Assembly: GCA_964452565.1 (NCBI GenBank)
Contig: CAYVLY010000002.1
Coordinates: 119,166 to 183,165, forward strand
Source: an uncultured Gammaproteobacteria bacterium
GTDB taxonomy: Bacteria; Patescibacteriota; Patescibacteriia; UBA9934
Reading direction: 5' to 3'
DNA: 64,000 nt
Shown: positions 1-64,000 of the stretch, in pieces
Numbering within the stretch: position 1 is the stretch's first letter
How the letters are laid out: the number at the start of each line of letters is the position of its first letter
Program-made: the position numbers and the translations under genes
The notes under the pieces: generated by a model
Database searches by the model: none
What the model was told of the DNA's origin: nothing
What the model saw: the letters and a program-made list of their open reading frames with translations, nothing else

Positions 1-72
1 CGTTCGACATACCGAAACCTGTATTTACGCGGGCAGCCCAGCCAGGTTGTGATCTGGCTGACAGAAAGGTGC

Positions 73-777
73 TCAGGAAGCACGAGAGGCTCCCTGCTCC
101 TTCCATGCATTGATGAGTGCACTCGCCTGGACCTTGTTGATCTCCCCGGGGGAGTCCACTTTGGCAGACTGGCACAGGACACCTACGGCATCATCTCCTT
201 CGTATCCATGCTCGGAGAGGATGCGGAAGAGGAGCCTGCGCTGGGCCTCGGTCATGCTGTCAGAGGGCTCGTTTCCGCGTGGTCCAGGTCGGGGACCCTC
301 GTTACGCCTGCGCAGGGGCGGAGGCTGGTGCGCGTTGGAACGTCCATGGCCTGGCGCTACGCGTAGCGGCTCCACGTTGCTGGGAGGGCGCTGCACCGAG
401 TCGAACTCGCCATCAACGTCGCCACCGAGTTCCTCGAGCGCCACCGTGCCGATGTTCACCGCATCACGAAGAGCCCGGGCCTTGGCACGGGTTTCGGCCA
501 TACGGATCAGGTGCGGGACGATGCGCCTGTTGACGTTGTTCGGCGCTGCGTCACCAATGCCGGTGAACACGCCCTTCTCGGTCTCGACCGTTGCCACGAC
601 GATGGCGACGCCGTGGTTACCCTCGTCGGGAACCTGAAAGAGCTCGGTCGCGATGGACTTCAGCCCTTCTTCGTGGGCCTTGGCAAGCAGACCTGCGTAA
701 GTCGCGACCTCCTTCTCCTGGATGACCCTTCCTTCGCGGTTGCGAATGGGTATCTTGATTGTGAGTGCTTGTGACAT
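73..777 (-). CDS. Hypothetical protein, possibly a phage/ICE single-strand annealing protein (ERF/Rad52-like)
   Basis: ORF 73..834, with a likely start at the internal Met (MSQALTIK). The motif AETRAKARALRDAVNIG resembles the conserved AxT.A.KRA...GIG of Rad52/ERF-type annealing proteins. Weak, motif-level only. Confidence 0.4.
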   Translation of the reverse strand: MSQALTIKIPIRNREGRVIQEKEVATYAGLLAKAHEEGLKSIATELFQVPDEGNHGVAIVVATVETEKGVFTGIGDAAPNNVNRRIVPHLIRMAETRAKARALRDAVNIGTVALEELGGDVDGEFDSVQRPPSNVEPLRVAPGHGRSNAHQPPPLRRRNEGPRPGPRGNEPSDSMTEAQRRLLFRILSEHGYEGDDAVGVLCQSAKVDSPGEINKVQASALINAWKEQGASRAS

Positions 778-880
778 AGAAGTGCTCCAAAGCCTTGTGC
801 CCAGGCTTCTTTGGGAGAGGTGGGATTGCCTCACCTACAGCATGATGGAGCTCGAAAGGCGTGGGGAGGAGGGCTGGCAA

Positions 881-902
881 GGTGTTTCAGGCCTGAAACA
901 CC
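881..902. repeat. Perfect 22-bp palindrome GGTGTTTCAGGCCTGAAACACC, copy 1, in the upstream region of the 73..777 gene
   Basis: Exact self-complementary 22-mer. Recurs at 28414, 30076 and, with one mismatch, 35914. Confidence 0.9.
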
Positions 903-1020
903 CGGGATCATGCAAAAAAACGAACAGCAAAAAGACCCGTCAGAAACGGGCCTCAAGACGAACGACTGACAGCAGATGAGCAATGAGCACGGGCTATCGA
1001 GCTGCAGGCGTCATACTACA

Positions 1021-1698
1021 TCAGGAGGCGCGACGGAGCCTCCTGGGCAGCAGTTCCACGCTCACTCCGGCCTTCTGCCGAAAGACGATGAGATACTCAT
1101 GGGAGATCGGGATGAAGGTGCCAGTGTAGCGTTTTCTGTTCGAGGCCATGTTGTGCTGCACCTTGATGACCACCCCCTCCAGCGCCTCATCAGGGAGCGC
1201 CTCCACCACGGTGGGCAACATGCTCCAGTAGTGCCCTCGCCGGCGGATGTCGCCTACGAGCACGGCAAGCCTTCCACCGCGTGACAGCGCCAGGTAGCAG
1301 GAGCGCAGTACCCATGAAAGCGTGGAAGCGAACTGCTCGTAGTCCTCGTAGGTGGACAGATCTCGCTCATCCGGTTGTCTGCCCCAGACCCTGCCCGAGT
1401 AGCGGATGATGTTGAAGTACGGGGGGTGCAGGAAGACGAGGTCAGCGGGACGCTCCAGCATCTTCAACAGGGGCAGTGAGGTTGCGTCGAACCCGTGGTG
1501 CAGGTCAAAGCCAGCGTAGTCAACGCGCAATCGCTTGCACACGTCCCTGGACGTGCCCGAGCCCTCCATGGGGTCCACGACGAAGCGTGGCTGGTAGTGC
1601 TCGATCAGGGCCTCGATGACCTTGCCCGAGCAGTTGCCCGGGTAGCGAGAGTCACCGTCATGGCCGCGGGCAGGGAAAGACAGAATGCTCGAATCCAT
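1021..1698 (-). CDS. DNA N6-adenine/N4-cytosine methyltransferase (orphan)
   Basis: SAM-binding motif DPMEGSGTS followed about 50 aa later by the catalytic HPPY (D/N/S-PP-Y/F-type). No cognate nuclease adjacent. Confidence 0.75.
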   Translation of the reverse strand: MDSSILSFPARGHDGDSRYPGNCSGKVIEALIEHYQPRFVVDPMEGSGTSRDVCKRLRVDYAGFDLHHGFDATSLPLLKMLERPADLVFLHPPYFNIIRYSGRVWGRQPDERDLSTYEDYEQFASTLSWVLRSCYLALSRGGRLAVLVGDIRRRGHYWSMLPTVVEALPDEALEGVVIKVQHNMASNRKRYTGTFIPISHEYLIVFRQKAGVSVELLPRRLRRAS

Positions 1699-1716
1699 GG
1701 CTCTTGTCCTCCCCTG

Positions 1717-1968
1717 CTACTTGCCGAGCCGGAGCAGGCGCACGTGGTTCTGGGCGCGCTCACGCAGCTCCCTTGGAGCACTCTGCTCCAGAGCAACCAA
1801 GAAGTAGGGGCGTCCAGTGCCGTCGTTGAGCAGCTCTTGGTACTTGTCATGGGTGAGCTTGTGCCTCTGCCTGAACAGGATGACCTCGTGAGGGGCGGCG
1901 TCGCGCATCCAGTCCTCCTCGATGATGTCGGCAACGCCCTCGGCGCCCAACAGAACCAGAATGACCAT
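1717..1968 (-). CDS. Small hypothetical protein (83 aa)
   Basis: ORF immediately upstream of, and co-directional with, the methyltransferase. No recognisable motif. Confidence 0.35.
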   Translation of the reverse strand: MVILVLLGAEGVADIIEEDWMRDAAPHEVILFRQRHKLTHDKYQELLNDGTGRPYFLVALEQSAPRELRERAQNHVRLLRLGK

Positions 1969-2424
1969 ATTGGTCTCCTTTCGTGTTGTGGTTCTTGGCC
2001 ACAGTACGAGTCAGGAGGGCTCTCTGGCAGGAGGGATCGCAGGGGGAAGAAGCACTATCCGCAGATCAGATTGACGATTCCATAGAGTGGGAGTATCCTT
2101 TTTTCTACAAACAAATACACCGTTTGCGATTGGTGGCCTTGGGCTCTTGCCTTTGGCCGTAGAAGACCGATCACAGGAGGGGAACGGATGTTCCCATGCT
2201 TGCCACAATGGCTCGTTCAGCGACGCTACCGGTCTTCTACCCGGCGGCACATGCTTGGACGGGCCTTTTTGGATTTACAGAAATACAGTGTTTGTCTACG
2301 CAGAAGTGGACATACCTGTGGACAACGCTCGCCTTTCGCAAGGCGTTCTCACCCTGTCAGCCCGCCTACGCATGCCCCATAGCAAGAGCTACGATGTCAA
2401 CAATGTTCTTGACATTCCTTGCCT

Positions 2425-2694
2425 ATGAAAAAACGAATTCTCAACGCCATCCGCAGCCTGCGGATGGCCAGAAACAAACCGTGGAGGCAGCTCGACCTGG
2501 GGCGCCTTATTGGGGTTTCGCAGGGAGACGTCGGCGCCTATGAGGGCGGAAAAGTGGTCCCCTCGCTTCCCAAAGCGTTGGATATCGCCAATGCACTTGG
2601 TAAGCCCGTGGAGACCGTGTTTTTCGAACTCAACGAGAGTTCCATCGAGCGTGTTGGACAAAGACGCCGAGAACTTTCTGCCCCCAGGAGGTAG
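2425..2694 (+). CDS. XRE-family (Cro/CI-type) HTH transcriptional regulator
   Basis: Typical HTH_3 layout (LGRLIGVSQGDVGAYEGGKVVPSLPKALDIANALGKPVETVF). Divergent from the methyltransferase operon. Confidence 0.7.
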   Translation: MKKRILNAIRSLRMARNKPWRQLDLGRLIGVSQGDVGAYEGGKVVPSLPKALDIANALGKPVETVFFELNESSIERVGQRRRELSAPRR

Positions 2695-2710
2695 TTTACT
2701 AACTACGAAT

Positions 2711-2756
2711 ACAGAAGACCCTGTTCACTTACCTGGGAGTGAACAGGGTCTTCTGT
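2711..2756. terminator. Long perfect hairpin (18-bp stem, 10-nt loop) just downstream of the XRE regulator gene
   Basis: ACAGAAGACCCTGTTCAC-ttacctggga-GTGAACAGGGTCTTCTGT, followed by AT-rich (TA)5. Could be a bidirectional terminator or an operator. Confidence 0.45.
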
Positions 2757-2908
2757 TAGCAAGTTATATATATATTCCAAGGGGGGGAGTGTGAGGGGGG
2801 GAGAGTAGACCTCTGGCGAGATATCCACAGTTCTCAGTTCAACATGGCGGGAACGCCATGCCAGCCCTCCTCCCTGGGATTCAAGGCTGAACGTATCGTG
2901 TTTGGCAT

Positions 2909-3400
2909 ATGCAACACGATAACCGCTCACAGCGACGGGGCACCTTCGATCTGCTCTTCATCGCTGACGAAAACAAGATCACTGTCGCTCGCGCAGGCGT
3001 CGGTGGCGTCATCCGACTCGCGCACATTCCCGCAAAAGTCATTCTGCGTACAAGAGCTCTCCACGGAGCGCTGCGCGTGGTACTGCACGGCAGAGAACCC
3101 CGCCAAGTTCTGCTCTCGGTGATTGAGAATACACCGTATGAAAAAACAGTGCACCCGCTCTTCGAGGCTGTAGACGAGTACTGCACAGAGCGCAGGATTC
3201 CCCTGGTCTGGCTTCCAGACGTGAAGCAGATGGCGCGTGCAGCAAGCGTGCCGCCCACTGACAGTCGCCGAGATGGACGCTTGACGCGCCATGGACTTGT
3301 CAGCCGGGCAAGGCGCGGACTGGCGCGACTGGCCCGCAACACCAGGCACATCCGCTGCTCAAAAGAGCACAAGAAGAATCGTGATTTCAGAGGCTTATGA
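2909..3400 (+). CDS. Hypothetical protein, possibly an RNase H-fold (RuvC-like) nuclease. Strand ambiguous.
   Basis: Segment TVHPLFEAVDEYCTERRIPLVWLPDVKQMARAA resembles the C-terminal part of RuvC. Long overlapping ORFs exist on the minus strand (2881..3507). Confidence 0.3.
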   Translation: MQHDNRSQRRGTFDLLFIADENKITVARAGVGGVIRLAHIPAKVILRTRALHGALRVVLHGREPRQVLLSVIENTPYEKTVHPLFEAVDEYCTERRIPLVWLPDVKQMARAASVPPTDSRRDGRLTRHGLVSRARRGLARLARNTRHIRCSKEHKKNRDFRGL

Positions 3401-4002
3401 GTACCAGTGCAAATTTGTATGACGCGAATACGGCTCGTCGCCGCCTCTGCCTGGGCATCGCTCTGGGCAAGCGTGAAGCGGGTCTTGCACTGGCCAGCCG
3501 AGAGCACCTGTTTCTGGACCGAGTTCTCACACTACGCAAGATTCCCTCCGTGGATGGCAGAGAACGCCGATTCGCGCAGGTCGTGGATAAACTGATTGAT
3601 GATTTCGATGTTCAAAGGGTTTCCCTGGTGCTCCCTCATGGTAGACATGCCAAAGAACCTCAAGTACAGGCCCAGATCTCCTGCCTGGAGCGTGTGAGAG
3701 AGGAACGAGGGCTGTCACTCAACACCTATGAGATGGAGGAGGTCAAGCGCTCGCTAATTCCGACGGATAAAAACATGAGCCTACGAGAACTTGCCGAAGT
3801 GCTTGCAGAGCAATTCACAGAGCTTAAGTCCAAGGCACCAAGCACGACTCCTGTTCCTGGCGCCGAACACCTGCCAGAGCTTGCGAATCGGCCACGCAGA
3901 ACCAGAACAGCTCGCGAGAGGTATTGGGCACGCATGTTCCTGGCCCTGGGAGCAGCCATCTATGACCTGAACAGGCAGATAGTCCATGAACTGCATGTAT
4001 GA
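3397..4002 (+). CDS. YqgF/RuvC-like putative Holliday-junction resolvase family protein
   Basis: N-terminal RLCLGIALGKREAGLAL and a later DDFDVQRVSLVLP resemble the YqgF/RuvX layout. Start overlaps the upstream ORF stop. Confidence 0.4.
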   Translation: MSTSANLYDANTARRRLCLGIALGKREAGLALASREHLFLDRVLTLRKIPSVDGRERRFAQVVDKLIDDFDVQRVSLVLPHGRHAKEPQVQAQISCLERVREERGLSLNTYEMEEVKRSLIPTDKNMSLRELAEVLAEQFTELKSKAPSTTPVPGAEHLPELANRPRRTRTARERYWARMFLALGAAIYDLNRQIVHELHV

Positions 4003-4862
4003 GCAAGGAAGAAACGCGAACTCTGCGTCTGACAAGCAGAGACCTCGATACACTCTCTGACCTGGGCGACTACAGATTCATGAGCATTGCCCAGCTCGCA
4101 GCTCTGCACTTCCCGACAGAGGGGGCAGCGCAGGCCAGGCTACGAAGGCTTGTGGAAGGCGGCCTGGCGCTCAAGGTCTATGTTCCAGTAAGGCCCTACG
4201 ACCGTAGCGCTCACACCATCTACGCCCTTTCTGCCAAGGGTGCTCGGGAACTCGCAGACGCCCGCGGGTGCAAGCGACCTCGGCACTTGTCCGAGCGAGA
4301 GCGCAGAAGCGGGCTCTTCCTGGACCACACGCTCCGGCGAAACGACCTGCGAGTCTGCCTGGAGTTGCTCCAGAGCATGGAGCCTGGATTCCGCCTGCTC
4401 ATCTGGCGCCAGGCCAAGGACGAGGTGGGCACGAGCGCCAGGGTGCGTGTGGGCAGAGGGAGAGAGCAGAGAGTGCCCATCGTGCCAGACGGGTACTTCG
4501 CCGTACAGATAGGAGCGGGGTTCGAGAACTTCGTGGTGGAGATCGACATGGGCACAGTGCGCCTCGACCGGATGGCCTTGCGCTACAAAGCGTACTGGAA
4601 ATGGTGGAAGGCAGGCGGGCACAAGGCTTTGTATGGCCCTCTGCCTATCCGAGTCCTGACACTCACCACCACACCCCGTAGACTCGAAGCCCTGCGAAAG
4701 GCAGCCATGGAGGCGCCCATGGGAGGGAGCACCGGCTCAAACCTCTTCTGGTTCGCCTGCCTCGAGTGCGCTGACATCCAATCGCCAGAAAAGCTGCTTA
4801 CCCCGGTCTGGACAACAGCGCAGAAGCGCCCAGGGCCACTACGGAAGCTAATTAAATCATAA
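3999..4862 (+). CDS. Replication-relaxation family protein (Replic_Relax-like)
   Basis: N-terminal wHTH (MSIAQLAALHF) plus FLDHTLRRNDLRVCLE and VEIDMGT motifs typical of this family on Gram-positive conjugative elements. ATGA overlap with the upstream gene. Confidence 0.65.
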   Translation: MSKEETRTLRLTSRDLDTLSDLGDYRFMSIAQLAALHFPTEGAAQARLRRLVEGGLALKVYVPVRPYDRSAHTIYALSAKGARELADARGCKRPRHLSERERRSGLFLDHTLRRNDLRVCLELLQSMEPGFRLLIWRQAKDEVGTSARVRVGRGREQRVPIVPDGYFAVQIGAGFENFVVEIDMGTVRLDRMALRYKAYWKWWKAGGHKALYGPLPIRVLTLTTTPRRLEALRKAAMEAPMGGSTGSNLFWFACLECADIQSPEKLLTPVWTTAQKRPGPLRKLIKS

Positions 4863-4888
4863 ACAAACTGCATATGCGTAGAAAATGG

Positions 4889-5032
4889 ATGACCACCAAT
4901 CCGAAGCGGATCGTGGCAAACAAAAAAACAAAGAAGTGCGGTGTCTGTAGGACCAGAATCAAGGGACCGGCCAGGAAGATCGGGGGAAAGTACCGCTGCT
5001 ACTGGTGCAACAAGCGCATCTGCGGACATTGA
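4889..5032 (+). CDS. Small zinc-ribbon protein (47 aa), too short for the ORF track
   Basis: Manual translation MTTNPKRIVANKKTKKCGVCRTRIKGPARKIGGKYRCYWCNKRICGH. Two CxxC pairs. Paralogous to the next ORF. Confidence 0.3.
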   Translation: MTTNPKRIVANKKTKKCGVCRTRIKGPARKIGGKYRCYWCNKRICGH

Positions 5033-5041
5033 GCACAGATA

Positions 5042-5248
5042 TTGACCAACCTGAACACATTATGTATGCGAAAAAGGAAACGCCCATCCAAGAGGCAAAG
5101 AGATCGCTTGCGCCGACGTGCGATAGTCATGGCATCAAAGCGCTGTAAGTTCTGCCGAAGACGGCCTGATGTCCACTTTGCATTCGACAAAGAGAGAAGG
5201 CCGATCTGCTCAAAGTGCCTGGGATACGGTCATTTACCAGATCCATAA
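5042..5248 (+). CDS. Small basic zinc-ribbon protein (68 aa)
   Basis: CKFC...CSKC...YGH, with an Arg/Lys-rich N-terminus. Same Cys pattern as 4889..5032. Confidence 0.35.
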   Translation: MTNLNTLCMRKRKRPSKRQRDRLRRRAIVMASKRCKFCRRRPDVHFAFDKERRPICSKCLGYGHLPDP

Positions 5249-5507
5249 TTGTTATTGCTGCCTCCCGCGGCTCCTGGGAATGTCCCGAGGGGGCCGCTCC
5301 GAGCGTGACCCTCGTGCCGGACCGTTCGGACGCTCGCGTACTTGGCGCACGAGGCCAGGTGCGCGGCGGGGAGGACAAGGATGCCGCCTGTGATTCGTGA
5401 TTCGACCTATGGGCCTTTCAGAGGAGAGGGGCTCAAAGGCCGGAATCCCTGCGCATGAGGCCAGGAAACCGGGCCCAATAGCCAGGAAACCTGAAAAAGG
5501 AGGACAT

Positions 5508-6824
5508 ATGCTGGCGCTCACCATCGACGGCATCACCGAGCACTTGAACGAGACGGAGCTTGAAGGTGCCATGCAGCGGTACTGGATGGCCCGGAGTCAG
5601 GGTGACCAGACTGCGCAGCTCATCAAGGTGGAGTTCGGCCCGTCGGACCCAGAACCAGAGGACGACCCACCCCCCAGCGCTCCTGGCGCGATCATGTCGG
5701 TCGCCCAGGAGCGCATTGCCATCCAGGAGAAGTGGATCGAAGAGGCCGGCTTTTCCATGCCCCAGCCGGTCTTCGCTCCTGGGGCGCGTCTGACCCTGGA
5801 GGGCGAACGCAACTTCAGGCTGGAGCGGCAGCGCGTGGAGGCCATGCCGCTCTTCCCGGAAGCAGCGGCGCGCGTGCGTGAGCAGATCGCCGACGAGTGC
5901 CGAGAGAACGTGTCCACCAGGCTGCGCTCGCTTTCCATGAACAACCAAGGCGAACTCCTGATGGGTGGTGACACTCTCGGGATGGAGGTGAGCGCCTTCG
6001 CCCAGCTCGCTATGCTTTCGGGCTTTGGCTCTGGCACGCGCTACTTGACCAAGCTCTGCCCCAGAGACCTGCGCGCCGAGAACTTCAACCGCCAGGCCAG
6101 GCTGCGGCCAGACCGCGAGCTCGTGCTGCGCACTCGCCTCGGACCTGATGGAGGTCGCCGTGCCTTTGCGACCGTCACGCCCACCTACTCGGCCGTGGAT
6201 ACCGACCAGGTGCTGCTCGCTGTCGAGCACGCCCTGACCGATGCCCATACCGAGATGCGCTACGACGGCGCTGGCGTGCGAGCGACGGCCATGTGGATGC
6301 CCGACCAGATCGTGGACCAGTCTGCAGGCGACGTGTTCAAGGTTGGGGTGCGCATCGAGACCGACGACACCGGTCGGGGCCGCATCCGCATCTCTGGCGT
6401 CGCTTTCCGCCCCGCCTGCCTGAACTTGCTGATCATCAGCGAGGGTAAGGTCGAGACTGTCTCCCTGGTCCACCGTGGAGACCCCGAGCGCATCCTCTCC
6501 ATCGTGCGCGATGGCGTGGACGAGGCGCGAGAGAAGGTCGGCACCTTCCTGGAAGCCTGGGGGCACGCCAGGACCGTCAAGGTGGATGTCCAGGAACTCC
6601 TGCGAGAGTGGGTGGAGGAGAAGAGCATCTTGCCCCGCACGCGAATGGAGAACGACGTGATCGTGGAGGAGCTGCTCTGTGCGTGGCGCAAGGAGCCAGG
6701 AGACTCTCTGGCCGATGCCATCAACGCCCTTTCCCGGTCTGCACACGAGAGCGATCTCTGGGACATGGACTTCCGAGAGGAGATGGAGCGTCAGGCTGCG
6801 CGCCTGGTGCTGGTGCCGAGATGA
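5508..6824 (+). CDS. Conserved hypothetical mobile-element protein (about 438 aa). Family not assigned.
   Basis: Strong RBS AAAAAGGAGGA 6 nt upstream of ATG 5508. Long ORF with ordinary amino-acid composition. A DUF932-type family is possible but unverified. Confidence 0.55.
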   Translation: MLALTIDGITEHLNETELEGAMQRYWMARSQGDQTAQLIKVEFGPSDPEPEDDPPPSAPGAIMSVAQERIAIQEKWIEEAGFSMPQPVFAPGARLTLEGERNFRLERQRVEAMPLFPEAAARVREQIADECRENVSTRLRSLSMNNQGELLMGGDTLGMEVSAFAQLAMLSGFGSGTRYLTKLCPRDLRAENFNRQARLRPDRELVLRTRLGPDGGRRAFATVTPTYSAVDTDQVLLAVEHALTDAHTEMRYDGAGVRATAMWMPDQIVDQSAGDVFKVGVRIETDDTGRGRIRISGVAFRPACLNLLIISEGKVETVSLVHRGDPERILSIVRDGVDEAREKVGTFLEAWGHARTVKVDVQELLREWVEEKSILPRTRMENDVIVEELLCAWRKEPGDSLADAINALSRSAHESDLWDMDFREEMERQAARLVLVPR

Positions 6825-6952
6825 AAGCTACCCCGCTGGACGTGAGCCGGCGGGGCATTCTTGCATCAAGAAATATCAGTCGCGAAAGACAACAGTGACA
6901 CTATTCGTGGCATACAAATAGCCGCTACCAAGACAAATTTTCGCCGATTTTC

Positions 6953-8527
6953 TCAATCCATCCTTTTCAGGGATACTGTGCTACCACCAGGCAGGTCTGA
7001 AGGATACTCGTGTCGGAACAACTCTGCCATTCGTTCTCCATGCACCCTCTCTATCGCCTGATGAAATTCCATGTAGTCTATTAGCCGCCACCAGTGGCTC
7101 GCAAATTCCTGGCGGTGAAATGCCTTCTTGTAGAGATCGAGCAGAGTGAAGGGTTCTTGTTCAAGAACAAGTAGAGTCGCATCGCGCAACTCACTTACAA
7201 AATCTTCGCGCTTTTTGTGGATGCCAAAGCCAACTCTGTATTTTGGGAAAGGTAAGTTCAGCTCGTCCTCAAGCGTTGCACCAGTTGATCCCCTCCACAA
7301 ACGGTGTCCCCGGATGGGAACGCCTAAGGCGGCCATATGAGGCTGTCCCACAGGAGGAGCTTTCTTACCAAGGTATCTGGCAACTTCAATTGCTCGTGTG
7401 TCATCACCAACGAAGACCACCAAAGGTACGCCATCCGAATGTGTGTGGAGACTTCTTTCTATCTCAAGAAAAGCAGCCCCCACATCTTCCACAGAATAGT
7501 CGTGAACCGTGGAAATCCGTTCATGAGTTTTCAGAATACCGCGTAGATAGGCATCACCTGCGGAACCGTGAACGGTGATGAACTTCGCGCGATGGAAGAT
7601 CTGCTCTTTCTGGCCTGTAACATACGAAAGAGCACGAACACTCTGACCACACCAGCTTGTACCCCCATATTCTTCGAGGAACTCAAGCAGGGTTGAAGAA
7701 CGTGCAACGCCATTCAAAGGTAGCCGTAGTCCTGGTGCCTCCACGAAGCTGATCTCCCTGCGTCGATGTAGGGCGGAAGTAATTGGCAGAAGCACGTCCA
7801 CCTTCATCAATTGGGCGGAAACGCTAATGGAACCAAGAGTCTCGGCATCAATCGGGGTCGTGGCCGGTGTCCGATATGGATATAGTAACCTGCGCATGCA
7901 GTCGAGCAGGCCTCCAAATACTCCACCAATCTGTTCTCTATCAATCTCTGCGAAGGGAGGTCGGTGAAGAACACCAACAGTAAGATGCCCACCTAACGGT
8001 TCTTCAGCGACAGGTGCCGCAGCTACGAATTGCACCTTGTCGCCCCGGAGGATGTGTCCTGGCATCTGGAGCAAAGCAGAAAAATGGACTCTGCGGTATT
8101 CTCCGATATCATCGCCACTAGCCTCACAAAGCTCTGAAAGATGCTGGTAGGCTTTCAGCAGTTCAGCCCGTGACCAGGAGTACTCGCCTTTGAGCTTCGC
8201 GAAGATACTTGTGCTGCTTACACCCACTTGCCGAGCAATACTCGCAATGTTCTTCTTCTTTCCAGCGCGCATCGGGGCCTGCCGCCAAGCATGAAAGGCA
8301 TCGCTGTGGCGACCCTGCCGAAAGAACTTCATGGCCGATGCGGGAACGAGTAGTTCTACGTCACTCAATTCTTGAAAACCTGTGTAGTAGATGAAGAGGC
8401 CAGATACTCTCTCATAACCGGCAGCACTATGACTCGGCCGGAACACCTCAATGAAGAGAGTTTCAGGCGGTGAGCCCGCCGAGTCCAGCGCGAATCGGCG
8501 CTTGACAAATACTTGACAGAGGGACAC
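6953..8527 (-). CDS. Hypothetical 524-aa protein with an internal HTH. GC-atypical cargo gene.
   Basis: Long clean ORF in a roughly 50% GC patch inside the 65% GC island. HTH-like segment KKKNIASIARQVGVSSTSIFAKLKG. Possible DxD/Toprim-like PLVVFVGDD. Confidence 0.55.
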   Translation of the reverse strand: MSLCQVFVKRRFALDSAGSPPETLFIEVFRPSHSAAGYERVSGLFIYYTGFQELSDVELLVPASAMKFFRQGRHSDAFHAWRQAPMRAGKKKNIASIARQVGVSSTSIFAKLKGEYSWSRAELLKAYQHLSELCEASGDDIGEYRRVHFSALLQMPGHILRGDKVQFVAAAPVAEEPLGGHLTVGVLHRPPFAEIDREQIGGVFGGLLDCMRRLLYPYRTPATTPIDAETLGSISVSAQLMKVDVLLPITSALHRRREISFVEAPGLRLPLNGVARSSTLLEFLEEYGGTSWCGQSVRALSYVTGQKEQIFHRAKFITVHGSAGDAYLRGILKTHERISTVHDYSVEDVGAAFLEIERSLHTHSDGVPLVVFVGDDTRAIEVARYLGKKAPPVGQPHMAALGVPIRGHRLWRGSTGATLEDELNLPFPKYRVGFGIHKKREDFVSELRDATLLVLEQEPFTLLDLYKKAFHRQEFASHWWRLIDYMEFHQAIERVHGERMAELFRHEYPSDLPGGSTVSLKRMD

Positions 8528-9166
8528 CTGATAATCAGGTACAGCTATGGTGTCTATTCAATCAGGATCAGAAACCCCCCGATGACGCCAGCTGCTCCCC
8601 TCAACATGACAAGAAGACCGCAGCCAGAACTGGCCGCGGTAGAGGTGGAGCACCAAGGCAGGCAGCAGCAAGCTCCCCACCGAACCGGCCGCGTTGCAGC
8701 ACGGCCGATCCTCGGACAGGAGCTCCCACTTCCTATCGGATCGCGACATACCGGCCGCGACCATCACCTCGGACCTTACATGGAGGCCACGAGATGGAGT
8801 GCCCAAGAAAGCCCAGACAAAGTACCATAGCGCGTGTTTTCGTGCAAGGGGAGTACTTCCTGTCGCCGTCCAAGGACGATGGTATTGACCTCGTTCGAAT
8901 GACCGACGGTGGCTCCCCAAAGAGTGTTGCGACGTTCTACGGCTCCCTTCAAGACGCCTTGGCGGGGGCTTTCGTTTTGACTAACGCTGGGTACATCTCC
9001 GTGTTTCGCCCACCGGAGGCCACTCCAGAGGCTGCCGGTAGGCATCCGGCTGCTCCCCGTGGGTAGTTGAGCGCCATGCCTCATCCTCACGCCGACTTGA
9101 GCCAGAGAGCTCGACCTCCCCCAGAGCAGCGAGAAGCACGAGGCGATCTCGCACATCGCCTCGTGC

Positions 9167-9988
9167 TTGAGTCACCTTTCAACCCTCGTTCCTTCGATGG
9201 TCTGTGGCGACCGGGTAAGCATACCATTCGTCGGCCTGGCCTTCCACAGATCGCGCTCCGCAAGAACCGCATCCGCGAACCGGCCTGTCGGCATGAACAT
9301 CAATATCTCCATTCGCCTTCACCCACCGCATAGCCTCGGGTTCCTCTTGGACCAGTTCAGGGAGGAACTTGAGCAGGTCATGGCATGGGTGGGGGGCCTG
9401 GACTCTCCGAGGCTCCTGGTCCAGTCCCAAGACGACTCCACGAGATCTGTCGTTCCGACAGAGTACATATCTACACGCCACCGATTACCTCTCTCCTTAG
9501 GGCGCGCCCTCCTGGTCGCCGAGGACGCATGGGGCCTCCTGAAGAGCCACCATCCAGAGCTGCCGGATGCGGTGATCCGCATCGGCACGCAGGACCAGTA
9601 CATGAAGAAGGGGCACTGGAGTCCCTCTCGCTGGCGGATTCAAGGCCAGGATCTGGGTGAGGTGATGATCGCGGGAGAGCACTTCCATAGGGGAGGAGAG
9701 GCAATTACTGCGACCCTGATCCACGAATCTGCCCATTCTCTGGGTACATATCGGGGCATCAAGAACTGCATCGGCGGAACCTACCACACTCAGGCTTTCG
9801 TTGAATTGGCCCACGAGGTCGGCCTGCATGTCTACGAACCATCGAAGAAGTACGGATTCGGTCACACCTCTCTGACAGCCTCGACCAGGAGCATCTTCAG
9901 CAGCCACATCAGGGAGTTGGACAGGCTCTTGACTGGCTTCCGGCTCTCGAAGGGACGCCATACCATGCGTGGAAGGGAGGTGAGATGA
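9167..9988 (+). CDS. Putative zinc metallopeptidase (HExxH)
   Basis: Motif ATLIHESAHSL (HExxH). Start may be the internal Met at 9293. Stop overlaps the next start (ATGA at 9985). Confidence 0.45.
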   Translation: MSHLSTLVPSMVCGDRVSIPFVGLAFHRSRSARTASANRPVGMNINISIRLHPPHSLGFLLDQFREELEQVMAWVGGLDSPRLLVQSQDDSTRSVVPTEYISTRHRLPLSLGRALLVAEDAWGLLKSHHPELPDAVIRIGTQDQYMKKGHWSPSRWRIQGQDLGEVMIAGEHFHRGGEAITATLIHESAHSLGTYRGIKNCIGGTYHTQAFVELAHEVGLHVYEPSKKYGFGHTSLTASTRSIFSSHIRELDRLLTGFRLSKGRHTMRGREVR

Positions 9989-11769
9989 GCGCTCTTCTGG
10001 CCTTCGTACGGGGTCTTTTTGCCATTCCAGCCCCGCCAGCGTTCCGCTCGCAACTCGATATGGCTTCCTCGGGGGAGCAGATGGATGAAGAGCTTCCGCC
10101 GCTCGCTCGTGAGCAGCCACATCGTGCCGACCTACTCCTCGATGAAGACACCTTCTGTGCCGAGGACACGGCGCAACACCGAAGCACACAGCTTCAGGAG
10201 CAGCAAGCAGCCCAGGAGACGGAGCACGACCTTGATGACCATTACCTCGCCTTTCCAGCCCCGCTCTTGGATGTGGCCTGGTTGATCGGGTGTGCAGTCT
10301 TCTCTGCGGGTATCGCCGTCATCGACACGTGGACTTTCCTGAACGTTGGCGCCCTCCGGGTCGGCGTTGATCCAGCTACCGTCTTCTCCGAGCCGAGAAG
10401 CACCCAGGGCATGGTGTTCGCTTGGGCTTTCGGTCTGGTCCTATCTGGTCTCCTGCCAGCCCACGTCTTCCTCGATAGCGCGTACCCCTCGCAGGGGCCG
10501 CAGAGATGGCTTCTGGCCACCGCGTCTGGACCAGTTCTGCTCGGCACGTGCTACCTGCTCGCCAAGGTTCGTGAGGAAGCGAGCGGCAGCGTCAGCCTTC
10601 TCGAGGCCAACGCCCAGAACGCGGGACCGGATTTCGAGATGTTGCTCCTGCCCATCCTGCTTTCAGTGACTCTCTCCATTCTTCTTGCTGCTGGAATCCG
10701 GCAATGCAGGGTGCTGGCAGGCAGAATCCGCGGGGACATCTCCAAGACGTTCAACCAACGATGGGTCATCAGGCGCAGGCGCTCAAGGGTGCGTCAGTCG
10801 GAACGCGCGATTCGCTCAATTCGCCGCCGTCGCCATCAGATTGCCCAGCACTTCGACGCCGCCCATGTCTTAGGCCAGGCCCTTGCTGGAGACAATCCCG
10901 ATCTCACTCAACCGGAACGAGAGCGCCGTGCCGAAGTCCGTGCGCAGGCCACCCGGACTGCTTTGGGCCTTGAGGTAGGTCAGCGTGCTCGCCGATTCCT
11001 GTTCGGTGGCCTCATGCTCGGCACCGCAGTGCTCCTCCTCTTCTTGATGGCAGGCTGTGAGCCGATGCCGGCGCGATCTGCAGGCGTGGTCGTAGTCTAC
11101 GACGCTTCTTCCAGTGCGGGTCTCTGCAATGAGCAGGGGTGCAGGACAGAGGACCTGGTGGAGCTCTACAAGGGGTTCTCCGAAGCCACTCGCCTTCGTC
11201 AAGGTTCTTGGTTCGAGGTGGTTTTGGTCGGACGAGACGCCCATGTGGCCAGCCTGTACCGATCCCCTGCGTCTGACTTCTCCACAGGGGGCAACCTCCT
11301 CGAAGCCAAGCGGCTTCATGTCCAGGAGCAGAGCAGCCGGATCAGCGAGCTCGATATCGACAGCGGGCAGGCAAGCAGCGCAGTTTCCTATGCGATCTCA
11401 AGCGCGGGAAGGAGACTATCCGAGTCGGAGACCACCCACTCGTATCTCGTCGTGCTCTCTGACCTACGTGACATTCGGCGGGGCCGCTGGAACCTGGAGC
11501 GTCGCGTTCCCGAACCGCAGGAGTACATCGACCTCCTGCAGGCCGACGGCTCCTTCCCCGACCTCAAGGGTGCGGAGGTTCGGGTCTGCGGGGCCCATGA
11601 TCGCCCAGAGCCAGGAATGCACGACTGGAATCCGGCCATGCACAAGGCGCTCACCTCATCCTGGAACGCGGTCTTCAAGGCCGCTGGCGCCTCCTCCTGG
11701 AGGCTCTCGGAGTTCTGCGATTTCAAGAGCTTCTTCAACGATTTCAATGCGTCTACTCCCCACAGATGA
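9985..11769 (+). CDS. Polytopic membrane protein with a C-terminal von Willebrand factor A (vWA)-like domain
   Basis: Several hydrophobic helices in the N-terminal 250 aa. The C-terminal soluble part carries a MIDAS-like DxSxS motif (VVVYDASSSAG). Confidence 0.6.
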   Translation: MSALLAFVRGLFAIPAPPAFRSQLDMASSGEQMDEELPPLAREQPHRADLLLDEDTFCAEDTAQHRSTQLQEQQAAQETEHDLDDHYLAFPAPLLDVAWLIGCAVFSAGIAVIDTWTFLNVGALRVGVDPATVFSEPRSTQGMVFAWAFGLVLSGLLPAHVFLDSAYPSQGPQRWLLATASGPVLLGTCYLLAKVREEASGSVSLLEANAQNAGPDFEMLLLPILLSVTLSILLAAGIRQCRVLAGRIRGDISKTFNQRWVIRRRRSRVRQSERAIRSIRRRRHQIAQHFDAAHVLGQALAGDNPDLTQPERERRAEVRAQATRTALGLEVGQRARRFLFGGLMLGTAVLLLFLMAGCEPMPARSAGVVVVYDASSSAGLCNEQGCRTEDLVELYKGFSEATRLRQGSWFEVVLVGRDAHVASLYRSPASDFSTGGNLLEAKRLHVQEQSSRISELDIDSGQASSAVSYAISSAGRRLSESETTHSYLVVLSDLRDIRRGRWNLERRVPEPQEYIDLLQADGSFPDLKGAEVRVCGAHDRPEPGMHDWNPAMHKALTSSWNAVFKAAGASSWRLSEFCDFKSFFNDFNASTPHR

Positions 11770-11797
11770 ACACCAACAAACGGAGAAGTACGAGATG

Positions 11798-12739
11798 AAT
11801 ACGATCCCCCTCTTTCAGGCCGGTGCTCATCGAGGCGGCCGCGAATACCGAAGAGCCCTGGTGCGTTCTGGTCAAGCTGATCGCATCGCCGACATCGTCA
11901 TCGCCGATCCCAAGCCCAACAGAGCCACCCGTGAGGCCGAAGAGTACTCCCGGATGGGGTTGAGGACCCTGGCGCTCCAGGAATCCTGCGAGTCTGCGGT
12001 CCGTCAGGTGGACGACGAGCGCCCCATCGTGGCGCTCGTTGACGAGGTCGCCCCCATGGCGCACCTCATCGAGCATCGAACGCGACAGCCCGTGCTCGTC
12101 CAAGGAGTCGGCCGCGGCCCCTCGCTCAACGGCAGCACATCGCCGGCCTTTGGTATGACCTTGGCCAGTTTCCCCGAGCGGGCACAAGAACGCGGGCCTG
12201 CGACGGAGCTGCTGCAGACGTTGGCCAGGCTTTCGCCGCCGGCGAGTTCGCAGGCGATCTCGCGAGATCCGCTCAACGCCATGCGCCTCCACCGAGTGCG
12301 CCGCAACACGAGCGAGGTCACCGCCCATCGCGTTCTGGAACTCGACCGCACACGGGAGCAGGACGATCTTCAGGCCCTGCTGTGGGGCGAGGGCACCTAT
12401 CCCCTGGTTCTGGCTCGCGGCCAAGGCCGTGACGCTCTGGAGGCCCAGAGCCAGGCGCTCGACCTCGTTCCCAGGCGCCCGCACGTGGCCGTGGCGATCT
12501 TCTCCCGCAACCCGGATCGAGTGGACATCTTCGTACTCGATCCCACCACGCGCAGAGATGGCCACTTCGTGCGGATGCACGTTCCGTTCCACGCGCCCGC
12601 CCCCGCTCCCCAACAGATGGGACGCCGGATCATCGACGTGAGCCCCTCCCCGGTGAGCTTGCCCGCCAGAAGGCCCAGGCCGCCCAGGGCCGGCACACCG
12701 GTGCCGAGGTCGGCCATCCGCGCGGCGTTCACCGACTGA
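11798..12739 (+). CDS. Hypothetical protein (313 aa)
   Basis: RBS GGAGA upstream of ATG 11798. Same strand and operon position as its neighbours. The competing minus-strand ORF 11753..12874 lacks operon context. Confidence 0.45.
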   Translation, partial: NTIPLFQAGAHRGGREYRRALVRSGQADRIADIVIADPKPNRATREAEEYSRMGLRTLALQESCESAVRQVDDERPIVALVDEVAPMAHLIEHRTRQPVLVQGVGRGPSLNGSTSPAFGMTLASFPERAQERGPATELLQTLARLSPPASSQAISRDPLNAMRLHRVRRNTSEVTAHRVLELDRTREQDDLQALLWGEGTYPLVLARGQGRDALEAQSQALDLVPRRPHVAVAIFSRNPDRVDIFVLDPTTRRDGHFVRMHVPFHAPAPAPQQMGRRIIDVSPSPVSLPARRPRPPRAGTPVPRSAIRAAFTD

Positions 12740-12749
12740 AGGAGAGTCC

Positions 12750-13232
12750 ATGAAGCGCATCCTGCCTCTGGCCATCATCGCCATCATCATCCTGACCGCG
12801 TTGGCTGGCCCGGTCGTTTCCGGCTTCCTGTTCATGGGAGCCATCCTGTGCTTCGCGGGCGCCGGGTGCATCATGATTGCCGGAGCAGAAGCACTGGCCG
12901 GGCGTCTGGCCGCCTACGCGGGAGGCTGTCTTTTCGCGGGGATTATCCTGCGGGCCGTCGCTGGGGCGAGCGCTCAGTTGAGTCCGAGCATCATGGTCGG
13001 GCTCCTGGCGCTCCTGGGCTTGGTCGTGCTTGCAGGAGCCTTGGTCCTCCTGTCCCGGATCATCGTGCAACGGCCGCCGGCGGGTCCTCGACCTCGGCCC
13101 ATGGCCAGACCACGGGCTCGCCTGGTCGAGCACATCGAATCCGATCCTACCGCGTGGGTGGGCACTCGACAGTCTGCTCGCACCGACGACGAGCTGGGCA
13201 TCCTCGGTGAGGGTGATGTTCGCCAGAGATGA
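12750..13232 (+). CDS. Small membrane protein with four TM helices
   Basis: RBS AAGGAG. Glycine/alanine-rich TM helices. Possible membrane partner of the downstream ATPase. Confidence 0.55.
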   Translation: MKRILPLAIIAIIILTALAGPVVSGFLFMGAILCFAGAGCIMIAGAEALAGRLAAYAGGCLFAGIILRAVAGASAQLSPSIMVGLLALLGLVVLAGALVLLSRIIVQRPPAGPRPRPMARPRARLVEHIESDPTAWVGTRQSARTDDELGILGEGDVRQR

Positions 13233-14700
13233 GCGACTACCTGTGGGGCAAGGGCAGCAGGACGTGCTCCCGCTGGCCGCCTCCACATTGGTCGAGGCCC
13301 ATTCGGCTCAAGTGGGTGGGACGGGATCTGGTAAGACCGGTTTCCTCATCGGCAGGGTCATGACCCTCCTCTCGTGCCTTCCCGGACGAGTCCACGTCTG
13401 CGTCCTGGATGGCAAAGGAGAGGCAGCCAGAGATCTACTCGGCACGTTCGCCCCAGCAATTGCCCACGAGAGCTGGGGGCTCAAGGCAGACCAGATTGGT
13501 GTCTGCTCGCCCTGGAAAGATGGCTGCCACGTCGGCCTGAACCTGCTCGCCCGACAGCCGGGGATGCCGGTCGATGTGCAAGCAAGCCAGGCCAGCAGAG
13601 CGATTCAGCGACTCGTAGGTGACAACTTCGGGCAGCGAATGGCCCCGATGATCATGATGGTTCTACGAGCCGTAATCGAGCTCAAGGGCTCGCTGCACGA
13701 CGTACTTCGTATCCTGGAAGACGACGAAATCGGCATCGCAGTAGGCCGACGAGTTCGAGACCCCGATGTCCGGCGCTATCTCATCGAAGTGCTTCCACGC
13801 GAGCCAGCGGCGACCAAGGCAGCTCTGCGGGCGCGTCTTGTGGGCCTCTTGGGTCTGCGGGCGATGCGCGCCATGCTCTGCTCCAGAGAGAGCATCACCG
13901 GAGTGGACTTCATCAATTCCCGGTTGAGCATCATCGACCTCGGAGGGGCGCCACCAGGCCATGCAGATCTGTCCATGTGGCTTGGTACTTGGATTTTCAA
14001 CATCATCACCTCTGCGATCTTGAACCGGCCAGACGAGCCCGGCAGACCACAGCTCTGTCTGTTCGTGGATGAGTTCCATCATCTGATCCACTCGCACGCT
14101 GACCTTGAGCAGCTCCTGACGATGGCCCGTTGGAAGGACACCAGCGTGCATCTGACGACTCAATCTCTGGCCCAGGTGCAGAACCAGCGGCTCATTCAAA
14201 CGGCCCTTGCTAATATTGGAATGTTCGTAGCGTTTCGCCCGCGGCCTGAAGACCTGCACCATTTTGGGCACCTCATTTCAGGCAGGGGTCACGTAGTGGA
14301 CCCCGAGCTTCCAGATCGGTTGCTGGAGCCTTCCAGGCAGACCCAGCTCTGGACCACCCGCCTTCGAGCACTGCCGCCTCGCTACGCTTGGCTTGTGGAT
14401 CTCTCACAAGGAGGGGAGAGCCACATCATCCGCAGCCTGGAGCTGCCATACCAGCGAGCCCGCCAGATCTCCGAACGCCTGTCAGCAGAACAGCGCCACG
14501 CCTTCTGGCGCGGCAAGTTCGGCAAGACCGTCGAGGAGCTCGAATCTGACGCTGCAACAGCTCTCAAGGGCATTCAGAAGCCAGGAGCAGGCCAACAGGG
14601 CGACATGCTCGATGGCCTCGGCAGCGGTGGATCCGGTCGGAGGGCCGGGCGTGGGAAGGGCAAGAAGAGCCCGACTTTCATGATGGAGCTACCAGAATGA
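13213..14700 (+). CDS. P-loop NTPase of the FtsK/TraD/VirD4-like coupling-protein type
   Basis: Walker A VGGTGSGKTGF and Walker B LCLFVDEFHH. Sits among Replic_Relax genes. Confidence 0.65.
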   Translation: MMFARDERLPVGQGQQDVLPLAASTLVEAHSAQVGGTGSGKTGFLIGRVMTLLSCLPGRVHVCVLDGKGEAARDLLGTFAPAIAHESWGLKADQIGVCSPWKDGCHVGLNLLARQPGMPVDVQASQASRAIQRLVGDNFGQRMAPMIMMVLRAVIELKGSLHDVLRILEDDEIGIAVGRRVRDPDVRRYLIEVLPREPAATKAALRARLVGLLGLRAMRAMLCSRESITGVDFINSRLSIIDLGGAPPGHADLSMWLGTWIFNIITSAILNRPDEPGRPQLCLFVDEFHHLIHSHADLEQLLTMARWKDTSVHLTTQSLAQVQNQRLIQTALANIGMFVAFRPRPEDLHHFGHLISGRGHVVDPELPDRLLEPSRQTQLWTTRLRALPPRYAWLVDLSQGGESHIIRSLELPYQRARQISERLSAEQRHAFWRGKFGKTVEELESDAATALKGIQKPGAGQQGDMLDGLGSGGSGRRAGRGKGKKSPTFMMELPE

Positions 14701-15044
14701 CCGCCGCACTCCTCAACGCTCTGGGGCAGGTCCAAGGGTCCTTGCTCATGCGCCTTGGACTGGCGCTGCTTGTGCTGCCTCTGCTGCCTGTGGCGGTAGT
14801 TGTCGATGGGCTGCGATCGCTCATCCGCGCGCAGGCGGAATCTCGGGTGCTCTCTGCTGGAACAGCTCTCTGCCCTGCTGGGCACCGGCTGTCGCTGCAG
14901 GGCGCATATGAGTGCGAGCAATGCCGGCTTCCCTTTGAGGGGCATGGCTTTGGAGAGTGCCCACACTGTCGGCACGTGGCCCACAGCCTCCGATGTCCAT
15001 GCGGCCGAGTGGTCGTCAATCCTCTGTGGAGCCCAGAGCCGTGA
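14697..15044 (+). CDS. Small protein with an N-terminal TM helix and a C-terminal Cys-rich zinc finger
   Basis: ATGA start/stop overlap with the ATPase gene. CEQC...CPHC...CPCG cysteine cluster. Confidence 0.45.
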   Translation: MTAALLNALGQVQGSLLMRLGLALLVLPLLPVAVVVDGLRSLIRAQAESRVLSAGTALCPAGHRLSLQGAYECEQCRLPFEGHGFGECPHCRHVAHSLRCPCGRVVVNPLWSPEP

Positions 15045-15100
15045 GCAAGCTGAAGTGCCCAGCTCGGACTCGGCCCCGCCCTCCTGGCGGAACCAGGGTG

Positions 15101-16006
15101 ATGCCCAGGGACAAGCTCATTCTGTTGCTCGTGGCCAGATGCGCCCCGGTGACCACCACCCAGGTCCGAACCTACCTGGAGTGCAGCACAGATGTTGCCC
15201 AGCGCCGCTGCCGGGTGCTTCGTGATCATGGGCTGCTCCAAGTGACGCTCGATCCCCGAGGGCTCCATCGGCCCAACCTGCTGACTCTCGGTCTGCCAGC
15301 CATGCCGGTGCTCGACCAGACCTTCGGCTTGAGCCCCGAGCAGTGCCGCCGCCCCAAGGCCATGCCGAGGAACCTGGATCATCACCTTGGAGTCGTGGAC
15401 CTCTACATCCAGTTGAAGGCCGCCACCACAAGATCGAAACGCATCGACCTCGCCGATTCGATGCTGGACTGGGAGCTGCGTCAAGGCCCTGGGGCCCGCC
15501 AGAGGCGGGTACAGGTGCCCGATCTGGTAGCTGTTCTTCAGAGCGACAGTGGGCGCATGGGGCTGGCCATCGAGGTGGACATGGCTACGCAGTCACCCGA
15601 CAGCGTGGTCAGGAACAAGGCCCTGCCATACGCCCAGGCCAGGCTGTCTGGCTCGACCCTCAAGGGCTGCCGCGACTGGGCAGTCCTGATGGTGAGTGCC
15701 AGCGTGCGCCGGCGCAACCGCCTGATGATCCGCCTGGGCCGGGAAGCGCTGCCGCTGGGATTGTTCTACTTCGCCGTCTCGGAGAACATCTCTGCCAGGA
15801 GCTTCCTCGGACGAACTACATGGCGGGCTCGCCACCTGGGCTCCGACGGAGTCGTGCGCTGGCCAGAGACCGACCCCTTTGCACCTATCAGGACGACCCG
15901 TCAGGTCCGTGCTGACGGGTTTCGTGCGCCGTCCAAGCCTTTGCAGGCCGCCAATGGCGCGCCCGCAAACTCCGATCTTGGTCCTCCCGGAGGACCACGG
16001 ACATGA
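15101..16006 (+). CDS. Replication-relaxation family protein (second paralog)
   Basis: LDHHLGVVDLYIQL and IEVDMAT motifs parallel the 3999..4862 product. N-terminal wHTH. Confidence 0.6.
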   Translation: MPRDKLILLLVARCAPVTTTQVRTYLECSTDVAQRRCRVLRDHGLLQVTLDPRGLHRPNLLTLGLPAMPVLDQTFGLSPEQCRRPKAMPRNLDHHLGVVDLYIQLKAATTRSKRIDLADSMLDWELRQGPGARQRRVQVPDLVAVLQSDSGRMGLAIEVDMATQSPDSVVRNKALPYAQARLSGSTLKGCRDWAVLMVSASVRRRNRLMIRLGREALPLGLFYFAVSENISARSFLGRTTWRARHLGSDGVVRWPETDPFAPIRTTRQVRADGFRAPSKPLQAANGAPANSDLGPPGGPRT

Positions 16007-16513
16007 CCTGCATCCCCAATCCGCTCTTTCTCCAGCTCATCGGTATCGAGAAGCCGATCTCCTCTTCCACTCCCCTCGACCTCGTTCCGCCCATGGACGA
16101 GGTTGCCCGCTGGGAAGAACACCAGGCGCAGCCTGTCTTCTGCCGCGGGACTGACCGGAACGGTGCCAACCACCACAACGCCAACTCTGTGGGGAGTATC
16201 TGGCGTTCAGGTGGCTGGCCGCTGTCGTGGTGCCTACTCCTGTCCCGCATGGCATCGGGCCATCCGACCATCGGGCCACGGGACTCCGGGACCTCGTTCG
16301 CGCCGGGTTCTTCCTGGCCGTCCAGAGCAGCGAGGGGCAGTGGAGGCTGGAGCCAGCTGGGTGGAAGCCATCCACTTGCAGACAATCACCATCTCGTAGC
16401 AGGAGGTGCTCTACATGAGGTAGTCAGGTGCCAAAGCGCATGGCAGTACGATCTGGCTGCGGTGAGGACCGGTAGGGGGCGGCCCCGCCTCATTCAACTA
16501 ATCCTCAATACCT

Positions 16514-16867
16514 ATGCCAAAGTCAAAGAAAAGGCGCCTCCCTCGCTGGGAAACCGATGTCGAGTGGTCCATGTGGGAGTTCAAGGTGTTCCGCCCGACG
16601 CCCTACGACGTCATCTGCGAGAATTACCTTATATATATGGTCAACGGTCAGCTTGGACCGATTCCGAAGGAACTGCTTCAGGTCCTCGGGAAGATCAGAC
16701 AGGCTCTCGAAAGTTCCCCTCGATTCGTGCAGACCGATTCAGAGGAAGACACCTGGGCCATCGTGGACTGGCTCAAGGACGACGATTCGTCCGAGTCCGA
16801 GGAGCCGACCACACAGGCCCGAAAACTCAAAGGGCATGTGCAGGATGGTCCTGCATCTTGCTCGTAA
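16514..16867 (+). CDS. Hypothetical protein (117 aa) with an acidic C-terminus
   Basis: Local GC drop and protein-like composition, unlike the surrounding Arg-rich spurious ORFs. Confidence 0.35.
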   Translation: MPKSKKRRLPRWETDVEWSMWEFKVFRPTPYDVICENYLIYMVNGQLGPIPKELLQVLGKIRQALESSPRFVQTDSEEDTWAIVDWLKDDDSSESEEPTTQARKLKGHVQDGPASCS

Positions 16868-16879
16868 CCTCAACACTCT

Positions 16880-17110
16880 ATGACAAGGATCACGCCAACC
16901 TGGGAGCAGTCCGTCGTGGCTGCTCTCCGAGATCTTGGTGGCGAAGCTCATCTCTCCGTCCTCAATCCAGAGGTCGCGAGGCTTCGCAAAGCCGCTGGGA
17001 TTCCACTACCGGCGACCTGGACGGCAACCATCAGGCGGACCTGCCAGCAGTCGAGTCAGATCGTCCAGGACGATCGAGGCTCCGGCGTCTGGCGACTCGT
17101 CACCAGGTAG
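16880..17110 (+). CDS. Small winged-helix protein (Mrr-N-like wHTH)
   Basis: 76 aa. The ...LPATWTATIRRTCQ...GSGVWRLVTR pattern resembles the N-terminal winged helix of Mrr-type restriction proteins. Confidence 0.4.
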   Translation: MTRITPTWEQSVVAALRDLGGEAHLSVLNPEVARLRKAAGIPLPATWTATIRRTCQQSSQIVQDDRGSGVWRLVTR

Positions 17111-17998
17111 TCAACCGGGCTGCCTGCTGCTTCGCACTTGATCGCCGCTGTACCACCAGCCTGCTTCGGGCCGCACCCGGCCGGTGTGGGGCCGTCCCAT
17201 TCCGGTTGAACCGCGCCAGATTCTGTCAGCCCAGGCAGCCACCCGCTGCTCCATGGGCTCTCCCTCCAGCTTTCCTGGCCCTGGCTCGTTGGCCAGGGTT
17301 CGCGCAGGCTGTTTCCCCTCACCGCGCCTGGAGCTCTCGCTCTGGGTGGCACGAGGCAACAGCTCCGTGACTGCCTACGGCGCTGCCAGGTTGCGCCTGC
17401 CCAGGCCTGCGGGCTCGCTGGGTTCGCCTTCTTGGTCGTGGCTGTGGGACCACCATGGGTCTTCTCCTCCTATCCAGGCTTCCCGCCTGGCAGGTACTGG
17501 GGGCTCTGTCTCCGTTGCGCTCTGCTCATCAGGGGCGCTTGGGGCTGCAGGAGAGGTGGGAGAGCTCTGGACGGCGAGGCAGCCAGGCCGTCATGGTCTT
17601 TCGTGCGTGAAGCCCCGTGGGTTGCTCTGCACCGGTCGGGTCGCGCGTCCTGTTCTCCACACCGTGGGAGGGATCGACAGGTGAGCAGTTCCCGCTACCT
17701 GCGCCGCATGTGGCGGGCGTCCCTTGGCCCGGCCTCCTTGCTGGCCTTGGATGAGTGCGTGGAAGCGCTTCCTGCTCCAGGTCCACAAGCAAAGACCTGG
17801 TTGGTGGAGACTGTGAGCCCCATCGGAGAGGTGGCGGGCGTCAAGGTCTGGCGCTGGGGTGAGGTGCTGGAGGCCATCGAGTCGAAGCGCAGGGGCGTTG
17901 GCGACAAGGAGCCTGCACACTGCGAGCCTGCGTATGCAGACCGCCCTCCGCGCGGGCATCATGTTGAAGAAGAATTGAGCGGTACTGGCACCGACTGG

Positions 17999-18406
17999 AT
18001 GACTGTGCGCCAAGCCGCAGAGCACTTCCAAGTCTCCGAACGACTGCTCCGCAAGCTGCTCTCCCAAGGGCGGCTTGACGAAGCCGTCGCTCGGGTAGGC
18101 CGAGCAGTGCGGCTCCATCGGGGCCGTCTTGTGACGGCACTCACTGGACAGGAGGATGCCCATGGCCTGGCTCCAAAAGAGCAAGAGGCTCAACCCGGAC
18201 ACGGGGAAGAAGGAAATCTACTACCGAATCTGTTGGAGAGTGAACGGCAAGAAGCGTACCCGCGGCATCGGGTTCTGCGGGGTGGTGGAGGCCAAGGAGC
18301 TTCTCAAAATCTTCGAGGGCAAGCAGGCCGTCGGCGAGGAGGTGGCTCCGCCGCCGAGTTCCGAGCCTACCTCCGCGGAGCCAGCACTGGTTCCGAAGCT
18401 GGCTGA
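17999..18406 (+). CDS. xis: Excisionase/MerR-like HTH protein (Xis). 3' extent uncertain.
   Basis: MTVRQAAEHFQVSERLLRKLLSQGRLDEAVARVGRAVRLHRGRL is a typical excisionase-family HTH directly upstream of int. The ORF continues about 250 nt into int in another frame. Confidence 0.4.
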   Translation: MTVRQAAEHFQVSERLLRKLLSQGRLDEAVARVGRAVRLHRGRLVTALTGQEDAHGLAPKEQEAQPGHGEEGNLLPNLLESERQEAYPRHRVLRGGGGQGASQNLRGQAGRRRGGGSAAEFRAYLRGASTGSEAG

Positions 18407-19367
18407 CTACCTGGATGACGTGTTCCTGCCTGTTGTGCAGCGCGACAAGGCGCCCAAGACCTACGCCGGAGCCTGCCGGGCAGCCAATGCGCTCAAGCCC
18501 ATCCTTGGCCAGTTGCAGCTCGACCAGATCAACTTCGCCGCCGCCGATGCCTATGTGACCGAGCGGAAGAAGCTTGGCCGGAGGTCGAGGACCATCATCC
18601 TGGAGCTGCGCTACCTGCGCCAAGCCCTGCAGCACGCCCACGCCTGCGAAGTCATCCGCCAGGTGCCGGAGCTGCCCAGGATTGCCGACCGTGACCGTAA
18701 GCCCCACAAGTTCCTCACCGAAGAGGAGTCTGAGCGCCTGTTGGATGCCCTACGCCCCCTGGACGAGCAGCCCCACCGGGTCACCCGTGGGAGGCCACCC
18801 ATCACCAGGGACCAGCTCACCTACCTGGTGGTGCTGATGGCTCTCAACGCCGGTCTACGCAAGAGCGAGATCCTGACCCGCGGCTGGGAGGATATCCACT
18901 GGCAGCAGGGGCCTCTGGGCACCATCATCATCAGCCACAAGCCCGAGGTGGGTTTCGTGGTGAAGAAGGGGCGCGAACGGGCCATCCCGCTCACACCGAA
19001 TCTGCGCCACGCCCTGGAAGACGCCCACGAGGCTGCCGGCAGGCCGTCATCGGGCTGGATCTTCCCCTCGCCGAGGATTCCTGGCCAGCCGCGAAAGAAC
19101 TTCGCCCAAGCCCTGGCTCGGGCCTGCAGGCGAGCAGGGCTGCCGCGCATCCATCCCCACGGCCTGCGCCACACCTGGGCCACCAGGCTTGCCATGCAGG
19201 GGGTAGACCGTCGGACGCTCATGGAGCTGGGCGGCTGGAAGGAGGGCCGGATGCTTGATGAGATCTACGCCCACACCACCGACGCTCACAAGGCCGAGGT
19301 CATGGCGCGCATGGGCATCGGCCGCCATGAGAAGAGCCCCGAGGGTGAGCCGGATGATGAGGAGTAG
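18156..19367 (+). CDS. int: Phage-type tyrosine integrase
   Basis: N-terminal arm-binding-type segment (AWLQKSKRLNPDTGKKEIYYRICWRVNGKKRTRG). C-terminal catalytic HGLRHTWATRL...LGGWKEGRMLDEIYAH (R..HxxR..Y). Confidence 0.9.
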   Translation: MPMAWLQKSKRLNPDTGKKEIYYRICWRVNGKKRTRGIGFCGVVEAKELLKIFEGKQAVGEEVAPPPSSEPTSAEPALVPKLADYLDDVFLPVVQRDKAPKTYAGACRAANALKPILGQLQLDQINFAAADAYVTERKKLGRRSRTIILELRYLRQALQHAHACEVIRQVPELPRIADRDRKPHKFLTEEESERLLDALRPLDEQPHRVTRGRPPITRDQLTYLVVLMALNAGLRKSEILTRGWEDIHWQQGPLGTIIISHKPEVGFVVKKGRERAIPLTPNLRHALEDAHEAAGRPSSGWIFPSPRIPGQPRKNFAQALARACRRAGLPRIHPHGLRHTWATRLAMQGVDRRTLMELGGWKEGRMLDEIYAHTTDAHKAEVMARMGIGRHEKSPEGEPDDEE

Positions 19368-19735
19368 GTGCCACCCAGCTGCCACCCACGGCCAGCCTTC
19401 AAGGGCTCTCTGGGAGCAGATTTCTCTGGGTGCCACCCAGAACTGCCACCCAGCAGCCTCAATCGCTCCTTCAACGAAAAGACCCACTCTGCGGTTTGCA
19501 AAGTGGGTCGTTCTTTTTCGTCGAGTCGGGGTGGGCGGATTCGAACCGCCGACTTCCTGCTCCCAAATGATCGAATCGGGGAGGTATATCCTGTGTTTTC
19601 AAGGGGTTACAGTGCACCAGGATGCACGGTTTTGCACGGAAATGCACCTGGTTGCCACCCAGTGCCACCCAGCAGATGGGAGGATGATGGTGCGATATGG
19701 AGTCGGTGGTTCTGGGTGGCAGGGTGCCACCCAGT
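19368..19735. promoter_or_regulatory. attP-like region: eight copies of TGCCACCCAG (one inverted) in two clusters flanking a tRNA 3'-end-like core
   Basis: Copies start near 19369, 19380, 19431, 19444, 19653, 19663 and 19726, with the inverted copy at 19712. Layout is that of arm-type integrase-binding sites on both sides of a core. Confidence 0.5.
19525..19553 (-). other. tRNA 3'-end fragment (T-arm GGCGG-TTCGAAT-CCGCC plus acceptor 3' strand), candidate attachment core. Not a complete tRNA.
   Basis: Reverse complement reads GGCGGTTCGAATCCGCCCACCCCGAC. No matching 5' half. Differs from the tRNA-Val 3' end at 36061. Confidence 0.5.
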
Positions 19736-19858
19736 GTATCTACAAAATGGTACTCCTTTGCGCCAATGGGCAGCCGATGGATGTCAAGATTCTGTCAAGT
19801 CGGCATGGCAGCCTCCATGGATGTCCAATCCCGTAGATCGGCATGCGAGCCTACGAGC

Positions 19859-20770
19859 ATGAAGAACATCCACGCCATTCTCGAACAGCTTCTCACGCTC
19901 GCTCCCTTCCCTCTGACCGCAGCAGACATCAGGGAAGGGCTTGCCGACCTGCAGCTCGCACTGGCCGGTCTTGCCGTTGAGGTGCTGGAGGCAGAACGAA
20001 AAGAGCTCCCACTCCGCGAGGCTGCAGAGCTGGAGCGATTTCCCCGAATGCGGCTCGTTCATCTCGCCATCTTCGATCTACTCCGTTTTGAACTCCCCAA
20101 GGAGTATAGAGAAGTGCTGCGTGAGGTCAGCGCCGACAGTCAGGAGGAACCTCTCTTCGTACGCGACATCAAGCTCGCGCTGGTGAACTGCGCCCGGGAG
20201 TCGGACAACCCGGCAGAGCGCGCTGTCAGCCGTTTCTTTCTGTTTGAGATTATTCGCCTTGGCATGGTGATTGTCGCCTGGCTGGCGGGAGGCATTGAAG
20301 CCGTAGGCGGAGACCAGCAAGACATCGACGAGTTGGCGGAATCCGAGGTGGATGAGTGGTTGAGCAGGCCTCTTCTTCCTGGCCCGATCAGAACCTTCGA
20401 CGTGATCTTTGCTGGTGCCTTGCTACGCCTCAATGGCCGCGCTGATGTGCTTGCCGAGATGATGAATGAGCTCTCCGATGAAGCTCGCAGGGCTCAACTC
20501 TTCCGAGCTGCAGTGGAGGCCAAGCTGCGTGAGATGCCCGCAGCAGAGGCCGTGCTGATCCGCAACATGGTAGCCCCAGCGCTCGACGGGCAGCACGTGA
20601 CAGTCGAACGCTTGGCAGGCCTGCACCCCATGGCGCTCGGTCAACACAAGACAGAGGCGCTCTATAAGAAGCAACAAAGGGCGTTTTTGAAGCTTCGGCA
20701 GGGCCAGGATGTGAAGAGGAGCAATCCAGCCCTCTTTGACATGATTCGTGAAATGACCAAGGAAGGATAG
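19859..20770 (+). CDS. Hypothetical all-alpha protein (303 aa)
   Basis: First gene after the att repeats. ATG 19859 chosen because the upstream part of ORF 19697 overlaps the repeat array. Weak Rx4H (RLAGLH) near the C-terminus. Confidence 0.5.
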   Translation: MKNIHAILEQLLTLAPFPLTAADIREGLADLQLALAGLAVEVLEAERKELPLREAAELERFPRMRLVHLAIFDLLRFELPKEYREVLREVSADSQEEPLFVRDIKLALVNCARESDNPAERAVSRFFLFEIIRLGMVIVAWLAGGIEAVGGDQQDIDELAESEVDEWLSRPLLPGPIRTFDVIFAGALLRLNGRADVLAEMMNELSDEARRAQLFRAAVEAKLREMPAAEAVLIRNMVAPALDGQHVTVERLAGLHPMALGQHKTEALYKKQQRAFLKLRQGQDVKRSNPALFDMIREMTKEG

Positions 20771-20781
20771 CAGAACATCCC

Positions 20782-21213
20782 ATGACTTATGCGATCGCTA
20801 CATATGACTGGCAAAACGTGCTTGATGCGCTTGACGGACACGAACCAGGCTCCATCCTCCGCCTATCCAAGCGCTCCGTACCACATCCGCTCGACCAGGG
20901 GGCCAGAGAATCTGTAGGGCTGCCTCAAGGCCAGTCGGCTGACTACCGCTGGGAGCTTGAGAGTGGAGAGAGCCTGCATGTCAGGGATTTCGGCACGCAT
21001 TATGAAGCCCACATTGACCTCGTTGACCCTGCGGTCGATCTGCTGGCTCATCTGGCGAACGATGCCCCTGGAACAATGATCACGGGTAGTGCGGCTGGTG
21101 GCGCGTTGATCGGGACGGCAGTGGCTCGCACTGCGGCTGGCGCGCTTGTCGGAGGACTTGTTGGTGGGCTCGTAGGAGCTCTGGGAGTCGCTCTGCTCAC
21201 CCAGGATGACTAA
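20782..21213 (+). CDS. Hypothetical protein with a C-terminal glycine-zipper transmembrane segment
   Basis: C-terminus GSAAGGALIGTAVARTAAGALVGGLVGGLVGALGVALL (GxxxG repeats). Confidence 0.45.
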   Translation: MTYAIATYDWQNVLDALDGHEPGSILRLSKRSVPHPLDQGARESVGLPQGQSADYRWELESGESLHVRDFGTHYEAHIDLVDPAVDLLAHLANDAPGTMITGSAAGGALIGTAVARTAAGALVGGLVGGLVGALGVALLTQDD

Positions 21214-21484
21214 AACCAGAAAAGGAACACATGGAGGAGAGAAAATGCGCCGCAAACGCATTCATCGATCACGAATTCCCGAAAAAACTGCCGGCCGCGT
21301 CTACAGTGGCGCAGAGTGGGCCGCAGCTCGACGCGGGCACAGGAACCGTACTCGGTACTCGGGAATTGGAGGACTGGTTGGAGGAATTCTGGGCTCCTTC
21401 GGGGGTCTCTGGGGAGCTGCGGCAGGAGCTGCAATTGGAGCTGGTATCGGAGCGGCTATCGGTGACGAAGTTGACAGTGGTTGA
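21206..21484 (+). CDS. Small basic protein with a glycine-zipper (2TM-like) C-terminus
   Basis: Arg/Lys-rich N-terminus, then GIGGLVGGILGSFGGLWGAAAGAAIGAGIGAAIG. Confidence 0.4.
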   Translation: MTKTRKGTHGGEKMRRKRIHRSRIPEKTAGRVYSGAEWAAARRGHRNRTRYSGIGGLVGGILGSFGGLWGAAAGAAIGAGIGAAIGDEVDSG

Positions 21485-21760
21485 AAGTCATTATCCTTCC
21501 GGGACCGATGACAAAGGACGTGTAGAGCTTCCCCAGCACTCACACTAATTAAACCGATCCCTTGATCCTCCGAGGAGGCTCACCCTTCTTCTTTATTTCA
21601 CAGGGTGTATTTTACAACCGAAATATTCTCGTGCTCTTGAGATAACCAGAGGGGGAAAGAGAGCCATTTACATGTGGTGTATTAGGCGGCGATGCCTTTA
21701 CTTATTCCACGGTCTCGGCTACGGTGCGAGGTAGAGAATCCTCCCATAGGAGCACTTTCT

Positions 21761-23758
21761 ATGCCGAATCAGATTCGAACTCTGCCAGACGGCAAGATAT
21801 GCGATTTCATTGATGGAACTATCCGTAACGACACGCCGGAGGAATACGTTAGGCAGAATATTGAGAAACGCCTCGTCTTGGAGCTTGGGTATTCACTTGG
21901 CCAGATAGCTGTCGAATTTCCTATTCGCATCGGTAGCCGACGGGCACGGATTGACCTTGCCGTATTCCCGGAAGATGCCGCTCACACACAAGACAACGTG
22001 CATGTCATTGTTGAGTGCAAGCGAGAGTCAGTAGAGCCCACCGATCACAAGAACGGCGTTGAGCAACTCAAGTCCTACATGTCGGCTTGCCCCAACGCTG
22101 CTTGGGGGATGTGGACAAATGGCCGATACAAAGATGTGATTCGAAAGACCGTCTCTGACGGCAGCATCGAGTGGGAATCCCCGAATGATATCCCCGCCAA
22201 GGATGGGGATACAGACCGGTTGGACATGCCGTCCCGTGAAGATCTCACTAACGCAACGGACGACAACCTTCTCTTCTCTTTCAAGACATGTCACAATCAC
22301 ATCTATGTTACCGACGGGCTCCAGAAGCAACCCGCCTTCTTTGAGCTTTTAAAGGTGATCTTCTGTAAGATCCACGACGAGCGAAACGTACCTCATGCCC
22401 TTGAGTTCTACGCAACGGCCGCCGAAAAGGCGAGCAATGATGGTCGGCTGACAGTGGCGCGACGCATCGGCAGAATCTTCGATCGAGTGAAGGCGCGATA
22501 CCCAGCCATCTTTGACGGTGGAGACACAATTGCACTGGAACCACGGTCACTTGCCTATGTAGTTGGCGAGCTACACAAGTACAGCTTCCTGACTACAAAC
22601 ATCGACGTGAAAGGCAAGGCGTATGAAGAGTTAGTCGGTGCGAACTTGCGTGGAGACCGCGGAGAATTCTTCACGCCGCGCAATGTGCAGCGCATGGTTA
22701 TCGAAATGCTTGATGTACAGGTCGATGAGCGTGTTCTTGATCCCGCGTGTGGTACAGGTGGTTTCCTTGTCATTGCAATGAAATTGATAATCGATCAACT
22801 TCGAGAAAAGGCAGGATTCTATGCAGATGAGATGGTCAATCCGGCTGTCTTGCACGCCGTCGACCTGCGCGTGCGAGAGCTTGCAAGGTCTTGTTTCTTT
22901 GGTTTCGACATAAACCCCGACCTCGTCAAGGCGACCAAGATGAACATGGTCATGAACAACGATGGGTCGGGTAACATCTTCAGAGAAAACAGTTTATTGC
23001 ATCCACACCAGTGGTCTGACGGTTTCAAACAGGAACTCGCAGACGCGCTCGGGAAAAAGCCTCTTTCTCTGCGTGGGCCAGGCCACCTTGGTTATTTTGA
23101 CGTCATCGCTACGAATCCCCCTTTTGGCGCCAGACTGCCCATCAAGGACCGCGAAACATTGAGTCAATACGATCTTGGCTATGTGTGGACCGAGACGAAA
23201 ACCGGTTGGCAGAAAACACGCAAACTCCAGTCGTCCATGCCGCCTGAAGTTCTCTTTATCGAACGATGCTGGCAGTTTCTCAAACCTGGCGGCCGAATGG
23301 GCATCGTTTTGCCAGATTCCATTCTGGGCGCGCCTGGACAGCGTTTTGTTCGAGAGTGGATACTTCGCCACTGTCGGCTGATTGCCTCGGTCGATCTTCA
23401 TCCAGATACTTTTCAGCCACGCAACAGCACACACACGTCAGTTCTTGTGCTACAGCGAAAGACTGAAGATGAAATCCGTCGAGAGGAGAAACAAGGGCAG
23501 CTCAACGACTACTCGATCTTCATGGCTCAAGCGAAGGCGATTGGTCACGATAGACGAGGAAAGACTATTTATCGTCGAAATGAAGATGGGGAGATTGTGC
23601 TGGTGCCGCCCCCAGGTTCGGTTTCTACGTTGGAACGTACAGCGGACGGTTCTCCAGTCAGCCGTCCTCTACCAAGGCAGAAAATCAAGGACGATGATTG
23701 TCCTTTCATCTCTCAAGAGTTTCGTACCTGGAAGAAGACGGAGGTACTTGGCTGGTGA
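21761..23758 (+). CDS. N6-adenine DNA methyltransferase (HsdM/Type IIG-like) fused to an N-terminal HsdR-N/PD-(D/E)xK nuclease-like domain
   Basis: RBS AGGAG 9 nt upstream of ATG 21761. N-terminal YVRQNIEKRLV...IDLAVF...VIVECKR (restriction-endonuclease-fold core). FFTPRNVQRMV..LDPACGTGGFL (motif I). NPPFG (motif IV). Confidence 0.8.
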   Translation: MPNQIRTLPDGKICDFIDGTIRNDTPEEYVRQNIEKRLVLELGYSLGQIAVEFPIRIGSRRARIDLAVFPEDAAHTQDNVHVIVECKRESVEPTDHKNGVEQLKSYMSACPNAAWGMWTNGRYKDVIRKTVSDGSIEWESPNDIPAKDGDTDRLDMPSREDLTNATDDNLLFSFKTCHNHIYVTDGLQKQPAFFELLKVIFCKIHDERNVPHALEFYATAAEKASNDGRLTVARRIGRIFDRVKARYPAIFDGGDTIALEPRSLAYVVGELHKYSFLTTNIDVKGKAYEELVGANLRGDRGEFFTPRNVQRMVIEMLDVQVDERVLDPACGTGGFLVIAMKLIIDQLREKAGFYADEMVNPAVLHAVDLRVRELARSCFFGFDINPDLVKATKMNMVMNNDGSGNIFRENSLLHPHQWSDGFKQELADALGKKPLSLRGPGHLGYFDVIATNPPFGARLPIKDRETLSQYDLGYVWTETKTGWQKTRKLQSSMPPEVLFIERCWQFLKPGGRMGIVLPDSILGAPGQRFVREWILRHCRLIASVDLHPDTFQPRNSTHTSVLVLQRKTEDEIRREEKQGQLNDYSIFMAQAKAIGHDRRGKTIYRRNEDGEIVLVPPPGSVSTLERTADGSPVSRPLPRQKIKDDDCPFISQEFRTWKKTEVLGW

Positions 23759-25479
23759 GACCTCAATTTGCCCCAAACACGTCGGAGATTCCAGCAAGGC
23801 CCCGTAGGGACTCTATTGCCACAACGGTTTCACTCAAAGAAGTCGTCACCCAAGGAACACGGTTTGACGCTTCAGCGTACGACATAGAATCACGCAATAC
23901 GCTCACAACGATTGAGTCGTGTGGGCTATGTGTCCTGCCGTTGTTCGGCTCGAAAGGCCTCTGCAAGGAAGCACACAATGCCTTCCGCTTCAGGCGAGTT
24001 TTTGCTTCAGAACAAGGGCTACCGTTCCTGACCAGCGCTGACATCATCAAGATGCGACTGGACTATCGTCGTCATTTGAGTCGATCGCAGACTCCACGAG
24101 TGCGAGAGCTTCTTCTTCAGAAGTGGGATGTCTTAATTTCTTGTTCGGGAACCATTGGAAACGTCGCGCTGGCGGGTCCGGCGGTCGAAGGGTTTGCAGC
24201 GTCACAAGATATCATTCGGCTTCGTGCGACAAATAGTGACATTGCAGGTTACGTTGCGGCTTTCCTGCGTTCTCGCTATGGGAGAGGACTGATTGCGAAT
24301 GCGACCTATGGATCGGTAATAACGCACATTGAACCAGATCACCTATCCAGGATTCCCATCCCTGTACCACGTCCACACCTCATGAACGTCGTTGGCACGC
24401 AGATGAGAGAAGCCGTGCTACTGCGTGAACGAGCAAATCGGCTTCTCGATGACGCGGAAGCCGCCCTGTACGATGTTCTCGGCTTCGAGAGGCTTGATAC
24501 CCGGCACATGCGATCTACCACCATTCGCGCTCGGGAGCTCAATGGCCGCTTCGATGCCAGATACCACGAGCCAGTTGCTATTGCTGCTCTGCGGGATTTG
24601 GAGACATGCCGTTATCCGATATCGACAATTGGCGATGGCGCTGTATGTACTGAGATCCGGCAGGTCACGAGGTTTCGTAAGCGCGTATATGTTGAACGAG
24701 GTGGAATTCCTCTCCTAACAACGCGGCAGCTATTCCAGTACGACCCAGTCAAGATAAGTCACCTTGCAAAAGGCGCGCACGAAAAAGACCTCAAAGAAAT
24801 CGCGCTTGCGCCGAACATGGTAACTGTGAACTGCTCTGGTCGACTCGGCCGAGTGCAGGCAGGCACGCTCGGGCGTGTGCAGATTATCCCCAGATATATG
24901 TCGGAGTGGACTACTTCTCAACATGCACTGCGGCTTGTCGCTGCGCCTGACCTCAACGCAGGCTATCTCTATGCCTGGCTTGCCTCGGCCCACGGCCTTC
25001 GTGTCATTACGCGCCATGCATATGGCTCCGTAGTCGTTCACATTAACCGTCACATGATGGCCGAGGTTCCAATACCTCTCCCAACAAGGGAGAAGCGCAA
25101 CATGATTGGCGATCTTGTACTTCTGGCAAACCGACTGCGCGATGAAGCCTGGCGAAGGGAGCAAACTGCTATCCGGCAAGTTGAGGCTCTCATAGCCCTC
25201 CCCCCAGCTGAACATGATCCGATGGGATTTCGGATGGCTCAACTGGAGGCGGAGGCGAGTGGCGTTTATGCGCAGATAGAAAGTTCGTCTGACGAGCAAG
25301 AGGCATCCCGTCTACGCAGGAGACTTCGGCATCTACAACAAGAGCAGTCGGACCTGATGCAACAGGTCTTCTCCAGCCAGTTCTCACTTCCCCCAGAAGT
25401 TGGAGAGGATGTTATCGCCCTTGCTGACCGAGTACTGCGGGAGTATCGTGCTACTACCACCACGGCTTCAACCAAGTGA
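23698..25479 (+). CDS. hsdS: Type I restriction-modification specificity subunit (HsdS) with two target-recognition domains
   Basis: Duplicated TRD architecture with conserved SGTIGN/NCSGRLGRV-type segments and a central coiled-coil spacer. Alternative GTG start at 23755 overlaps the methyltransferase stop (GTGA). Confidence 0.75.
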   Translation: MSFHLSRVSYLEEDGGTWLVRPQFAPNTSEIPARPRRDSIATTVSLKEVVTQGTRFDASAYDIESRNTLTTIESCGLCVLPLFGSKGLCKEAHNAFRFRRVFASEQGLPFLTSADIIKMRLDYRRHLSRSQTPRVRELLLQKWDVLISCSGTIGNVALAGPAVEGFAASQDIIRLRATNSDIAGYVAAFLRSRYGRGLIANATYGSVITHIEPDHLSRIPIPVPRPHLMNVVGTQMREAVLLRERANRLLDDAEAALYDVLGFERLDTRHMRSTTIRARELNGRFDARYHEPVAIAALRDLETCRYPISTIGDGAVCTEIRQVTRFRKRVYVERGGIPLLTTRQLFQYDPVKISHLAKGAHEKDLKEIALAPNMVTVNCSGRLGRVQAGTLGRVQIIPRYMSEWTTSQHALRLVAAPDLNAGYLYAWLASAHGLRVITRHAYGSVVVHINRHMMAEVPIPLPTREKRNMIGDLVLLANRLRDEAWRREQTAIRQVEALIALPPAEHDPMGFRMAQLEAEASGVYAQIESSSDEQEASRLRRRLRHLQQEQSDLMQQVFSSQFSLPPEVGEDVIALADRVLREYRATTTTASTK

Positions 25480-26209
25480 TGTACCTCTTGAGCGCCGACA
25501 CTCACCCCGCCCACTTCGAGGAGAGTATGGGTATAGAGGGTATCGACCATGTATACGCTGGGATTTTGGTTTCACCTGCGCGATATGCCTTCTCCACGAA
25601 GCAGACTTCGTTGCTATTGGAATAGAGGGTACGGGGCTAACATCTATTGAGCATATTGAGGCGAGGAGTCACGACCAAGACCTCGTCAATGAATATTCCA
25701 ATCTTCTATATGCCTGTCGTTTCTGCAATACTGCACGGTCAAACCGTGGAAGATCTGCTCTGGATGGAGCGCAACTTCTGGACCCTACAGAAGCGGCCTG
25801 GGAGAACCACTTTTACATAGCTGCAGACGAACTTCGCCCGAAGCATGGAGATCACTCGGCGCAATACACGGCTGACTGCTACGATATTAAAGAACCGCGT
25901 AAAACAACTCTGCGCCGGCTCCGAAGGGAGCACGTCCAGTACTCACAGCGAGTGCTTGAAGCCGCGCCAGGACGTATTGCAGAGCTTAATAACGCCTTGG
26001 CAGACGATTCGATTTCGCCCTCATCTTCGCTCTACCTTCTCCTGAAGAACACGCTGGACGATTTGAAGGTCGAGTATGAGCGCATCATGACAGAGATTCT
26101 TCGCTACTGCGCAATACCGCTTGATGCGGACGACATCTGCCGTTGCGAGGGCGAGGGCAATCGAGCATTGCCGCCATTTATCGCGAGTCAAGTTTGGCAG
26201 ATAGGTTGA
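25400..26209 (+). CDS. HNH endonuclease-domain protein
   Basis: CAICLLHEADF...IEHIEARSH...NLLYACRFCNTAR, i.e. a CxxC...H...N...CxxC HNH motif. Start overlaps hsdS by about 80 nt, and no in-frame start lies downstream of the hsdS stop. Confidence 0.55.
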   Translation: MERMLSPLLTEYCGSIVLLPPRLQPSDVPLERRHSPRPLRGEYGYRGYRPCIRWDFGFTCAICLLHEADFVAIGIEGTGLTSIEHIEARSHDQDLVNEYSNLLYACRFCNTARSNRGRSALDGAQLLDPTEAAWENHFYIAADELRPKHGDHSAQYTADCYDIKEPRKTTLRRLRREHVQYSQRVLEAAPGRIAELNNALADDSISPSSSLYLLLKNTLDDLKVEYERIMTEILRYCAIPLDADDICRCEGEGNRALPPFIASQVWQIG

Positions 26210-26269
26210 GCTTCATGCACGTCGGTGGCGTGGGTGCCCCCATAAGAGAAAACACCCAACAGAAAGTAG

Positions 26270-27406
26270 CTACTGCGGCATTTTGGGCAAAGGCGCCGGA
26301 AAGTGAGGCCATGATATCCATCTGTTGAAGATGGTTTGTCTGAAAAACTCACATATGTTGGTCTGGGTACGAGAATCAATGCGTTCCCAGGCAGAAGGCG
26401 CAATCGCGAAGTTCTCCGTGTATCTTAATACAAGTTCCCAAATTCCCTCCAAGAAGGCAACATCATCATTGCGGCGAAACACTGAATTGACCAGTTCCCC
26501 GGCTGTACGCCTATGGTCACGAGAGTACGAGCAGGACACCAGGGCTCCGCTGTCGGTGAAAGAAATATCAACGGTAGCCCAGGGAAGATTCGTCTGGTCT
26601 CCTTTCTTTGCGTGAATCCTATTTCCAACAGCGTCGAAATGTGGAGTGAAGAACCCGTTCACAGCAAATCCGGGACGTGAGATGTGCCTCCACCGCACAG
26701 CAAGTGCGCGATCTACATGATGATTCAATATGCAACGGTCAAAAGCCTCCTTCACTCGGATAATCCCCTGCATCCCCAGTTGCACACCATAGGACTGGAT
26801 CATTGACAACGTCTGTAGTTCCAAGGACGTGCTTGTGTCTTTTACAATCTTCTTGGTAATGGAAATTGCGTGTTCGAGTGCCCGTTGCTTCTCCCACGCC
26901 TCCCGCAATATTGCCCGATATGCCAAGAGGACGAGTTGGTGCTCGGTCGGATGCTGGAGTTCTTCGGTGTCGATACTTCTGAAGAGTGACGCATCGTGTT
27001 CGGCACACAGGGCGTGAAAAATGCTTGCGTGGCGCGAAATGCCGACAGGCTTGCCACGTATTTCTAGGTGGTTGTCGAGATCTTGCGTCATATCCATCAC
27101 AACAACATGCCCGGTGCCCTCTGAAAGAGGCGTCAAGGTGCGCTTTCGCTGCAGCGAATGACTGCGGATGGGTGTTCTCGGACAGGCCACAGGACCAGGA
27201 GCGAGGCAACGAGGAATCGGTTTGCTTTTTAGCGTCTTAAAGAGAACTGCTTTCAATCCGCGCATCACAGAATCGGGACGCAGCAACTGATCGGAGTTCG
27301 GCATTTGCCGTATTTCGTTGATGCTGAATCCCAAGTCTCCTTGGGCGCTCCTCCAAAGCATCTCGTGAAGGAGGGCAGGGTCGAGTTCCCGACGATCAGT
27401 CATCAC
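26270..27406 (-). CDS. Hypothetical protein (378 aa) in a restriction-modification-adjacent defence-like context
   Basis: Clean long ORF. No motif recognised. Convergent with the HNH gene. Confidence 0.5.
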   Translation of the reverse strand: MMTDRRELDPALLHEMLWRSAQGDLGFSINEIRQMPNSDQLLRPDSVMRGLKAVLFKTLKSKPIPRCLAPGPVACPRTPIRSHSLQRKRTLTPLSEGTGHVVVMDMTQDLDNHLEIRGKPVGISRHASIFHALCAEHDASLFRSIDTEELQHPTEHQLVLLAYRAILREAWEKQRALEHAISITKKIVKDTSTSLELQTLSMIQSYGVQLGMQGIIRVKEAFDRCILNHHVDRALAVRWRHISRPGFAVNGFFTPHFDAVGNRIHAKKGDQTNLPWATVDISFTDSGALVSCSYSRDHRRTAGELVNSVFRRNDDVAFLEGIWELVLRYTENFAIAPSAWERIDSRTQTNICEFFRQTIFNRWISWPHFPAPLPKMPQ

Positions 27407-27623
27407 CTGTACCTTCTTGACGATTCACACATGAACAGCACCAAGCACTGAACGGAAGAGAACCTCGAGAAATAGACTCTATTGCCGAAGGGCCTCACCA
27501 CCTGTTTGGGCCGTGCTTGCGGATCGGGTGAAGAGATATCCTTCGGACATTTTTTCTGCAGCTGTCGAGTTTCATACCCCCCTGCACAGAAGCAGCTCGC
27601 CCTCAACGCGGGCTGCTACCCCC

Positions 27624-28325
27624 CTACTCATCATCGGAAGAGCCGAAACCGGGCATCCTGCTCTGCAACTTCTGCTGGAGTTCTTCGCACTTGAGCTTCA
27701 TGCCAATGACGGCCTGGTGGAGCTTCTCGGCGTCGTCCTCATCCAGTTCTTCGACCTTCTCCAGTTCGCCGAAAGCTTCGGAATCGTCGGCCAGCATCTT
27801 GGAGAAACGGTTAATGGTCTTCACGAATGCCGGGAGTGCTGGACGGCCCCTCTTGCCGGCGGCCTTTGCCCTGATGGCCTTCGCCTTCTTTTCGACCGCC
27901 TGGACCTGCCAGCCCTTCTTCTCGGCCTGCTCCAGAAGCCGCCTCTGGTCCTTCTCCTTGAGCCCGATCACGGCGTAGAAGTGCCCGACCTGCAGGTGCT
28001 TCCATTTCGTGACACCGATCTTGTCGCACATCTCGTAGACAGAGACTGCGCGGAAGAGGTTCGCAGCACTCAAGTCGCAGTCTCTGCGCTCGGCCAGTTT
28101 CCTGAACGACGCGTCCTTCTTGCCCCGATCTCGCCAAGCCGCGAGTTCACCGCCGTAGAAATTATCGACGATGATCTTGCCGACATTGAGCGCCATCTCG
28201 AACAGGGATGCTCTCGTCACTTCGTTGATGTCAGCAACGACTTGATCGATGACCTCATCATCGACAGGAGCGGGCAGAACGTCATCCGGGCTGGTCAGCG
28301 CTGTCTCTTCTTTCTCGTCGGCCAT
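27624..28325 (-). CDS. Hypothetical protein (about 233 aa) with a Lys/Glu-rich coiled-coil C-terminus
   Basis: RBS GAGG 8 nt upstream of the internal Met (MADEKEET). Palindrome copy 2 lies about 90 bp upstream. Confidence 0.5.
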   Translation of the reverse strand: MADEKEETALTSPDDVLPAPVDDEVIDQVVADINEVTRASLFEMALNVGKIIVDNFYGGELAAWRDRGKKDASFRKLAERRDCDLSAANLFRAVSVYEMCDKIGVTKWKHLQVGHFYAVIGLKEKDQRRLLEQAEKKGWQVQAVEKKAKAIRAKAAGKRGRPALPAFVKTINRFSKMLADDSEAFGELEKVEELDEDDAEKLHQAVIGMKLKCEELQQKLQSRMPGFGSSDDE

Positions 28326-28413
28326 TTCGTACCTCTGCACAAGGGAACGCTCTTTATTAAGCACGAATCACGAGTGAGTGCAAGTGAATTTCTAACACCA
28401 GACTCCTCTGGTT

Positions 28414-28435
28414 GGTGTTTCAGGCCTGAAACACC
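28414..28435. repeat. Perfect 22-bp palindrome GGTGTTTCAGGCCTGAAACACC, copy 2
   Basis: Exact match. Intergenic between two minus-strand genes. Confidence 0.9.
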
Positions 28436-28588
28436 GCACGAAGAGCCCACACGCATGGACGCCGCCTCTACCTCACATACGCCTGGTGATGGCGATATTC
28501 ACGCTCTCCAGTCGCAAAAACACGCCGTCGAACCTACGCCAACGATGGCGGTGGCTACGGCGTGCACGGCGCTGCGAGCTGGCGGGAA

Positions 28589-29371
28589 CTACTCGGCCTC
28601 GTCCCCGACGACGGTGATCGATTCGATCTCCAGGCTGTTCTGCCAGGGGAAGGCGCCTGTGGAGGTGGTGGCGCGCATGACCACCTTGTCCGACATGATG
28701 CCAGTAATCTCCACCAGGTCGTTCAACTGTAGAGCTCTGACCGACTCGGTGACCTCGGGACTTGACTCGTGCACCGCCCCGATGACCGACGTGTAGATGG
28801 GGCACGCATCGTCGAAGGTGTAGCCCTCTTCCTTGAGGGGGAAGATGGACCAGTGGGCATCCTGGAGGATGTACCCAGAGGTGGGGCAGACGCCACCGAA
28901 AACAGCTCTGACAGTCACTCGGCCGAGGTGGTAGCCGCTGGATGAGCTTTCGAGCTGCTGGAAGGTCACCTCACCCGTCTCGTGGATACGGGAGGAGTGC
29001 GTGTCAGAGGTAAGTTTCTTCGCACGGCTGGCCTTAACAGATGCTGGGATGATGAATGCGAGTCCCACACCACCCACAACTCCACTGAGCACTGTCTGGC
29101 GGGTGTCCTCGTCCATGACGTTGACCACGAGCCCCGTCGTACCCACAGCGAGCAATCCCAGACCGATGCCGATGGAGGTAGCAGGGCGAGAGGCCACCAG
29201 GCCGGAGGACCGGGGCGGAACGCTCGGGACTACTTGAGAGGAACGGGCCGTAGGCTGAAGAAGTAGATGCTCGGGAGCCCGTCTCGGAATGTCGAAGTCC
29301 GAGGGCTCGACCTCACCTGCCAGCGCTGATGGCGCCAGTAGGGAGAGCAGGAGGATCGCAGGGATTTTCAA
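28589..29371 (-). CDS. Putative exported/membrane protein
   Basis: N-terminal signal-peptide-like MKIPAILLLSLLAPSALAGE. Internal hydrophobic segment IGIGLGLLAVGTTGLVV. Confidence 0.5.
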   Translation of the reverse strand: MKIPAILLLSLLAPSALAGEVEPSDFDIPRRAPEHLLLQPTARSSQVVPSVPPRSSGLVASRPATSIGIGLGLLAVGTTGLVVNVMDEDTRQTVLSGVVGGVGLAFIIPASVKASRAKKLTSDTHSSRIHETGEVTFQQLESSSSGYHLGRVTVRAVFGGVCPTSGYILQDAHWSIFPLKEEGYTFDDACPIYTSVIGAVHESSPEVTESVRALQLNDLVEITGIMSDKVVMRATTSTGAFPWQNSLEIESITVVGDEAE

Positions 29372-29566
29372 GGGCAGCTCCTTGTGTTCGTGGGAAGCCT
29401 GGACAGATAGACCAAGCTGTGGTGAAGTGCGCGAAAGCGCAGGAAACAGACTGATTCTGGCGATATTGGCCGTGTCAGTCCCAACTACGCAGAATGATAT
29501 AAACTGCGAAGTTCAAAGGGGAGGAAGGACGGCAAGGGCACGGCACCCTGCCGATGAATCTGGCCC

Positions 29567-30532
29567 CTACTTTTCATTGATAGATGCTCCATCATCGCAG
29601 AGCAGATCAACGACTTTTCGTAGGCCAGCCTGACCAGGGTGCAGGTAGCGGATCGTGGTCTGGATGGAGGCATGTCCAAGAAGGCGCCTGACCTCTTCAA
29701 TGCTCGCCCCGCGGTTCAAGAGCTCGGTGGCGAAGCCATGCCGCAGCATGTGAGGAGTAACGGCGAAGTTCAGGCCTGCAGCCTTCCCAAGGTCGCTGAC
29801 GTGGAGCTCGACCGTTCGCGGTGAAAGTCTACGGCGAAGCCTAGACACGAAGACCGCATTCGTAGCCAGCTTCAGCGATATTCTCTGCTCAAGCCAGGCA
29901 GCAAGAGCTGCTCGTGCTGTGCGGTTCAAGAGCACCGGCTGGGAGTTGCCGCCCTTGCGCCGGACCTCCAACAGGAGGCCCTCGTCCAGGTCCACCTGGT
30001 CGATGTCGAGGGAGAGAAGCTCATCGAGGCGCAGCCCTGTGTGGAACAGCAGCGTGACCATGCACGAGTCCCTGTGGTGTTTCAGGCCTGAAACACCCAT
30101 CGGGATGGCAGCCAGGAGCCTCTCCATATGCTCCGGCGTCACGACTGGAGGCTCTATCCGAGGAACCTTGACACGAGGGATGTCAGCCTCTGGGCTCAAC
30201 TCTATCACCTCTGTTTTTTCAAGATGTCTGAAAAAACCGCGAAGGACAGTCAGCTTGCGGTTCCGAGTGCTTGGAGAGATCGGGCCCCTGGGGCCTGGCC
30301 GGTTGAGATAGGCCACCAGGTGCTCACGGGTGACTTGCTCTGCCCTCACGACCTCCATCTTCGCGAGGGTTCGCCGAAAAAGGCATAGCTCCTGACGATA
30401 CGAGCGCAGCGTCTTTGGCGTGTACTTGCGCTCCTGTTCCGCGTGCTCCAGGAAGCCGTTGACGGTCGTCGCGAGGTCCATTCTTGAGCGTCGAGGGGTG
30501 AGGGTTTTTGGGGTGGGTGAACTGCGCCACAT
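29567..30532 (-). CDS. XerC/XerD-like tyrosine site-specific recombinase
   Basis: Box I-like TGLRLDELLSL. C-terminal HMLRHGFATELL...LLGHASIQTTIRYLH. Contains palindrome copy 3 in-frame (encoding GVSGLKHH). Confidence 0.85.
   Translation of the reverse strand: MWRSSPTPKTLTPRRSRMDLATTVNGFLEHAEQERKYTPKTLRSYRQELCLFRRTLAKMEVVRAEQVTREHLVAYLNRPGPRGPISPSTRNRKLTVLRGFFRHLEKTEVIELSPEADIPRVKVPRIEPPVVTPEHMERLLAAIPMGVSGLKHHRDSCMVTLLFHTGLRLDELLSLDIDQVDLDEGLLLEVRRKGGNSQPVLLNRTARAALAAWLEQRISLKLATNAVFVSRLRRRLSPRTVELHVSDLGKAAGLNFAVTPHMLRHGFATELLNRGASIEEVRRLLGHASIQTTIRYLHPGQAGLRKVVDLLCDDGASINEK
30076..30097. repeat. Perfect 22-bp palindrome GGTGTTTCAGGCCTGAAACACC, copy 3, inside the recombinase coding sequence
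   Basis: Exact match, embedded in codons of the 29567..30532 ORF. Confidence 0.9.
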
Positions 30533-30680
30533 ATATCAAACGGCGCAGTTGGCTGCAACGATGGCGGGCCATACTTTCGTTGCATCGGAGAAGCACTCGC
30601 GATATGTTATTTTATGGCGCTGGAAAGCGTCGGTGAGGTGATGTTGCCATTGGAATGGGTAAATTCAAAAGGGGAAGTGT

Positions 30681-31613
30681 ATGTCAACCACCGATCGCCT
30701 TTTTATTCTTCATGTTAGCGACACCCACTACGCACGGCCCGGGGAAACACTTTGTTCACTGTTGCGTGCGCAGACGCGTACAGAAGAAACTCCAGCCGCC
30801 GCTTTTCAAGTGGCGGCCCGGTATTTTATCAGTCAAATGAAAGGGGCAGCGCATCACTTCGCAAAATACAGACGAGACTATCTCGATAGAGTCTCACAGG
30901 TGGTCCAAATACTGCAAGGAGAGTGCATAACCATCCTTCACTCTGGAGACGTGTCGCAGGCGGGACAGATAAGCAGCATAGTGGAGGAATTGTCGGAACT
31001 CCAAAAGGCTGCAGGCGATGGCATAGAAATGATAGCCGTGCCAGGAAATCATGATCTCTGGCCAATGGACCTTCCTGTCCTGAGGCCGACACATACGGCG
31101 CTGCAATACTCGAGGATACGAAATCTTGGCTTCTTTCCTTCGCAGTATCCGAAGCTCTTCACCCTGTCAACTCCGGTGAACAGAATTCATCTTTGGGCGT
31201 TAGACTCTCCAATTGCAGATAGCGTTCCGAATATGTTCGCTGTTGGGAGTGTGGAGGACAACAGAATATCGGATGTCGGCGTGGTGGATGATTCAGGTCC
31301 CTATATCGGGACAGTGAGCCACCATCCGTTGCGACCCGTGGATCCCAAATTGGCAAGACGCTTGGCGCAGCACCTGCGCTTTCCGGTTCTCAACATGCTC
31401 GGGGCGACAGCCCTGTGCGATGTTCTTGTGAAACAGGGTGTCATCGTTCATTTTTGTGGGCACGAGCACAGAAGACCTGCTCGACCAGATGATATGCCTA
31501 TCCATGATAACAAAATACTGCAGCTCGCGGCGGGGACGCCAACGATTGGATCCTCTACCAGAACCTCAAGCAGCACAATTCCACAGTTTTCGCTTTACAG
31601 CGTTGTCTTCTGA
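30681..31613 (+). CDS. Calcineurin-like metallophosphoesterase
   Basis: Motifs in order: VSDTHY (DxH), HSGDVSQAG (GD), VPGNHDLW (GNHD), FCGHEHRRP (GHxH). Confidence 0.75.
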   Translation: MSTTDRLFILHVSDTHYARPGETLCSLLRAQTRTEETPAAAFQVAARYFISQMKGAAHHFAKYRRDYLDRVSQVVQILQGECITILHSGDVSQAGQISSIVEELSELQKAAGDGIEMIAVPGNHDLWPMDLPVLRPTHTALQYSRIRNLGFFPSQYPKLFTLSTPVNRIHLWALDSPIADSVPNMFAVGSVEDNRISDVGVVDDSGPYIGTVSHHPLRPVDPKLARRLAQHLRFPVLNMLGATALCDVLVKQGVIVHFCGHEHRRPARPDDMPIHDNKILQLAAGTPTIGSSTRTSSSTIPQFSLYSVVF

Positions 31614-31735
31614 CACTCCTGCGCGAGGGATCTCGTAAAAACAGCTTTCTTTGCCCGATGTTGAGCACAGTCTGGAACCTCATTCGAGGCGCACCTGTCC
31701 CCTGCGTGTGATGAGAGGGCGTTCTACTTGGTTTG

Positions 31736-33145
31736 TCAGGCGGCGCGCACCTCCTCTCTCGGCTGGATCTCCCCTGGTCGTCGCCGCAGGCGTCGGGGCT
31801 CCGCGGGTGGCTCGCGCCTGGTGAGGAGCAAGTCGAGGAATGCGCACAGGGAATCCAGGGAGCGGAGGCAGTAGTGGGAGCGCTGTCTCTTGCGGAACTC
31901 CCTGTTCTCTCGCTCTGGGTGGTTGGAGGTCTTGTCGGCGTTGTCGAAATCCAGGTAGTGGGTGAGCCGAGCGAAGAGGCCGTCATTGGACAGATCCGCG
32001 AGCACCAGCTTCATACCAGGGATTCCCTGGAATGCGGGATTGGCGAGGAGGGCCTGTCTGCGCTCCTCTGCCAACTCGTGGGAGTCCGTGCTCGAGCCGA
32101 AGAGCTCGTACATCGCCTCGATGAAGCGGCGGAGCACGCCTAAGGCCGGGCAGAGGCAGAAGGCCTCGTCCAGCATCTTCTGCTCGGCCTCGGTGATGAG
32201 CGGGCGCCCCTTGTCGTCCAGCCCCCCACGCTTGAAGATCAGGAACCGGCAGCGCATCACCTTGCGCCGGTTCTCCCTCTTCCGTTTGTCCAGCCGAGGT
32301 CGTCCCCTCTTCCTTGGGCGGCCACGTTTGCGCTTCTTGGGCTTTGGAAGTTCGTTGTAGGCGGCCCAGAAGGCCTTGGCCAGCTTCCTGTTCGCTCCCA
32401 TGAGGAAGTGGAAGACGCAGCGTTGGTGCTCGGCCTCGGGCCACACCTCTGCGATGATCTCTGGGTAGAGAGAGGAGCCGTCCGTCACCACGATCTGGGG
32501 CATGATGCCCGCCTCTCGCAGCTCCAGGAAAAACTCGCGCACGTCTTGGCCGCAGGGAGAGCCGTCCCCCAGCCGAGAGGAGATCTCCACGCCGTTGAGC
32601 GGATCGGTGGCTCTGATCACGTAGTGGTCGCCTTCGTAGACCTCGTCTACAGCGAGCTGACCGGAGAAGACCGTCACCATCCTCTCCATATGGCTCTGGA
32701 AATCCACCTCGCCCCCAGCTCTGCGGTACCAGCGGAGGACCGTCGTGTCTGCCAGCTTGGGCAGATGGAGCAGGGAGCGGCCCACGGCAGCCGCTCCCTC
32801 AAAGGACAACTTGTGGTCCACGACCAGCGACAGCACGGCGAGGCGAGTGGCGGTCGTATATCGGCTCCGTTCCTCGAATCCTGGAGGCTCAAGACGGAAC
32901 CAGCACTGGCCGCGTGGGCAGTGCTCACAGATGTAGCAGCCGACCTGCACGTACTCCATCGTAGGCCCATCGATGTCGGCCCTCTGGCGTTCCAGCAGGC
33001 GGATTTCGTTCCGCGGAGCTGGGCGACCACATCGAGGGCAGAGTGCGGCCTCTGGGGCGAAGGGGACAGGGTTGAGCTTCTTGGTGGGGAGGGGTATGGT
33101 CTTCATCGGCGCAGGTCCGGTTTGTGGAGCTTGGTAACTACGCAA
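31736..33145 (-). CDS. DDE-type insertion-sequence transposase with an N-terminal zinc ribbon. Family not assigned.
   Basis: CPRCG...CYICEHC zinc ribbon. Acidic residues in a DDE-like arrangement (AVDEVYEGD, IVVTDGSS). Basic KRKRGRPRKRGRPR patch. C-terminal NHPERENREFRKRQR resembles the transposase N..E..N..K/R signature. Confidence 0.6.
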   Translation of the reverse strand: MRSYQAPQTGPAPMKTIPLPTKKLNPVPFAPEAALCPRCGRPAPRNEIRLLERQRADIDGPTMEYVQVGCYICEHCPRGQCWFRLEPPGFEERSRYTTATRLAVLSLVVDHKLSFEGAAAVGRSLLHLPKLADTTVLRWYRRAGGEVDFQSHMERMVTVFSGQLAVDEVYEGDHYVIRATDPLNGVEISSRLGDGSPCGQDVREFFLELREAGIMPQIVVTDGSSLYPEIIAEVWPEAEHQRCVFHFLMGANRKLAKAFWAAYNELPKPKKRKRGRPRKRGRPRLDKRKRENRRKVMRCRFLIFKRGGLDDKGRPLITEAEQKMLDEAFCLCPALGVLRRFIEAMYELFGSSTDSHELAEERRQALLANPAFQGIPGMKLVLADLSNDGLFARLTHYLDFDNADKTSNHPERENREFRKRQRSHYCLRSLDSLCAFLDLLLTRREPPAEPRRLRRRPGEIQPREEVRAA

Positions 33146-33385
33146 TACCTGGATCTGCGCCGATCCACAAGCCCGCCGGTAGCCAGTCCTCCCCGGACGG
33201 CATTTCGAACGTGGTCTGCCCCTCTACGCCCCTGCTTCAGCACTCACGCAGGAGTGTCTGTCTTCTCACCCGTTCTCCGCGTCTCGTTGGCCGTATGGTA
33301 TGTGGACCTTCATTCGTGGGAAACACCAGCCTCGTTTGAGTACGATAGTGGTCTTGGGCGTTGGCATATTGTGTCCGCGAAGAAG

Positions 33386-34002
33386 TCAGACTTCCCTCTT
33401 CAGCTCCGCTCCAGCAAGCCGAAGGCCATGTTTCCGTAGCCGTTTTGTGAGTCGATGTATCCGGACTCTCGCTGTTCCTCTGCGAAGATTTTGGCGCTTG
33501 ATCTCCTGTGTATACTCTTCTGCTCCAGTGAAATAGGACAAAAGAAGGTCTCTATCTTTCTGGTGAAGAGATGAAAGCAGTTGAGAAGTGATCTCCTTGA
33601 ATTGATTCGTACCTCTCCTCGGAAAATACTTCGACTCGTCCTGGACTCGGTCGAATCCATGACAGTGCTCGATGTTCTTGGTGAAGGTCTGGGCCGCACG
33701 AAATCGGTCAATAAGGTGATTGCGAACTATTCGAACGGCATATCCGCGACCAATGGACTCAACATCAGTTCCATGAGTGAGTTCCAGCCTGCGCTCTCGT
33801 TCCATTAGCCGGACGATAGATTCCATCAGGGCATCCTCTCTCGACTCGGCGTCAAAACCGATATCGTGCCGATCGCGAATCTCCGGTAGAAGACCGAGAA
33901 GAGCCGTGAGTTTCTGGTCGGTTGATGGGGGTTTCACATTCGATACCCAAGCGTTGATGGATTGAGGAGCATCTACTGCGCAAGATACTGGGTAGTCAGG
34001 CG
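33386..34002 (-). CDS. ECF-type sigma-70 family RNA polymerase sigma factor
   Basis: Region-2-like YAVRIVRNHLIDRFR and region-4 HTH ARVRIHRLTKRLRK. 5' end trimmed to avoid overlap with the upstream gene. True start uncertain. Confidence 0.5.
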
Positions 34003-34473
34003 TCAATCCCAGTCGAAGAGATCTCTCCACTGCAGGAGTGAGTCGCGATTCGGCACGATCATATCGCCCTGGATTCGTCCGGCCAGAGGAAGCTCTTTCT
34101 TCTCGACGAGCATGGCGGCTACCCTCTTCAGCAGGTTGACGGGCACCCCATACATGGCAGCTATTCTCTCCTGGACTTCGGGGGTCCACCGCGGAAGTGT
34201 TTGGCGCTCGAGGTTTCCACTTCTAACGAGTGAGGCTGATAGCCAGTCGATATACCCATGGGTGGCGGCCAGAATGTCTTGCTGGACCTCCTGTTCCAGA
34301 ATTTCAAGAAAGAGTTCTTCACTGATCTCTGGAATGTCATCTGGCGAGGCTGTTTCAAGAAGCTCCGACAGCTGGTCGAGCGCGCCTTTGCCAATCGATG
34401 GACGAAGTCGATCCCATATCTCCCCGGCAAGGTCAGATTGCTGCTTTCTGATGATCTCCATGAATACCGTCAT
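34003..34473 (-). CDS. Hypothetical acidic protein (156 aa), possibly a sigma-factor partner
   Basis: ORF immediately upstream of the sigma factor on the same strand. Role as a sigma partner is inferred from position only. Confidence 0.4.
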   Translation of the reverse strand: MTVFMEIIRKQQSDLAGEIWDRLRPSIGKGALDQLSELLETASPDDIPEISEELFLEILEQEVQQDILAATHGYIDWLSASLVRSGNLERQTLPRWTPEVQERIAAMYGVPVNLLKRVAAMLVEKKELPLAGRIQGDMIVPNRDSLLQWRDLFDWD

Positions 34474-34655
34474 TCCATGACTCCTGCTTCGATGGTAGGT
34501 CTTCTACCTATAGACGAAGAGGCGTTACACCTTATATGCATTGTTGATATAAGCCTATTTCATCTATGGCCTTCCATGCAGAATCTGGCCTCGTTTCGTG
34601 CCACAAAGGAGATCATCCAAAACCGTTGCCAAAAAGCGCATTTCGAACCCCTCCA

Positions 34656-35489
34656 TCAATGAATGCAGCCCATCCAGACTCTACCGAATGCCATTTTCGC
34701 TGCTGTCTTGACGTTCAGCGGAAGGCCTTCGTCGATCCAGAGTCCGTGTGGGTATACCTCCTTGACAAAACGCTCGTCTGTGAGTTCTTCGCCGGGCCCT
34801 GGGATAGTGCTGATGCCAACAAGAGCGTGTCGTAAACCCATGAGGCTGGACCAACCCAGTGGTACAAGTAGTTCTGGGTCGTATCCAGAGTTTTTGCCAG
34901 CGATGTGCGTTCTTTCCCTTCCCGGGAGTTGCCCTCTAATTACTAAAGCAATTGACTTCGACACTAGATCAGCCAGTTGGACTCCCACTCTCTCTTTCGA
35001 GCAACAGGACAGTTCAAGGGTCAGACCATGCAGCCAAGGGAACTCTTCAAGCGGTTTGTTGAAATCGCAGCCCTTCCAGCCCACTCCTTCATCGAAGTGA
35101 ACAGATTTGAGGCGACCAGCAAGGCCATGGCCAGCAACCCTGTTCAACATGGCAAGGGCTTCCACACCAACAGAGGAGCGACGAGAGCGCTGGTGAATGG
35201 TAGCGATCACTCTGCAACTGCGACTGATTTCAGCGGCAAGCATTTTTCTCAACAGGACCTGTTCAGGGCTCTTTCTAATTGTCGCGGAAGACTTGAATTC
35301 ATCGACGCCTGGGCGAAGTCCCATGCTCTCGAAGCCGATCCGAAGGCGGTCCTCTATATCACCCGGCGCCAAGACAAACGCGCCAACGATGTAGAGGTCT
35401 TGGTCATGAATGCTTTCGTCGAAGTATGCCCGACGAATCCTGCTCCTGCTTTCTGCTGTTCGGGTCATTGACCACTTCCTTCTGTTCAA
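34656..35489 (-). CDS. Hypothetical protein, possibly DUF3800-like
   Basis: N-terminal YFDESIHDQDLYIVGAFV resembles the yiDESG start of DUF3800 proteins. Unverified. Confidence 0.4.
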   Translation of the reverse strand: MNRRKWSMTRTAESRSRIRRAYFDESIHDQDLYIVGAFVLAPGDIEDRLRIGFESMGLRPGVDEFKSSATIRKSPEQVLLRKMLAAEISRSCRVIATIHQRSRRSSVGVEALAMLNRVAGHGLAGRLKSVHFDEGVGWKGCDFNKPLEEFPWLHGLTLELSCCSKERVGVQLADLVSKSIALVIRGQLPGRERTHIAGKNSGYDPELLVPLGWSSLMGLRHALVGISTIPGPGEELTDERFVKEVYPHGLWIDEGLPLNVKTAAKMAFGRVWMGCIH

Positions 35490-35913
35490 TATTCTATGCG
35501 ATAGCCAGCTTGGCCTATTATCCCGGAATCGAACATCGACATCGAGGGGATCGTGCCCATGTCGAACCGACTGTTTGGTGCGTTTTTCTTGCTTGATAGT
35601 GAGTCTCTCTGCTTTTCATAGCAGGGCTGCGGGCAGGAAACAGATGGACCACGGTTTTTCCACCTTCAGTAACTCCAGGGACCATTGCGAGGTGTTGCAT
35701 TGAAGTGATGAAGGTATCAAGCGAGTGAATCCTCTGCAGCCCATATGCAGCCCAAAACTATGGAAAAACGACATTCTGTGGGAGAATTGATAATTAAGGA
35801 GAGAGCAGTCTTCTTTGCGAACTGTAAAGGCAAATCATGATTTCGGCGAGAGTTTGCGGAGTATCGAATCTGCCAATGATAGGGTTCGATTCCCCCGACA
35901 ATTGAAGTGAATC

Positions 35914-35937
35914 GAGTGTTCCAGGCCTGAAACACCT
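35914..35937. repeat. Near-perfect copy 4 of the palindrome (GTGTTCCAGGCCTGAAACACC, one mismatch) close to the island/host junction
   Basis: One substitution relative to the 22-mer. About 125 bp from the tRNA-Val 3' end. Confidence 0.8.
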
Positions 35938-36001
35938 CCGCAGGTAGTTGTCCACAGCAATTTTCGGAATGGCACCAATGCTATTCCCGTCAGACGCCAA
36001 A

Positions 36002-36026
36002 GCCCCGCAACATGCGGGGCTATTGT
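36002..36026 (+). terminator. Hairpin GCCCCGC-aacat-GCGGGGC followed by a T-rich tract
   Basis: 7-bp GC stem followed by tattgtt. Confidence 0.4.
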
Positions 36027-36060
36027 TAGCGACATTATTTGTGTTCGAAGAATGCTGTAA

Positions 36061-36137
36061 TGGTGGGCGTGAGAGGACTCGAACCTCTGACCTTCACAAT
36101 GTCAATGTGACACTCTAACCAGCTGAGCTACACGCCC
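36061..36137 (-). tRNA. tRNA-Val (anticodon GAC)
   Basis: Manual fold of the reverse complement: acceptor GGGCGTG/CACGCCC, D-arm GCTCAGCTGGTTAGAGT, anticodon loop TTGACAT, T-arm AGAGGTTCGAGTCCTCT, discriminator A, encoded CCA. Confidence 0.9.
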
Positions 36138-36359
36138 AATTTTCCCCAGAATGGCGAACTATGCATTCAGGACTGTGCTGCTCAACAATGTACTTATAGG
36201 TACATCTTTCTGCGCTGCTCGTCCTTCACGCATATTTCATCCATTCTGGAAAAAATTGGATCTCGACTCGATAAACAACTTAAACATTTAAACAGTCATC
36301 ATACTACATCGATTTTAAAAAGCAGGCAACGCCTCGCAAGGCGAGACGTTAAGACGGTG

Positions 36360-36971
36360 TTATCGGACGAACCGACGGCGTGGTGGCTGGAATCCGAGGC
36401 TTGCAGGGACCCTCACATACAAGGCATTGCCTCTTTGGTCTACAAACTCTAGGCTCCCAATTTGGGTAAGGGCTGTGAGCAATCCCACGCTAAGCAGTCG
36501 TATTCTAATTACCGAGCTGCCGCGACTAACCATCACTTCGACTTGATCATGGCCGCGGTGATGACGCCTTGAACCAATGCTAAGATCCATGGGGCCACTG
36601 AGCGTCAGTGCGTTGCCAGCACGGCTGATTGGAAAACTGCAACCATTGCGCCCTATCTGAACACACCTGTCACTCGCGTCGTACAGAACTGCGCCCAAGT
36701 CGAACTTCCACGACTCAACATCGAATCCTGGCAAAGACACGTGTTTCAATGCAGTTGACTTGATGAGAACGCTGAGAAGTTCGCAAAACGGAATACCCGC
36801 AATGCTCATCTGAAACCCCTGCCTTTGCATTCGCATGTCAAGCTGCATCTCTACAAACTCTGGGGCTTGCCAGCTTACACTGGCACCGATGACAGTTGGG
36901 GTTGTGAAACTAAGTGGCACATCGCAGGTCGCATAGACCTGCAGCCCGGTATGGGCTCGCGCAGGTTCCAT
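36360..36971 (-). CDS. Hypothetical protein (203 aa)
   Basis: ORF in a mid-GC patch between the tRNA and the pseudouridine synthase gene. No secure motif. Confidence 0.35.
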   Translation of the reverse strand: MEPARAHTGLQVYATCDVPLSFTTPTVIGASVSWQAPEFVEMQLDMRMQRQGFQMSIAGIPFCELLSVLIKSTALKHVSLPGFDVESWKFDLGAVLYDASDRCVQIGRNGCSFPISRAGNALTLSGPMDLSIGSRRHHRGHDQVEVMVSRGSSVIRIRLLSVGLLTALTQIGSLEFVDQRGNALYVRVPASLGFQPPRRRFVR

Positions 36972-37087
36972 GACTTACCTCCGTGTCGAAAAGGAACGCG
37001 ACAAGGCTAACATTTTTAGTCTACCATGTCAATGCCACCAATATCCAATGGCTTGATCTAAGCCCTGCTCCGTGCGATACTGCGGAC

Positions 37088-37999
37088 ATGAAAACTCTGA
37101 AACTGAAAAATGAGGCTCCCGAAAGGCTCGACAAAGTTATTGCTGAACTTCTTGACTTAAGTCGATCAAAAATCGTCAAAATGATAGAAAAAGGCGATAT
37201 TCTTGTTGACGATGAAAAAGCAAACAAGAAAACACTTGTTAGCATCGAAAACAAGATCAAGTACCACATCGAGAAGCCCAAGCGTCAGTTATTCAAGAAA
37301 CAGAAACCAGTGGAGCTTGATGTAATATTTGAAGATGACGATGTACTTGTAGTTAACAAACAAGCCGGGCTGCTAGTGCATCCAACCGAAATAAGTACAG
37401 ACACAACTTTGCGCGATGCTCTTGTTGCACGAAACCGGAAAGTCAAAAAAGTTGGAGATGATGAGCGACGTGCCGGAATTGTACATCGACTTGATAAGTT
37501 CACATCTGGTGTTTTGATCACGGCAAAAACTCAAGAGGCTTTTGAACACCTCAAACAGCAATTCAAAGATCGTAAAACAACCAAAAAATATACTGCACTC
37601 GTGCATGGCACAATGCCAAAACCACATGACACCATCACACTTCCAATTGCTAGATCAAAACAAACAGGAAAGATGGCTGCACGACCAGAGTCTCAAGGTG
37701 GAAAGTCAGCAATCACTCATTACGACGTTATCGAACAGTTCCCTCACCATGCGCTACTCGATGTCAGAATCGAAACCGGACGAACCAATCAAATCCGCGC
37801 GCATATGTTTGCCATCAAACACCCGATTGTTGGTGATCCGCTTTACAAACAGCGAGACCAAAAACTCATGAATATTGACCGCATCTTTTTGCACGCTCGC
37901 GAGCTAACAATCACCATTCCTTCAGGAGAAAAAAAGACATTCACAGCTCCACTTCCCGACAAACTTGAAGAGGTGCTAAAGTCTATTCCGAAAATATAG
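37088..37999 (+). CDS. RluA-family 23S rRNA pseudouridine synthase (RluD/RluC-like) with an N-terminal S4 domain
   Basis: S4-like LDKVIAELLDLSRSKIVKMIEKGDILVD. Catalytic VVNKQAGLLVHP and HRLDKFTSGVLITAKT. Confidence 0.85.
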   Translation: MKTLKLKNEAPERLDKVIAELLDLSRSKIVKMIEKGDILVDDEKANKKTLVSIENKIKYHIEKPKRQLFKKQKPVELDVIFEDDDVLVVNKQAGLLVHPTEISTDTTLRDALVARNRKVKKVGDDERRAGIVHRLDKFTSGVLITAKTQEAFEHLKQQFKDRKTTKKYTALVHGTMPKPHDTITLPIARSKQTGKMAARPESQGGKSAITHYDVIEQFPHHALLDVRIETGRTNQIRAHMFAIKHPIVGDPLYKQRDQKLMNIDRIFLHARELTITIPSGEKKTFTAPLPDKLEEVLKSIPKI

Positions 38000-38001
38000 C
38001 T

Positions 38002-38598
38002 ATGACCTACAAAGAAGCATTAGATAAACTCAAACGCGCTGAGCGGCTCATCATCACTGTTGGTGGTGATATTGGTGCTGGGAAATCAACGTTTGCGAAA
38101 CATCTGGCTGAAGAGCTTGAAATCCCACGAATCTACGTTGGTCAATTTATGCGCGAGGAAGCTGCCAAACGAAAGATCACTCTTGATGAGCTTGGAAAGT
38201 TGCAAGAGAAAGACGATTCTATTGATAAGTACTTCGATGAGATGCAACGCGAACGATCGCAGCATGTTCAGAAAGCGGTTTTCGAGGGCCGCACATCATG
38301 GCACTTTGTTGAGGATCCAACCGTGAAAGTATATCTTTCAGTTGATCCGCAGGTGGCTACTGATCGAATCTGGCGCGATCGAAATGATAAGCGTGATCAA
38401 TATGGAACAAAGGAAGCGCTTCATGCAGCAAATGAAGAGCGTAAACGATCTGAGATAAAACGCTATCAGAAATACTACGGAATTGACTCATACGACATAA
38501 AAAACTACGACATAGTGATTGACACAACAGACTTGACGATAGACGAAGTGTTTGATAAAACAATTCAAGAAATCAGCAAGTCCCGTCCCACCAACTGA
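38002..38598 (+). CDS. Cytidylate kinase-like nucleoside monophosphate kinase
   Basis: P-loop IITVGGDIGAGKSTFAKHLAEEL. Overall (d)CMP-kinase-like length. Confidence 0.6.
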   Translation: MTYKEALDKLKRAERLIITVGGDIGAGKSTFAKHLAEELEIPRIYVGQFMREEAAKRKITLDELGKLQEKDDSIDKYFDEMQRERSQHVQKAVFEGRTSWHFVEDPTVKVYLSVDPQVATDRIWRDRNDKRDQYGTKEALHAANEERKRSEIKRYQKYYGIDSYDIKNYDIVIDTTDLTIDEVFDKTIQEISKSRPTN

Positions 38599-38642
38599 AA
38601 CCACCGCCCTGAGGCGGTGTTTTCTTAGACCAAGAGGAGAGC

Positions 38643-38915
38643 ATGAGAACAACGGAAATAGACCTCACCAATGACGACGGCATCAAGGCATTCGTCAACG
38701 CAAGCTACGACGATCGTACAGAGGCATGGACACAGTTCCTGCAGGGAGCACCGTCCATGGAACAGTGCGGTACGGTCCTGGCTGGACTTCGTAAGCATGG
38801 CATCGAAACTCGTCCCGGACAACCGCCACAGCTGAAGCCCTATGTCGCACACTACGTCCAGAAGCTCATGGCTGCCGAACAGCGCGGCACTGCTCCTCCC
38901 TTGGGCATTCTCTAA
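38643..38915 (+). CDS. Hypothetical protein (90 aa) in a mid-GC cassette
   Basis: RBS GAGGAG upstream of ATG 38643. Followed by direct repeat copy 1. Confidence 0.45.
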   Translation: MRTTEIDLTNDDGIKAFVNASYDDRTEAWTQFLQGAPSMEQCGTVLAGLRKHGIETRPGQPPQLKPYVAHYVQKLMAAEQRGTAPPLGIL

Positions 38916-38957
38916 CCCATCGACCACGCGCGGTCACACCCACACACTCCAGCTCTC

Positions 38958-38978
38958 GGCTGGGGTGTTCTGCTTCTC
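38958..38978 (+). repeat. Direct repeat GGCTGGGGTGTTCTGCTTCTC, copy 1 (about 35 bp of similarity including flanks)
   Basis: Recurs at 39611..39631 with similar upstream context (CACAC...GCTCT). Confidence 0.8.
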
Positions 38979-39100
38979 ACAAGTCACCGGCAGATTCAAT
39001 ATAACCACGAAATAGTTGACAAAACTTGATTTTTGTGGTAGAAAGCTTTGTCGCATGAAGCGATGCCCCAGTGGACATCCTGGGAAACAGAGAGGAGAAA

Positions 39101-39562
39101 ATGGCAAGGAAGACCAGTCCTATGGATAAGGCGGCAGCGGCCGCAGAGAAGGAGTTCGACACTATCCTGAGCGAAGGAACTCCCTCCGCAGAAGATATCA
39201 GCGAGGTCGCCCTTTGGTGGACTACCCACTTCCTCAACGCCGGGCACAAGCGACTCGGTCGCCTGATGGTGAGGGTGTCGAGCATCGGTGTCGATCGCGG
39301 CCTCAAGCCCAATGGTCATCCGGGAGACAACCCCCTCGACCAAGCAGCAGAGGCAGCAAGGGCTGCAATCAGCCAGCGCATCGAAGAGGGAGACATGCCG
39401 AACGATGGTGTGAAAGCTGTCGCTGACTGGCTCAAGAGTCACTATGGTGCCGCTGGACACAAGCGGCTCGGTCGCGTGCTCGTGCAGCACTGCTGTGACC
39501 TCCACGGCATCCAAAACCACCCGGCTATCATCCGCAGATTCATTGCTGGGCCCGAAAAATAG
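39101..39562 (+). CDS. Hypothetical protein with an internal tandem duplication
   Basis: RBS AGAGGAGAAA before ATG 39101. Two copies of W(W/L)..H(F/Y)..AGHKRLGR(L/V)(M/L)V in one polypeptide. Confidence 0.55.
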   Translation: MARKTSPMDKAAAAAEKEFDTILSEGTPSAEDISEVALWWTTHFLNAGHKRLGRLMVRVSSIGVDRGLKPNGHPGDNPLDQAAEAARAAISQRIEEGDMPNDGVKAVADWLKSHYGAAGHKRLGRVLVQHCCDLHGIQNHPAIIRRFIAGPEK

Positions 39563-39610
39563 CCTAGTGTAGAAATACGCGCACCTGGCTACAACACCAC
39601 CCTGGCTCTT

Positions 39611-39631
39611 GGCTGGGGTGTTCTGCTTCTC
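39611..39631 (+). repeat. Direct repeat GGCTGGGGTGTTCTGCTTCTC, copy 2, abutting the -35 of the rplS promoter
   Basis: Exact 21-mer match to 38958..38978. Confidence 0.8.
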
Positions 39632-39660
39632 TTGACAAATTTCGCCAATTTCACTACACT
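39632..39660 (+). promoter_or_regulatory. Sigma-70-like promoter TTGACA-17-TACACT upstream of rplS
   Basis: TTGACA at 39632..39637, a 17-nt spacer, TACACT at 39655..39660, about 70 bp before the rplS start. Confidence 0.5.
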
Positions 39661-39730
39661 TCCCCCTGTTAATCCATCTGTGAATGAAGGGGCCTCTCTT
39701 CCTCTGGCACGGTGAAGTAAAACTCAAAAT

Positions 39731-40276
39731 ATGAGTGACGAAGAAAAGAAAATAAAAGAAGAGCAGAACACAGACGAAAAAAAGCCAGTTGAGTCGGAAA
39801 CAGCTGATGCACCCACCAAAGAGGCAGCTCCAGAAGCTGAGGTTGCAGAAGAAGCAACTAAGGCACCGACTCAGGAAGAAAAAAAGCCAGAGACTGATAC
39901 ACTTCAAGAAGAGCTTCAAGCAGCTGCTGAAGAAAAAACTCCAGTTCAAGAGCTTCCAAACCGAGACATTAAACCTGGAATGCTAATCCGCGTCCATGAA
40001 CGAATCGTTGACATCTCTCCAAAGGGAGAGAAGCGAGAACGTGTGCAGGTGTTTGAAGGTATGGTCATGGGACTCAAGAGCAAGGGAGTTGCTCGAACAA
40101 TGACTGTTCGAAAGGACTCAAAAGGTTTCATGGTAGAAAAGATTTTCCCACTTTCATCTCCGAACATCGCAAAGATCGAGGTAAAGAAACAGTACCGAGT
40201 GCGTCGAGCAAAGCTCAGCCACTTGCGTGGAAAATTCAAGCGAAAGTTGAAGGAGATCAAGGAGGTTCAGAAATAA
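39731..40276 (+). CDS. rplS: 50S ribosomal protein bL19 with an acidic/Lys-rich N-terminal extension
   Basis: The C-terminal 115 aa match the L19 family (MLIRVHERIV...RVQVFEGMVMGLKSKG...VRRAKL). About 65-aa low-complexity extension. Confidence 0.85.
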   Translation: MSDEEKKIKEEQNTDEKKPVESETADAPTKEAAPEAEVAEEATKAPTQEEKKPETDTLQEELQAAAEEKTPVQELPNRDIKPGMLIRVHERIVDISPKGEKRERVQVFEGMVMGLKSKGVARTMTVRKDSKGFMVEKIFPLSSPNIAKIEVKKQYRVRRAKLSHLRGKFKRKLKEIKEVQK

Positions 40277-40278
40277 CA

Positions 40279-40323
40279 ACAGAACCCAGCCGAAGGCCCT
40301 GAGCCTATCGAAGGGAACACAGA
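40279..40323. repeat. 45-bp repeat ACAGAACCCAGCCGAAGGCCCTGAGCCT(A/G)TCGAAGGGAACACAGA, intergenic copy
   Basis: 44 of 45 identical to 57479..57523. Flanked by cagaaca-type short repeats. Confidence 0.85.
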
Positions 40324-40330
40324 TCAAAGG

Positions 40331-40352
40331 ACCGCCGCAAGGCGGTTCTTTT
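40331..40352 (+). terminator. Rho-independent terminator after rplS
   Basis: ACCGCC-gcaa-GGCGGT stem-loop followed by TCTTTT. Confidence 0.65.
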
Positions 40353-40437
40353 ATATTGACAGAAAGACATAAAACTGGTAGTCTCCAAAGTCGAAAGACT
40401 TGAGTGTGGGCATCCCGCCCGCCTCTTGGAGGGAAAC

Positions 40438-40908
40438 ATGAACAGAAAACTCGCGATGCTGGCCATCGCCTCCACCTTCCTGGCCTCCTGCGCCTTGAGC
40501 AAAGGTACCGGCCTCACCGATTGCCACGATGCACACGGCTTTGTCAGTGACACGGTCTGGATCTCAGGATCTGTCAGGCGGCCGATCAAGGTCGCCAAGA
40601 CGATCGAACAGCATGCTCACCAATTCGATCACTGCAAGAACTTCTCTGATGTGCGTGGGACCACCAGCGAACAACGTCCGGGTGTCAGGCTCATCATACG
40701 CGAAGTACCCCAAGAAATCACCGTAGAGGTGATGGTGCAGTCCAACGGCACCCCCATCGAAGGTGGTGGGCGCACGGAATACGAATCGCCCATGGAAACT
40801 TGCTATCGGGAAACCATGGAGATGATTGGCTTTCCTGCCTGCACAGGCCCGAACTACTACACGGTCATGTGGTTCCCGGATCGTGACCAGAAAACCCCCG
40901 CCCCATAG
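40438..40908 (+). CDS. Putative lipoprotein
   Basis: MNRKLAMLAIASTFLASC signal peptide with lipobox. Higher-GC gene. Confidence 0.55.
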   Translation: MNRKLAMLAIASTFLASCALSKGTGLTDCHDAHGFVSDTVWISGSVRRPIKVAKTIEQHAHQFDHCKNFSDVRGTTSEQRPGVRLIIREVPQEITVEVMVQSNGTPIEGGGRTEYESPMETCYRETMEMIGFPACTGPNYYTVMWFPDRDQKTPAP

Positions 40909-40937
40909 GCAGCAGACCGACGCGCTGTCTCGTTCGT

Positions 40938-40969
40938 CCGCCCCACCCCGGGGCGGTTTCTGATTTTTT
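40938..40969 (+). terminator. Rho-independent terminator (plus strand) between convergent genes
   Basis: CCGCCCC-acc-CCGGGGCGG then TTTCTGATTTTTT. Confidence 0.6.
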
Positions 40970-40975
40970 AAAAAC

Positions 40976-40999
40976 CCCCTGGCCACGCCAGGGATTTTT
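40976..40999 (-). terminator. Rho-independent terminator for the minus-strand gene 41021..41824
   Basis: CCCTGGC-cac-GCCAGGG with a T-run when read on the minus strand. Confidence 0.55.
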
Positions 41000-41020
41000 G
41001 TTAAATATGTCTAAATTTTT

Positions 41021-41824
41021 TTACGCTGCCAACTTTATAACTTGACTATCTACCCCTTTCTCATCACCCTCAGCACTTCGTGCACCGCCCTCATCTAATA
41101 TCTGACGCTCACCAACGATGTACAATTCATCTGAAGCATTTGGTGTCCAATGTATTGCCATTTCATGCATAGGAAGTGCGTGATCCTCACCTACATGCAC
41201 ACCCTGCTCTTCGAGAGCGCCTCTCATATCATCAACTTTGCGCTGTATACTTTCTTCACTCCAACCATATTCATATTTCTGACTCTTGACCCCCATGGTC
41301 CTTAATAGTGTCAGTTCCACAGATTCAAAATCAACATCAGCATCTTTCATAGCATCTGCAATCTTACCAGCCGAATATTCCCTGGTATCATGACCCCAAT
41401 GTCTATCATCATCTTCTTCCTTATAATTACCCCACCCGAGCCTAGAGCGTGGTGTTAAATGGACCATGATGACACGATCCTCGCCCTCCGAAGACTTACC
41501 AATACCAAATGCAACCATACATCCAGAAACTCTATTTGTTAGCAATTCATGCCCCTCTGATAAAATGACACCTGAATCAGTGGGCACAATTCCCGCCTTG
41601 CCATCTGGAACCTCGGCCATAGCAATATCCCCCATGCGGACATGGATCTTTTGACTGACCCTATCTTCCCCATCAACAATATTCGATAAATCTGCGGTCT
41701 GACGATTTTCAAATTTTTGTGTATAAAGATCTAATATCATCTTTCGTGTTAATACTGCTCCGGATGGCTCTCTTTGTTCACTATGAGCCTCCTGGCTAAT
41801 ATGATCTCTTTTTAGTTCATTCAT
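41021..41824 (-). CDS. Hypothetical protein (267 aa)
   Basis: Long low-GC ORF with host-like codon usage. No motif recognised. Confidence 0.55.
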   Translation of the reverse strand: MNELKRDHISQEAHSEQREPSGAVLTRKMILDLYTQKFENRQTADLSNIVDGEDRVSQKIHVRMGDIAMAEVPDGKAGIVPTDSGVILSEGHELLTNRVSGCMVAFGIGKSSEGEDRVIMVHLTPRSRLGWGNYKEEDDDRHWGHDTREYSAGKIADAMKDADVDFESVELTLLRTMGVKSQKYEYGWSEESIQRKVDDMRGALEEQGVHVGEDHALPMHEMAIHWTPNASDELYIVGERQILDEGGARSAEGDEKGVDSQVIKLAA

Positions 41825-41942
41825 ATAAAGACATATTATATTAAAACTCCCCTTTTGGGGAGTCTTATAGATCCTTCGACTCGGCCAGACAAGCTGACCT
41901 CGCTCAGGATGACGGCTTCTGGAATACAGCTATCCGCTACCG

Positions 41943-44876
41943 TCATTTCTTTTTTGACTTTGCTGTGCCCTTTTTCTTCATTGCCTCTTTAAGATACTTT
42001 CCAGTGAACGTTTTTGCTTTTGCGATTTCCTTAGGTGTTCCTTCGCCAATTATCTTTCCGCCTTTGATTCCACCTTCTGGTCCCATGTCGATAAGCCAAT
42101 CAGATGATTTCATTACATCTGTGTTGTGTTCGATAACTAATACAGTATTACCTTTATCAACCAATGCATGTAGCACGCCAAGTAGACGCTCAATGTCATC
42201 AAAGTGAAGTCCTGTTGTTGGCTCATCAAGAATGTATAGGGTCTTTCCGGTTGCACGTCGAGACAACTCAGTTGAAAGCTTCACGCGCTGCGCCTCACCT
42301 CCAGACAAGGTCGTGGCGGGTTGTCCAAGTGTTAAATACCCAAGTCCAACCTCATGTAACACATTGAGCTTTTCGTAGATGTTTGATCGATCCGCAAAGA
42401 AACGTCGCGCTTCATCAACTGTCATGTTCAAAACATCAGCAATGTTCTTCTGACGATAGTGAATATCAAGCACCTCTTGAACATATCGATTTCCCTTACA
42501 CTCAGGACACGGCGCATATACATCTGGCATGAATTGCATCTCGATTCTAATCTGTCCATCTCCAGAACAGGCCTCGCAACGACCTCCGCCCTTTACATTA
42601 AAGCTAAACTTTCCAGCATCATATCCACGCAACTTCGCCTCTGATACTTCTGTAAACAAATCTCGAATTGCAGTGAACACGCCGGTATATGTAGCAGGGT
42701 TTGAACGAGGAGTTCGTCCAATCGGAGACTGATCAACTGTCACCACCTTGTCAATACTCTTTATTCCTTTAATCTCCTTATGCTCTCCTGGATAAGCTTT
42801 TGCACGGTAAAAGTGCTTTGAAAGTGCCTTTCCGAGGATATCGAGGATCAACGTTGACTTACCTGAGCCTGATACTCCAGTAACACAGACTAGCTTTCCA
42901 AGAGGAACCTCAGCTGTGACATTCTCAAGGTTGTGCTGGTTGGCGCCAACGATTGTAATCTTCTTATTGTTCCCTTTTCGATATTGTTTTGGGGTCTTAA
43001 GCGTCTTTCGCCCCATCAGATAATCACCAGTTAAAGAATCCTTATCTTTCATCATTTGTGCCGGAGTTCCTTCAGCAACAATCTGACCACCATAGGCTCC
43101 TGCTCCTGGTCCAACATCAAATACATAGTCAGCGGCCTTAATCATGTCTTCATCATGCTCAACAACAATCACAGAGTTTCCAAGATCACGAAGATGTTTA
43201 ATAGTTTCGATTAGATGCTCATTGTCACGCGGATGAAGCCCAATAGATGGTTCATCAAGAACATAGATCACTCCTGAAAGCGCTGCTCCAAGCTGAGTCG
43301 CTAGACGGACACGTTGAGACTCACCGCCTGAAAGCGTCATAGCACATCGATCAAGGGTAAGGTATCCGAGCCCAACATCGATTAAATGCTGAACACGCTC
43401 ACGAACTTCTTTTGCAACTCGCTCAACGACTAGTGCGTAAGCATCTGAAAGGTCACTATCTCCATTGAGCTTCTCAGCCTCAGCAAGCACATCATCAAAG
43501 AAACCTGGGACATCCTCGATCGGACGGGAAACAACATCAGCAATAGACTGATCATTGATTGTGAAAAGTAGCACCTCTTTGCGAAGACGCTGGCCACCAC
43601 AATCCGGGCATGTCATTGAACGCATGTATGTTTCAAGCTCTTTGCGAACATACTCACTAGAAGTTTCACGATACTTTTGCTCAAGCATTCCAATAACTCC
43701 CGGGAATGTAATCTTACGACCACCAACTTCATATTCAGTGCCTCCTGTTCCGTTAAGAACTATGTCAAGTTTCTTTTGCGTAAACTTCTCTAGTGGATCG
43801 TGCATGCTAAACTTTTGCTTTTTCGCAACAGTTTGAAGTACTTCCATGTACCCGCTTTGATTTCCCGCAATTCTACTCCAAGGCTTTACTGCACCCTGCG
43901 CCAAAGTCAATCGCTTGTTTGGCACAACAAGATCTGGTTCCAAAACCAATTTGACGCCAAGCCCAGTACATTCAGGACAAGCGCCAGCTGGGGAGTTAAA
44001 TGAAAATAGTCGTGGCTCAAGCTTTGGAATCTGCATTCCACTTGGTAGATGATATCCCTGAACCAATTCCTCCTCGTCACCCGTGTCGTCTCGGTACATA
44101 AGCAGACGATCGTTTCCAAGATCAAGCGCTTTTTCAAGAATTACGCGCATGCGCTCTATTGGCACATCCTCCTTTACATCAAATCTATGCGCGAGAATCT
44201 CAATTGTATGTTTTTTTGTTTTTTGTTTGCGCATTCCAATAGCCTCATCCAGATCCATCATCAAACCATCGTATCGAACCTCATCAAAACCAGCATTCTT
44301 GGCAGCAATCAAAACCTGTTGATGCTCACCCTTTTGGTCTTCAACCATTGGAATGAAAAGCATGACCTCACCACCCTTTATAGCTACTGTAACTTGTGTA
44401 GCAATATCCTCGAGCGTTCTCTGTTCGATTAACTTACCTGTCTCAGGATGATGCGGCTGTGCAACACGGGAAAATAAAACACGCAGATAGTCATAGATCT
44501 CCGTGACTGTTCCCACAGTTGAGCGTGGGTTGTGTGAAGAAGACTTTTGATCAATCGCGATTGTTGGAGAAAGTCCAGTGATCTCGTCAACGTCAGGCTT
44601 GTCCTGAAGTTCCAAGAACTGCTTTGCATAACTTGAAAGCGACTCCATGTATCTACGTTGCCCTTCGGCATAGATCGTATCAAACGCCAGGGATGATTTT
44701 CCTGAACCAGAGAGTCCGGTTATCACCACAAGCTCATTCTTTGGTATGTCGCAATTTACGTTTTTAAGGTTATGCACTCTTGCACCGCGAATAGTCAATT
44801 TGTCTTCGTTTTTCACACGCGAATTGTTATGAATGTAAGCGACGACGACAATATCATATATTTTGATAAGTGGCAA
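41943..44876 (-). CDS. uvrA: Excinuclease ABC subunit A
   Basis: Two ABC ATPase modules ([23 protein letters not shown] and [11 protein letters not shown]), zinc-finger Cys pairs, LSGGE signatures. 977 aa. Confidence 0.93.
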
Positions 44877-44909
44877 GACTGAGACTGCGTAATCAAAAAA
44901 CCGACCCTA

Positions 44910-44995
44910 TTTTCCATCCCGAGTGTTAGTCGACCTGCCTGCCGGCAGGCAGGGGGATCTCTCGACTCGTCCTTCGGACTCGCTCGAGATGGAAA
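44910..44995. repeat. Palindromic intergenic element (REP/MITE-like), copy 1
   Basis: TTTTCCATCCCGAG...CTCGAGATGGAAA with internal CCTGCCTGCCGGCAGGCAGG and a GGATCTCTCGACTCG core. Related copies at 54870 and 63943. Confidence 0.7.
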
Positions 44996-45015
44996 TATTC
45001 ATGGATCGGTTTTTT

Positions 45016-45034
45016 ATAATCACTTTTAATCACC
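45016..45034. promoter_or_regulatory. Direct-repeat motif ATAATCAC-ttt-TAATCACC (candidate regulator binding site), copy 1
   Basis: About 40-bp region roughly 85% identical to 48888..48932. Confidence 0.4.
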
Positions 45035-45049
45035 TTTTCATCCTCTTCC

Positions 45050-46600
45050 TCACCACGTCGGATTGCAATCTACATCTTCTCCATCCTCATCCCTACAATC
45101 CATCAAACCATATCCAGAGGATTCAGAGTTCGCGCAATTTACAATAAGCTCATCTCCAGCAAATCCAGCCGCAGTGGCAAGTGCTGCAACAACTGGAATC
45201 GCTGCACCACCCGTAATAACAATGCCGGGGACCCCTAAGACAGTCACTATGACAGCCGCCTCGCCATCAAGGTCCAACTGAAATACCGCACACTGCTCAC
45301 CTTCTGGCGCCAATCCGCATGGATCATTTATACAAATCTCCTCCAACCAAGGATAGTTCTCATCACCACTCTCAATATCATCGATTGGCTCATACTCTAG
45401 CTCCTGCTCTCCAACGTCCAATAACTCTGGGTCTAAGTATGTAGCAAGAACAAGGTCGTACGCTCGACAACTCTCACTATCCCCATCCTCTGCATCTTGA
45501 CGCAGCTGATCGCAGTCTAGGGAATTGCCCTCTTCTGGATATACAAGCTCTACACAAGCAGTGTATGAAACTCCCAAATCAAACAGACCGGGATCATACT
45601 CACAGTAATAGAGATCATCATCATCTGGCTCAGGATCGCTTGCAAGTAATGACTCACATGCACTGTCACTTGGAGTAACGCCTTGTGAATGCGCAAATCC
45701 ACAACGAACACATTCATAACCAGTAGCACTCTCTGTCGAGCTCATGCAAGTTTCCATTGGATCTTCTGTCTCTCCATCATCTTCATAGCACGTTGACCAT
45801 ATACATTCGGTGCCATCTGTTATCGACGTCTGAACATCTTCAAACCCCTCACGAAATCCATCAACAATACCCGTATCACCGCATGCATCAGTATCCGCGG
45901 TAATATTCAACCCCGCCTCTTCCATAACTTCACAAGTCGAACTTGGATCTAAGAAAACAATGGTTCGAATCTTTGGCGGACTCAATCGATTGAAAGTCGT
46001 GAAGCTTGGATCAACTAGGTTTGCAATCGCATAGGTTGCAAACAGAAGAATAATCCCCACCACTGCATTTTTGATTCGTGTTTTTGCCTTACCAACTTTT
46101 TCTGGCTTTCCACGTGCCAACATGTACTGTAAACCACCAAGCATGATAATTACGATTGCCAGAAGTGATCCAGCGGTTAGTACCCAACTGTATGCAGCGT
46201 TTATGTAATCCCCTAAACTGTCAGACTCAGTAAAACTTCCAATGGCAACGTTAAGGCTAACTGCCTCAGGTTCTGAATAGCAGCGACCCTCACCCGGTAA
46301 ACAGTTTGTTGCCTGTCCTTCCCACTCGCCTTCGAGTTCACCAGTCTCAGTTGATGTCTCACACTCATACTGAGTCCAACACATTGTATTGTATTGCGGC
46401 TCAAGATCACTCTGATCTTCTGTGTAACATCCAAGGTAATCATCACAGGCGTCCTGGCAGGCTGCCACATCTTCTGACTCTCCATTTTCATATGCACCCC
46501 CACTCGACTCGCACCAACAGGCACAGGTATCTGCCAAAACAAAAGATGGCAGAACACAGAACGCGGAAAGCAGAATAAATAAAACTAACAAACGTTTCAT
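45050..46600 (-). CDS. Large Cys-rich acidic secreted/membrane protein
   Basis: Signal peptide MKRLLVLFILLSAFCVLPSFVLA. Two central TM helices. Many Cys and Asp/Glu residues. Confidence 0.6.
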   Translation of the reverse strand: MKRLLVLFILLSAFCVLPSFVLADTCACWCESSGGAYENGESEDVAACQDACDDYLGCYTEDQSDLEPQYNTMCWTQYECETSTETGELEGEWEGQATNCLPGEGRCYSEPEAVSLNVAIGSFTESDSLGDYINAAYSWVLTAGSLLAIVIIMLGGLQYMLARGKPEKVGKAKTRIKNAVVGIILLFATYAIANLVDPSFTTFNRLSPPKIRTIVFLDPSSTCEVMEEAGLNITADTDACGDTGIVDGFREGFEDVQTSITDGTECIWSTCYEDDGETEDPMETCMSSTESATGYECVRCGFAHSQGVTPSDSACESLLASDPEPDDDDLYYCEYDPGLFDLGVSYTACVELVYPEEGNSLDCDQLRQDAEDGDSESCRAYDLVLATYLDPELLDVGEQELEYEPIDDIESGDENYPWLEEICINDPCGLAPEGEQCAVFQLDLDGEAAVIVTVLGVPGIVITGGAAIPVVAALATAAGFAGDELIVNCANSESSGYGLMDCRDEDGEDVDCNPTW

Positions 46601-46690
46601 ACAGCTATATTGTAGCATGAAAGAGACATGATCATATGCTATACTGTGAGCATTGACGCATAAGGCTAATCCTGCTAGGATCTTACCGTT

Positions 46691-46900
46691 ATGACATTAG
46701 ACATTATACAATTTATCCTTGCTATTTTGCTGGTTGGAGCAGTGCTTATCCAGTCAAAAAACGCAGGACTTGGATCAATCTTTGGAGGAAGTGACAATGT
46801 ACAAACAACTCGACGTGGAGTTGAGAGAAAACTGCACATTACAACAATTGTGATCGCAATTTTGTTCTTTGCTATCTCGCTTCTCAACGTCTTGTACTAG
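46691..46900 (+). CDS. secG: Preprotein translocase subunit SecG
   Basis: 69-aa two-TM protein with LGSIFGGS motif characteristic of SecG. Confidence 0.75.
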   Translation: MTLDIIQFILAILLVGAVLIQSKNAGLGSIFGGSDNVQTTRRGVERKLHITTIVIAILFFAISLLNVLY

Positions 46901-46946
46901 ATAGATCCCTCGCAAGCTTTTTATTGAAAGCCGCGAACCGACAAAC

Positions 46947-48773
46947 ATGTCAACTCACATGAAAAACCTAAAACGAACACTCAAGCGCGTGATCGCGCCA
47001 GTGAAATCTTTCTTTACAAAAAAACCTTCCAGCAAGAAGAACCTGGCAATGCAACAGGTAATGAGCGCTAAAGAGGTTAAAAAAGTTCCAAGCGGAAAGC
47101 AGCTTAAGCACTTCCCTTCATTATTATCGCAACGTGAAAGGATGATCGCTGGAGTTGCTGTTCTTATTATTATAATCTCTGGGATATTTCTTATCCGGTC
47201 AATCATCGGCACCCAACAAACAACCATCGCTGCAGTTGGAGGAGAATACACTGAAGGCCTAATTGGATCACCACAGTTGATCAATCCTCTCTACTCCCTT
47301 ACAAGTGATGTGGATACAGACCTTTCTAGACTCATATATAGTGGTTTAACAAAATTTGATACTGAGCTTGGAACGGCGCTTGACCTTGCAGAATCTTATT
47401 CGATTTCAGAAGACGGACTTGAGTACACATTTACCATTCATGAGAATGCTAAATGGCATGATGGCAATCCAGTGCTTGCAGATGACATCATCTTTACAAT
47501 AAGCGCGGTTCAAAATACGCAGTACCGTAGCCCGCTTGCAACAAGTTTTGAGGGAGTAACTGTCTCGCAGGTTGATGACCGTACAGTGCTTTTCACACTT
47601 GAAGAAACATCTGGCTCATTCATGTCACTTATGAGCGTTGGGATCCTGCCATCACACCTTTGGCAGGAGATAACACCGGCTAACGCTGTTCTGACACAAC
47701 TCAACATTAAACCCATTGGATCTGGTCCATATATGTTTGAGGTGTTGGAAAAAGACGAACGGACTGGGAATATTAAGAACTATACTTTGGAAAGATTTGC
47801 CGATTATTACGGAGATGGTCCATATATCGAATCAATAACTTTTAAATTCTACCCAGACCTCATATCAGCATTAAACGCACTGCAAAATCATAATGTTGAG
47901 GGTGTGAGTTATGTCCCAGTATCCGAAGCTCTGGCACTTGAGGACGAAGACCGCACTACTATAATGACAGCTGGGATGAATGAATATGTATCTGCGTTCT
48001 TCAACCAGGACTCATCAAATGCGCTCGCTGATGAAGAAGTTAGGAAGGCACTTGTCTTTGGTGTGTATTATGAAGAAATTATTGATGAAGTGTTCTCTGG
48101 GTATGCCCGATCAACTAGCAGCTTTATTCTTCCTGAGACATTAGGGTATTCAGAAGACATTGTCGATGTCGGGTTTGATCAAAAATACGCAACTACAATC
48201 CTAAACGAGGCAGGTTGGGAGATTGATGGTGATACAGGCCTAAGAATGAAGGGCGATGAAACCTTGTCGCTCACAATAACAACGCTTGAATCTCAGGAAT
48301 TGCTTGATGTGGCAGAACTTTTAAAAACTCGTTGGGAAGAGTTAAATATCGAAGTTGAGATTGAGGCGGTTGATGTTACTACATTCAAAAATGAGACTAT
48401 TGTGGATCGCGATTATGAAATCCTGCTATCAGGAGAGGTTTATAGTGCAAACTTGGATCCATATGTTTTCTGGCACTCATCACAGGTTGATTATCCAGGC
48501 CTTAACTTAGCCGGATATGAGGACGCTGATGCTGACACTCATATAGAGACTGCTCGCGAAACAACTGATATTGCGAAACGAGAATCAAACCTTATCAGTT
48601 TACAGGAAATCATTCTTGCAGATTATCCTGCTGTATTCTTGTACCAGCCACTCTACACATACGCGATCTCAAGCTCGATCAGAGGGGCCGAGTATGAGCG
48701 TATTTCCGTACCAGCTGATAGATTCAATAACATCAACGAATGGCACATAAAATCATCTAAAAGCTTTGAATAG
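46947..48773 (+). CDS. ABC transporter substrate-binding protein, family 5 (oligopeptide-binding-like)
   Basis: N-terminal TM/signal anchor. Length and overall SBP_bac_5-like layout. Confidence 0.75.
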   Translation: MSTHMKNLKRTLKRVIAPVKSFFTKKPSSKKNLAMQQVMSAKEVKKVPSGKQLKHFPSLLSQRERMIAGVAVLIIIISGIFLIRSIIGTQQTTIAAVGGEYTEGLIGSPQLINPLYSLTSDVDTDLSRLIYSGLTKFDTELGTALDLAESYSISEDGLEYTFTIHENAKWHDGNPVLADDIIFTISAVQNTQYRSPLATSFEGVTVSQVDDRTVLFTLEETSGSFMSLMSVGILPSHLWQEITPANAVLTQLNIKPIGSGPYMFEVLEKDERTGNIKNYTLERFADYYGDGPYIESITFKFYPDLISALNALQNHNVEGVSYVPVSEALALEDEDRTTIMTAGMNEYVSAFFNQDSSNALADEEVRKALVFGVYYEEIIDEVFSGYARSTSSFILPETLGYSEDIVDVGFDQKYATTILNEAGWEIDGDTGLRMKGDETLSLTITTLESQELLDVAELLKTRWEELNIEVEIEAVDVTTFKNETIVDRDYEILLSGEVYSANLDPYVFWHSSQVDYPGLNLAGYEDADADTHIETARETTDIAKRESNLISLQEIILADYPAVFLYQPLYTYAISSSIRGAEYERISVPADRFNNINEWHIKSSKSFE

Positions 48774-48796
48774 CCCCAGAGGTTGCCCCTGAGGGG

Positions 48797-48825
48797 TTGA
48801 CAGTATTAATCATACGTGCTATTAT
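48797..48825 (+). promoter_or_regulatory. Near-consensus sigma-70 promoter TTGACA-17-TATTAT
   Basis: TTGACA at 48797..48802, a 17-nt spacer, TATTAT at 48820..48825. About 240 bp upstream of rnj, suggesting a long structured 5' UTR or a small RNA. Confidence 0.45.
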
Positions 48826-48887
48826 ACTTATCTTAATACCCACGTGTGCCCCTTGAAAAAAGTGATGAAAGGCAGAAAAAGTGATCA

Positions 48888-48920
48888 AAGGTGATTTTTT
48901 AATAATCACTTCTAATCACC
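48888..48920. promoter_or_regulatory. TAATCAC motif cluster (one inverted AAGGTGATT plus ATAATCAC-ttc-TAATCACC), copy 2
   Basis: Matches 45016..45034. Lies in the rnj leader region. Confidence 0.4.
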
Positions 48921-49068
48921 TCTTCAACCTTTTTGACCCTCCTTCTGCTATGTGACTAGTCGTCTCTTTTTCGTATTTCAAAAAAGTCGAGTATTCATAT
49001 ACGTGGATCGGTATAAATCCGATCGGCATCGCAAGATGCAGCTTATTCATTCGTTAACAATTTAAACT

Positions 49069-50931
49069 ATGGTTCAGAAAAAAAGACGAACGACTACTCG
49101 TCGAAGCTCTCGACGTAAGCCGTTCCAAAAGAAAAAAGGGGCCACAACCCAGTCTACCAAAAAGCCGACACATCAAAAGGTTAAAGCAAAACCAAAGACA
49201 AATACCAAACGTACCCACCGCAAGCCCCAAAAAACTAGAGTCTTTAAGGGTCGAGGTGGTGATGAAGTTCGTGTAATTGTTCTTGGTGGACTAGAGGAAG
49301 TGGGTCGAAACTGTACACTTATTGAATACAAAAATGACATCATGATCATTGATCTGGGTCTTGAATTCCCAAGCGAAGACATGCATGGAGTGGATTACAT
49401 CATTCCAAACATGGACTATCTTAAGGGGAAGGAAAAGAACGTGCGTGGTGTTGTAATCACCCATGGTCACTATGACCATATCGGAGGAATCCCTCACATT
49501 GTTCCAAAAATTGGAAACCCACCAGTTTATACAATGCCAATCGGTGCTGGAATCATTAAAAAGCGCCAGGAGGATTACCCTCAGTCAAAGATCAACATCA
49601 AAGAGATCGATGCTAAAACAACACTACAGCTTGGAGTCTTTAAAGTGTCATTCATTCACATGAATCACAACATTCCAGACTCAGCAGCTGTTGTGGTAGA
49701 AACTCCGGTTGGAACCATTATCCACTCTGGAGACTGGAAGTTCGACTTCCATCCAGCGGGAGAGGAGCAGGGCGATCTACACAAAATGGCTCGACTTGGC
49801 GACAAGGGTGTATTACTCCTTATGGGTGATTCAACGAATGCCAATAAACATGGACATCAAACCTCAGAAAAAGTCATTGGTGAAGAATTACGAAAGGTTA
49901 TCCAGCAAGCTGACGGTCGAATAGTTATTGGAACATTCGCTTCGCTACTCTCGCGCGTTAAACAGATCCTGGAAATCTCTGAACAACTTGGAAGGAAGGT
50001 CGTAATTAACGGACGATCGATGATAACTAATGTTGAAATCGCAAGACAAAAAGGTTTCATCCACATAAGTGACAAGACCCTAATTCCAGTTGAAAAAATC
50101 AACACATACCCAGACGAAAAAGTCATGGTCGTGTGCACTGGAGCACAAGGAGAAGAAAATGCAGCCCTGAGCAGGATTGCAAATGACGAACACAAAAATA
50201 TTCGTATCAAAGAAGGTGATACTGTCATTTTCTCTAGCTCGATTGTTCCAGGAAATGAAGTTTCTGTGTCCCGCCTAAAAGATACTCTGTACAAGAAAGG
50301 AGCGAATATTATTCACTCCGCAGATATGGATGTTCACGCAGGAGGACATGGAAAAAAGGAAGATATTAAACTTATGATCAGTTTGATTAAACCTGAATAC
50401 TACATGCCAATTGAAGGTAACTACAGCTTGCTTCATGCAAATGCACAAGTTGCCCACTCGCTTGGTTATGATAAGCAACATGTAATCCTTGCTGATAACG
50501 GTCAAGTAATTGAAGTTAAAAAGGACCGAAACGGCAAAGGAAACATTCGCAAAACTCAAGAGAGAGCCAATACTGACTACGTCTTTGTTGACGGGCTCGG
50601 TGTTGGAGATATCTCTCAGATCGTCCTGCGTGACCGAAAGGCACTTGCAGAAGACGGTATGGTCATCCCAGTTATTAAAGTCGACAAGAAAACTGGAAAG
50701 ATGGTTGGAAATGCAGATATTATCAGTCGTGGATTTATCTTTATGAAAGATAACCAAAAGCTCATCCAAGAAACCCGCAAGTTAATTAAGAAGGCGGTGG
50801 TAGATGATGATCCAAAATCCAATGCTGATTCTGACTACATCAAGAAAACAGTTCGAGATGCGGTTGGAAAGTATCTGTTCAAAAAGACCAAGCGTCGACC
50901 AATGATCATTACGCTTGTCATTCAAATCTAG
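49069..50931 (+). CDS. rnj: Ribonuclease J (beta-CASP metallo-beta-lactamase RNase) with a basic N-terminal extension
   Basis: HGHYDHIGG motif, beta-CASP layout, about 555-aa core preceded by a 65-aa Lys/Arg-rich tail. Confidence 0.9.
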   Translation: MVQKKRRTTTRRSSRRKPFQKKKGATTQSTKKPTHQKVKAKPKTNTKRTHRKPQKTRVFKGRGGDEVRVIVLGGLEEVGRNCTLIEYKNDIMIIDLGLEFPSEDMHGVDYIIPNMDYLKGKEKNVRGVVITHGHYDHIGGIPHIVPKIGNPPVYTMPIGAGIIKKRQEDYPQSKINIKEIDAKTTLQLGVFKVSFIHMNHNIPDSAAVVVETPVGTIIHSGDWKFDFHPAGEEQGDLHKMARLGDKGVLLLMGDSTNANKHGHQTSEKVIGEELRKVIQQADGRIVIGTFASLLSRVKQILEISEQLGRKVVINGRSMITNVEIARQKGFIHISDKTLIPVEKINTYPDEKVMVVCTGAQGEENAALSRIANDEHKNIRIKEGDTVIFSSSIVPGNEVSVSRLKDTLYKKGANIIHSADMDVHAGGHGKKEDIKLMISLIKPEYYMPIEGNYSLLHANAQVAHSLGYDKQHVILADNGQVIEVKKDRNGKGNIRKTQERANTDYVFVDGLGVGDISQIVLRDRKALAEDGMVIPVIKVDKKTGKMVGNADIISRGFIFMKDNQKLIQETRKLIKKAVVDDDPKSNADSDYIKKTVRDAVGKYLFKKTKRRPMIITLVIQI

Positions 50932-50942
50932 ATTTAACAAAA

Positions 50943-50973
50943 CCCGCGCAGAAAGTGCGGGTTTTGTGTTTTC
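50943..50973 (+). terminator. Rho-independent terminator after rnj
   Basis: CCCGCGC-agaaa-GTGCGGG followed by TTTTGTGTTTTC. Confidence 0.65.
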
Positions 50974-50982
50974 TGGTATAAT
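50974..50982 (+). promoter_or_regulatory. Extended -10 promoter element TGgTATAAT for trpS
   Basis: TGGTATAAT lies 27 nt upstream of the trpS ATG. The same terminator-plus-TGGTATAAT arrangement recurs at 53429. Confidence 0.5.
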
Positions 50983-51008
50983 CTAAAGGCTAAAATCAAA
51001 TCAGACAT

Positions 51009-51989
51009 ATGCGAGTCCTAACTGGAATACAACCTACAAATATTCTTCATATCGGAAACCTATTTGGTGCTTTAATCCCTGCTGTTGAGCTTCAGAAAGA
51101 TCATGAGCTCTACATGATGATTGCTGACTATCATTCTATAACTGTACCGCAAAATCCTGAGATGCTGAGTGAGAGCATCCTTCTTAACGCTGCAGCCTAT
51201 ATTGCTGCTGGTATCGATCCAACCAAGACTGTACTTTTTCAGCAGTCTCAGATTCCTGCACATACTGAGCTTGCATGGATCCTTGCAAGCCAAACCCACA
51301 TGGGTGAGATGAAAAGGATGACTCAGTTTAAAGACAAGTCTGGTGATAAAGCTGATAAAGTTTCTGTTGGGCTATTTACCTATCCTGTTTTAATGGCTGC
51401 GGATATTCTGCTGTATGACACAGAGGCAGTACCTGTTGGACATGATCAAAAGCAGCATGTTGAGCTGACCCGCGACGTTGGTCAGAGGTTTAACAATGCT
51501 TATGGCGAAACGTTTGTAATTCCAAAACCAATGATTCGCAAACATGGAGCGCGACTTAAGTCTTTGACAGAGCCTGAGAAAAAGATGAGTAAGAGTGCAC
51601 CGAGTGCGAAGAGCTATATTTCATTGATGGACGACCGCGAAATTGTTCACAAGAAAATACGATCTGCCGTGACAGACTCAGGGCAATTGATTACATTTGA
51701 GGAACGGCGTGAAGGACTTTATAACCTGCTTACGATATTTAGTTTGTGCACTGGAAAGTCCGGTGAAGATCTGGCACATGAGTATGCAGAAAAAGGCATG
51801 AAGGTCCTTAAGGACGATCTTGCTGAAGCGCTTTCGAACTATCTAGATCCGATGCAGAGCAAGATGAAGGAACTACTTGAAAACAAAGATGAACTCAAAC
51901 GCATCATCGCGAACGGATCTACAGCCGCTGATAAGGTGGCGAACGCGAAGTTGGCGGAAGTGAAAAAGAAGGTGGGGGTAACGTTATAG
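51009..51989 (+). CDS. trpS: Tryptophanyl-tRNA synthetase
   Basis: HIGH-type motif (ILHIGNLFGA), KMSKS present, 326 aa class I layout. Confidence 0.9.
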   Translation: MRVLTGIQPTNILHIGNLFGALIPAVELQKDHELYMMIADYHSITVPQNPEMLSESILLNAAAYIAAGIDPTKTVLFQQSQIPAHTELAWILASQTHMGEMKRMTQFKDKSGDKADKVSVGLFTYPVLMAADILLYDTEAVPVGHDQKQHVELTRDVGQRFNNAYGETFVIPKPMIRKHGARLKSLTEPEKKMSKSAPSAKSYISLMDDREIVHKKIRSAVTDSGQLITFEERREGLYNLLTIFSLCTGKSGEDLAHEYAEKGMKVLKDDLAEALSNYLDPMQSKMKELLENKDELKRIIANGSTAADKVANAKLAEVKKKVGVTL

Positions 51990-52025
51990 CAGAAAGCAGA
52001 ACACAGAACTCAGAACGCAGATCAA

Positions 52026-52049
52026 GAACCGCCAAACGGCGGTTCTCTT
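52026..52049 (+). terminator. Rho-independent terminator after trpS
   Basis: GAACCGCC-aaac-GGCGGTTC followed by TCTT. Confidence 0.5.
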
Positions 52050-52433
52050 AAATACACGCCTAAGTCCCAAGCCAATTTTCTAGTCTCGACCTCAGGCCTG
52101 CCACGAGCACGTTCATGCTTATCCCCGGGCAGAAAGATGGAATAGCATTTTGATGTCCAGTTTCTCCTTAGATAAAAATTGGATCTCCAAAATGCCCGTC
52201 TGTATGCCTGGGGTATGCATGGACAGCGCAGTGAGGCCAAGCAGTTTCTTTTCCCCATTTCTTTGCTGCTTCAAAGAAATGGGGCCAGGGGTTAGGGGCA
52301 GGATGCCCCATCAATGGGGTTGACTTTCTTGGCCAATCCTGCTATATTCTCTCCGTCAAGTGCATCCTGCGCCTCTGACGCTGAGACAGCCCTCCTAAGC
52401 TGAAACTGAAAAACACATGGAGTGAAACCACAC

Positions 52434-52862
52434 ATGTCCGCAGTCCTCCTCGTCTCCCCGCCCAGCTCGAGTCCCACCCCCGGCAGTCCCCTGCCCGACA
52501 CGAGCGCCACACCCCCGTCCGAACAGCCCGTCATCTCAGATGAGCACCGTCGAGTCCTCCAGCATCTGGTCGCCATCGAGTTCGAGATCCCGAACCTGGT
52601 CGACCGCGAAACCATCGCTACCCTCGAGAACGCCGGACAGGTCTGCGACGCTGTAGCCTCCGCGCTCGCCGAGCACTGCGAAGTGACTCACGACGAGCTC
52701 GGGAGCACCTTCCAGACCATCGCCCGGATGAGCATGCTCAACGTGAACATCATGATCCGCATGGCCAAGGCTACCACCTGGCGCGAGTTCTGCAGCGCGA
52801 TCCCGCAGTGCTACCGCCAGGCCTGCGGCAACGCAGTGGTCGCCGGCGCCAGGATCACCTAG
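52434..52862 (+). CDS. Hypothetical high-GC protein (about 143 aa) with a Pro/Ser-rich N-terminus
   Basis: Roughly 62% GC patch (52280..52920) inside low-GC host DNA. RBS GGAGTG before ATG 52434. Directly upstream of the RNase P RNA gene. Confidence 0.4.
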   Translation: MSAVLLVSPPSSSPTPGSPLPDTSATPPSEQPVISDEHRRVLQHLVAIEFEIPNLVDRETIATLENAGQVCDAVASALAEHCEVTHDELGSTFQTIARMSMLNVNIMIRMAKATTWREFCSAIPQCYRQACGNAVVAGARIT

Positions 52863-52968
52863 TCCCGTTCTGACTACGCCCACTTGGGTAACGGTCAGCC
52901 CCGTCCCTCCGGACACCTGTTCCGGGGGGCCTTTGTTTCTATTGACATATTCGGCTAATAATGGTATT

Positions 52969-53395
52969 ATTCTGTCGTTCAGGAAATACGATAGTCGCTT
53001 GACGCTTTGCGTCATGAGGAAAGTCCGAACACCCCCTGCACGGTAACGTGCATGGACAAAGGATGTTGCTAACAGCAACCAAGGGATCAGAACGGGAGGA
53101 ACTGGAATATTGTTCCTGCCAGTCTGATTAACCTTAGGGAAAGTGCCACAGAGACAATACTAGCTCTTCGGAGTTAAAGGTGAAAAGTAGTGCGGTGTCT
53201 GAGGTCAGATGACCTCGATAGGCTACGCACTTCGCTCCATGGTGACATGGAAGCGTGGTAAACCCATCCTGGTGCAAGAGCAAATTTGGTCGCTCGCATG
53301 AAGTGATTGGCAACAATCACTCTAGATAAATGACTATCATCTTATGTCGCCCTACGGGCTATATCAGATACAGAATTCGGCTTACCATTTCCTGA
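52969..53395 (+). ncRNA. rnpB: RNase P RNA (bacterial type A-like)
   Basis: P4 strand AGGAAAGTCCG. GTGAAAAGTAGTGCGGT and GGTAAACCC...GCAAGAGCAAATTTGG conserved blocks. P1 pairing TCAGGAAAT/ATTTCCTGA defines the ends. Confidence 0.6.
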
Positions 53396-53406
53396 GCAAC
53401 AAAGAT

Positions 53407-53429
53407 CACCGCAATGAGCGGTGTTTTTT
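53407..53429 (+). terminator. Rho-independent terminator after rnpB
   Basis: CACCGC-aatga-GCGGTG followed by TTTTTT. Confidence 0.6.
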
Positions 53430-53437
53430 GGTATAAT
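53429..53437 (+). promoter_or_regulatory. Extended -10 element TGgTATAAT for the sugar transferase gene
   Basis: Same TGGTATAAT as at 50974, about 10 nt before ATG 53447. Confidence 0.45.
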
Positions 53438-53446
53438 CAAAACACT

Positions 53447-54847
53447 ATGAAACGAGTCAACCTCTTCTTTGCCGCACTTCTAGTTCCTTTGGACTATATC
53501 GTTGTTGTTGGAGCTGCCTGCTTTGCTTATTGGATGCGATTTACCCCATTTGTCCGGGAGATTCGGCCAGTAGTTTTTGACCTGCCTTTTGATGCCTACT
53601 TCAAGGTCACTGTAATATCAGGCTTTGTCTTCTTGATAATCTTTGCGCTATCAGGTCTATATGTTATCCGACAAATGCGTCTTGCCACTGAGTTTGTACG
53701 TATCATACTTGCAGTATCAGCTAGTATCGCAGTGGTGCTCGGAATTGCATTTTTCTCCCGTGAGTTGTTTGACTCACGTTTTATTGTTTTGGCGGTTTGG
53801 GGATTTTCACTCATATTCGTCTCGATTGAGAGATACCTTATCAGAATGCTTCAAAGGTCGTTGCGCCATTTTGGCATTGGACTGCAACGCGTGGTGATTA
53901 TTGGAAAAACAAAATCTGGGCAATCACTTAAAAAATACTTTCAACGATATCCAAAAATTGGTTTTGAAGTTGTTGAACACATCACGCATTTCACAGAAAG
54001 CTCAAGAGACAAAATCTTGTCACTTAAGAAAAAAGGGATGGTTGACGCACTAATGCTTGCTAATCCTGAGGCCGACAAGAAAGAGATACGATCAATTAAA
54101 GCATTTTCTGACGTTGAACATCTCAACTTCTACTACTCAGCAGAAATCTTCCCAAGTGGCGCAGTAAAGCCAGTCATACACACACTTGCCGGACAGCCAA
54201 TCATTGAAGTTCCGAAGACTCCGCTAGATGGGTGGGGCGCGATTTGGAAACGTGGATTTGATATTGTCATGTCTTTGTTCTTCATAATACTCACATCACC
54301 GATTCAGATCCTGGCAGCGCTAGCACTATTTATCGAACAGCCCGGTAATGTGTTCTTTGTACATAAACGTGTCGGACAAGGGGGCAAGGCTTACAATCAT
54401 CTTAAGTTCAGATCAATGATAAAAGACGCACATAAGTATCGCTTCGACCCAGAGTTCATTAAAAAGTATGGAAATGAACGCGGCGGGACTCCCCTTTTCA
54501 AACTTACACACGATCCCCGTATCACCCGTGTTGGTCGTATCATACGAAAACTTTCTATTGATGAACTTCCTGAATTATTTATGGTACTGATCGGTCGCAT
54601 GAGCTTGATTGGCCCTCGACCACACATGCCTGAAGAAGTTGAAAAATACAAACCACACCAAAAACAAGTACTCACAATCAAGCCTGGGATGACTGGCATG
54701 GCCCAAGTCGGTGGCCGCGCAGAGCTCGACTTTGATGAAGAAGTTCAACTGGACATGCACTACATCCAAAACTGGAGCCCATGGCTCGACTTGATAATCC
54801 TTTTCAAAACACCAATAGTAGTTATCTTCGGCAAAGGCGCATATTAA
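53447..54847 (+). CDS. Polyprenyl-phosphate sugar phosphotransferase (WbaP/CpsE-like bacterial sugar transferase)
   Basis: N-terminal TM helices. C-terminal KRGFDIVMS...YNHLKFRSM...DELPELFMVLIGRMSLIGPRP bacterial sugar-transferase signature. Upstream ATG 53414 lies inside the terminator stem. Confidence 0.85.
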   Translation: MKRVNLFFAALLVPLDYIVVVGAACFAYWMRFTPFVREIRPVVFDLPFDAYFKVTVISGFVFLIIFALSGLYVIRQMRLATEFVRIILAVSASIAVVLGIAFFSRELFDSRFIVLAVWGFSLIFVSIERYLIRMLQRSLRHFGIGLQRVVIIGKTKSGQSLKKYFQRYPKIGFEVVEHITHFTESSRDKILSLKKKGMVDALMLANPEADKKEIRSIKAFSDVEHLNFYYSAEIFPSGAVKPVIHTLAGQPIIEVPKTPLDGWGAIWKRGFDIVMSLFFIILTSPIQILAALALFIEQPGNVFFVHKRVGQGGKAYNHLKFRSMIKDAHKYRFDPEFIKKYGNERGGTPLFKLTHDPRITRVGRIIRKLSIDELPELFMVLIGRMSLIGPRPHMPEEVEKYKPHQKQVLTIKPGMTGMAQVGGRAELDFDEEVQLDMHYIQNWSPWLDLIILFKTPIVVIFGKGAY

Positions 54848-54869
54848 AAAACAGACCCCTGCCCATTGT

Positions 54870-54951
54870 CCATCCTGAGAGAGCCGTCAGGCGAGTCGAA
54901 GGATCTCTTGAAACTTGATTCTTGAGATCCCTCGGCTGACGCTCGGGATGG
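54870..54951. repeat. Palindromic intergenic element (REP/MITE-like), copy 2
   Basis: CCATCCTGAGAGAGCCGTCAGGCGAGTCGAAGGATCTC...GAGATCCCTCGGCTGACGCTCGGGATGG. Near-perfect inverted arms. Shares the CCATCC..GAG and GGATCTC core with copy 1. Confidence 0.7.
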
Positions 54952-54977
54952 AATAGGGTGTAGGTCTGTTTTTTGTT

Positions 54978-55583
54978 TTATACCTTATCCATCGTAATCG
55001 TCTCAACCACTACTTTCTTCACTGCCTGACCAATCTTCTCATGCCCCTTCTCGTTCGGATGAAGACCATCCTCTGAAAGATCCTCCATCGAGAGCAACTC
55101 TGAGTTATCGATTACCCGCACTCCCAACTCATCTCCGACTTCCTTCATGATCCCCGCATAACGCAAAACGTCGTCATTGTCATAAGTAAGCTCAGTGCGC
55201 CATGGAACCGGCTGCAGCTTAGAATCATCAATCTGTGTTGGCGTTACCAGAAGAACATGTTCAACCAGTTTGCAAGACTGGTCAATTAGTTCGTGCAGAT
55301 TCTTTTTAAAATCCTCAGGAGCAACCTGATACTCGCCGTTAGCCTTTCCTGAGTCATTCACACCAACAGCAATGATAATAGATCGAGCTGATCGCACTTC
55401 TGCCTCAAGCGAAAGGCGCTTAACCATACCATCGGTCGTGTCTCCGGACACGCCACAGTTGTAAACAAATACGTGATAGTCCTTTTCAAGATCCAATCGC
55501 AGCCGATTAACCCAACCGCCCAACTCATGATCCCAAGCTCCCCACCCAATACTTGTTCCGAAAACGCAAATCTTCTGTGTCAT
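54978..55583 (-). CDS. SGNH/GDSL-family hydrolase
   Basis: N-terminal ICVFGTSIGWG block. C-terminal DGLHPNEKGH (DxxH catalytic block). Confidence 0.65.
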   Translation of the reverse strand: MTQKICVFGTSIGWGAWDHELGGWVNRLRLDLEKDYHVFVYNCGVSGDTTDGMVKRLSLEAEVRSARSIIIAVGVNDSGKANGEYQVAPEDFKKNLHELIDQSCKLVEHVLLVTPTQIDDSKLQPVPWRTELTYDNDDVLRYAGIMKEVGDELGVRVIDNSELLSMEDLSEDGLHPNEKGHEKIGQAVKKVVVETITMDKV

Positions 55584-55670
55584 ATACATGAATCTTATCA
55601 AATTGGCCGCTACCAAACAAACAAAATTGCCCTTGCTCAAAGCCCTCTAGCGTGCTTAAATACATCTACT

Positions 55671-56786
55671 ATGAACGTAGCCTTGGTACACGATCACTTG
55701 ACCCAAAATGGCGGTGCAGAACGCGTACTTGAGGCTATGCAAAATATTTGGCCAAAGGCACCCACATTCACTCTTCTGTACGACAAATCCATCATGGATT
55801 CTGTTTTTGGCCATCGCGATATTCGTACAAGCTTTTTACAAAACATACCTGGCTCTCTTAAACGCTCTCGATGGCTCTTACCGTTAATGCCAACCGCAAC
55901 TGAAAGCTACAACCTATCAGAATTCGAAGTGATCGTATCAAGTACCAGCGCTTTTTCAAAAGGAATAATCCCATCAAACGATGCGATTCATATTTGCTAC
56001 TGCCACACACCAACTCGATATCTCTGGTCTGATACACACAGTTACATTGAGGAGCTTAAGGTTCCGGGAGCCATCAAAAGAATCCTCCCTCCAATCTTGA
56101 GCAATCTAAGAGCCTGGGATCGACTGGCAGCAGACAGAGTTGATCACTTTATCGCAAACTCAGAGACAGTTCGAAGGCGAATCAGGAAATACTATCGACG
56201 TGAGAGTGATGTAATCCACCCACCCGTTGAGGTTGATCAATTTAGCGTTACTGATGATCCAAAGGAATACTACTTGATCGGTGGTCGGCTCGTTCCATAC
56301 AAACGATACGATCTTGTTATCGACGCATTCACAAAGCTTGGGATCCCTCTCAAGGTTTTTGGATCTGGTCCGATTGAAAAAGACTTGCGGGCTCGCGCGG
56401 GTGATAACATACAATTCTTGGGCAGAGTTTCAAACGAGGAACGCGCGCGACTTTTCCAAAATGCAATCGCATTTTTGCACCCACAGGAAGAAGACTTTGG
56501 GATTACTCCAGTTGAATCCATGGCTGCAGGTCGTCCAGTCATTGCCTATCGTAAAGGTGGAGCAACTGAGACCGTAATTGATAGAAAGACCGGAATATTT
56601 TTCGACAAGCAGCACTGGGAAGAGATCGCAAACACTGTTCTACACTTTGATCACACGCGATTTGATCCAATGGAGATACGAGAACATGCTAAGCAGTTCT
56701 CAACACAGATTTATCACAAAAAAATGCACGACTATGTGCAGAATAAGTGGGGAGAGCACAGGAAAAAAATATTAGGAATCGTCTAA
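55671..56786 (+). CDS. Family 4 glycosyltransferase
   Basis: EEDFGITPVESMAAGRPVIAYRKGGATETV (E-x7-E type GT4 motif). Start at ATG 55671 (MNVALVHDHL). Confidence 0.85.
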   Translation: MNVALVHDHLTQNGGAERVLEAMQNIWPKAPTFTLLYDKSIMDSVFGHRDIRTSFLQNIPGSLKRSRWLLPLMPTATESYNLSEFEVIVSSTSAFSKGIIPSNDAIHICYCHTPTRYLWSDTHSYIEELKVPGAIKRILPPILSNLRAWDRLAADRVDHFIANSETVRRRIRKYYRRESDVIHPPVEVDQFSVTDDPKEYYLIGGRLVPYKRYDLVIDAFTKLGIPLKVFGSGPIEKDLRARAGDNIQFLGRVSNEERARLFQNAIAFLHPQEEDFGITPVESMAAGRPVIAYRKGGATETVIDRKTGIFFDKQHWEEIANTVLHFDHTRFDPMEIREHAKQFSTQIYHKKMHDYVQNKWGEHRKKILGIV

Positions 56787-56787
56787 T

Positions 56788-57966
56788 ATGCATTTGGCGA
56801 TCGACATAAGGCATTTAGCAGCTGATCAACACTCAGGCATAGGACGTTACACGATCGAAATAATAAAGCGCATGACAAAGATGGCGCCAGATGATTATTT
56901 TACACTTTTTGCAGCAGGATCTTCAGAAACACTTGCGAAACTCCCAAAATTCTCTGGAAGAAATATAGAACTTATCAAAGAAGAAACGCCAAATAGAGCA
57001 CTTTCCGCAAAGCTTCACTTCACAGCCCACACACTTGAAGACTTCTTACCAAAGCAACCTGATCTTTGGTTTTTCCCAAACATCAATATCATCAAAACAC
57101 ACAGGCCATACGTGATAACAATGCATGACCTTTCTTTTGAGCTCTTCCCTAGATTCTTCAGGATAAAAGATCGCATCTGGCACAGGGCTGCAGCACCTCA
57201 ATCACTAGCAGAACACGCGGAGCTAATCTTTGCGGTTTCGGAAAATACAAAGCATAACCTTAGTGCCCTCTGGGGCATTGGTGAGGATAGCATTGTATCT
57301 ACCCCGCTTGGAGTTGACGATCGTTTTGAAACCAAGGAGCAACCATGCGACAAGAATTATCTGCAATCGCACAGTATTGATTATCCGTATATTTTAAGCC
57401 TTTGCACGCTTGAACCGCGCAAGAACATTGAAACCATTGTAGAAGCATACGAAATTTGGCGGGAACAGAACACAGAACACAGAACCCAGCCGAAGGCCCT
57501 GAGCCTGTCGAAGGGAACACAGAACACAGAACCCCACTTAGTTATTGCTGGAGGTCGCGGGTGGAAGAATGATTACCTTCACAAACGTATTCGATCCTCA
57601 AGGTACTCATCAGACATTCATGTTCTGGGGTATATTAAGGAAAATCACAAACCAACACTATATAGACACGCAGAGCTATTCTTGTTCCCATCGTTTTTTG
57701 AAGGATTTGGTCTGCCAATTGTTGAAGCTATGGCAAGTGGGACCCAGGTGATTACAAGTTTTACTGGATCTATGCAGGAGGTCGGCAAAGAGCATGTGAT
57801 CTTCGTGGATCCATACAACGTACACGACCTGGTGCATGCTATCGATGTTGGTTTAAAAACAGATCACAACCTTGGACCACATATCCCATCTATTTTCTCC
57901 TGGAACGCTGCCGCAATGCGTACACTGATGTCGATCAAGGCATTGGAAAAAGAGGCTGTAGAGTAA
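56788..57966 (+). CDS. Family 4 glycosyltransferase carrying an in-frame 45-bp repeat insertion
   Basis: FEGFGLPIVEAMASGTQVITS GT4 motif. Residues EQNTEHRTQPKALSLSKGTQNTEP are encoded by the repeat at 57479..57523. Confidence 0.85.
   Translation: MHLAIDIRHLAADQHSGIGRYTIEIIKRMTKMAPDDYFTLFAAGSSETLAKLPKFSGRNIELIKEETPNRALSAKLHFTAHTLEDFLPKQPDLWFFPNINIIKTHRPYVITMHDLSFELFPRFFRIKDRIWHRAAAPQSLAEHAELIFAVSENTKHNLSALWGIGEDSIVSTPLGVDDRFETKEQPCDKNYLQSHSIDYPYILSLCTLEPRKNIETIVEAYEIWREQNTEHRTQPKALSLSKGTQNTEPHLVIAGGRGWKNDYLHKRIRSSRYSSDIHVLGYIKENHKPTLYRHAELFLFPSFFEGFGLPIVEAMASGTQVITSFTGSMQEVGKEHVIFVDPYNVHDLVHAIDVGLKTDHNLGPHIPSIFSWNAAAMRTLMSIKALEKEAVE
57479..57523. repeat. 45-bp repeat (copy of 40279..40323) embedded in-frame in the glycosyltransferase coding sequence
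   Basis: 44 of 45 identical. Flanked on both sides by GGGAACA(GAACA)CAGAACACAGAACCC short tandem repeats. Confidence 0.85.
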
Positions 57967-58080
57967 TTTTTGCTTAGTGTTTTTTCGAACAATTCAGGTG
58001 TTCATCGCACCTGTATTTTTTATCCACTGTTACCCACATTTGAACACAGAAAGTGCACGAAAAAATGGTAAAATAGATGC

Positions 58081-59211
58081 ATGCGTATTGGTATTGATGC
58101 TAGATTTTATGGACCCCGAGTGGGCGGAGGCGGACTTGGTCGTTACGTCGCTGAATTAGTGACTCATTTACAAGAAATTGACCAAAAAAATCAGTACGTT
58201 CTTTTTTTACGTAAAGACAACTTTCACGAATGTCGAATAACTAACAAGAACTTCTCAAAGCAACTTGTTGACATTCCTTGGTACACGCTAGAGGAGCAGA
58301 TGAAAATGCCGGGAGTGGTTGCACGCTCGCAAGTGGACTTCATGCACTACCCACACTGGAACGTTCCGATCTTTTCGAAAGTACCATTCATAGTAACAGT
58401 CCATGATCTCATAATGCTTGAACTGCCTCGCTCTTCAAGGGTTAGCACTCGCAGTCCGATTGTTTACGGATTTAAGCATGCAGGATTTAGAATGACGCTT
58501 GAGAGTGCAATTCATAGATCTCGACACATTCTTACGGTGTCAAAGTATACTAAGCAGTCGATCCTCAAACATTTTGGCGTAAAGCAGGATGAGATAACAG
58601 TCATCCTAAATGGAGTTATTCCACCTCGTGAAGCCCGATCTGTTAGTCTCACCGCTCTCGGTGTATATCAGCCGTACTTTCTCTATGTTGGAAATGCTTA
58701 TCCGCACAAGAATATCGAAATGATGATGCATGCATTCGCGCAGTTTCATGAGAATCATCCATATGTACAGTTAGTAATTGCCGGACGTCGTGATGTATTT
58801 TCACAAAGATTGGAAAAAGAAGCTGATGAGCTTGGTCTAAAGGGTGAGGCTGTTCGATTCATTGATCTACCAACAGATGAAGAACTTGCTGCACTTTATA
58901 AAAATGCAAATCTATTCATCTTCCCTTCTCGAATCGAGGGATTTGGGATCCCACCACTTGAGGCAATGAGCTATGGGACTCCGGTCGCGGCAGCAAAAAC
59001 AAGTTCGATTCCCGAGGTTTGCAAGCATGCTGCTCACTACTTTGAACCAGACGATATCGAGGCGCTCGCAGAGCTTATGCGCCAAGCAGCAGATGAGCCT
59101 GAACGTTTTGATCAAAGCACAAAGGATGGATTCAAAGTTGCTGAAAGTTATACATGGCGCGAAACAGCAAAACAGACTTTAGAAGTTTACAATAATCAAT
59201 CACTACTCTAA
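58081..59211 (+). CDS. Family 4 glycosyltransferase
   Basis: EGFGIPPLEAMSYGTPVAAAKTSSIPEV GT4 motif. Confidence 0.85.
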   Translation: MRIGIDARFYGPRVGGGGLGRYVAELVTHLQEIDQKNQYVLFLRKDNFHECRITNKNFSKQLVDIPWYTLEEQMKMPGVVARSQVDFMHYPHWNVPIFSKVPFIVTVHDLIMLELPRSSRVSTRSPIVYGFKHAGFRMTLESAIHRSRHILTVSKYTKQSILKHFGVKQDEITVILNGVIPPREARSVSLTALGVYQPYFLYVGNAYPHKNIEMMMHAFAQFHENHPYVQLVIAGRRDVFSQRLEKEADELGLKGEAVRFIDLPTDEELAALYKNANLFIFPSRIEGFGIPPLEAMSYGTPVAAAKTSSIPEVCKHAAHYFEPDDIEALAELMRQAADEPERFDQSTKDGFKVAESYTWRETAKQTLEVYNNQSLL

Positions 59212-59214
59212 GGC

Positions 59215-61839
59215 ATGGCTCGCAAAAGGCGACAATCAAAGAACTTGAAAAAGGCACAACCGCAAGTGTCCAAGCTTTATGATGATGCGCTTCCAGTTTC
59301 CCTGCAGAATCGTGGGATATCTGATGCGTTGCGGCCTGGGATACGCGTGCACTCGTCAGACACAGCGCCTGTGTCACCTTATGTGATTGAGTTGTCTCGA
59401 CAGGAAAAGCGAGAACAAGCAAAAGAAACCACTGAACAAAAAATTGAAGAACTTGCAGCTCAACTGGCTCAAATAAATGAATTTGATCAAATAGATACTG
59501 CAGTGCCAGTAGTAGCATCCCTTGAGTTGTCTTCTGGGGAACTTGCCGGACAGCTTCGCGAGCCTGAAAGAATCATTGGAAAAATTCAAATCAAAGAATC
59601 AGTTGAATCAACTACGCATGTAAGTGAGCTTCCAGAGATTGAGGTTGACTCTCCAGATGTTTGGAGTGTGATCGAACAAGTGGATCCTTCGTCATCTTCG
59701 ATTCCTCAGGATGACGAACTTACTTGTCATTCTGAGCGCAGCGAAGAATCTACTCAGGACGAGATTAACCACGAATCCCACAAAGTATTAAGTTCTGAGA
59801 CACTTGTAGAGCGCTTCTCGAGAATTCACTTGCTTTTACCAAAACAAGCACGTCACCGTGCCATGGCAGCATTTTTGGTTATCTCATTCATCCTTGTAAT
59901 GCCATTACATGCCATGCAAGGCATAATAGATAGTACGTCCATTGAGTCAGAGATCACCCGCATTAGCTCACAGGCGATAACTGAGATCGAGAGTGCAACT
60001 AGTTCTGCTCAGGCGCAAAAGTTTGGAACTGCAAGCTTAGACTTTGAGCGTGCAGCTGAAAGTTTTGAAGAAGCAGAGCAATCACTTAAAAACATGCACC
60101 TAGCCGCGACTGCTCTCGTAAACATCATTCCTCAAACAGATAACACATACGACACGGTTCAAGGTTTAGTGCGTGCAGGAGCATCACTTTCAACTGCTGC
60201 AGCCCAAATCAGCTCCGCAATTGAACAGCTTACAGATGCTGACTCTTACGACCTTGTTACCAAGCTGGAGCTTCTAACAACTTATGTTAATGCTGCGCTT
60301 CCAGAAGTGGTAGAAGCGAATAAGGCGCTCGGCGAAGTTGATCTAACACTGATACCTGCAGATTACATCGATAAAATCACAATGCTTTTGGATACCGCGC
60401 CGTCACTTGAGGCGTCGATGAACGAATTCTTACAATTCTCAGGAACTCTTCAGGTACTACTTGGTGGAGACCAAAAGATGCGCTACCTACTTGCATTCCA
60501 AAATAACACAGAGCTTAGAGCTACTGGAGGATTTGTGGGAAGCTTTGCACAAGTCGACATGCTAAATGGTGTAATTGAGGAAATCGACATTCCTGAAGGT
60601 GGTACTTATGACGTTCAAGGTCAACTTGATGAGTACATCGCGCCACCAGAGCCACTTACACTTCTAAATAGCCGTTGGGAATTGCAAGACGCCAACTGGT
60701 TCCCTGACTTCCCAAGCTCAGCCCAGAAAATGCTTGGATTCTACGAAAGCGCCGGTGGCCCAACACTTGATGGTGTTATAGCAATCAATGCGACCCTAAT
60801 GCCAAAGTTGCTTGAAATCACTGGGCCGATTGAAATGCCTGAATATGATCGAACGATTACAGCTGAGAACTTCTTATTTGAAACTCAGAAGATTGTTGAA
60901 TACGAATATATAGAGTACGAGGATGATGCAGAGCGCGAGGAAGACGCTCCAAAGCAATTCATTGGCGACTTAGCGCCAAAAATCTTAGAACGGCTTAGTG
61001 AAGCAGAGCCTGAGATGCTTTTGCAGGTTCTAGACTTACTTGCAACCTCGCTCACGCAAAAGGACATGATAATCTACATGCAGGACAATGAACTGCAAAG
61101 CGATATTGAGACACTGGGTTGGTCAGGGTCGCTCAAACAAACAGATGGCGACTATCTCATGGTTGTGAACACAAACCTTGGTGGTGGAAAAACCGATACA
61201 GTGATTAAACAAGACATCCAACTTGATGTTGAGATCGCAGAAGATGGGTCAATCATAAATACAGTCACAATCACAAAAGAACACACAGGACTTAGCACAG
61301 CTCTATTTGAAGGTGTAAACAATGTTGATTACATACGGCTATACGTGCCACTTGGAAGTGAGCTTTTGAGTGCAAGTGGCTTTGAGATCCCAGATGATGA
61401 ACTTTTTGAAGAGTCTGAGGTCCCTCTACAAGCTGATGAGGACATGCTTATGTGGACATCTGACTTTGCTATGGATATGAACTCTGGAACTGATATTTGG
61501 GCAGAGCAAGGTAAAACAGTATTTGGAAACTGGATTCAAACAAAGCCAGGTGAGATTGAAACTGTTACATTTAGCTACAAGCTACCATTTGCTTTTGAAG
61601 AATCTGGAGACTCGATTCTTGAAATGGCAAAGGCTTATCTTGGGATCAAACAGCTAAACGAATATTCGCTACTGTTACAAAAGCAGCCTGGAGTGGAAAC
61701 TCGCACAACAGACATTAATGTATTTGGACCAAGTAACCACAATATTATCTGGAGCTCACATAATGAACTAACTACTTCTGGAACTCAGATTGATAATTCT
61801 CAAGATCACTTCTTCTCTACCCTGTTCGAACAACGATAA
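59215..61839 (+). CDS. Large membrane-anchored protein (874 aa), hypothetical
   Basis: Single TM helix near residue 210 (AMAAFLVISFILVMPL), followed by a long extracytoplasmic region. Confidence 0.65.
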   Translation: MARKRRQSKNLKKAQPQVSKLYDDALPVSLQNRGISDALRPGIRVHSSDTAPVSPYVIELSRQEKREQAKETTEQKIEELAAQLAQINEFDQIDTAVPVVASLELSSGELAGQLREPERIIGKIQIKESVESTTHVSELPEIEVDSPDVWSVIEQVDPSSSSIPQDDELTCHSERSEESTQDEINHESHKVLSSETLVERFSRIHLLLPKQARHRAMAAFLVISFILVMPLHAMQGIIDSTSIESEITRISSQAITEIESATSSAQAQKFGTASLDFERAAESFEEAEQSLKNMHLAATALVNIIPQTDNTYDTVQGLVRAGASLSTAAAQISSAIEQLTDADSYDLVTKLELLTTYVNAALPEVVEANKALGEVDLTLIPADYIDKITMLLDTAPSLEASMNEFLQFSGTLQVLLGGDQKMRYLLAFQNNTELRATGGFVGSFAQVDMLNGVIEEIDIPEGGTYDVQGQLDEYIAPPEPLTLLNSRWELQDANWFPDFPSSAQKMLGFYESAGGPTLDGVIAINATLMPKLLEITGPIEMPEYDRTITAENFLFETQKIVEYEYIEYEDDAEREEDAPKQFIGDLAPKILERLSEAEPEMLLQVLDLLATSLTQKDMIIYMQDNELQSDIETLGWSGSLKQTDGDYLMVVNTNLGGGKTDTVIKQDIQLDVEIAEDGSIINTVTITKEHTGLSTALFEGVNNVDYIRLYVPLGSELLSASGFEIPDDELFEESEVPLQADEDMLMWTSDFAMDMNSGTDIWAEQGKTVFGNWIQTKPGEIETVTFSYKLPFAFEESGDSILEMAKAYLGIKQLNEYSLLLQKQPGVETRTTDINVFGPSNHNIIWSSHNELTTSGTQIDNSQDHFFSTLFEQR

Positions 61840-61856
61840 GCAAAAACCCCCTCCAT

Positions 61857-61918
61857 CTCCCCCTTCGAAAGGGGGAGGGTCTAGGTCGAAATCAAGCCCC
61901 CTCCTTACGAAGGAGGGG
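61857..61918 (+). other. Twin GC-rich hairpins in the intergenic region. The second sequesters the RBS of the downstream gene.
   Basis: Hairpin 1 is CTCCCCC-ttcgaaa-GGGGGAG at 61857..61877. Hairpin 2 is CCCCTCCTT-acg-AAGGAGGGG at 61898..61918, ending 1 nt before ATG 61919. AGGAGG lies inside its 3' arm. Confidence 0.5.
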
Positions 61919-63883
61919 ATGGGGGAGGTCCATAAGAACTCGATCGGATACAAACATATGACACCGAAGGAATCCAAGAAAAAAACAAAAAAACACTCGT
62001 CAAAAGCGCATGAAAAAAAGCATGCGCCTCATGAGCCTCACACAGACAGAACACAGAAGCATGAAAAAACTCATGAGCATATAAAGCATGAGCGGCACCC
62101 ACATAAGGAAGATAAGGAGCTCATGATGGATGAGGGGCTGGAAGCAATCTATGGCGACGGTGCAATCGACTTTGAAAAACTAGACCGTGGCGGAAATCGA
62201 CTTACGAAAATCCTCATCGCAGCTGTAATCGTTTTAGCAGTCCTTGCCGTAACTGCTTGGGCTGGGTTTTTTGTCTATACCAAGTTCTTCGAGGTGTCGC
62301 ATGATAAAAACTTTGAACTTGAAATTCTAATGGATGAAGAGCTAACCAGTGGGCAGACAACGCAGATCGAAATTCAATACGCAAACCCAACCACTGTCCC
62401 GATTGCTTCACTTGAGCTTGACGTAAACCTCCCTTCCACATTCCGTGTCTACTCGTTTAGCGAAGATCCAACAAACCTGGATGACCTGATTTGGGAGATG
62501 GGTTCCCTACCTGGAATCACCGACAACATAATAACTATTGAGGGTGTGTGGGTCGCAGAAGCTCCGTCTGAGACTCCTGTGCAGGTCTATGCGAACTACA
62601 AGCCCGGGAACTTTAACTCTACTTTTGAAGATATTGCCGTTGTATACGTCACAACACTTGAGAGCACACTGACAGCGCTCATCGAGGGCCCTGAGGAAGC
62701 ATCTGCTGGTGAAACACTTGATTACACACTAAGTGTTGAAAATATTGGCGATGAGCCGTTTGAGGACTTGCAGGTGAGTGTTGATCTGCCACAGGGATTT
62801 TACCTTGAAGATAGCGATCCCGAACTTGAAGCAGGTGGCCCTGCAGAGTGGGATATTGACTTTATTGATGCAAAGGAAATAATCGAAATTAGTTTCTCTG
62901 GAACTTTTGCTTCTAACATCGAAGGCTTCCAGTACTTTGATGCTTCTGTCGATTTGGTGACTGAAACACGAGAGATTGAGCAATCTAGCGCACAAGCATA
63001 CACTGATGTCCTACAAAACGATATTAGTGTGCAGCTGGTTGCCAATGGAGTAACCGATGAAACTAGTGTGGACGTCGACAGTAACCTGCGAATCAGCATC
63101 GGACTTGAGAATACTGAAGATACTCCAATCGAGGATCTGTCAGTGCTGCTCGACTTCCAATCTGATGACTCAATCCCGATTGGATGGAGCAACTCTACAC
63201 TTGATAGCGGAACAATAACAAGCGATGGGATCTACTGGACTCTGGATTCGATTGAGCCGGGTGAGAAGATCCTTATTAATACTTCGTTCCCAATAGACTC
63301 TGAGCTTGGAGTGGGCGACGCTGATACATTCCAGGTTGTAGCGTCATCGACCTATGAAGGACGTAAGGTGCTATCATCTCCGATGAGTATTTTGATAAAT
63401 TCAGAAGCAGATTTACAAACATCTATCCGATACTACGAGGATAGCGGTGCAGTGCTTGGAAACGGACCCCTACCGCCACAGGTTGATCAAACCACTACAT
63501 ACAGCGTGATATGGACGATCGACAATAGTCTGCATGATCTTGAAGATGTTACTGTGAGCGCAGATCTTCCCCCACATGTGAGTTGGGCTGGGAACGCAAC
63601 ACATGACCTAGGATCGATAAACTATAATGGCTCTGAACATAGCGTTGCATGGACAGTTGATTCGCTGACGTCTGATCTTTCTAGCATTGAAGGACGGTTC
63701 TCAATTTCGATTACCCCAGATTCTGGTGATGTTGGATCGTTTGTGAAGTTGATCTCTGGATCTGAACTAAAAGCAACTGACTCATCCACTGGCGAATCGC
63801 TGACTAGCTCGACTGATTCACTAACAACCGATCTGGTAGATGATATGTACGCTATTGTAGAGGGAGGGGTTGTTATTGAGTAA
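61919..63883 (+). CDS. Large surface protein with an N-terminal basic region, one TM helix and DUF11-like repeat domains
   Basis: His/Lys-rich N-terminus. TM helix LTKILIAAVIVLAVLAVTAWAGFFVY. Repeated segments of the TLDYTLSVENIGDEPFEDLQVSVDLP type. Confidence 0.65.
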   Translation: MGEVHKNSIGYKHMTPKESKKKTKKHSSKAHEKKHAPHEPHTDRTQKHEKTHEHIKHERHPHKEDKELMMDEGLEAIYGDGAIDFEKLDRGGNRLTKILIAAVIVLAVLAVTAWAGFFVYTKFFEVSHDKNFELEILMDEELTSGQTTQIEIQYANPTTVPIASLELDVNLPSTFRVYSFSEDPTNLDDLIWEMGSLPGITDNIITIEGVWVAEAPSETPVQVYANYKPGNFNSTFEDIAVVYVTTLESTLTALIEGPEEASAGETLDYTLSVENIGDEPFEDLQVSVDLPQGFYLEDSDPELEAGGPAEWDIDFIDAKEIIEISFSGTFASNIEGFQYFDASVDLVTETREIEQSSAQAYTDVLQNDISVQLVANGVTDETSVDVDSNLRISIGLENTEDTPIEDLSVLLDFQSDDSIPIGWSNSTLDSGTITSDGIYWTLDSIEPGEKILINTSFPIDSELGVGDADTFQVVASSTYEGRKVLSSPMSILINSEADLQTSIRYYEDSGAVLGNGPLPPQVDQTTTYSVIWTIDNSLHDLEDVTVSADLPPHVSWAGNATHDLGSINYNGSEHSVAWTVDSLTSDLSSIEGRFSISITPDSGDVGSFVKLISGSELKATDSSTGESLTSSTDSLTTDLVDDMYAIVEGGVVIE

Positions 63884-63942
63884 TAATAACCAAAGGGACC
63901 AAAGAAACCCGTAGCCAGATAAAGACCGATCCGTATAATTAT

Positions 63943-64000
63943 CCATCCCGAGCGTAGCCCGGCAACTGCCGGGCGTAGTCGAGGGATCTCTCGACTCCCC
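63943..64000. repeat. Palindromic intergenic element (REP/MITE-like), copy 3, truncated by the window end
   Basis: CCATCCCGAGCGTAGCCCGGCAACTGCCGGGCGTAGTCGAGGGATCTCTCGACTC shares both CCATCCCGAG and GGATCTCTCGACTC with copy 1. Confidence 0.65.

What the first reader, a model, noticed from the sequence alone, without database searches (positions are those of the whole stretch)
17999..19735. xis-int module followed by an attP-like site: arm-type TGCCACCCAG repeats on both sides of a tRNA 3' fragment
Downstream of int there are eight copies of TGCCACCCAG, one of them inverted, in two clusters: 19368..19453 and 19652..19735. Between them lies a 29-nt tRNA T-arm/acceptor fragment (RC GGCGGTTCGAATCCGCCCACCCCGAC) that is not tRNA-Val. 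Arm sites flanking a core on both sides is the architecture of an unrecombined attP, not an attL or attR. This suggests the element is carried as cargo (nested or tandem) rather than integrated through this site, or was captured in its circular configuration. The repeats could alternatively be replication iterons. The xis ORF runs about 250 nt into int in another frame, which is unusual and may hide a frameshift.
Basis: partly seen in the sequence, partly recalled or inferred. Interest (0 to 1): 0.6.

Follow-up and report, generated by a model that had tools for sequence, protein, structure and literature searches.

The report
Unused attP site in foreign island
This is a complete but unused attachment site (attP), with its integrase and excisionase genes, from a mobilizable element that normally inserts into a proline tRNA gene; here it rides as a passenger inside a larger foreign island in the genome of a tiny "candidate phyla radiation" bacterium.

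Summary
Downstream of a tyrosine integrase gene (18162-19367), TGCCACCCAG occurs 7 times exactly, plus 2 one-mismatch copies. The copies form two clusters on either side of a 43-nt block (19525-19567, minus strand). That block is identical to the 3' half of a tRNA-Pro(UGG) gene, from the anticodon loop to the discriminator base.

Ten relatives of the integrase carry the same paired 10-mers (TGCnnnnCAG) beside a tRNA. Some relatives have an intact tRNA-Pro there (integrated); others have only the fragment. The predicted integrase has the N-terminal fold expected for an arm-binding domain.

I read this as an intact attP, about 368 bp long. It belongs to an integrative mobilizable element with a coupling-protein-like ATPase, a Replic_Relax relaxase, Xis and Int. 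The element is not integrated through this site. It lies inside a foreign island of at least 38.7 kb (52-65% GC). That island abuts tRNA-Val in a 44% GC Patescibacteria (Uhrbacteria-like) chromosome. A large serine recombinase gene sits at the island's far left end.

The iteron reading is rejected. The 244-nt run of xis into int is not a sequencing error, because it is conserved in all 14 relatives. This is a new member of a known kind, in an unusual host.

The parts
17999..18406 (+). xis (recombination directionality factor). The HTH_17 domain is at about 17999-18130. A C-terminal tail is encoded in the +2 frame of int (18162-18406).
   Evidence: Pfam HTH_17 1.8e-05. The ORF stays open to +224..+247 nt past the int ATG in 14/14 relatives.
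18162..19367 (+). int, a 401-aa tyrosine integrase (an alternative ATG lies at 18156). Predicted layout: N-terminal three-strand-plus-helix domain (aa 1-57), linker (58-78), core-binding domain, catalytic domain.
   Evidence: Pfam PF00589 7e-30. The exact protein is P0001. AlphaFold model has mean pLDDT 87.6. Foldseek matches Tn1549 and lambda integrases. R233, K268, H333, R336, W359 and Y369 are invariant.
19369..19453 (+). P arm. Arm-type sites at 19369-19378, 19380-19389 (1 mismatch), 19431-19440 and 19444-19453, plus an inverted one-mismatch partner at 19426-19435.
   Evidence: The proximal doublet with a 3-nt spacer is conserved in L003 and in 8 further relatives.
19481..19519 (.). Bidirectional terminator hairpin between the P arm and the core. 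It would terminate int, and also the rebuilt tRNA after integration.
   Evidence: 12-pair stem with T runs on both strands. Hairpins sit at the same position in L003, L011 and L012.
19525..19567 (-). attP core: the 3' half of tRNA-Pro(UGG), from anticodon loop TTTGGGA to discriminator A plus one base.
   Evidence: Identical to the intact tRNA-Pro(UGG) of L012. Unique in the window. No full tRNA.
19613..19648 (+). Four TGCAC(C/G) motifs at exact 10-bp spacing (19613, 19623, 19633, 19643), in phase with the next two arm sites. Candidate Xis binding array.
   Evidence: Similar GCAC(G/C)G arrays lie on the anticodon side of the core in L005, L006, L008 and L015. The function is inferred.
19653..19734 (+). 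P' arm. Arm-type sites at 19653-19662, 19663-19672, 19712-19721 (inverted) and 19725-19734.
13243..17370 (+). Mobilization module of the same element: a 485-aa P-loop ATPase with weak coupling-protein matches (13243-14700), a 115-aa protein (14697-15044), a Replic_Relax relaxase-type protein (15041-16006) and a 455-aa protein (16003-17370).
   Evidence: Pfam. The same gene order lies upstream of int in L003, L005, L006, L008 and L011. PF13814 is listed as a MobC-type relaxase domain in PMC5357655.
17342..17351 (-). Isolated ninth copy of the arm 10-mer, about 650 nt upstream of xis. Either chance or a regulatory Int site.
   Evidence: Not found at the equivalent place in L003.
1..36060 (.). 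Foreign island (52-65% GC) that carries the element. It continues at least 2671 nt left of the window to a large serine recombinase gene, and ends on the right at tRNA-Val (36061-36137, minus strand).
   Evidence: GC profile. Logan contigs SRR8146441_8679 and _9369. Serine recombinase domains. Host identity.

Best explanation
Positions 19368-19735 are an intact attP of a lambda-type (heterobivalent) tyrosine integrase.

Proposed mechanism. The N-terminal domain of Int binds the TGCCACCCAG arm sites on both sides of the core. Its core-binding and catalytic domains act on the 43-nt core, which copies the 3' half of tRNA-Pro(UGG). Recombination with a matching tRNA-Pro gene would rebuild the tRNA next to int, with the element's own terminator behind it. 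Xis (HTH_17) would direct excision, probably by binding the phased TGCAC array on the anticodon side of the core.

The element. The module belongs to an integrative mobilizable element made of a coupling-protein-like ATPase, a Replic_Relax relaxase, Xis, Int and attP. Its relatives live in high-GC bacteria.

Its state here. In this genome the site has not recombined. The element is a passenger within a composite foreign island of at least 38.7 kb in a Patescibacteria chromosome. The island was most likely inserted by a different recombinase, and the large serine recombinase at its left end is the best candidate.

Shown: the anatomy of the site, its family-wide conservation, both recombination states in relatives, the contiguity with host DNA and the foreign composition.
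Inferred: which protein binds which site, the crossover position, and which recombinase inserted the island.
For: - Arm 10-mer: 8 exact copies against 0.13 expected, 7 of them within 368 bp around the core.
- Core: identical to the tRNA-Pro(UGG) 3' half of L012.
- Arm doublet: a TGCnnnnCAG doublet with a 2-3 nt spacer lies beside the tRNA 3' end in the window, L003, L004, L005, L006, L011, L012, L015, L016 and L017. There are none in 845 kb of unrelated loci.
- Integrated relatives: L011 and L012 show int, the arm doublet, a hairpin and then an intact tRNA-Pro (attL type); in L011 no arms follow the tRNA.
- Unrecombined relatives: L005 has its own arm motif on both sides of a tRNA-Thr 3' half. 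L008 has a repeated 9-mer on both sides of its core fragment.
- Int structure: predicted N-terminal three-strand-plus-helix domain with pLDDT above 93, matches to lambda and Tn1549 integrases, and invariant catalytic residues.
- Assembly: Logan contig _9369 starts at window 19525 and runs uninterrupted to about 47294, through tRNA-Val into UvrA and SecG. Contig _8679 ends at 19554.
- Composition and host: host genes are 44% GC and Uhrbacteria-like.
- Other recombinase: a serine recombinase lies at the island's left end.
- One element or two: L005 carries homologues of both the Int module and the second Replic_Relax module. This fits both modules belonging to one circle that is opened near the serine recombinase.
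Against: - No read-level data were available.
- The island's left junction with host DNA was not reached. The contig ends 189 nt beyond the serine recombinase gene, so insertion by that enzyme is unproven and no empty site was found.
- The genes right of attP (19697-21484) have no homologues in the relatives. Their membership of the same element rests on the shared arm motif alone.
- In L006 and L015 the P-side arm motif was not seen on the P' side. Some fragment-only sites in the family may therefore be accretion junctions.
- The host's own tRNA-Pro was not seen.
Confidence: 0.7

Rival explanations
1. The site is an accretion junction, a hybrid internal att site. Two related elements integrated one after the other into the same tRNA-Pro gene in an earlier host. 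That left int(A)-P(A)-core-P'(B) between them. The array, or part of it, was later moved into this genome.
For: - Tandem arrangement occurs in this family. L015 (int plus fragment) and L016 (int, then an intact tRNA-Pro(CGG) with the same 3' half) lie 97 kb apart in the same orientation on one Myxococcota chromosome.
- Tandem AICEs leave a 44-bp att site between them (PMC2440964).
- Accretion is common among IMEs (PMC5357655).
- The genes right of the site have no homologues in relatives.
Against: - There is no second core copy, no tRNA-Pro and no second integrase of this family anywhere in the window or in the 2.7 kb to its left.
- The same exact 10-mer is used on both sides.
- The phased TGCAC array runs straight into the P' arm sites.
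Confidence: 0.17
2. The site is an assembly artefact. Reads from a free circular copy, or from another organism's integrated copy, were joined to this chromosome through the 43-nt tRNA-like repeat.
For: Two Logan contigs break exactly here with a 30-nt (k-1) overlap at 19525-19554. This implies a branch in the k=31 assembly graph at the left edge of the core. The position fits another sequence in the sample, such as a tRNA-Pro gene ending ...CCGACCA.
Against: - A 43-nt repeat is shorter than a read and shorter than the large k values assemblers use.
- The P' side carries the same arm motif as the P side, independently of any assembly.
- The right-hand contig runs unbroken from the core into host genes in SRR8146441. 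A second run's contig (SRR8146440_15089) also carries host genes on the tRNA-Val side; that it spans tRNA-Val into the island's right part is inferred from coordinates, not read.
Confidence: 0.08
3. The 10-mers are replication iterons, or binding sites for the relaxase or another plasmid protein.
For: They are short repeats in clusters on an element that encodes Replic_Relax proteins.
Against: - The clusters flank a tRNA 3' half directly after int, not a rep gene or an AT-rich stretch.
- One copy is inverted.
- In integrated relatives the doublet stays between int and the intact tRNA.
- The motif changes between relatives while the relaxase-module proteins remain recognisably homologous.
Confidence: 0.03

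Closest known systems
Phage lambda Int/Xis/attP and other heterobivalent tyrosine integrases (Tn916/Tn1549 Int, mycobacteriophage L5 Int)
   Same: - Arm-type sites lie on both sides of a core, and the total site size is a few hundred bp.
- The integrase has a predicted N-terminal three-strand-plus-helix domain, a core-binding domain and a catalytic domain.
- A small winged-helix excisionase gene lies just upstream of int.
- The phased TGCAC motifs next to the core resemble the tandem Xis sites of lambda and L5 (that comparison is from my own knowledge).
   Different: - Sequence identity to any integrase in the phage or plasmid collections is below 30%.
- The core is a tRNA 3' half.
- xis overlaps int by about 240 nt in a conserved way.
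[quoted passage not shown]
   Same: It is a small element with xis-int-attP at one end. It targets the 3' end of a tRNA gene, and pSAM2 also uses tRNA-Pro. The tRNA is restored after integration, and tandem insertions are known (PMC2440964).
   Different: - No RepSA, RepAM, Kor, Pif or Spd genes were found.
- The ATPase gives only weak coupling-protein matches and no match to solved structures.
- The relatives are in Myxococcota-labelled and other high-GC metagenome genomes, not actinomycetes.
Integrative and mobilizable elements (IMEs) with a relaxase plus coupling protein, as catalogued in streptococci (PMC5357655)
   Same: A recombination module is joined to a small mobilization module, with no mating-pore genes. 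PF13814 (Replic_Relax) is listed there as a MobC-type relaxase domain. Accretion with other elements, including ones that encode serine integrases, is described there.
   Different: The host range and protein families differ. Mobilization is not shown here.
Multi-integrase ICEs such as the tripartite ICEs of Mesorhizobium (PMC5882170)
   Same: One element carries several integrase/att systems, so an attP for one integrase can sit inside the chromosome while another system holds the element in place.
   Different: There is no evidence here of coordinated, multi-step assembly. The second recombinase is a serine recombinase, and its sites are undefined.

Membership tests
Heterobivalent (lambda-type) tyrosine integrase with attP | Tyrosine recombinase catalytic domain with the conserved R-K-H-R-H/W-Y residues | tested here: met
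   PF00589 at 7e-30. R233, K268, H333, R336, W359 and Y369 are invariant in 37 sequences.
Heterobivalent (lambda-type) tyrosine integrase with attP | Separate N-terminal arm-binding domain | tested here: met
   AlphaFold predicts strands 3-10, 17-27 and 30-37 plus helix 41-57 at pLDDT above 93, followed by a low-confidence linker. Full-length lambda Int chains are matched. No Pfam arm-binding family is hit, and binding is not shown.
Heterobivalent (lambda-type) tyrosine integrase with attP | Repeated arm-type sites on both sides of the core | tested here: met
   Four or five sites lie at 19369-19453 and four at 19653-19734. The doublet is conserved across the family.
Heterobivalent (lambda-type) tyrosine integrase with attP | Core identical to a chromosomal attB | tested here: met
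   The 43 nt are identical to the tRNA-Pro(UGG) 3' half in L012. Related integrases sit next to intact tRNA-Pro genes.
Heterobivalent (lambda-type) tyrosine integrase with attP | Recombination activity and crossover position | not testable with these tools
   This needs in vivo or in vitro recombination assays.
Actinomycete ICE (AICE, pSAM2-like) | Int, Xis and attP targeting a tRNA gene | tested here: met
Actinomycete ICE (AICE, pSAM2-like) | FtsK/SpoIIIE-type Tra protein and a RepSA/RepAM-type replication protein | tested here: inconclusive
   The ATPase gives only weak TrwB/TraG-D_C matches (E about 0.005), and its L003 homologue gives weak FtsK/DUF87 matches. It has no match to solved structures. 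Replic_Relax is present in place of RepSA/RepAM.
Actinomycete ICE (AICE, pSAM2-like) | Actinomycete host, and Kor/Pif/Spd functions | tested here: not met
   The host is Patescibacteria. The relatives are labelled Myxococcota and other phyla. No such domains were found.
Integrative mobilizable element (IME) | Own integration/excision module plus a relaxase (with or without a coupling protein), and no mating-pore genes | tested here: met
   Int and Xis. Replic_Relax at 2.8e-12, called a MobC-type relaxase domain in PMC5357655. No T4SS genes were found in the island. Mobilization itself is untested.
Replication iterons | Tandem direct repeats beside a rep gene and an AT-rich unwinding region | tested here: not met
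   The repeats flank a tRNA fragment after int. One is inverted. The region is 60-63% GC.
Tandem accretion junction | A further core copy or the target tRNA bounding the neighbouring element | tested here: not met
   There is only one core copy and no tRNA-Pro in the 64 kb plus 2.7 kb examined. DNA outside that range was not seen.

The most novel reading that the evidence does not exclude
An apparently intact, transfer-competent mobilizable element lies inside a recently acquired island in a Patescibacteria (Uhrbacteria-like) chromosome. It comes from a lineage found in high-GC bacteria (Myxococcota-labelled and similar), and its tRNA-Pro attP is unused. This would be a rare direct trace of gene flow from another phylum into a candidate-phyla-radiation episymbiont. 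The tRNA-Pro core and the integrase relatives could then point to the donor, possibly the symbiont's own host organism. In addition, the family's excisionase gene overprints the first ~80 codons of int. That would be a conserved dual-coding arrangement which gene callers systematically miss.
Probability: 0.2. Interest if true: 0.7.

Novelty: new member of a known kind. Interest (0 to 1): 0.42.

Why it matters
- It gives a worked example of a complete arm-core-arm attP for an uncharacterised integrase family. No member of the phage or plasmid collections is more than 30% identical. The arm consensus (paired TGCnnnnCAG next to the tRNA 3' end) can be used to find and orient such elements in metagenomes.
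- It shows that an element can reside in a genome with its own attP unused, inside a composite island that carries several recombinases. That matters for island-boundary prediction.
- It places such an element, with defence-system cargo, in a Patescibacteria genome, where mobile elements are little described.
- It shows that this family's excisionase gene is invisible to standard gene callers because it overlaps int by about 240 nt.

Tried and rejected
- Exact look-up of the 403-aa Int found nothing, because the recorded gene starts at the second ATG and is 401 aa.
- Empty-site search. I tried to reach a closely related genome without the island through exact look-ups of UvrA, RluD, cytidylate kinase, the pilin-like protein and the leftmost island gene. 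Only the two Logan runs came back. The island's left junction and an empty site were therefore not obtained.
- The metagenome and viral scans for paired TGCCACCCA returned mostly unrelated hits. None encoded a relative of any island protein.
- Rfam at a permissive threshold found only the T-arm at the core and nothing credible at the left contig end.
- Xis (135 aa) found no protein in the 5.8-billion-sequence collection. This is consistent with the gene never being called, but it is no independent support.
- Synonymous-site constraint in the overlap was only modest: 0.62 against 0.54.
- A 9-nt complement of the anticodon region in the P arm (19411-19419) is within chance expectation.
- I considered a prophage and rejected it, because no structural or packaging genes were found.
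Full report
**1. What is in the sequence**

A 401-aa tyrosine integrase runs from 18162 to 19367 (PF00589, 7e-30). An HTH_17 excisionase-type ORF starts at 17999.

Exact TGCCACCCAG occurs 8 times in the window against 0.13 expected. Seven copies lie within 19369-19734. With one mismatch allowed there are also 19380 and an inverted partner at 19426.

It is part of a 43-nt block, 19525-19567 on the minus strand. That block reads TTTGGGA-GCAGG-AAGTC-GGCGG-TTCGAAT-CCGCC-CACCCCG-A-C. In tRNA terms this is the anticodon loop (anticodon UGG), 3' anticodon stem, variable loop, T arm, 3' acceptor strand and discriminator base. It is identical to the 3' half of an intact tRNA-Pro(UGG) gene in locus L012. 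Identity stops at the 5' edge of the anticodon loop. ARAGORN and Rfam find no complete tRNA or other RNA family there.

A 12-pair hairpin with T runs on both strands (19481-19519) separates the int-side repeats from the core. On the other side, four TGCAC(C/G) motifs sit at 19613, 19623, 19633 and 19643, exactly 10 bp apart. They run in phase into the arm sites at 19653 and 19663.

**2. Evidence from relatives**

The integrase has 86 relatives at E below 1e-20, all from metagenomes. The few that are named are mostly Myxococcota. Nothing in the plasmid or phage collections exceeds 30% identity.

A scan of species-representative genomes gave 14 loci at 47-63% identity, all 60-72% GC. They fall into these groups:

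| Loci | What follows int | State |
|---|---|---|
| L011, L012, L016, L017 | an intact tRNA-Pro gene beside the arm doublet | integrated |
| L006, L008, L015 | only a tRNA-Pro 3' fragment ending at the anticodon loop | fragment only |
| L005 | a tRNA-Thr(CGU) 3' half, with its own repeat (TGCAAGACAG) on both sides | unrecombined |

L003 (77% identical Int) has the same TGCCACCCA(G/C) sites as the window.

A pattern search then showed a doublet TGCnnnnCAG-(2-3 nt)-TGCnnnnCAG beside the tRNA 3' end in the window and nine relatives. There were none in 845 kb of unrelated loci. The motif varies between relatives (CCACC, CAGA, AAGA, TAGA, TTCA and others), but its position is kept. In L011 the doublet lies between int and the intact tRNA, and no copy follows the tRNA. 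That is the expected attL pattern.

GCAC(G/C)G arrays on the anticodon side of the core recur in L005, L006, L008 and L015, even though their arm motifs differ. This points to a more conserved binding protein, and I infer that it is Xis.

**3. The integrase**

An AlphaFold model built from 37 sequences (mean pLDDT 87.6) gives three strands plus a helix at residues 1-57 with pLDDT above 93. A poorly predicted linker (58-78) follows, then a helical core-binding domain and the catalytic domain. Foldseek matches Tn1549 integrase and full-length lambda integrase. The catalytic residues are invariant.

This is the domain layout needed to bridge arm and core sites. Actual binding is inferred, not shown.

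**4. The xis/int overlap**

In the window and 13 relatives the xis frame (+2 relative to int) is open from the HTH domain to between +224 and +247 nt past the int ATG. The first stop falls at eight different positions within that 24-nt span. Elsewhere in int the same frame has 0.0106 stops per codon. The other alternative frame stops at scattered positions.

The last part of the Xis tail (G-x-A-A-x-F/Y-R-A-x-L) is more conserved (0.41 pairwise identity) than the Int linker encoded by the same bases (0.29). Synonymous third-base identity in int is slightly higher in the overlap, 0.62 against 0.54.

The overlap is therefore a family feature and not a sequencing error, and the tail is probably translated. 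No gene caller records this protein. The one record that contains it is a fusion caused by a frame change (P0070).

**5. Where the element sits**

The right 28 kb of the window are 42-47% GC. They encode UvrA, RNase J, ribosomal protein L19, SecG and RNase P RNA. UvrA is 78-84% identical to Patescibacteria and Candidatus Uhrbacteria proteins.

Positions 1-36060 are 52-65% GC and end at tRNA-Val (36061-36137, minus strand).

Upstream of xis-int lies a conserved module: a 485-aa ATPase with weak coupling-protein matches, a 115-aa protein and a Replic_Relax protein. The same module is found upstream of int in L003, L005, L006, L008 and L011. PF13814 is treated as a MobC-type relaxase domain in PMC5357655. 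There are no mating-pore or phage structural genes. The element therefore looks like an integrative mobilizable element.

A second, distant Replic_Relax module lies at 2425-6824 (26% identity between the two proteins). It has homologues to the right of the attP in L005. This suggests that both modules belong to one circular element.

Independent per-run assemblies help here:
- Logan contig SRR8146441_8679 ends at window 19554 and extends 2671 nt left of the window. There it encodes a 510-aa large serine recombinase, 189 nt from the contig end.
- Contig SRR8146441_9369 starts at window 19525 and runs unbroken to about 47294, through tRNA-Val into host genes.

The two contigs overlap by exactly 30 nt, which is k-1. 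The graph therefore branches at the left edge of the core. That is what another sequence ending ...CCGACCA (a true tRNA-Pro gene) in the sample would produce. This part is inference.

The link from the core rightwards to the host is solid. The same arm motif on both sides argues that the link leftwards is real too.

**6. Interpretation**

The site is an intact attP that has not recombined. No second core copy, no tRNA-Pro gene and no second integrase of this family lies within the 66.7 kb seen. The element is therefore not integrated through this site, and it is not visibly part of a tandem array at tRNA-Pro.

The most economical model is a composite island, or a single element with two recombination systems, inserted by another enzyme. 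The serine recombinase at the left end is the best candidate. I give that specific step about 0.4.

An accretion junction inherited from a previous host remains possible. L015 and L016 show such an arrangement in a Myxococcota chromosome, and AICEs and IMEs do the same.

Iterons are rejected on position, orientation and the behaviour of the motif in integrated relatives.

**7. Novelty**

The architecture is textbook (lambda, L5, pSAM2), so the site itself is a new member of a known kind. Three aspects are less ordinary:
- the uncharacterised integrase family with a definable arm consensus;
- the conserved ~240-nt xis/int overlap;
- the location in a Patescibacteria genome within an island of clearly foreign composition that also carries defence genes.

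Noticed in passing
window 881-902, 28414-28435, 30076-30097, 35915-35936: A perfect 22-nt palindrome, GGTGTTTCAGGCCTGAAACACC, occurs three times exactly and once with 2 mismatches, only inside the island (0 expected). One copy lies inside the coding sequence of the XerC-like recombinase gene (29567-30532, minus strand), where it encodes GVSGLKH. The last copy is 125 nt from tRNA-Val. It was not found in any related locus. These could be recombination or regulator sites.
   Followed up: partly
2671 nt left of the window (L083 190-1722, minus strand): A large serine recombinase (Resolvase + Recombinase + Zn_ribbon; best NCBIfam matches XisF and Ccr types) lies at the far left of the island. It is followed by a terminator and a 20-nt match to the tRNA-Val T arm in inverted orientation (L083 about 100-120). 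The Logan contig ends 189 nt beyond the gene.
   Followed up: partly
window 35735-35755 and 35870-35905: A further family-type doublet, TGCAGCCCAT-a-TGCAGCCCAA, lies about 305 nt from the 3' end of tRNA-Val, in the orientation the family uses. A T-arm-like piece (GGGTTCGATTCCCCC, plus strand) and a hairpin (36000-36025) lie between. This may be the decayed attL of a related element once integrated at tRNA-Val. No such doublet occurs in 845 kb of unrelated loci.
   Followed up: partly
window 21761-26209: The island's cargo includes a methyltransferase that matches the methylation-associated defence system protein MAD2 (NCBIfam 1.4e-191, just under the cut-off). A specificity-subunit-like protein and an HNH protein follow it.
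   Followed up: no
window 36000-64000: The host part is Patescibacteria (Uhrbacteria-like) at 42-47% GC. The island is 52-65% GC and mosaic. RNase P RNA lies at 52979-53399.
   Followed up: partly
window 19525-19554; Logan contigs SRR8146441_8679 and _9369: Two contigs of an independent k=31 assembly meet here with an exact 30-nt overlap. The break is at the base where the element (…GACT) and a tRNA gene with an encoded CCA (…GACC) would diverge.
   Followed up: partly
L137 (2013-2233 and 62-125), L098 (1-260): Unrelated metagenome contigs carry paired (A/T)TGCCACCCA(A/G) sites next to a tRNA gene (tRNA-Ser by my reading; no tRNA finder was run on these loci). In L137 a ~2-kb segment lies between direct repeats of that tRNA's 3' end. 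No relative of the window's integrase was detected there.
   Followed up: no
L015 and L016 (OZ245034.1, 6.68-6.80 Mb): Two integrases of the family lie 97 kb apart in one Myxococcota-labelled chromosome. The first is followed by a tRNA-Pro(CGG) 3' fragment. The second is followed, 5 kb on, by the intact tRNA-Pro(CGG). This looks like tandem accretion at one tRNA gene.
   Followed up: partly
P0070 (545 aa, ENA contig of 3962 nt): One relative is recorded as a single HTH_17-integrase fusion. It reads the xis frame through the overlap and switches into the int frame near Int residue 46, so it lacks the N-terminal strands. This is either a natural variant or an indel error.
   Followed up: no
window 31736-33145 (minus strand): An ORF gives only weak Mutator-family transposase matches. 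It is probably a transposase remnant inside the island.
   Followed up: no
L008 (JACQSK010000021.1, 197.6-kb contig labelled Candidatus Uhrbacteria): A second genome labelled Uhrbacteria carries an integrase of this family with a fragment-only att site, but the 21 kb seen are 72% GC. This is either another foreign island or a binning error.
   Followed up: no

What the first reader, a model, noticed from the sequence alone, without database searches (positions are those of the whole stretch)
19859..21484. Three-gene cassette after the att site: 303-aa alpha-helical protein plus two glycine-zipper membrane proteins
These genes are the first cargo after the attachment repeats. Two encode GxxxG-rich C-terminal segments of the glycine-zipper 2TM type, and the small one also has a highly basic N-terminus. 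Such pairs occur in stress, toxin and immunity or membrane-permeabilising effector contexts. The upstream protein shows only a weak Rx4H, leaving it unresolved.
Basis: inference. Interest (0 to 1): 0.5.

Follow-up and report, generated by a model that had tools for sequence, protein, structure and literature searches.

The report
Uncharacterised helical-plus-glycine-zipper gene cassette
Next to an integrase attachment site lies a real operon whose core is a conserved, unnamed gene pair (a helical cytoplasmic protein plus a tail-anchored glycine-zipper membrane protein, here with a small glycine-zipper partner) that travels on mobile elements and defence islands, making it a reasonable but untested candidate for a new membrane-acting conflict or defence module.

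Summary
The three ORFs exist as described: A 19859-20770, B 20782-21213, C best started at 21245 and ending at 21484. They sit between an attP-like site and a terminator-like hairpin. None reaches a curated threshold in Pfam, NCBIfam or PADLOC.

The conserved unit is A+B, not the two glycine-zipper proteins. A directly precedes B in 15 independent loci, often with a 4-nt overlap, and the two co-diverge (Mantel r 0.63). The A family has 232 representative clusters. One member carries an N-terminal Ser/Thr kinase.

B is modelled with confidence (pLDDT 86) as a cytoplasmic alpha/beta domain with no significant fold match, followed by a glycine-zipper helical hairpin. C has a true homologue beside A-B in one other element, in a different gene order, so it is an occasional accessory.

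Neighbours are mostly integrases, restriction-modification, ABC-3C, STAND, HipA-like, caspase-like and Lit-like genes. The Rx4H motif is not conserved, so a HEPN reading is not supported. A's C-terminus weakly resembles sigma-70 region 4.

Best guess (about 0.4): a conflict, abortive-infection or toxin-antitoxin-like module in which A senses or regulates and B, with or without C, permeabilises the membrane. Function is untested.

The parts
18156..19367 (+). Tyrosine integrase (context: the recombinase whose att site precedes the cassette)
   Evidence: Pfam Phage_integrase E 7e-30
19369..19453 (.). Left cluster of TGCCACCCAG repeats (candidate integrase arm-type sites)
   Evidence: Five matches in this interval at one mismatch or fewer. 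The window holds 13 against 4.6 expected, and 0 of 100 shuffles reach 13.
19481..19511 (.). Bidirectional terminator-like hairpin after the integrase gene
   Evidence: 12-pair stem on the - strand and 9-pair stem on the + strand, each followed by a T run
19522..19567 (-). tRNA-Pro(UGG)-like 3' half, from anticodon loop to acceptor end: candidate att core
   Evidence: Read directly from the sequence. It occurs once in the window. ARAGORN and Rfam do not call it as a tRNA, as expected for a fragment. An independent assembly contig begins at window position 19525.
19653..19734 (.). Right cluster of TGCCACCCAG repeats; together with the left cluster this gives an attP-like arm-core-arm layout
   Evidence: Four exact matches
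19859..20770 (+). Gene A: 303-aa cytoplasmic all-helical protein of an unnamed family; the C-terminal ~70 residues weakly resemble sigma-70 region 4 (HTH)
   Evidence: No Pfam, NCBIfam, PADLOC or PHROG family. 232 representative relatives. hhalign against a sigma region 4 alignment: probability 42.7, E 2.5e-4; reversed control P 0.29.
20782..21213 (+). Gene B: 143-aa tail-anchored protein. Cytoplasmic alpha/beta domain (about residues 10-95, motif LHVRDFGTHYEAHID) plus a C-terminal glycine-zipper helical hairpin (96-141)
21245..21484 (+). Gene C: 79-aa protein (92 aa if started at 21206) with a very basic N-terminus and a 35-residue glycine zipper
   Evidence: Homologue beside A-B in L024/L025 (55% identity, E 8e-8; with low-complexity masking E 3.6e-7).
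21572..21591 (+). Terminator-like hairpin closing the A-B-C unit before the restriction-modification genes

Best explanation
A-B, here with the accessory C, is a self-contained conflict module of a kind not yet catalogued, most likely abortive-infection or toxin-antitoxin-like. It is carried as cargo by integrative elements and defence islands.

Proposed mechanism:
- A is a fast-diverging cytoplasmic helical protein with a possible sigma-region-4-like DNA-binding tail. It acts as the sensor and/or regulator and binds B.
- B is held at the inner face of the membrane by its C-terminal glycine-zipper hairpin. On a trigger, the hairpins oligomerise, possibly together with C's similar zipper, and permeabilise or depolarise the membrane.
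- B's conserved His/Asp/Glu-rich alpha/beta domain is the control or ligand-binding part.

Shown: gene structure, conservation of the pair, co-divergence, B's predicted architecture, genomic neighbourhoods, and absence from known families.

Inferred: A-B contact, membrane insertion, toxicity, and any role against phage.
For: - A directly precedes B in 15 independent loci, often with a 4-nt ATGA overlap.
- All five A-family members sampled from the exhaustive search had B next to them in at least one contig.
- The A and B identity matrices are correlated (Mantel r 0.63, p 0.003).
- B is more conserved than A in 27 of 28 pairs (41% against 29.5%). This fits a conserved effector with a diversifying partner.
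- C-terminal glycine zippers are required for the toxicity of TelE. They are also a feature of the membrane-depolarising EsxX C-terminus and occur among the ionophoric CdiA toxins (abstracts listed: PMC10434224, PMC12744356, PMC11630599).
- Neighbours are mostly conflict genes:
  - restriction-modification, HNH (PtuB-like matches) and MADS-like genes in the window;
  - ABC-3C MC2/CTD6 and an integrase in L009;
  - an HSDR_N + NACHT-like STAND protein and Hjc in L014;
  - integrase, HipA_2, caspase-like C14 peptidase and Replic_Relax in L020;
  - HsdR in L026 and DUF4145 in L013;
  - Lit-like Peptidase_U49 in L027;
  - Fic and IS66 in L005;
  - DEAD/ResIII/N6_Mtase in L002;
  - a serine recombinase and YhcG nuclease in L024.
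- One family member fuses a Ser/Thr kinase to A.
- C recurs beside A-B in a different gene order.
Against: - There are no functional data.
- No member matches a PADLOC model, apart from one stray JetA hit among 110 sequences.
- A is split by frameshifts in two lineages while B stays intact. This is hard to reconcile with A being an essential antitoxin to a constitutively toxic B.
- Some loci (L006, L023) sit among ordinary metabolic or core-like genes.
- The loop between B's two helices carries conserved R/K residues. This does not fit a simple in-out-in hairpin under the positive-inside rule.
- C's zipper is only marginally hydrophobic.
- Defence-island association was judged from about 13 loci by eye, not by a statistical enrichment test.
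Confidence: 0.4

Rival explanations
1. Membrane-tethered transcription switch of the mobile element. A is a DNA-binding regulator or sigma-like factor, through its region-4-like HTH. B, and sometimes C, holds it at the membrane as an anti-factor, releasing it on a signal to control element genes such as excision, transfer or cargo.
For: - The top PDB sequence hit of the A profile is RpoD region 4 (E 0.37).
- hhalign against a region 4 alignment gives probability 42.7 and E 2.5e-4 over 62 columns. The reversed control gives P 0.29.
- Translationally coupled regulator plus membrane-partner pairs are the classic ECF sigma/anti-sigma layout (established knowledge).
- The pair sits next to int, xis-like and Replic_Relax genes in the window and in L020.
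- This model tolerates frameshifted A copies beside an intact B.
Against:
- No sigma region 2 or any other Pfam match was found in 113 members.
- B's cytoplasmic domain is alpha/beta, not the helical anti-sigma domain, and lacks a ZAS motif.
- Many loci have no obvious target genes or element backbone nearby.
Confidence: 0.2
2. Element-transfer or exclusion function. The proteins would be small membrane proteins analogous to the spread (spd) or kil/kor pairs of actinomycete plasmids and integrative elements, or to surface or entry exclusion proteins, serving the element's own spread or blocking superinfection.
For: - Replic_Relax and integrase backbones lie nearby in the window and L020.
- The cassette lies at the attP, which is the edge of the element.
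- kil/kor systems pair a membrane protein with a repressor (established knowledge of Streptomyces plasmids).
Against: - At most 5 of about 13 loci show a recombinase within 8 kb.
- Several loci show no element backbone at all.
- No sequence relation to TraT, Spd or Kil proteins was detected.
- The TraT similarity is limited to a generic helical hairpin.
Confidence: 0.12
3. Ordinary envelope or stress proteins. B and C would be glycine-zipper outer-membrane lipoproteins of the SlyB/Pcp/YMGG type, unrelated to the mobile element.
For: - Weak Pfam Gly-zipper_Omp and YMGG matches, and an NCBIfam YiaD match, to the zipper segments.
Against: - All matches fall below the curated cut-offs and cover only the low-complexity zipper.
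- Neither protein has a signal peptide or lipobox cysteine; C has no Cys (sequences).
- B's bulk is an N-terminal soluble domain.
- Homologues sit in mobile or defence contexts.
Confidence: 0.04
4. A is a HEPN-type RNase toxin (Rx4H), with B and C as accessory or immunity proteins.
For: Two Rx4H strings occur in A, at 63-68 and 251-256.
Against: - The arginine and histidine coincide in only 7 and 25 of 110 aligned family members.
- H68 and H256 are conserved, but as parts of other motifs (LxRxH...D and H-P).
- No HEPN family was hit in Pfam or PADLOC.
Confidence: 0.03

Closest known systems
Glycine-zipper membrane toxins (TelE, the EsxX C-terminus, ionophoric CdiA-CT toxins)
   Same: They have a C-terminal stack of GxxxG/small-xxx-small motifs in a short hydrophobic segment. 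In those proteins the zipper is needed for toxicity or accompanies membrane depolarisation (PMC10434224, PMC12744356, PMC11630599, as listed). They are encoded in conflict loci.
   Different: Those are secreted polymorphic toxins with T7SS or CDI delivery domains and cognate immunity genes. B and C have no secretion domain, B has a conserved cytoplasmic domain, and no immunity-like gene is evident. No sequence homology beyond the motif was shown.
Pfam Gly-zipper_Omp (PF13488) / Gly-zipper_YMGG (PF13441); SlyB/Pcp-type lipoproteins
   Different: The window proteins score below the gathering thresholds. They have no signal peptide or lipobox. C has a strongly basic cytoplasmic-type N-terminus, and B a soluble N-terminal domain.
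ECF sigma factor / membrane anti-sigma factor pairs
   Same: A two-gene, translationally coupled pair of a cytoplasmic protein with a region-4-like C-terminus and a small membrane-anchored partner with a cytoplasmic N-terminal domain.
   Different: No region 2 was detected. A is about 100 residues longer than ECF sigmas. B's domain is alpha/beta rather than a helical anti-sigma domain. The region 4 similarity is weak (probability 43%).
Two-gene sensor plus membrane-effector defence modules (transmembrane effectors of CBASS, Pycsar, retron and similar systems; from general knowledge)
   Same: A small operon in defence islands and mobile elements. It has one conserved short membrane protein and one more variable cytoplasmic partner.
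   Different: There is no cyclase, reverse transcriptase, NTPase or other known signalling enzyme. No PADLOC model matches. Defence activity is untested.
kil/kor and spd genes of actinomycete plasmids and integrative elements (from general knowledge)
   Same: A membrane protein paired with a putative DNA-binding protein on elements carrying integrase and Replic_Relax genes.
   Different: No sequence relation was found, and many loci lack any transfer backbone.

Membership tests
Pfam Gly-zipper_Omp / Gly-zipper_YMGG | Score at or above the curated gathering threshold (25 / 28.9 bits) | tested here: not met
   C scores 23.9 and 22.6 bits; B scores 13.7 and 13.0 bits. The C homologue in L024/L025 does carry precomputed hits.
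SlyB/Pcp/YiaD-type glycine-zipper lipoproteins | N-terminal signal peptide with a lipobox cysteine | tested here: not met
   The sequences show B starting MTYAIATYDWQ and C starting MRRKRIHRS. Neither has a hydrophobic h-region, and C has no cysteine. The NCBIfam YiaD match is 18.4 bits against a cut-off of 175.
Glycine-zipper 2TM hairpin (structural motif) | Two adjacent helices packed through GxxxG/small-xxx-small repeats | tested here: met
   For B, AF2 gives helices 96-115 and 118-141 with pLDDT of about 87-95, and six GxxxG motifs lie between residues 102 and 132. This was not modelled for C.
Glycine-zipper membrane toxins (TelE/EsxX/CdiA ionophores) | Toxicity or membrane depolarisation that depends on the zipper | not testable with these tools
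   Requires expression and membrane-potential assays.
HEPN RNases | Conserved Rx4-6H catalytic motif across the family | tested here: not met
   Arginine and histidine coincide at the aligned columns in 7 of 110 and 25 of 110 members.
Sigma-70 family (region 4 HTH) | Significant profile match to region 4 | tested here: inconclusive
   PDB hmmsearch top hit is 1tty (RpoD region 4) at E 0.37. hhalign gives probability 42.7 and E 2.5e-4; the reversed control gives P 0.29. No Pfam Sigma70_r4 hit in 113 members.
Sigma-70 family | Region 2 (core-binding, -10 recognition) | tested here: not met
   No Sigma70_r2 or related Pfam hit in any of 113 members at E <= 0.01.
Known or candidate anti-phage systems (PADLOC-DB 2.0.0) | Match to any system component model | tested here: not met
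   No hits for A, B or C. Among 110 A-family members there is one stray JetA hit. Among 12 B-family members there are no hits.
Phage-encoded proteins (PHROGs, INPHARED phages, IMG/VR) | Homologues in phage genomes | tested here: not met
   PHROG matches cover only the low-complexity zipper at weak E-values. No IMG/VR loci for B. No tblastn match for A or B in 50,697 phage records.
Integrative-element cargo next to attP | Adjacent tyrosine integrase, arm-type repeats and a tRNA-derived core | tested here: met
   Integrase, repeat clusters on both sides, and a tRNA-Pro-like 3' half read.

The most novel reading that the evidence does not exclude
A-B, with or without C, is a previously unrecognised anti-phage or anti-plasmid abortive-infection system. 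It would be built from two new protein folds or families: a rapidly diversifying helical sensor with a sigma-region-4-like tail, and a tail-anchored effector. The effector's new His/Asp-rich alpha/beta domain would gate a glycine-zipper pore. Kinase-fused variants would add a phospho-signalling branch.
Probability: 0.3. Interest if true: 0.65.

Novelty: new variant of a known kind. Interest (0 to 1): 0.5.

Why it matters
If the module is a working conflict system, it would add a new family pair to the list of membrane-acting defence or addiction modules. There are about 230 clusters at 50% identity, nearly all from uncultured high-GC soil and sediment bacteria. It would also give a function to a conserved domain with no fold or family assignment, the B N-domain, which is present in a haloarchaeal plasmid too. 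Its position at the attP edge of an integrative element, directly followed by a restriction-modification block, fits the picture of integrases seeding defence islands. Even if it proves to be only a regulatory switch, a membrane-tethered sigma-4-like regulator on mobile elements would be a useful new example.

Tried and rejected
- Family libraries. Pfam, NCBIfam, PADLOC and PHROGs scans of A, B and C gave nothing above a curated threshold.
- Word-indexed protein search for A. It found only A itself. A profile of four sequences found only one more. The exhaustive HMM search was needed to find the family.
- AF2 model of A from a 2-sequence alignment. Deeper alignments could not be submitted under the tool's restrictions.
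- PDB sequence search with profiles. The first A profile was contaminated by the kinase fusion. After that was removed, only a weak sigma region 4 hit remained. The B profile hit nothing.
- Related-locus scan with the A alignment.
- Collection searches. tblastn of A and C against plasmids, and of A and B against phages, gave no match. The viral contig scan for B gave none.
- HEPN reading of A. Rejected on column counts.
- Lipoprotein reading of B and C. Rejected on sequence.
- Second copy of the tRNA-Pro fragment, or of the tRNA-Val 3' end, to delimit the island. None was found in the window.
- Rfam scan of 19300-21800. Nothing meaningful.
- Literature search for a described glycine-zipper defence system of this kind. 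None was found.
Full report
OBSERVATION

- A, 19859-20770 (303 aa)
- B, 20782-21213 (143 aa)
- C, 21206-21484 (92 aa)

A's longer 357-aa reading from 19697 would run through the repeat cluster. It is not supported by homologue alignment, where the relatives begin near the 19859 methionine.

C most likely starts at 21245 (79 aa). Three things point to this: a GGAGGAG box lies 5 nt upstream, an independent gene call on another assembly uses that start, and the only homologue found is 81 aa and aligns from there.

The unit is bracketed by two terminator-like hairpins. One is bidirectional, at 19481-19511, after the integrase gene. The other is at 21572-21591, before the next operon.

UPSTREAM CONTEXT

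A tyrosine integrase is encoded at 18156-19367 (Pfam 7e-30). It is followed by clusters of the decamer TGCCACCCAG at 19369-19453 and 19653-19734. The window holds 13 matches against 4.6 expected, and no shuffle reaches 13.

Between the clusters, on the minus strand at about 19522-19567, lies a sequence that I read as the 3' half of a tRNA-Pro(UGG). It has the TTTGGGA anticodon loop, a GGCGG/CCGCC T-stem, the TTCGAAT loop and a CACCCCG-A acceptor end. ARAGORN and Rfam do not call it, as expected for a fragment. It has no second copy in the window.

Repeats on both sides of a tRNA-derived core give an attP-like layout (arm-core-arm), not that of an attL or attR junction. An independent assembly contig starts at window position 19525, inside this fragment. 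That fits a repeated or variable junction.

Further left lie an HTH_17 Xis-like ORF and two Replic_Relax genes. To the right lie:
- a methyltransferase with an N-terminal nuclease-like domain, a specificity subunit and an HNH protein, 21692-26209;
- a XerC-like integrase and a Mutator transposase remnant;
- tRNA-Val at 36061-36137, where G+C falls from about 53% to about 44%.

So 'first cargo after the att site' is a fair description.

THE PROTEINS

None of the three reaches a curated threshold in Pfam, NCBIfam, PADLOC or PHROGs.

Protein B
- It has 12 relatives in the word-indexed search, at 34-53% identity.
- The alignment shows an invariant or near-invariant set: W10, H35-P36, G50-Q51, D54, R56, H66, F70, Y74-E75, H77, D79, D94, P96. 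It includes the signature LHVRDFGTHYEAHID.
- AlphaFold2 on this alignment gives a confident model (mean pLDDT 86). An N-terminal helix, a four-strand sheet and a helix cover residues 10-94, followed by two long helices, 96-115 and 118-141.
- The two helices carry six GxxxG motifs, and the second is clearly hydrophobic (KD19 2.24).
- Foldseek against PDB and BFVD finds nothing significant for the N-domain. A profile search of PDB sequences finds nothing.
- B has no signal peptide.
- It is therefore best described as a tail-anchored protein with a cytoplasmic alpha/beta domain, for which no significant fold match was found, and a glycine-zipper hairpin.
- A divergent copy of the N-domain occurs in an unannotated ORF of a Salinigranum rubrum plasmid. 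There it is fused to a Cys-rich N-terminus and followed by one hydrophobic tail.

Protein A
- It looked like an orphan in the word-indexed search.
- However, the genes upstream of B homologues are clearly related to it, at 24-28% identity.
- An exhaustive HMM search with A plus one homologue found 232 representative clusters at E <= 1e-3 (61 at <= 1e-30). Almost all are 300-340 aa.
- Of 113 members scanned against Pfam, the only high-confidence hit was a Ser/Thr kinase domain, fused N-terminally to A in P0024.
- The AF2 model from two sequences is all-helical but unreliable (pLDDT 54).
- Conserved motifs are [FY]-P-x-L-x-R-x-H-x4-D, R-A-L-A-R-F-x-L-F-E-x-x-R-L-N, A-E, L-x3-H-P and R-x2-R.
- The C-terminal ~70 residues resemble sigma-70 region 4. 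It is the top, though non-significant, PDB hit of the family profile (1tty, E 0.37).
The reversed alignment gives P 0.29.
- I treat a DNA-binding HTH as plausible, not shown.

Protein C
- It has 17 K/R in its first 50 residues, then nine overlapping GxxxG motifs at residues 55-86.
- It scores just under the Pfam Gly-zipper_Omp threshold (23.9 against 25 bits).
- Its hydrophobicity is marginal (KD19 1.49).
- It has no cysteine and no signal peptide, so it is not a SlyB/Pcp-type lipoprotein.

WHAT IS THE CONSERVED UNIT?

I scanned all fetched loci with HMMs of the two families. A directly precedes B in the window and in L002, L005, L006, L009, L010, L012, L014, L018, L019, L020, L023, L024, L026 and L028. 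That makes 15 independent loci.

Spacing is tight:
- a 4-nt overlap in L005, L006, L009, L010, L020 and L028;
- a 1-nt overlap in L024;
- an 11-nt spacer in the window, L023 and L026.

All five A-family members picked from the exhaustive search had B next to them in at least one contig.

Exceptions:
- L015 has an N-terminally shortened B behind an unrelated gene.
- L027 is a B deletion relative to L028.
- The archaeal plasmid ORF has no A.

A and B identity matrices are correlated (Mantel r 0.63, p 0.003). B is the more conserved partner in 27 of 28 comparisons (41% against 29.5%).

C is absent from 13 of the 15 loci. A genuine homologue lies immediately upstream of A in L024/L025. It shows 55% identity over 47 residues (E 8e-8), and 50% over the non-repetitive N-terminal 32 residues with low-complexity masking (E 3.6e-7).

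The same three families in two gene orders (A-B-C and C-A-B) argue that C is a real but optional accessory of the A-B core.

NEIGHBOURHOODS

The pair keeps company with recombinases and conflict genes:

| Locus | Neighbours |
|---|---|
| Window | Integrase; restriction-modification, HNH (PtuB-like matches) and MADS-like genes |
| L009 | Integrase; ABC-3C system (MC2, CTD6) |
| L014 | HSDR_N + NACHT-like 1087-aa protein; Hjc-like nuclease |
| L020 | Integrase, Xis-like, HipA_2, caspase-like C14 peptidase, Replic_Relax |
| L024 | Large serine recombinase, XRE and HTH_17 regulators, YhcG nuclease, MZB helicase |
| L026 | HsdR |
| L013 | DUF4145 |
| L027 | Lit-like Peptidase_U49 |
| L005 | Fic and IS66 |
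| L002 | DEAD/ResIII/N6_Mtase, GMT-wHTH, DUF5131 |

L006 and L023 look more like ordinary chromosomal settings.

No relatives were found in IMG/VR or in sequenced phages. In plasmids, only the haloarchaeal domain match turned up. Only two of 185,579 species-representative genomes carry B, both of them MAGs. Known carriers are therefore essentially uncultured, mostly high-GC organisms. In the window the cassette (58-60% G+C) sits in a genome whose core is about 44%.

INTERPRETATION

Shown:
- The operon is real.
- It has a conserved, co-diverging A-B core with an optional C.
- B has a tail-anchored glycine-zipper architecture.
- It is absent from curated families.
- It recurs in mobile-element and defence contexts.

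Inferred: what it does.

The reading I favour (about 0.4) is a conflict module, abortive-infection or toxin-antitoxin-like. B's zipper hairpin, possibly co-assembling with C's similar GGLVGG zipper, would permeabilise the membrane. A would be the variable sensor or regulator.

Precedents for zipper-linked membrane toxicity are TelE, where the motif is required for toxicity, and the glycine-zipper-bearing, membrane-depolarising EsxX C-terminus; a glycine zipper is also mentioned in the paper on ionophoric CdiA toxins (abstracts). The kinase-A fusion next to a caspase-like peptidase fits conflict-system logic.

Points against:
- A is frameshifted in two lineages while B stays intact. The same break appears in three separate samples for L002/3/4, and a different break appears in L009. 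This argues against A being an indispensable antitoxin.
- The conserved basic loop between B's helices does not suit a simple hairpin topology.
- Nothing matches PADLOC.

Main rival (about 0.2): a membrane-tethered regulator switch, with a sigma-4-like A held by B. This explains the HTH-like tail and tolerates the A frameshifts. It lacks any region 2, anti-sigma-like fold or evident regulon.

Other rivals: a transfer or exclusion role for the element (about 0.12), ordinary lipoproteins (about 0.04) and a HEPN toxin (about 0.03).

COMPARISON, NOVELTY AND VERDICT

The cassette works like known sensor plus membrane-effector pairs and shares the zipper motif with known toxins. It is not a member of any tested family:
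- Pfam glycine-zipper thresholds are not met.
- Lipoprotein features are absent.
- The HEPN motif is not conserved.
- Sigma region 4 similarity is inconclusive and region 2 is absent.
- There are no PADLOC or phage relatives.

I rate it a new variant of a known kind. It is a solid, testable candidate among many uncharacterised defence-island modules. Its interpretation is partly supported, with the correction that the functional core is A+B rather than the two zipper proteins. Interest 0.5.

Noticed in passing
window 19369-19734: TGCCACCCAG repeat clusters lie on both sides of a tRNA-Pro-like 3' half, giving an attP-like arm-core-arm layout rather than an attL/attR junction. No complete tRNA-Pro and no second copy of the fragment occur in the window. 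An independent assembly contig starts inside the fragment, at 19525. The integrase element may be excised, tandem or nested.
   Followed up: partly
window 1-64000 (steps near 20000 and 36100): G+C falls in steps: about 60% (1-20 kb), about 53% (20-36 kb) and about 44% (37-64 kb). tRNA-Val(GAC) at 36061-36137 on the minus strand sits at the last step. This suggests at least two foreign blocks stacked beside that tRNA gene.
   Followed up: partly
window 21692-26209: This is a restriction-modification-like block. It holds a 688-aa methyltransferase with an N-terminal HSDR_N_2 nuclease-like domain (PADLOC MTase_II 2e-155, also mad2 1e-55), a 593-aa specificity subunit (also mad5 1e-24), and an HNH protein matching PADLOC PtuB models. 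The system type (type I/IIG-like or MADS-like) was not resolved.
   Followed up: no
window 3999-4862, 14957-16006, 17432-18406: Two Replic_Relax paralogues and an HTH_17 Xis-like ORF lie left of the integrase. Most other long ORFs in 1-17 kb have no Pfam match. The same integrase plus Replic_Relax backbone flanks the kinase-A/B pair in L020.
   Followed up: partly
window 29567-30532 (-), 31736-33145 (-): A second, XerC/D-like integrase and a Mutator-family transposase remnant lie inside the 20-36 kb block.
   Followed up: no
window 40279-40333 / 57479-57533; 46544, 51991, 57460: A 55-nt direct repeat (93% identical) and related AGAACACAGAAC-rich 31-nt repeats are scattered in intergenic parts of the low-GC region.
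   Followed up: no
L002/L003/L004/L017 about 6909-7996; L009 7070-8001: Homologues of A are split into two ORFs by frameshifts at different positions in two lineages. The same break is seen in three separate metagenome samples. The downstream B gene stays intact. This could be pseudogenisation, a tolerated split, or recoding.
   Followed up: partly
L011 5707-6297 (Salinigranum rubrum plasmid NZ_CP026313): An unannotated 196-aa ORF combines a Cys-rich zinc-ribbon-like N-terminus with a B-like domain (35% identity) and one hydrophobic tail. It sits among DUF6166, GIY-YIG and MoxR genes. The B N-domain therefore also exists in archaea, without A.
   Followed up: partly
L020 6001-9413: A Ser/Thr kinase is fused to the N-terminus of an A-family domain. 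It is followed by B (4-nt overlap) and then a caspase-like Peptidase_C14 gene, on an element with integrase, a Xis-like gene, a HipA_2 kinase and Replic_Relax.
   Followed up: partly
window 45050-46618 (-): A 522-aa protein with a T4SS_pilin domain lies next to uvrA (41943-44876) in the low-GC, apparently core part of the window.
   Followed up: no

What the first reader, a model, noticed from the sequence alone, without database searches (positions are those of the whole stretch)
21761..28325. Noncanonical restriction-modification/defence locus: nuclease-domain-methyltransferase fusion plus HsdS plus HNH nuclease, no HsdR, with two unknown neighbours
The methyltransferase (21761..23758) has HsdM-like motifs I and IV, but its first 120 aa form an HsdR-N/PD-(D/E)xK-type fold (IDLAVF...VIVECKR). 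It is translationally coupled to a two-TRD HsdS (GTGA overlap possible at 23755). In place of the usual helicase-nuclease HsdR there is an HNH endonuclease (25400..26209) whose start overlaps hsdS by about 80 nt. Two unannotatable genes (26270..27406 and 27624..28325) follow convergently, and palindrome copy 2 sits beside them. A Type I-like M+S targeting module paired with a small HNH effector and a nuclease-fold N-terminus on M is not a textbook configuration. It may represent an undescribed restriction-modification or defence variant. The locus has lower GC than the rest of the island, so it is separately acquired cargo.
Basis: partly seen in the sequence, partly recalled or inferred. Interest (0 to 1): 0.8.

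Follow-up and report, generated by a model that had tools for sequence, protein, structure and literature searches.

The report
Restriction enzyme with a tethered HNH nuclease
This is a common two-gene restriction-modification enzyme that needs no HsdR, but in this copy the DNA-recognition subunit has fused to the partner domain of a small PtuB-like HNH nuclease, which probably docks that second nuclease onto the enzyme.

Summary
M (21761-23758) has an HSDR_N_2 PD-(D/E)xK domain followed by an N6-adenine methylase. S (23755-25479) has two target-recognition domains. An HNH gene overlaps the end of S, and there is no HsdR in the 64 kb.

The nuclease-methylase plus S pair is not new. It belongs to a very large, strongly conserved family. 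S follows M in 78 of the 80 closest genomic loci. The family is homologous to MAD2/MAD5 of MADS, and its closest solved structure is the type IIB enzyme BsaXI. The putative catalytic residues E52, D65, E85 and K87 are invariant.

The HNH, orf378 and orf246 are absent from all 80 of those loci, so the five-gene neighbourhood is not conserved.

The HNH is PtuB-like and belongs to a two-part cassette. In 61 of 65 loci a conserved helical domain of about 100 aa ends the upstream protein and overlaps the HNH start. Here that domain forms the last 93 residues of S (E 4e-11) and is absent from 80 other S proteins. Relatives show parallel S-tail fusions paired with PIN (25 loci) and DUF7689 (1 locus).

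I read this as a type IIB-like enzyme with an S-tethered accessory nuclease. It is a new variant known from a single lineage, and nothing has been tested experimentally.

The parts
21761..23758 (+). It has an N-terminal PD-(D/E)xK nuclease domain and a gamma-type N6-adenine methyltransferase.
   Evidence: Pfam HSDR_N_2 and N6_Mtase. NCBIfam MADS2 scores 638 bits over the full length, below the 720-bit cutoff. PADLOC MTase_II PDLC03318 gives E 2e-155. The best PDB sequence hit is RM.BsaXI (E 6e-36). Foldseek's top three hits are BsaXI chains, aligned over 635-662 columns.
21836..22168 (+). PD-(D/E)xK (HSDR_N_2) domain of the RM subunit, residues 26-136. The putative catalytic residues are E52, D65, E85 and K87.
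   Evidence: Pfam E 2.3e-23. All four residues are invariant in 80 homologues of 55-71% identity. The profile of this domain has one PDB hit, BsaXI residues 47-96, and it puts D65 opposite the catalytic D90 (PMC11997821). The AF2 model shows alpha-beta-beta-beta-alpha-beta topology with pLDDT 68-90 in this region.
22601..23485 (+). N6-adenine methyltransferase domain, residues 281-575 (DPACGTGGF and NPPF motifs).
   Evidence: Pfam N6_Mtase E 7.4e-30. The motifs are visible in the translation.
23755..25197 (+). Core of the specificity subunit, residues 1-481. It has two target-recognition domains and ends with the conserved CR2 helix (...AIRQVEALIA).
   Evidence: Methylase_S matches twice. NCBIfam MADS5 scores 320.6 bits over the full length (cutoff 400). 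S follows M in 78 of 80 related loci. Plain S homologues stop right after this helix.
25198..25479 (+). C-terminal extension of S, residues 482-574 plus the stop codon. It is the helical partner ('adaptor') domain of the HNH family, fused in frame to S.
   Evidence: An HMM was built from the last 120 aa of 61 ORFs that lie upstream of HNH homologues. Among 1,607 proteins it hits only this segment (E 4.1e-11) and none of 80 other S proteins. The real sequence scores 47.7 bits, against a maximum of 12.0 in 2,000 shuffles, and it is the only hit in the six-frame translation of the window.
25448..26209 (+). PtuB-like HNH nuclease, 253 aa. The GTG start follows GGGAG, overlaps S by 32 nt and is in the +1 frame.
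   Evidence: PADLOC PtuB E 1.6e-14. The zinc-finger and HNH residues are invariant. The AF2 model has pLDDT 87.6. Its four best PDB matches are PtuB chains of retron I-A/Ec78 and Septu. The same +1-frame overlap with the upstream ORF is seen in 51 of 65 loci.
26270..27406 (-). orf378. A convergent neighbour that is not part of the system.
   Evidence: No family match. Only 3 homologues were found in 5.8 billion proteins. One of them lies next to a Schlafen gene in a mobile-element region without M, S or HNH. It is absent from all 80 M+S loci.
27624..28364 (-). orf246. A weakly ParB-HTH-like neighbour that is not part of the system. The 22-nt palindrome lies about 50 nt upstream of its start.
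   Evidence: Pfam HTH_ParB E 0.0017, below cutoff. Absent from all 80 M+S loci. Its GC3 is 0.75, against 0.49-0.59 for the M-to-orf378 block. The palindrome is at 28413-28435.

Best explanation
The locus holds two modules that have become joined.

(1) M and S form a self-contained enzyme resembling the type IIB enzymes BcgI and BsaXI. M is really an RM subunit, with a PD-(D/E)xK nuclease followed by an N6-adenine methylase. S has two recognition domains and reads a bipartite site. By analogy an (RM)2S complex methylates the host's sites and cuts unmethylated DNA near them, so no HsdR is needed.

(2) The HNH is a PtuB-like nuclease from a separate two-part cassette. In that cassette a conserved helical domain of about 100 aa ends the upstream protein and overlaps the HNH start. 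Here that domain forms the C-terminus of S. [quoted passage not shown] The result would be an (RM)2S-HNH assembly.

For the role of the HNH I favour, about 60:40, a latent accessory toxin or nuclease controlled by the state of the restriction complex. That would be a guard or back-up similar to PrrC with EcoprrI. The alternative is a direct contribution to cutting at the recognition site.

Shown: the domain architectures, the homologies, the conservation of catalytic residues, the fusion and its specificity, and the gene-overlap geometry.
Inferred: (RM)2S assembly, cleavage by M, binding of the HNH to the S tail, and the role of the HNH.

orf378 and orf246 are unrelated neighbours.
For: Module 1:
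- Domain hits.
- The family is very large and uniform.
- Across 80 loci from many phyla, only M and S are conserved neighbours. No helicase or nuclease partner recurs.
- E52, D65, E85 and K87 are invariant.
- BsaXI is the closest solved protein by sequence for both domains and by fold. Its equivalent residues E73, D90, E105 and K107 are essential for cleavage (PMC11997821).

Module 2:
- The HNH residues are intact and the fold is PtuB-like.
- 61 of 65 HNH loci have the partner domain at the end of the upstream ORF.
- The N-terminal parts of those upstream proteins vary: Pkinase 5, Response_reg 5, RecA_C 3, plus RHH, sigma70_r4 and zf-HC2. The domain therefore behaves as a transferable coupling module.
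- The partner-domain HMM hits only the tail of the window's S.
- The +1-frame overlap is conserved.
- The HNH start has its own Shine-Dalgarno sequence.
- GC is uniform across M, the S core, the tail, the HNH and orf378.
- Assemblies of two separate sequencing runs give the identical sequence.

Parallel cases in relatives:
- All 25 PIN-linked S proteins have a tail of 60-69 aa. 47 of 50 other S ORFs (with another or no third gene) have 13 residues or fewer after the CR2 helix.
- The PIN gene overlaps the S stop by 4 or 1 nt in 21 of the 25 loci.
- In L066, S has a 125-aa tail followed by an overlapping DUF7689 gene.
- HsdM-HsdS-PIN operons lacking an antitoxin and an R gene were noted earlier (PMC5499597).
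Against: - The S::partner-HNH combination occurs in one lineage only. It was found in 0 of 80 M+S loci and 0 of 85 HNH loci, so the fusion could be a recent accident.
- No interaction was modelled or measured.
- The partner domain shows no detectable similarity to the PtuA C-terminal extension or to any named family.
- Cleavage by M is unproven. PADLOC's best model for M is labelled a type II methyltransferase, not an RM fusion.
- In MADS the homologous MAD2 is not sufficient for defence without MAD3, 4 and 6-8 (preprint 10.1101/2023.03.30.534895).
- The full-length M model has only moderate confidence (pLDDT 67.9).
- The alignment of the nuclease domain to BsaXI is weak (E 0.039).
Confidence: 0.5

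Rival explanations
1. Incidental insertion. The partner-domain plus HNH pair is an independent, toxin-antitoxin-like or selfish two-gene cassette. It landed just downstream of hsdS, and loss of the S stop codon fused the two reading frames. The HNH may still bind its partner, but its activity is unrelated to restriction or methylation.
For: - The combination is unique to this lineage.
- Elsewhere the cassette sits in unrelated, partly housekeeping contexts, and often the partner is a free protein of about 100 aa.
- One partner protein carries an RHH antitoxin-type domain.
- The geometry, with a small upstream gene overlapping a larger downstream nuclease gene, is typical of type II toxin-antitoxin pairs.
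- Only 8 residues (LPPAEHDP) separate the last conserved S residue from two in-frame Met codons.
- The locus lies in a mobile island with two integrases and a transposase.
Against: - The partner domain is repeatedly found as a true C-terminal fusion to functional domains such as kinase, receiver and RecA_C, so fusion is a normal state for it.
- S tails paired with a downstream overlapping gene arose independently at least two more times in this M+S family. One of them persists across many cyanobacterial genera.
- There is no compositional break at the junction.
- No Shine-Dalgarno sequence precedes the internal Met codons.
Confidence: 0.22
2. M+S only recognise and methylate DNA. The N-terminal domain of M is not a working nuclease. 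The HNH is the restriction endonuclease that replaces HsdR.
For: - The HNH is operonic with S and appears to be tethered to it.
- The HNH catalytic residues are intact.
- A short branch of the same HNH family sits 10 nt after an 883-aa MmeI-like N6 methylase, which has no recognised nuclease domain, in 5 loci.
- In MADS, MAD2 alone does not give defence (preprint 10.1101/2023.03.30.534895).
Against: - The PD-(D/E)xK catalytic residues of M are invariant in 80 homologues.
- About one third of related M+S loci have no co-directional third gene within 120 nt, and none has this HNH. The family therefore does not depend on an external nuclease of this kind.
- The same partner domain couples the HNH to kinases and receiver domains, which cannot target DNA sequences.
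- The parallel S-tail partners are PIN and DUF7689 proteins, not restriction-type nucleases.
Confidence: 0.12
3. There is no restriction at all. M+S is an orphan epigenetic methyltransferase, or the remnant of a decayed MADS system, and the neighbouring genes are unrelated cargo.
For: - M and S are the closest matches to the NCBIfam MADS2 and MADS5 models, while the other MADS genes are missing.
- PADLOC labels the best-matching model a methyltransferase.
Against: - Both proteins score below the MADS equivalog cutoffs.
- The two-gene form is the rule in 78 of 80 related loci from many phyla, which does not look like decay.
- Strict conservation of the nuclease motif would be hard to explain for a pure methylase.
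- Both genes are intact and translationally coupled.
Confidence: 0.08

Closest known systems
Type IIB restriction-modification enzymes with separate subunits (BcgI A2B; BsaXI (RM)2S, PDB 8W0P)
   Same: One polypeptide carries an N-terminal PD-(D/E)xK nuclease followed by a gamma-type N6-adenine methylase. A separate HsdS-like subunit has two recognition domains. There is no helicase subunit. RM.BsaXI is the best PDB match by sequence (E 6e-36) and by fold (E 7e-23) (PMC11997821, PMC3592470).
   Different: Only 21% identity to BsaXI. The BsaXI C-terminal 'knob' and 'paddle' regions are missing (665 aa against 916 aa). Cleavage has not been shown for any member of this family. No type IIB enzyme is known to carry an HNH docked on S.
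MADS (methylation-associated defence system) MAD2 methylase and MAD5 specificity subunit
   Same: These are the closest named families. The matches are full length (638 and 320.6 bits). MAD2 methylates a bipartite site on both strands (preprint 10.1101/2023.03.30.534895).
   Different: Both scores are below the equivalog cutoffs (720 and 400). M and S are adjacent here. MAD3, 4, 6, 7 and 8 are absent from the window and from the 80 related loci. MAD6-8 are mandatory in the authors' detection model.
Septu PtuAB and the retron Ec78/Eco7 PtuAB effector
   Same: The HNH has the PtuB fold with a helical C-terminal domain; its four best PDB matches are all PtuB. PtuB is held by the helical C-terminal extension of the protein encoded upstream and needs it for function (PMC12819146). 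The arrangement here, with a partner domain at the C-terminus of the upstream protein, is analogous.
   Different: There is no PtuA ATPase. The partner domain has no detectable similarity to PtuA. The upstream protein is an HsdS here, and elsewhere a kinase, a receiver domain, RecA_C or nothing at all.
PrrC anticodon nuclease embedded in the EcoprrI type IC locus (a restriction 'guard')
   Same: A latent nuclease is encoded inside a restriction-modification operon and is physically associated with the enzyme. It is unleashed when phage inhibit restriction (PMC12707154). This is the functional model I favour for the HNH.
   Different: PrrC is an ABC-ATPase-type RNase that is not fused to any subunit. 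No trigger or toxicity is known for the HNH here.
HsdM-HsdS-PIN operons without antitoxin or R gene (Matelska et al. 2017, PMC5499597)
   Same: They share the gene order M, S, small nuclease-like gene. My survey found 25 such loci among relatives of this M, all with an S tail specific to the PIN-linked form.
   Different: The effector is a VapC-like PIN protein and the S tail is unrelated in sequence. As far as I could find, the fusion explanation for the missing antitoxin has not been described.

Membership tests
Type IIB RM (BcgI/BsaXI-like, RM + S) | A single polypeptide with an N-terminal PD-(D/E)xK nuclease followed by a gamma-class N6-adenine methyltransferase | tested here: met
   Pfam HSDR_N_2 (E 2e-23) and N6_Mtase (E 7e-30). 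Foldseek aligns 635-662 columns to BsaXI RM chains.
Type IIB RM (BcgI/BsaXI-like, RM + S) | Catalytic E...D...ExK residues present | tested here: met
   E52, D65, E85 and K87 are present and invariant in 80 homologues. D65 aligns to BsaXI D90. The E85/K87 to E105/K107 equivalence is inferred from spacing.
Type IIB RM (BcgI/BsaXI-like, RM + S) | A separate specificity subunit with two target-recognition domains | tested here: met
   Two Methylase_S stretches. Full-length match to MADS5 and to type I S models.
Type IIB RM (BcgI/BsaXI-like, RM + S) | [quoted passage not shown] | not testable with these tools
   Requires purified enzyme and a cleavage assay.
MADS | MAD2 and MAD5 at equivalog level | tested here: not met
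   638.2 bits against a 720 cutoff, and 320.6 against 400. These are homologues, not equivalogs.
MADS | MAD6, MAD7 and MAD8 present in the operon (mandatory in the authors' model) | tested here: not met
   NCBIfam gave no MADS hit for the seven nearest unassigned genes. No kinase or ATPase domain was found in 30 ORFs of the window. Two ORFs without Pfam hits, at 9985-11769 and 13030-14700, were not scanned with the MADS models.
Type I RM | HsdR helicase-nuclease subunit | tested here: not met
   No ResIII or Helicase_C domain in the window. No conserved third gene in 80 related loci.
Type I RM | HsdM of the TIGR00497 type | tested here: not met
   31 bits against a cutoff of 242.75.
Septu / PtuAB | PtuB-type HNH nuclease with a helical C-terminal domain | tested here: met
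   PADLOC PtuB E 1.6e-14. The four best PDB fold matches are PtuB chains. The model has long helices at residues 166-200 and 210-236.
Septu / PtuAB | Adjacent PtuA ABC-type ATPase | tested here: not met
   The upstream gene is S. No AAA_15 or AAA_21 gene lies in the locus. The partner domain has no PtuA hit.
   No relative in 2.9 million viral contigs or in 72,556 plasmids. The family has a constant architecture of about 250 aa and a conserved upstream partner.
Type II toxin-antitoxin pair | A small upstream neutralising protein overlapping a downstream toxin gene | tested here: inconclusive
   The geometry fits and one partner carries an RHH domain. Neither toxicity nor neutralisation is known, and many partners are fused to large signalling domains.

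The most novel reading that the evidence does not exclude
The C-terminus of the S subunit is a general docking point through which MAD2/MAD5-type (type IIB-like) methylase complexes acquire accessory toxins: HNH here, PIN in many cyanobacteria, and DUF7689 in one acidobacterial genome. In each case the toxin's partner or antitoxin domain is fused to S. The toxin would then be controlled by the integrity or DNA-bound state of the restriction complex. In addition, the partner-domain plus PtuB-like HNH pair would be an undescribed ATPase-less relative of Septu with a swappable input domain (kinase, receiver, RecA_C, sigma/anti-sigma or HsdS).
Probability: 0.35. Interest if true: 0.8.

Novelty: new variant of a known kind. 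Interest (0 to 1): 0.6.

Why it matters
Most of what looked odd is ordinary. A nuclease-methylase fusion with an S subunit is the type IIB design. The family is widespread although poorly annotated; sources call it 'N-6 DNA methylase' or 'type I M protein'.

The useful result is the fusion. It gives Rosetta-stone-type evidence that a PtuB-like HNH nuclease is physically coupled to a restriction-modification recognition subunit. It also uncovers a conserved partner domain, with no match in Pfam, NCBIfam or PADLOC, that links this HNH family to many different input domains.

Together with the PIN-specific and DUF7689-specific S tails, it suggests a simple and testable way in which restriction systems recruit second-line effectors. 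It may also explain the reported HsdM-HsdS-PIN operons that appear to lack an antitoxin.

If confirmed, annotation pipelines should treat long S-subunit tails as effector-docking modules.

Tried and rejected
- Conserved five-gene neighbourhood: rejected. The HNH, orf378, orf246, orf357 and orf143 have no tblastn hit in the 80 closest M+S loci.
- HsdR or MADS genes just outside the locus: none found.
- Other recurrent neighbour clusters in related loci are, by inspection of their sequences, a histidine kinase, an ABC ATPase and a serine recombinase. None is a nuclease partner.
- HNH as a phage or plasmid homing enzyme: no hits in viral contigs or plasmids.
- Partner domain equals Pfam EAD9: only the window's copy gives a sub-threshold hit (1 of 36 members), so this is chance.
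- Partner domain matching any PADLOC family: only scattered chance hits.
- Partner domain homologous to the HNH's own helical domain (a homotypic adaptor): hhalign E 0.036, not supported.
- C-terminus of the MmeI-like methylases that precede short HNH homologues being the same partner domain: hhalign E 0.035 and HMM E 0.028. This is suggestive in position only and I make no claim from it.
- The PIN-linked S tail as a named antitoxin family: no Pfam or NCBIfam hit and no plasmid match.
- orf378 as part of the system: only 3 homologues, found in a different context.
- Look-up of the NCBI version of orf378, to find the source record: not on record.
- The published MADS paper is not held in the library, so I used the preprint.
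- Promoter and terminator scans of the locus were no better than shuffled sequence.
Full report
**1. What is there**

- M (21761-23758, 665 aa) has an HSDR_N_2 PD-(D/E)xK domain at residues 26-136 (E 2.3e-23) and an N6_Mtase domain at residues 281-575 (E 7.4e-30).
- An AGGAG lies 8 nt before the ATG at 21761. Homologues align from residues 1-5.
- S starts at the GTG at 23755, inside the tggTGA end of M. An independent gene call gives the same start (574 aa).
- S has two Methylase_S stretches.
- The Pfam HNH match is just under threshold. PADLOC PtuB models match at E 1.6e-14.
- The CxxC...EH...CxxCN residues are invariant in 21 homologues.
- Those homologues begin at the position of GTG 25448, which is preceded by GGGAG. 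The overlap with S is therefore 32 nt, not about 80.
- No helicase, ResIII, kinase or ATPase gene that could act as HsdR or as a MADS component was found among 30 of the larger ORFs of the 64-kb window.
- The M-to-orf378 block has 51-56% GC and GC3 of 0.49-0.59. The flanking genes differ: GC3 is 0.84 for the integrase at 18156-19367 and 0.75 for orf246.
- Contigs assembled from two separate sequencing runs are identical to the window over 8.5 kb and 16.7 kb.

**2. The M+S pair is a common, self-contained unit**

NCBIfam gives full-length matches to the MAD2 methylase and the MAD5 specificity subunit of MADS. The scores are 638 and 320.6 bits, both below the equivalog cutoffs of 720 and 400.

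A search of 5.8 billion proteins returned more than 7,400 hits at E<=1e-20. The best 120 were all 65-71% identical, full length, and of the same architecture.

A scan of one genome per species found 570 relatives. I analysed the 80 best, which are 55-69% identical and come from cyanobacteria, Acidobacteriota, Proteobacteria, Bacillota, one archaeal bin and others.

- S immediately follows M in 78 of the 80 loci. The other two are cut by contig ends.
- Clustering all ORFs of these loci shows no other conserved neighbour.
- The next largest clusters are shadow ORFs inside M, a PIN gene (25 loci), a 260-aa protein (10 loci) and unrelated families. By inspection these unrelated families are a histidine kinase, an ABC ATPase and a serine recombinase.
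- The MADS preprint makes MAD6-8 mandatory and treats MAD1, 2 and 5 as restriction-modification-like accessories. None of MAD3, 4, 6, 7 or 8 is present here.

This is therefore not a MADS system. It is the widespread two-gene relative of the MADS methylation module.

**3. M is built as a type IIB RM subunit**

- The best PDB sequence match is RM.BsaXI (E 6.4e-36), well ahead of the type I HsdM proteins.
- A profile of the N-terminal 170 residues has a single PDB hit, again BsaXI, at residues 47-96 (E 0.039). That alignment places D65 opposite D90.
- In BsaXI the residues E73, D90, E105 and K107 are essential for cleavage and are conserved across type IIB enzymes (PMC11997821).
- The matching residues E52, D65, E85 and K87 are invariant in 80 homologues. 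The N-terminal domain is as conserved as the methylase.
- An AF2 model of M has only moderate overall confidence (pLDDT 67.9). The nuclease domain is well predicted, however, with alpha-beta-beta-beta-alpha-beta topology.
- The three best Foldseek matches of that model are BsaXI RM chains, aligned over 635-662 columns (E 7e-23 to 2e-21). EcoKI M follows at 3.5e-14.
- BcgI has the same A2B design (PMC3592470).

The 'nuclease fold on M' is thus real, but it is the textbook type IIB arrangement.

Cleavage by this particular family has not been shown. PADLOC's best model for M is labelled a type II methyltransferase. In MADS, MAD2 is not sufficient for defence. I put the chance that M cuts DNA at about 0.6.

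**4. The HNH, orf378 and orf246 are not conserved partners of M+S**

None of these three genes has a tblastn hit in the 80 M+S loci.

The HNH family has 213 cluster representatives at E<=1e-30 among 1.84 billion proteins. Its members are uniformly about 250 aa long. The family is absent from viral contigs and plasmids.

Five looked-up contexts and 80 metagenome loci contain no M or S.

orf378 has only three homologues. One of them sits beside a Schlafen gene in a transposon-rich region.

**5. The unexpected link between the HNH and S**

In the HNH loci, 65 of the 68 with enough upstream sequence have a co-directional ORF that abuts or overlaps the HNH start. Of these 65 ORFs, 57 cluster together although their lengths range from 100 to 668 aa.

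What they share is a C-terminal helical domain of about 100 aa. Its consensus is I..LY.EL..L...DP.L...L.RLR.LQ..EA....RFE..L..P.G.G..L..A..LL, and it ends at the HNH start. An HMM of this domain finds it in 61 of the 65 upstream ORFs.

- The HNH is in the +1 frame of the upstream ORF in 51 of 65 loci. The typical overlap is 47 nt. Eleven loci have a 4-nt overlap.
- The window shows the same geometry, with the +1 frame and a 32-nt overlap.
- The N-terminal parts of these upstream proteins vary: protein kinase (5), response-regulator receiver (5), RecA C-terminal domain (3), RHH, sigma-70 region 4 and zf-HC2. Many are the bare domain alone.
- The HMM of this domain hits residues 480-570 of the window's S at E 4.1e-11. 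It hits none of the 80 other S proteins or the 1,500 other ORFs of the M+S loci.
- The real S tail scores 47.7 bits, against at most 12.0 in 2,000 shuffles. It is the only hit in the six-frame translation of the window.
- Ordinary S homologues stop right after the CR2 helix, at the position of residue 481. The window's S continues for another 93 residues.

The S subunit is therefore a fusion of an HsdS core with the partner domain of this HNH family.

**6. What the partner domain probably does**

The AF2 model of the HNH has pLDDT 87.6. It matches only PtuB nucleases of retron I-A/Ec78 and Septu at E<=0.003.

[quoted passage not shown] PtuB needs PtuA for activity (PMC12819146).

The family here has the same logic. 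It is a PtuB-like HNH with long C-terminal helices, and a conserved helical domain sits at the C-terminus of the upstream protein. The sequences show no detectable similarity to PtuA, and the partner domain has no named family.

I infer that the S tail docks the HNH onto the recognition complex. This step is inference only.

**7. Parallel cases**

Among the 80 M+S loci, all 25 with a downstream PIN (VapC-like) gene have an S tail of 60-69 aa. Its motif is PIWEL..VPDEEW.KLP.DLA..FD.Y. A 26th tail occurs at a contig end.

Of the 50 S ORFs with another or no third gene, 47 have 13 residues or fewer after CR2. The PIN gene overlaps the S stop by 4 or 1 nt in 21 of the 25 loci.

In L066, S has a different 125-aa tail, followed by a DUF7689 gene that overlaps by 81 nt.

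Matelska et al. reported HsdM-HsdS-PIN operons that lack both an antitoxin and an R gene. An antitoxin-like domain fused to S would explain them.

S-tail plus overlapping effector has therefore arisen at least three times in this family. That argues against the window's fusion being a meaningless accident. The PIN case may still be a single ancient event.

**8. Mechanism and alternatives**

My best reading, at confidence 0.5, is a type IIB-like (RM)2S enzyme that methylates and probably cuts at a bipartite site, with a PtuB-like HNH tethered to S.

Two points bear on the HNH's role. The same partner domain couples the HNH to signalling domains that cannot target DNA. The parallel S-tail effectors are toxin-like. 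I therefore lean towards the HNH being a latent accessory nuclease controlled by the restriction complex. This resembles PrrC with EcoprrI more than a role as the restriction nuclease itself.

The alternatives are:

- an incidental insertion of an independent toxin-antitoxin-like cassette (0.22);
- a methylase-only or decayed MADS remnant (0.08).

Section 5 of this report's 'decisive next steps' lists the experiments that separate them.

**9. Limits**

- The S::partner-HNH combination is known from one lineage only.
- No interaction or activity was tested.
- The link between the M nuclease domain and BsaXI rests on a weak alignment together with motif conservation.
- The full-length M model is of moderate quality.
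- Two ORFs without Pfam hits, about 10 kb upstream, were not scanned with the MADS models.

Noticed in passing
window 28413-28435, 30075-30097, 35914-35936 (degenerate copy at 17594-17616): A perfect 22-nt palindrome, GGTGTTTCAGGCCTGAAACACC, occurs three times. One copy is about 50 nt upstream of the ParB-HTH-like orf246. One is inside the integrase gene 29567-30532. One is 125 nt from tRNA-Val near the end of the island. It may be an operator or a recombination site.
   Followed up: partly
window 1-36000 versus 41000-64000: An island of 51-68% GC lies next to a flank of about 44% GC. The island carries a Replic_Relax gene (14957-16006), an HTH_17 excisionase-like ORF, two tyrosine recombinases, a Mutator-type transposase (31736-33145) and tRNA-Val (36061-36137). 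The flank encodes UvrA, RNase J, a T4SS-pilin-domain protein, DUF4012 and DUF11 proteins. One independently assembled 27.8-kb contig begins at window position 19525, and by its length it should cross the boundary.
   Followed up: partly
L023 11977-14033 and 24 other loci (for example L024-L026, L031-L039, L041, L042, L044-L048, L055-L057): In cyanobacterial relatives of M+S, the S subunit has a conserved tail of 60-69 aa, found only when a VapC-like PIN gene follows. The PIN gene overlaps the S stop by 4 or 1 nt in 21 of the 25 loci. This may be an antitoxin-like domain fused to S.
   Followed up: partly
L066 12128-13828 and the overlapping downstream ORF: An acidobacterial S homologue has a different 125-aa tail. 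A DUF7689 gene (E 2.8e-34) follows it and overlaps by 81 nt. This is a third independent pairing of an S tail with a downstream gene.
   Followed up: partly
L063 13505-14287 and 9 other Bacillota loci: A 260-aa protein with no Pfam or NCBIfam match, carrying an R-x4-H motif (LRCCLAHGD) that may be HEPN-like, starts 1-11 nt after the S stop. In these loci S has no tail.
   Followed up: no
L013 5340-8660, L100 5343-8660, L117, L148, L158: A short branch (219 aa) of the HNH family, lacking part of the helical domain, lies 10 nt downstream of an 883-aa MmeI-like N6 methylase that has no recognised nuclease domain. This is a second association between the HNH family and a DNA methylase. Similarity between the methylase C-terminus and the partner domain is not significant.
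   Followed up: partly
L004 8857-10768, L107 1914-4608, L103, L137, L164 and others: The partner domain upstream of the HNH is fused to Ser/Thr kinase, response-regulator receiver, RecA_C, RHH, sigma-70 region 4 or zf-HC2 domains in different soil-metagenome loci. This looks like a modular, apparently undescribed two-gene system.
   Followed up: partly
window 30681-31613: A calcineurin-like metallophosphoesterase lies next to the integrase. It has a weak resemblance, far below cutoff, to the NCBIfam anti-phage phosphoesterase DS9 (E 1.2e-6) and to PADLOC PDC-S10.
   Followed up: no
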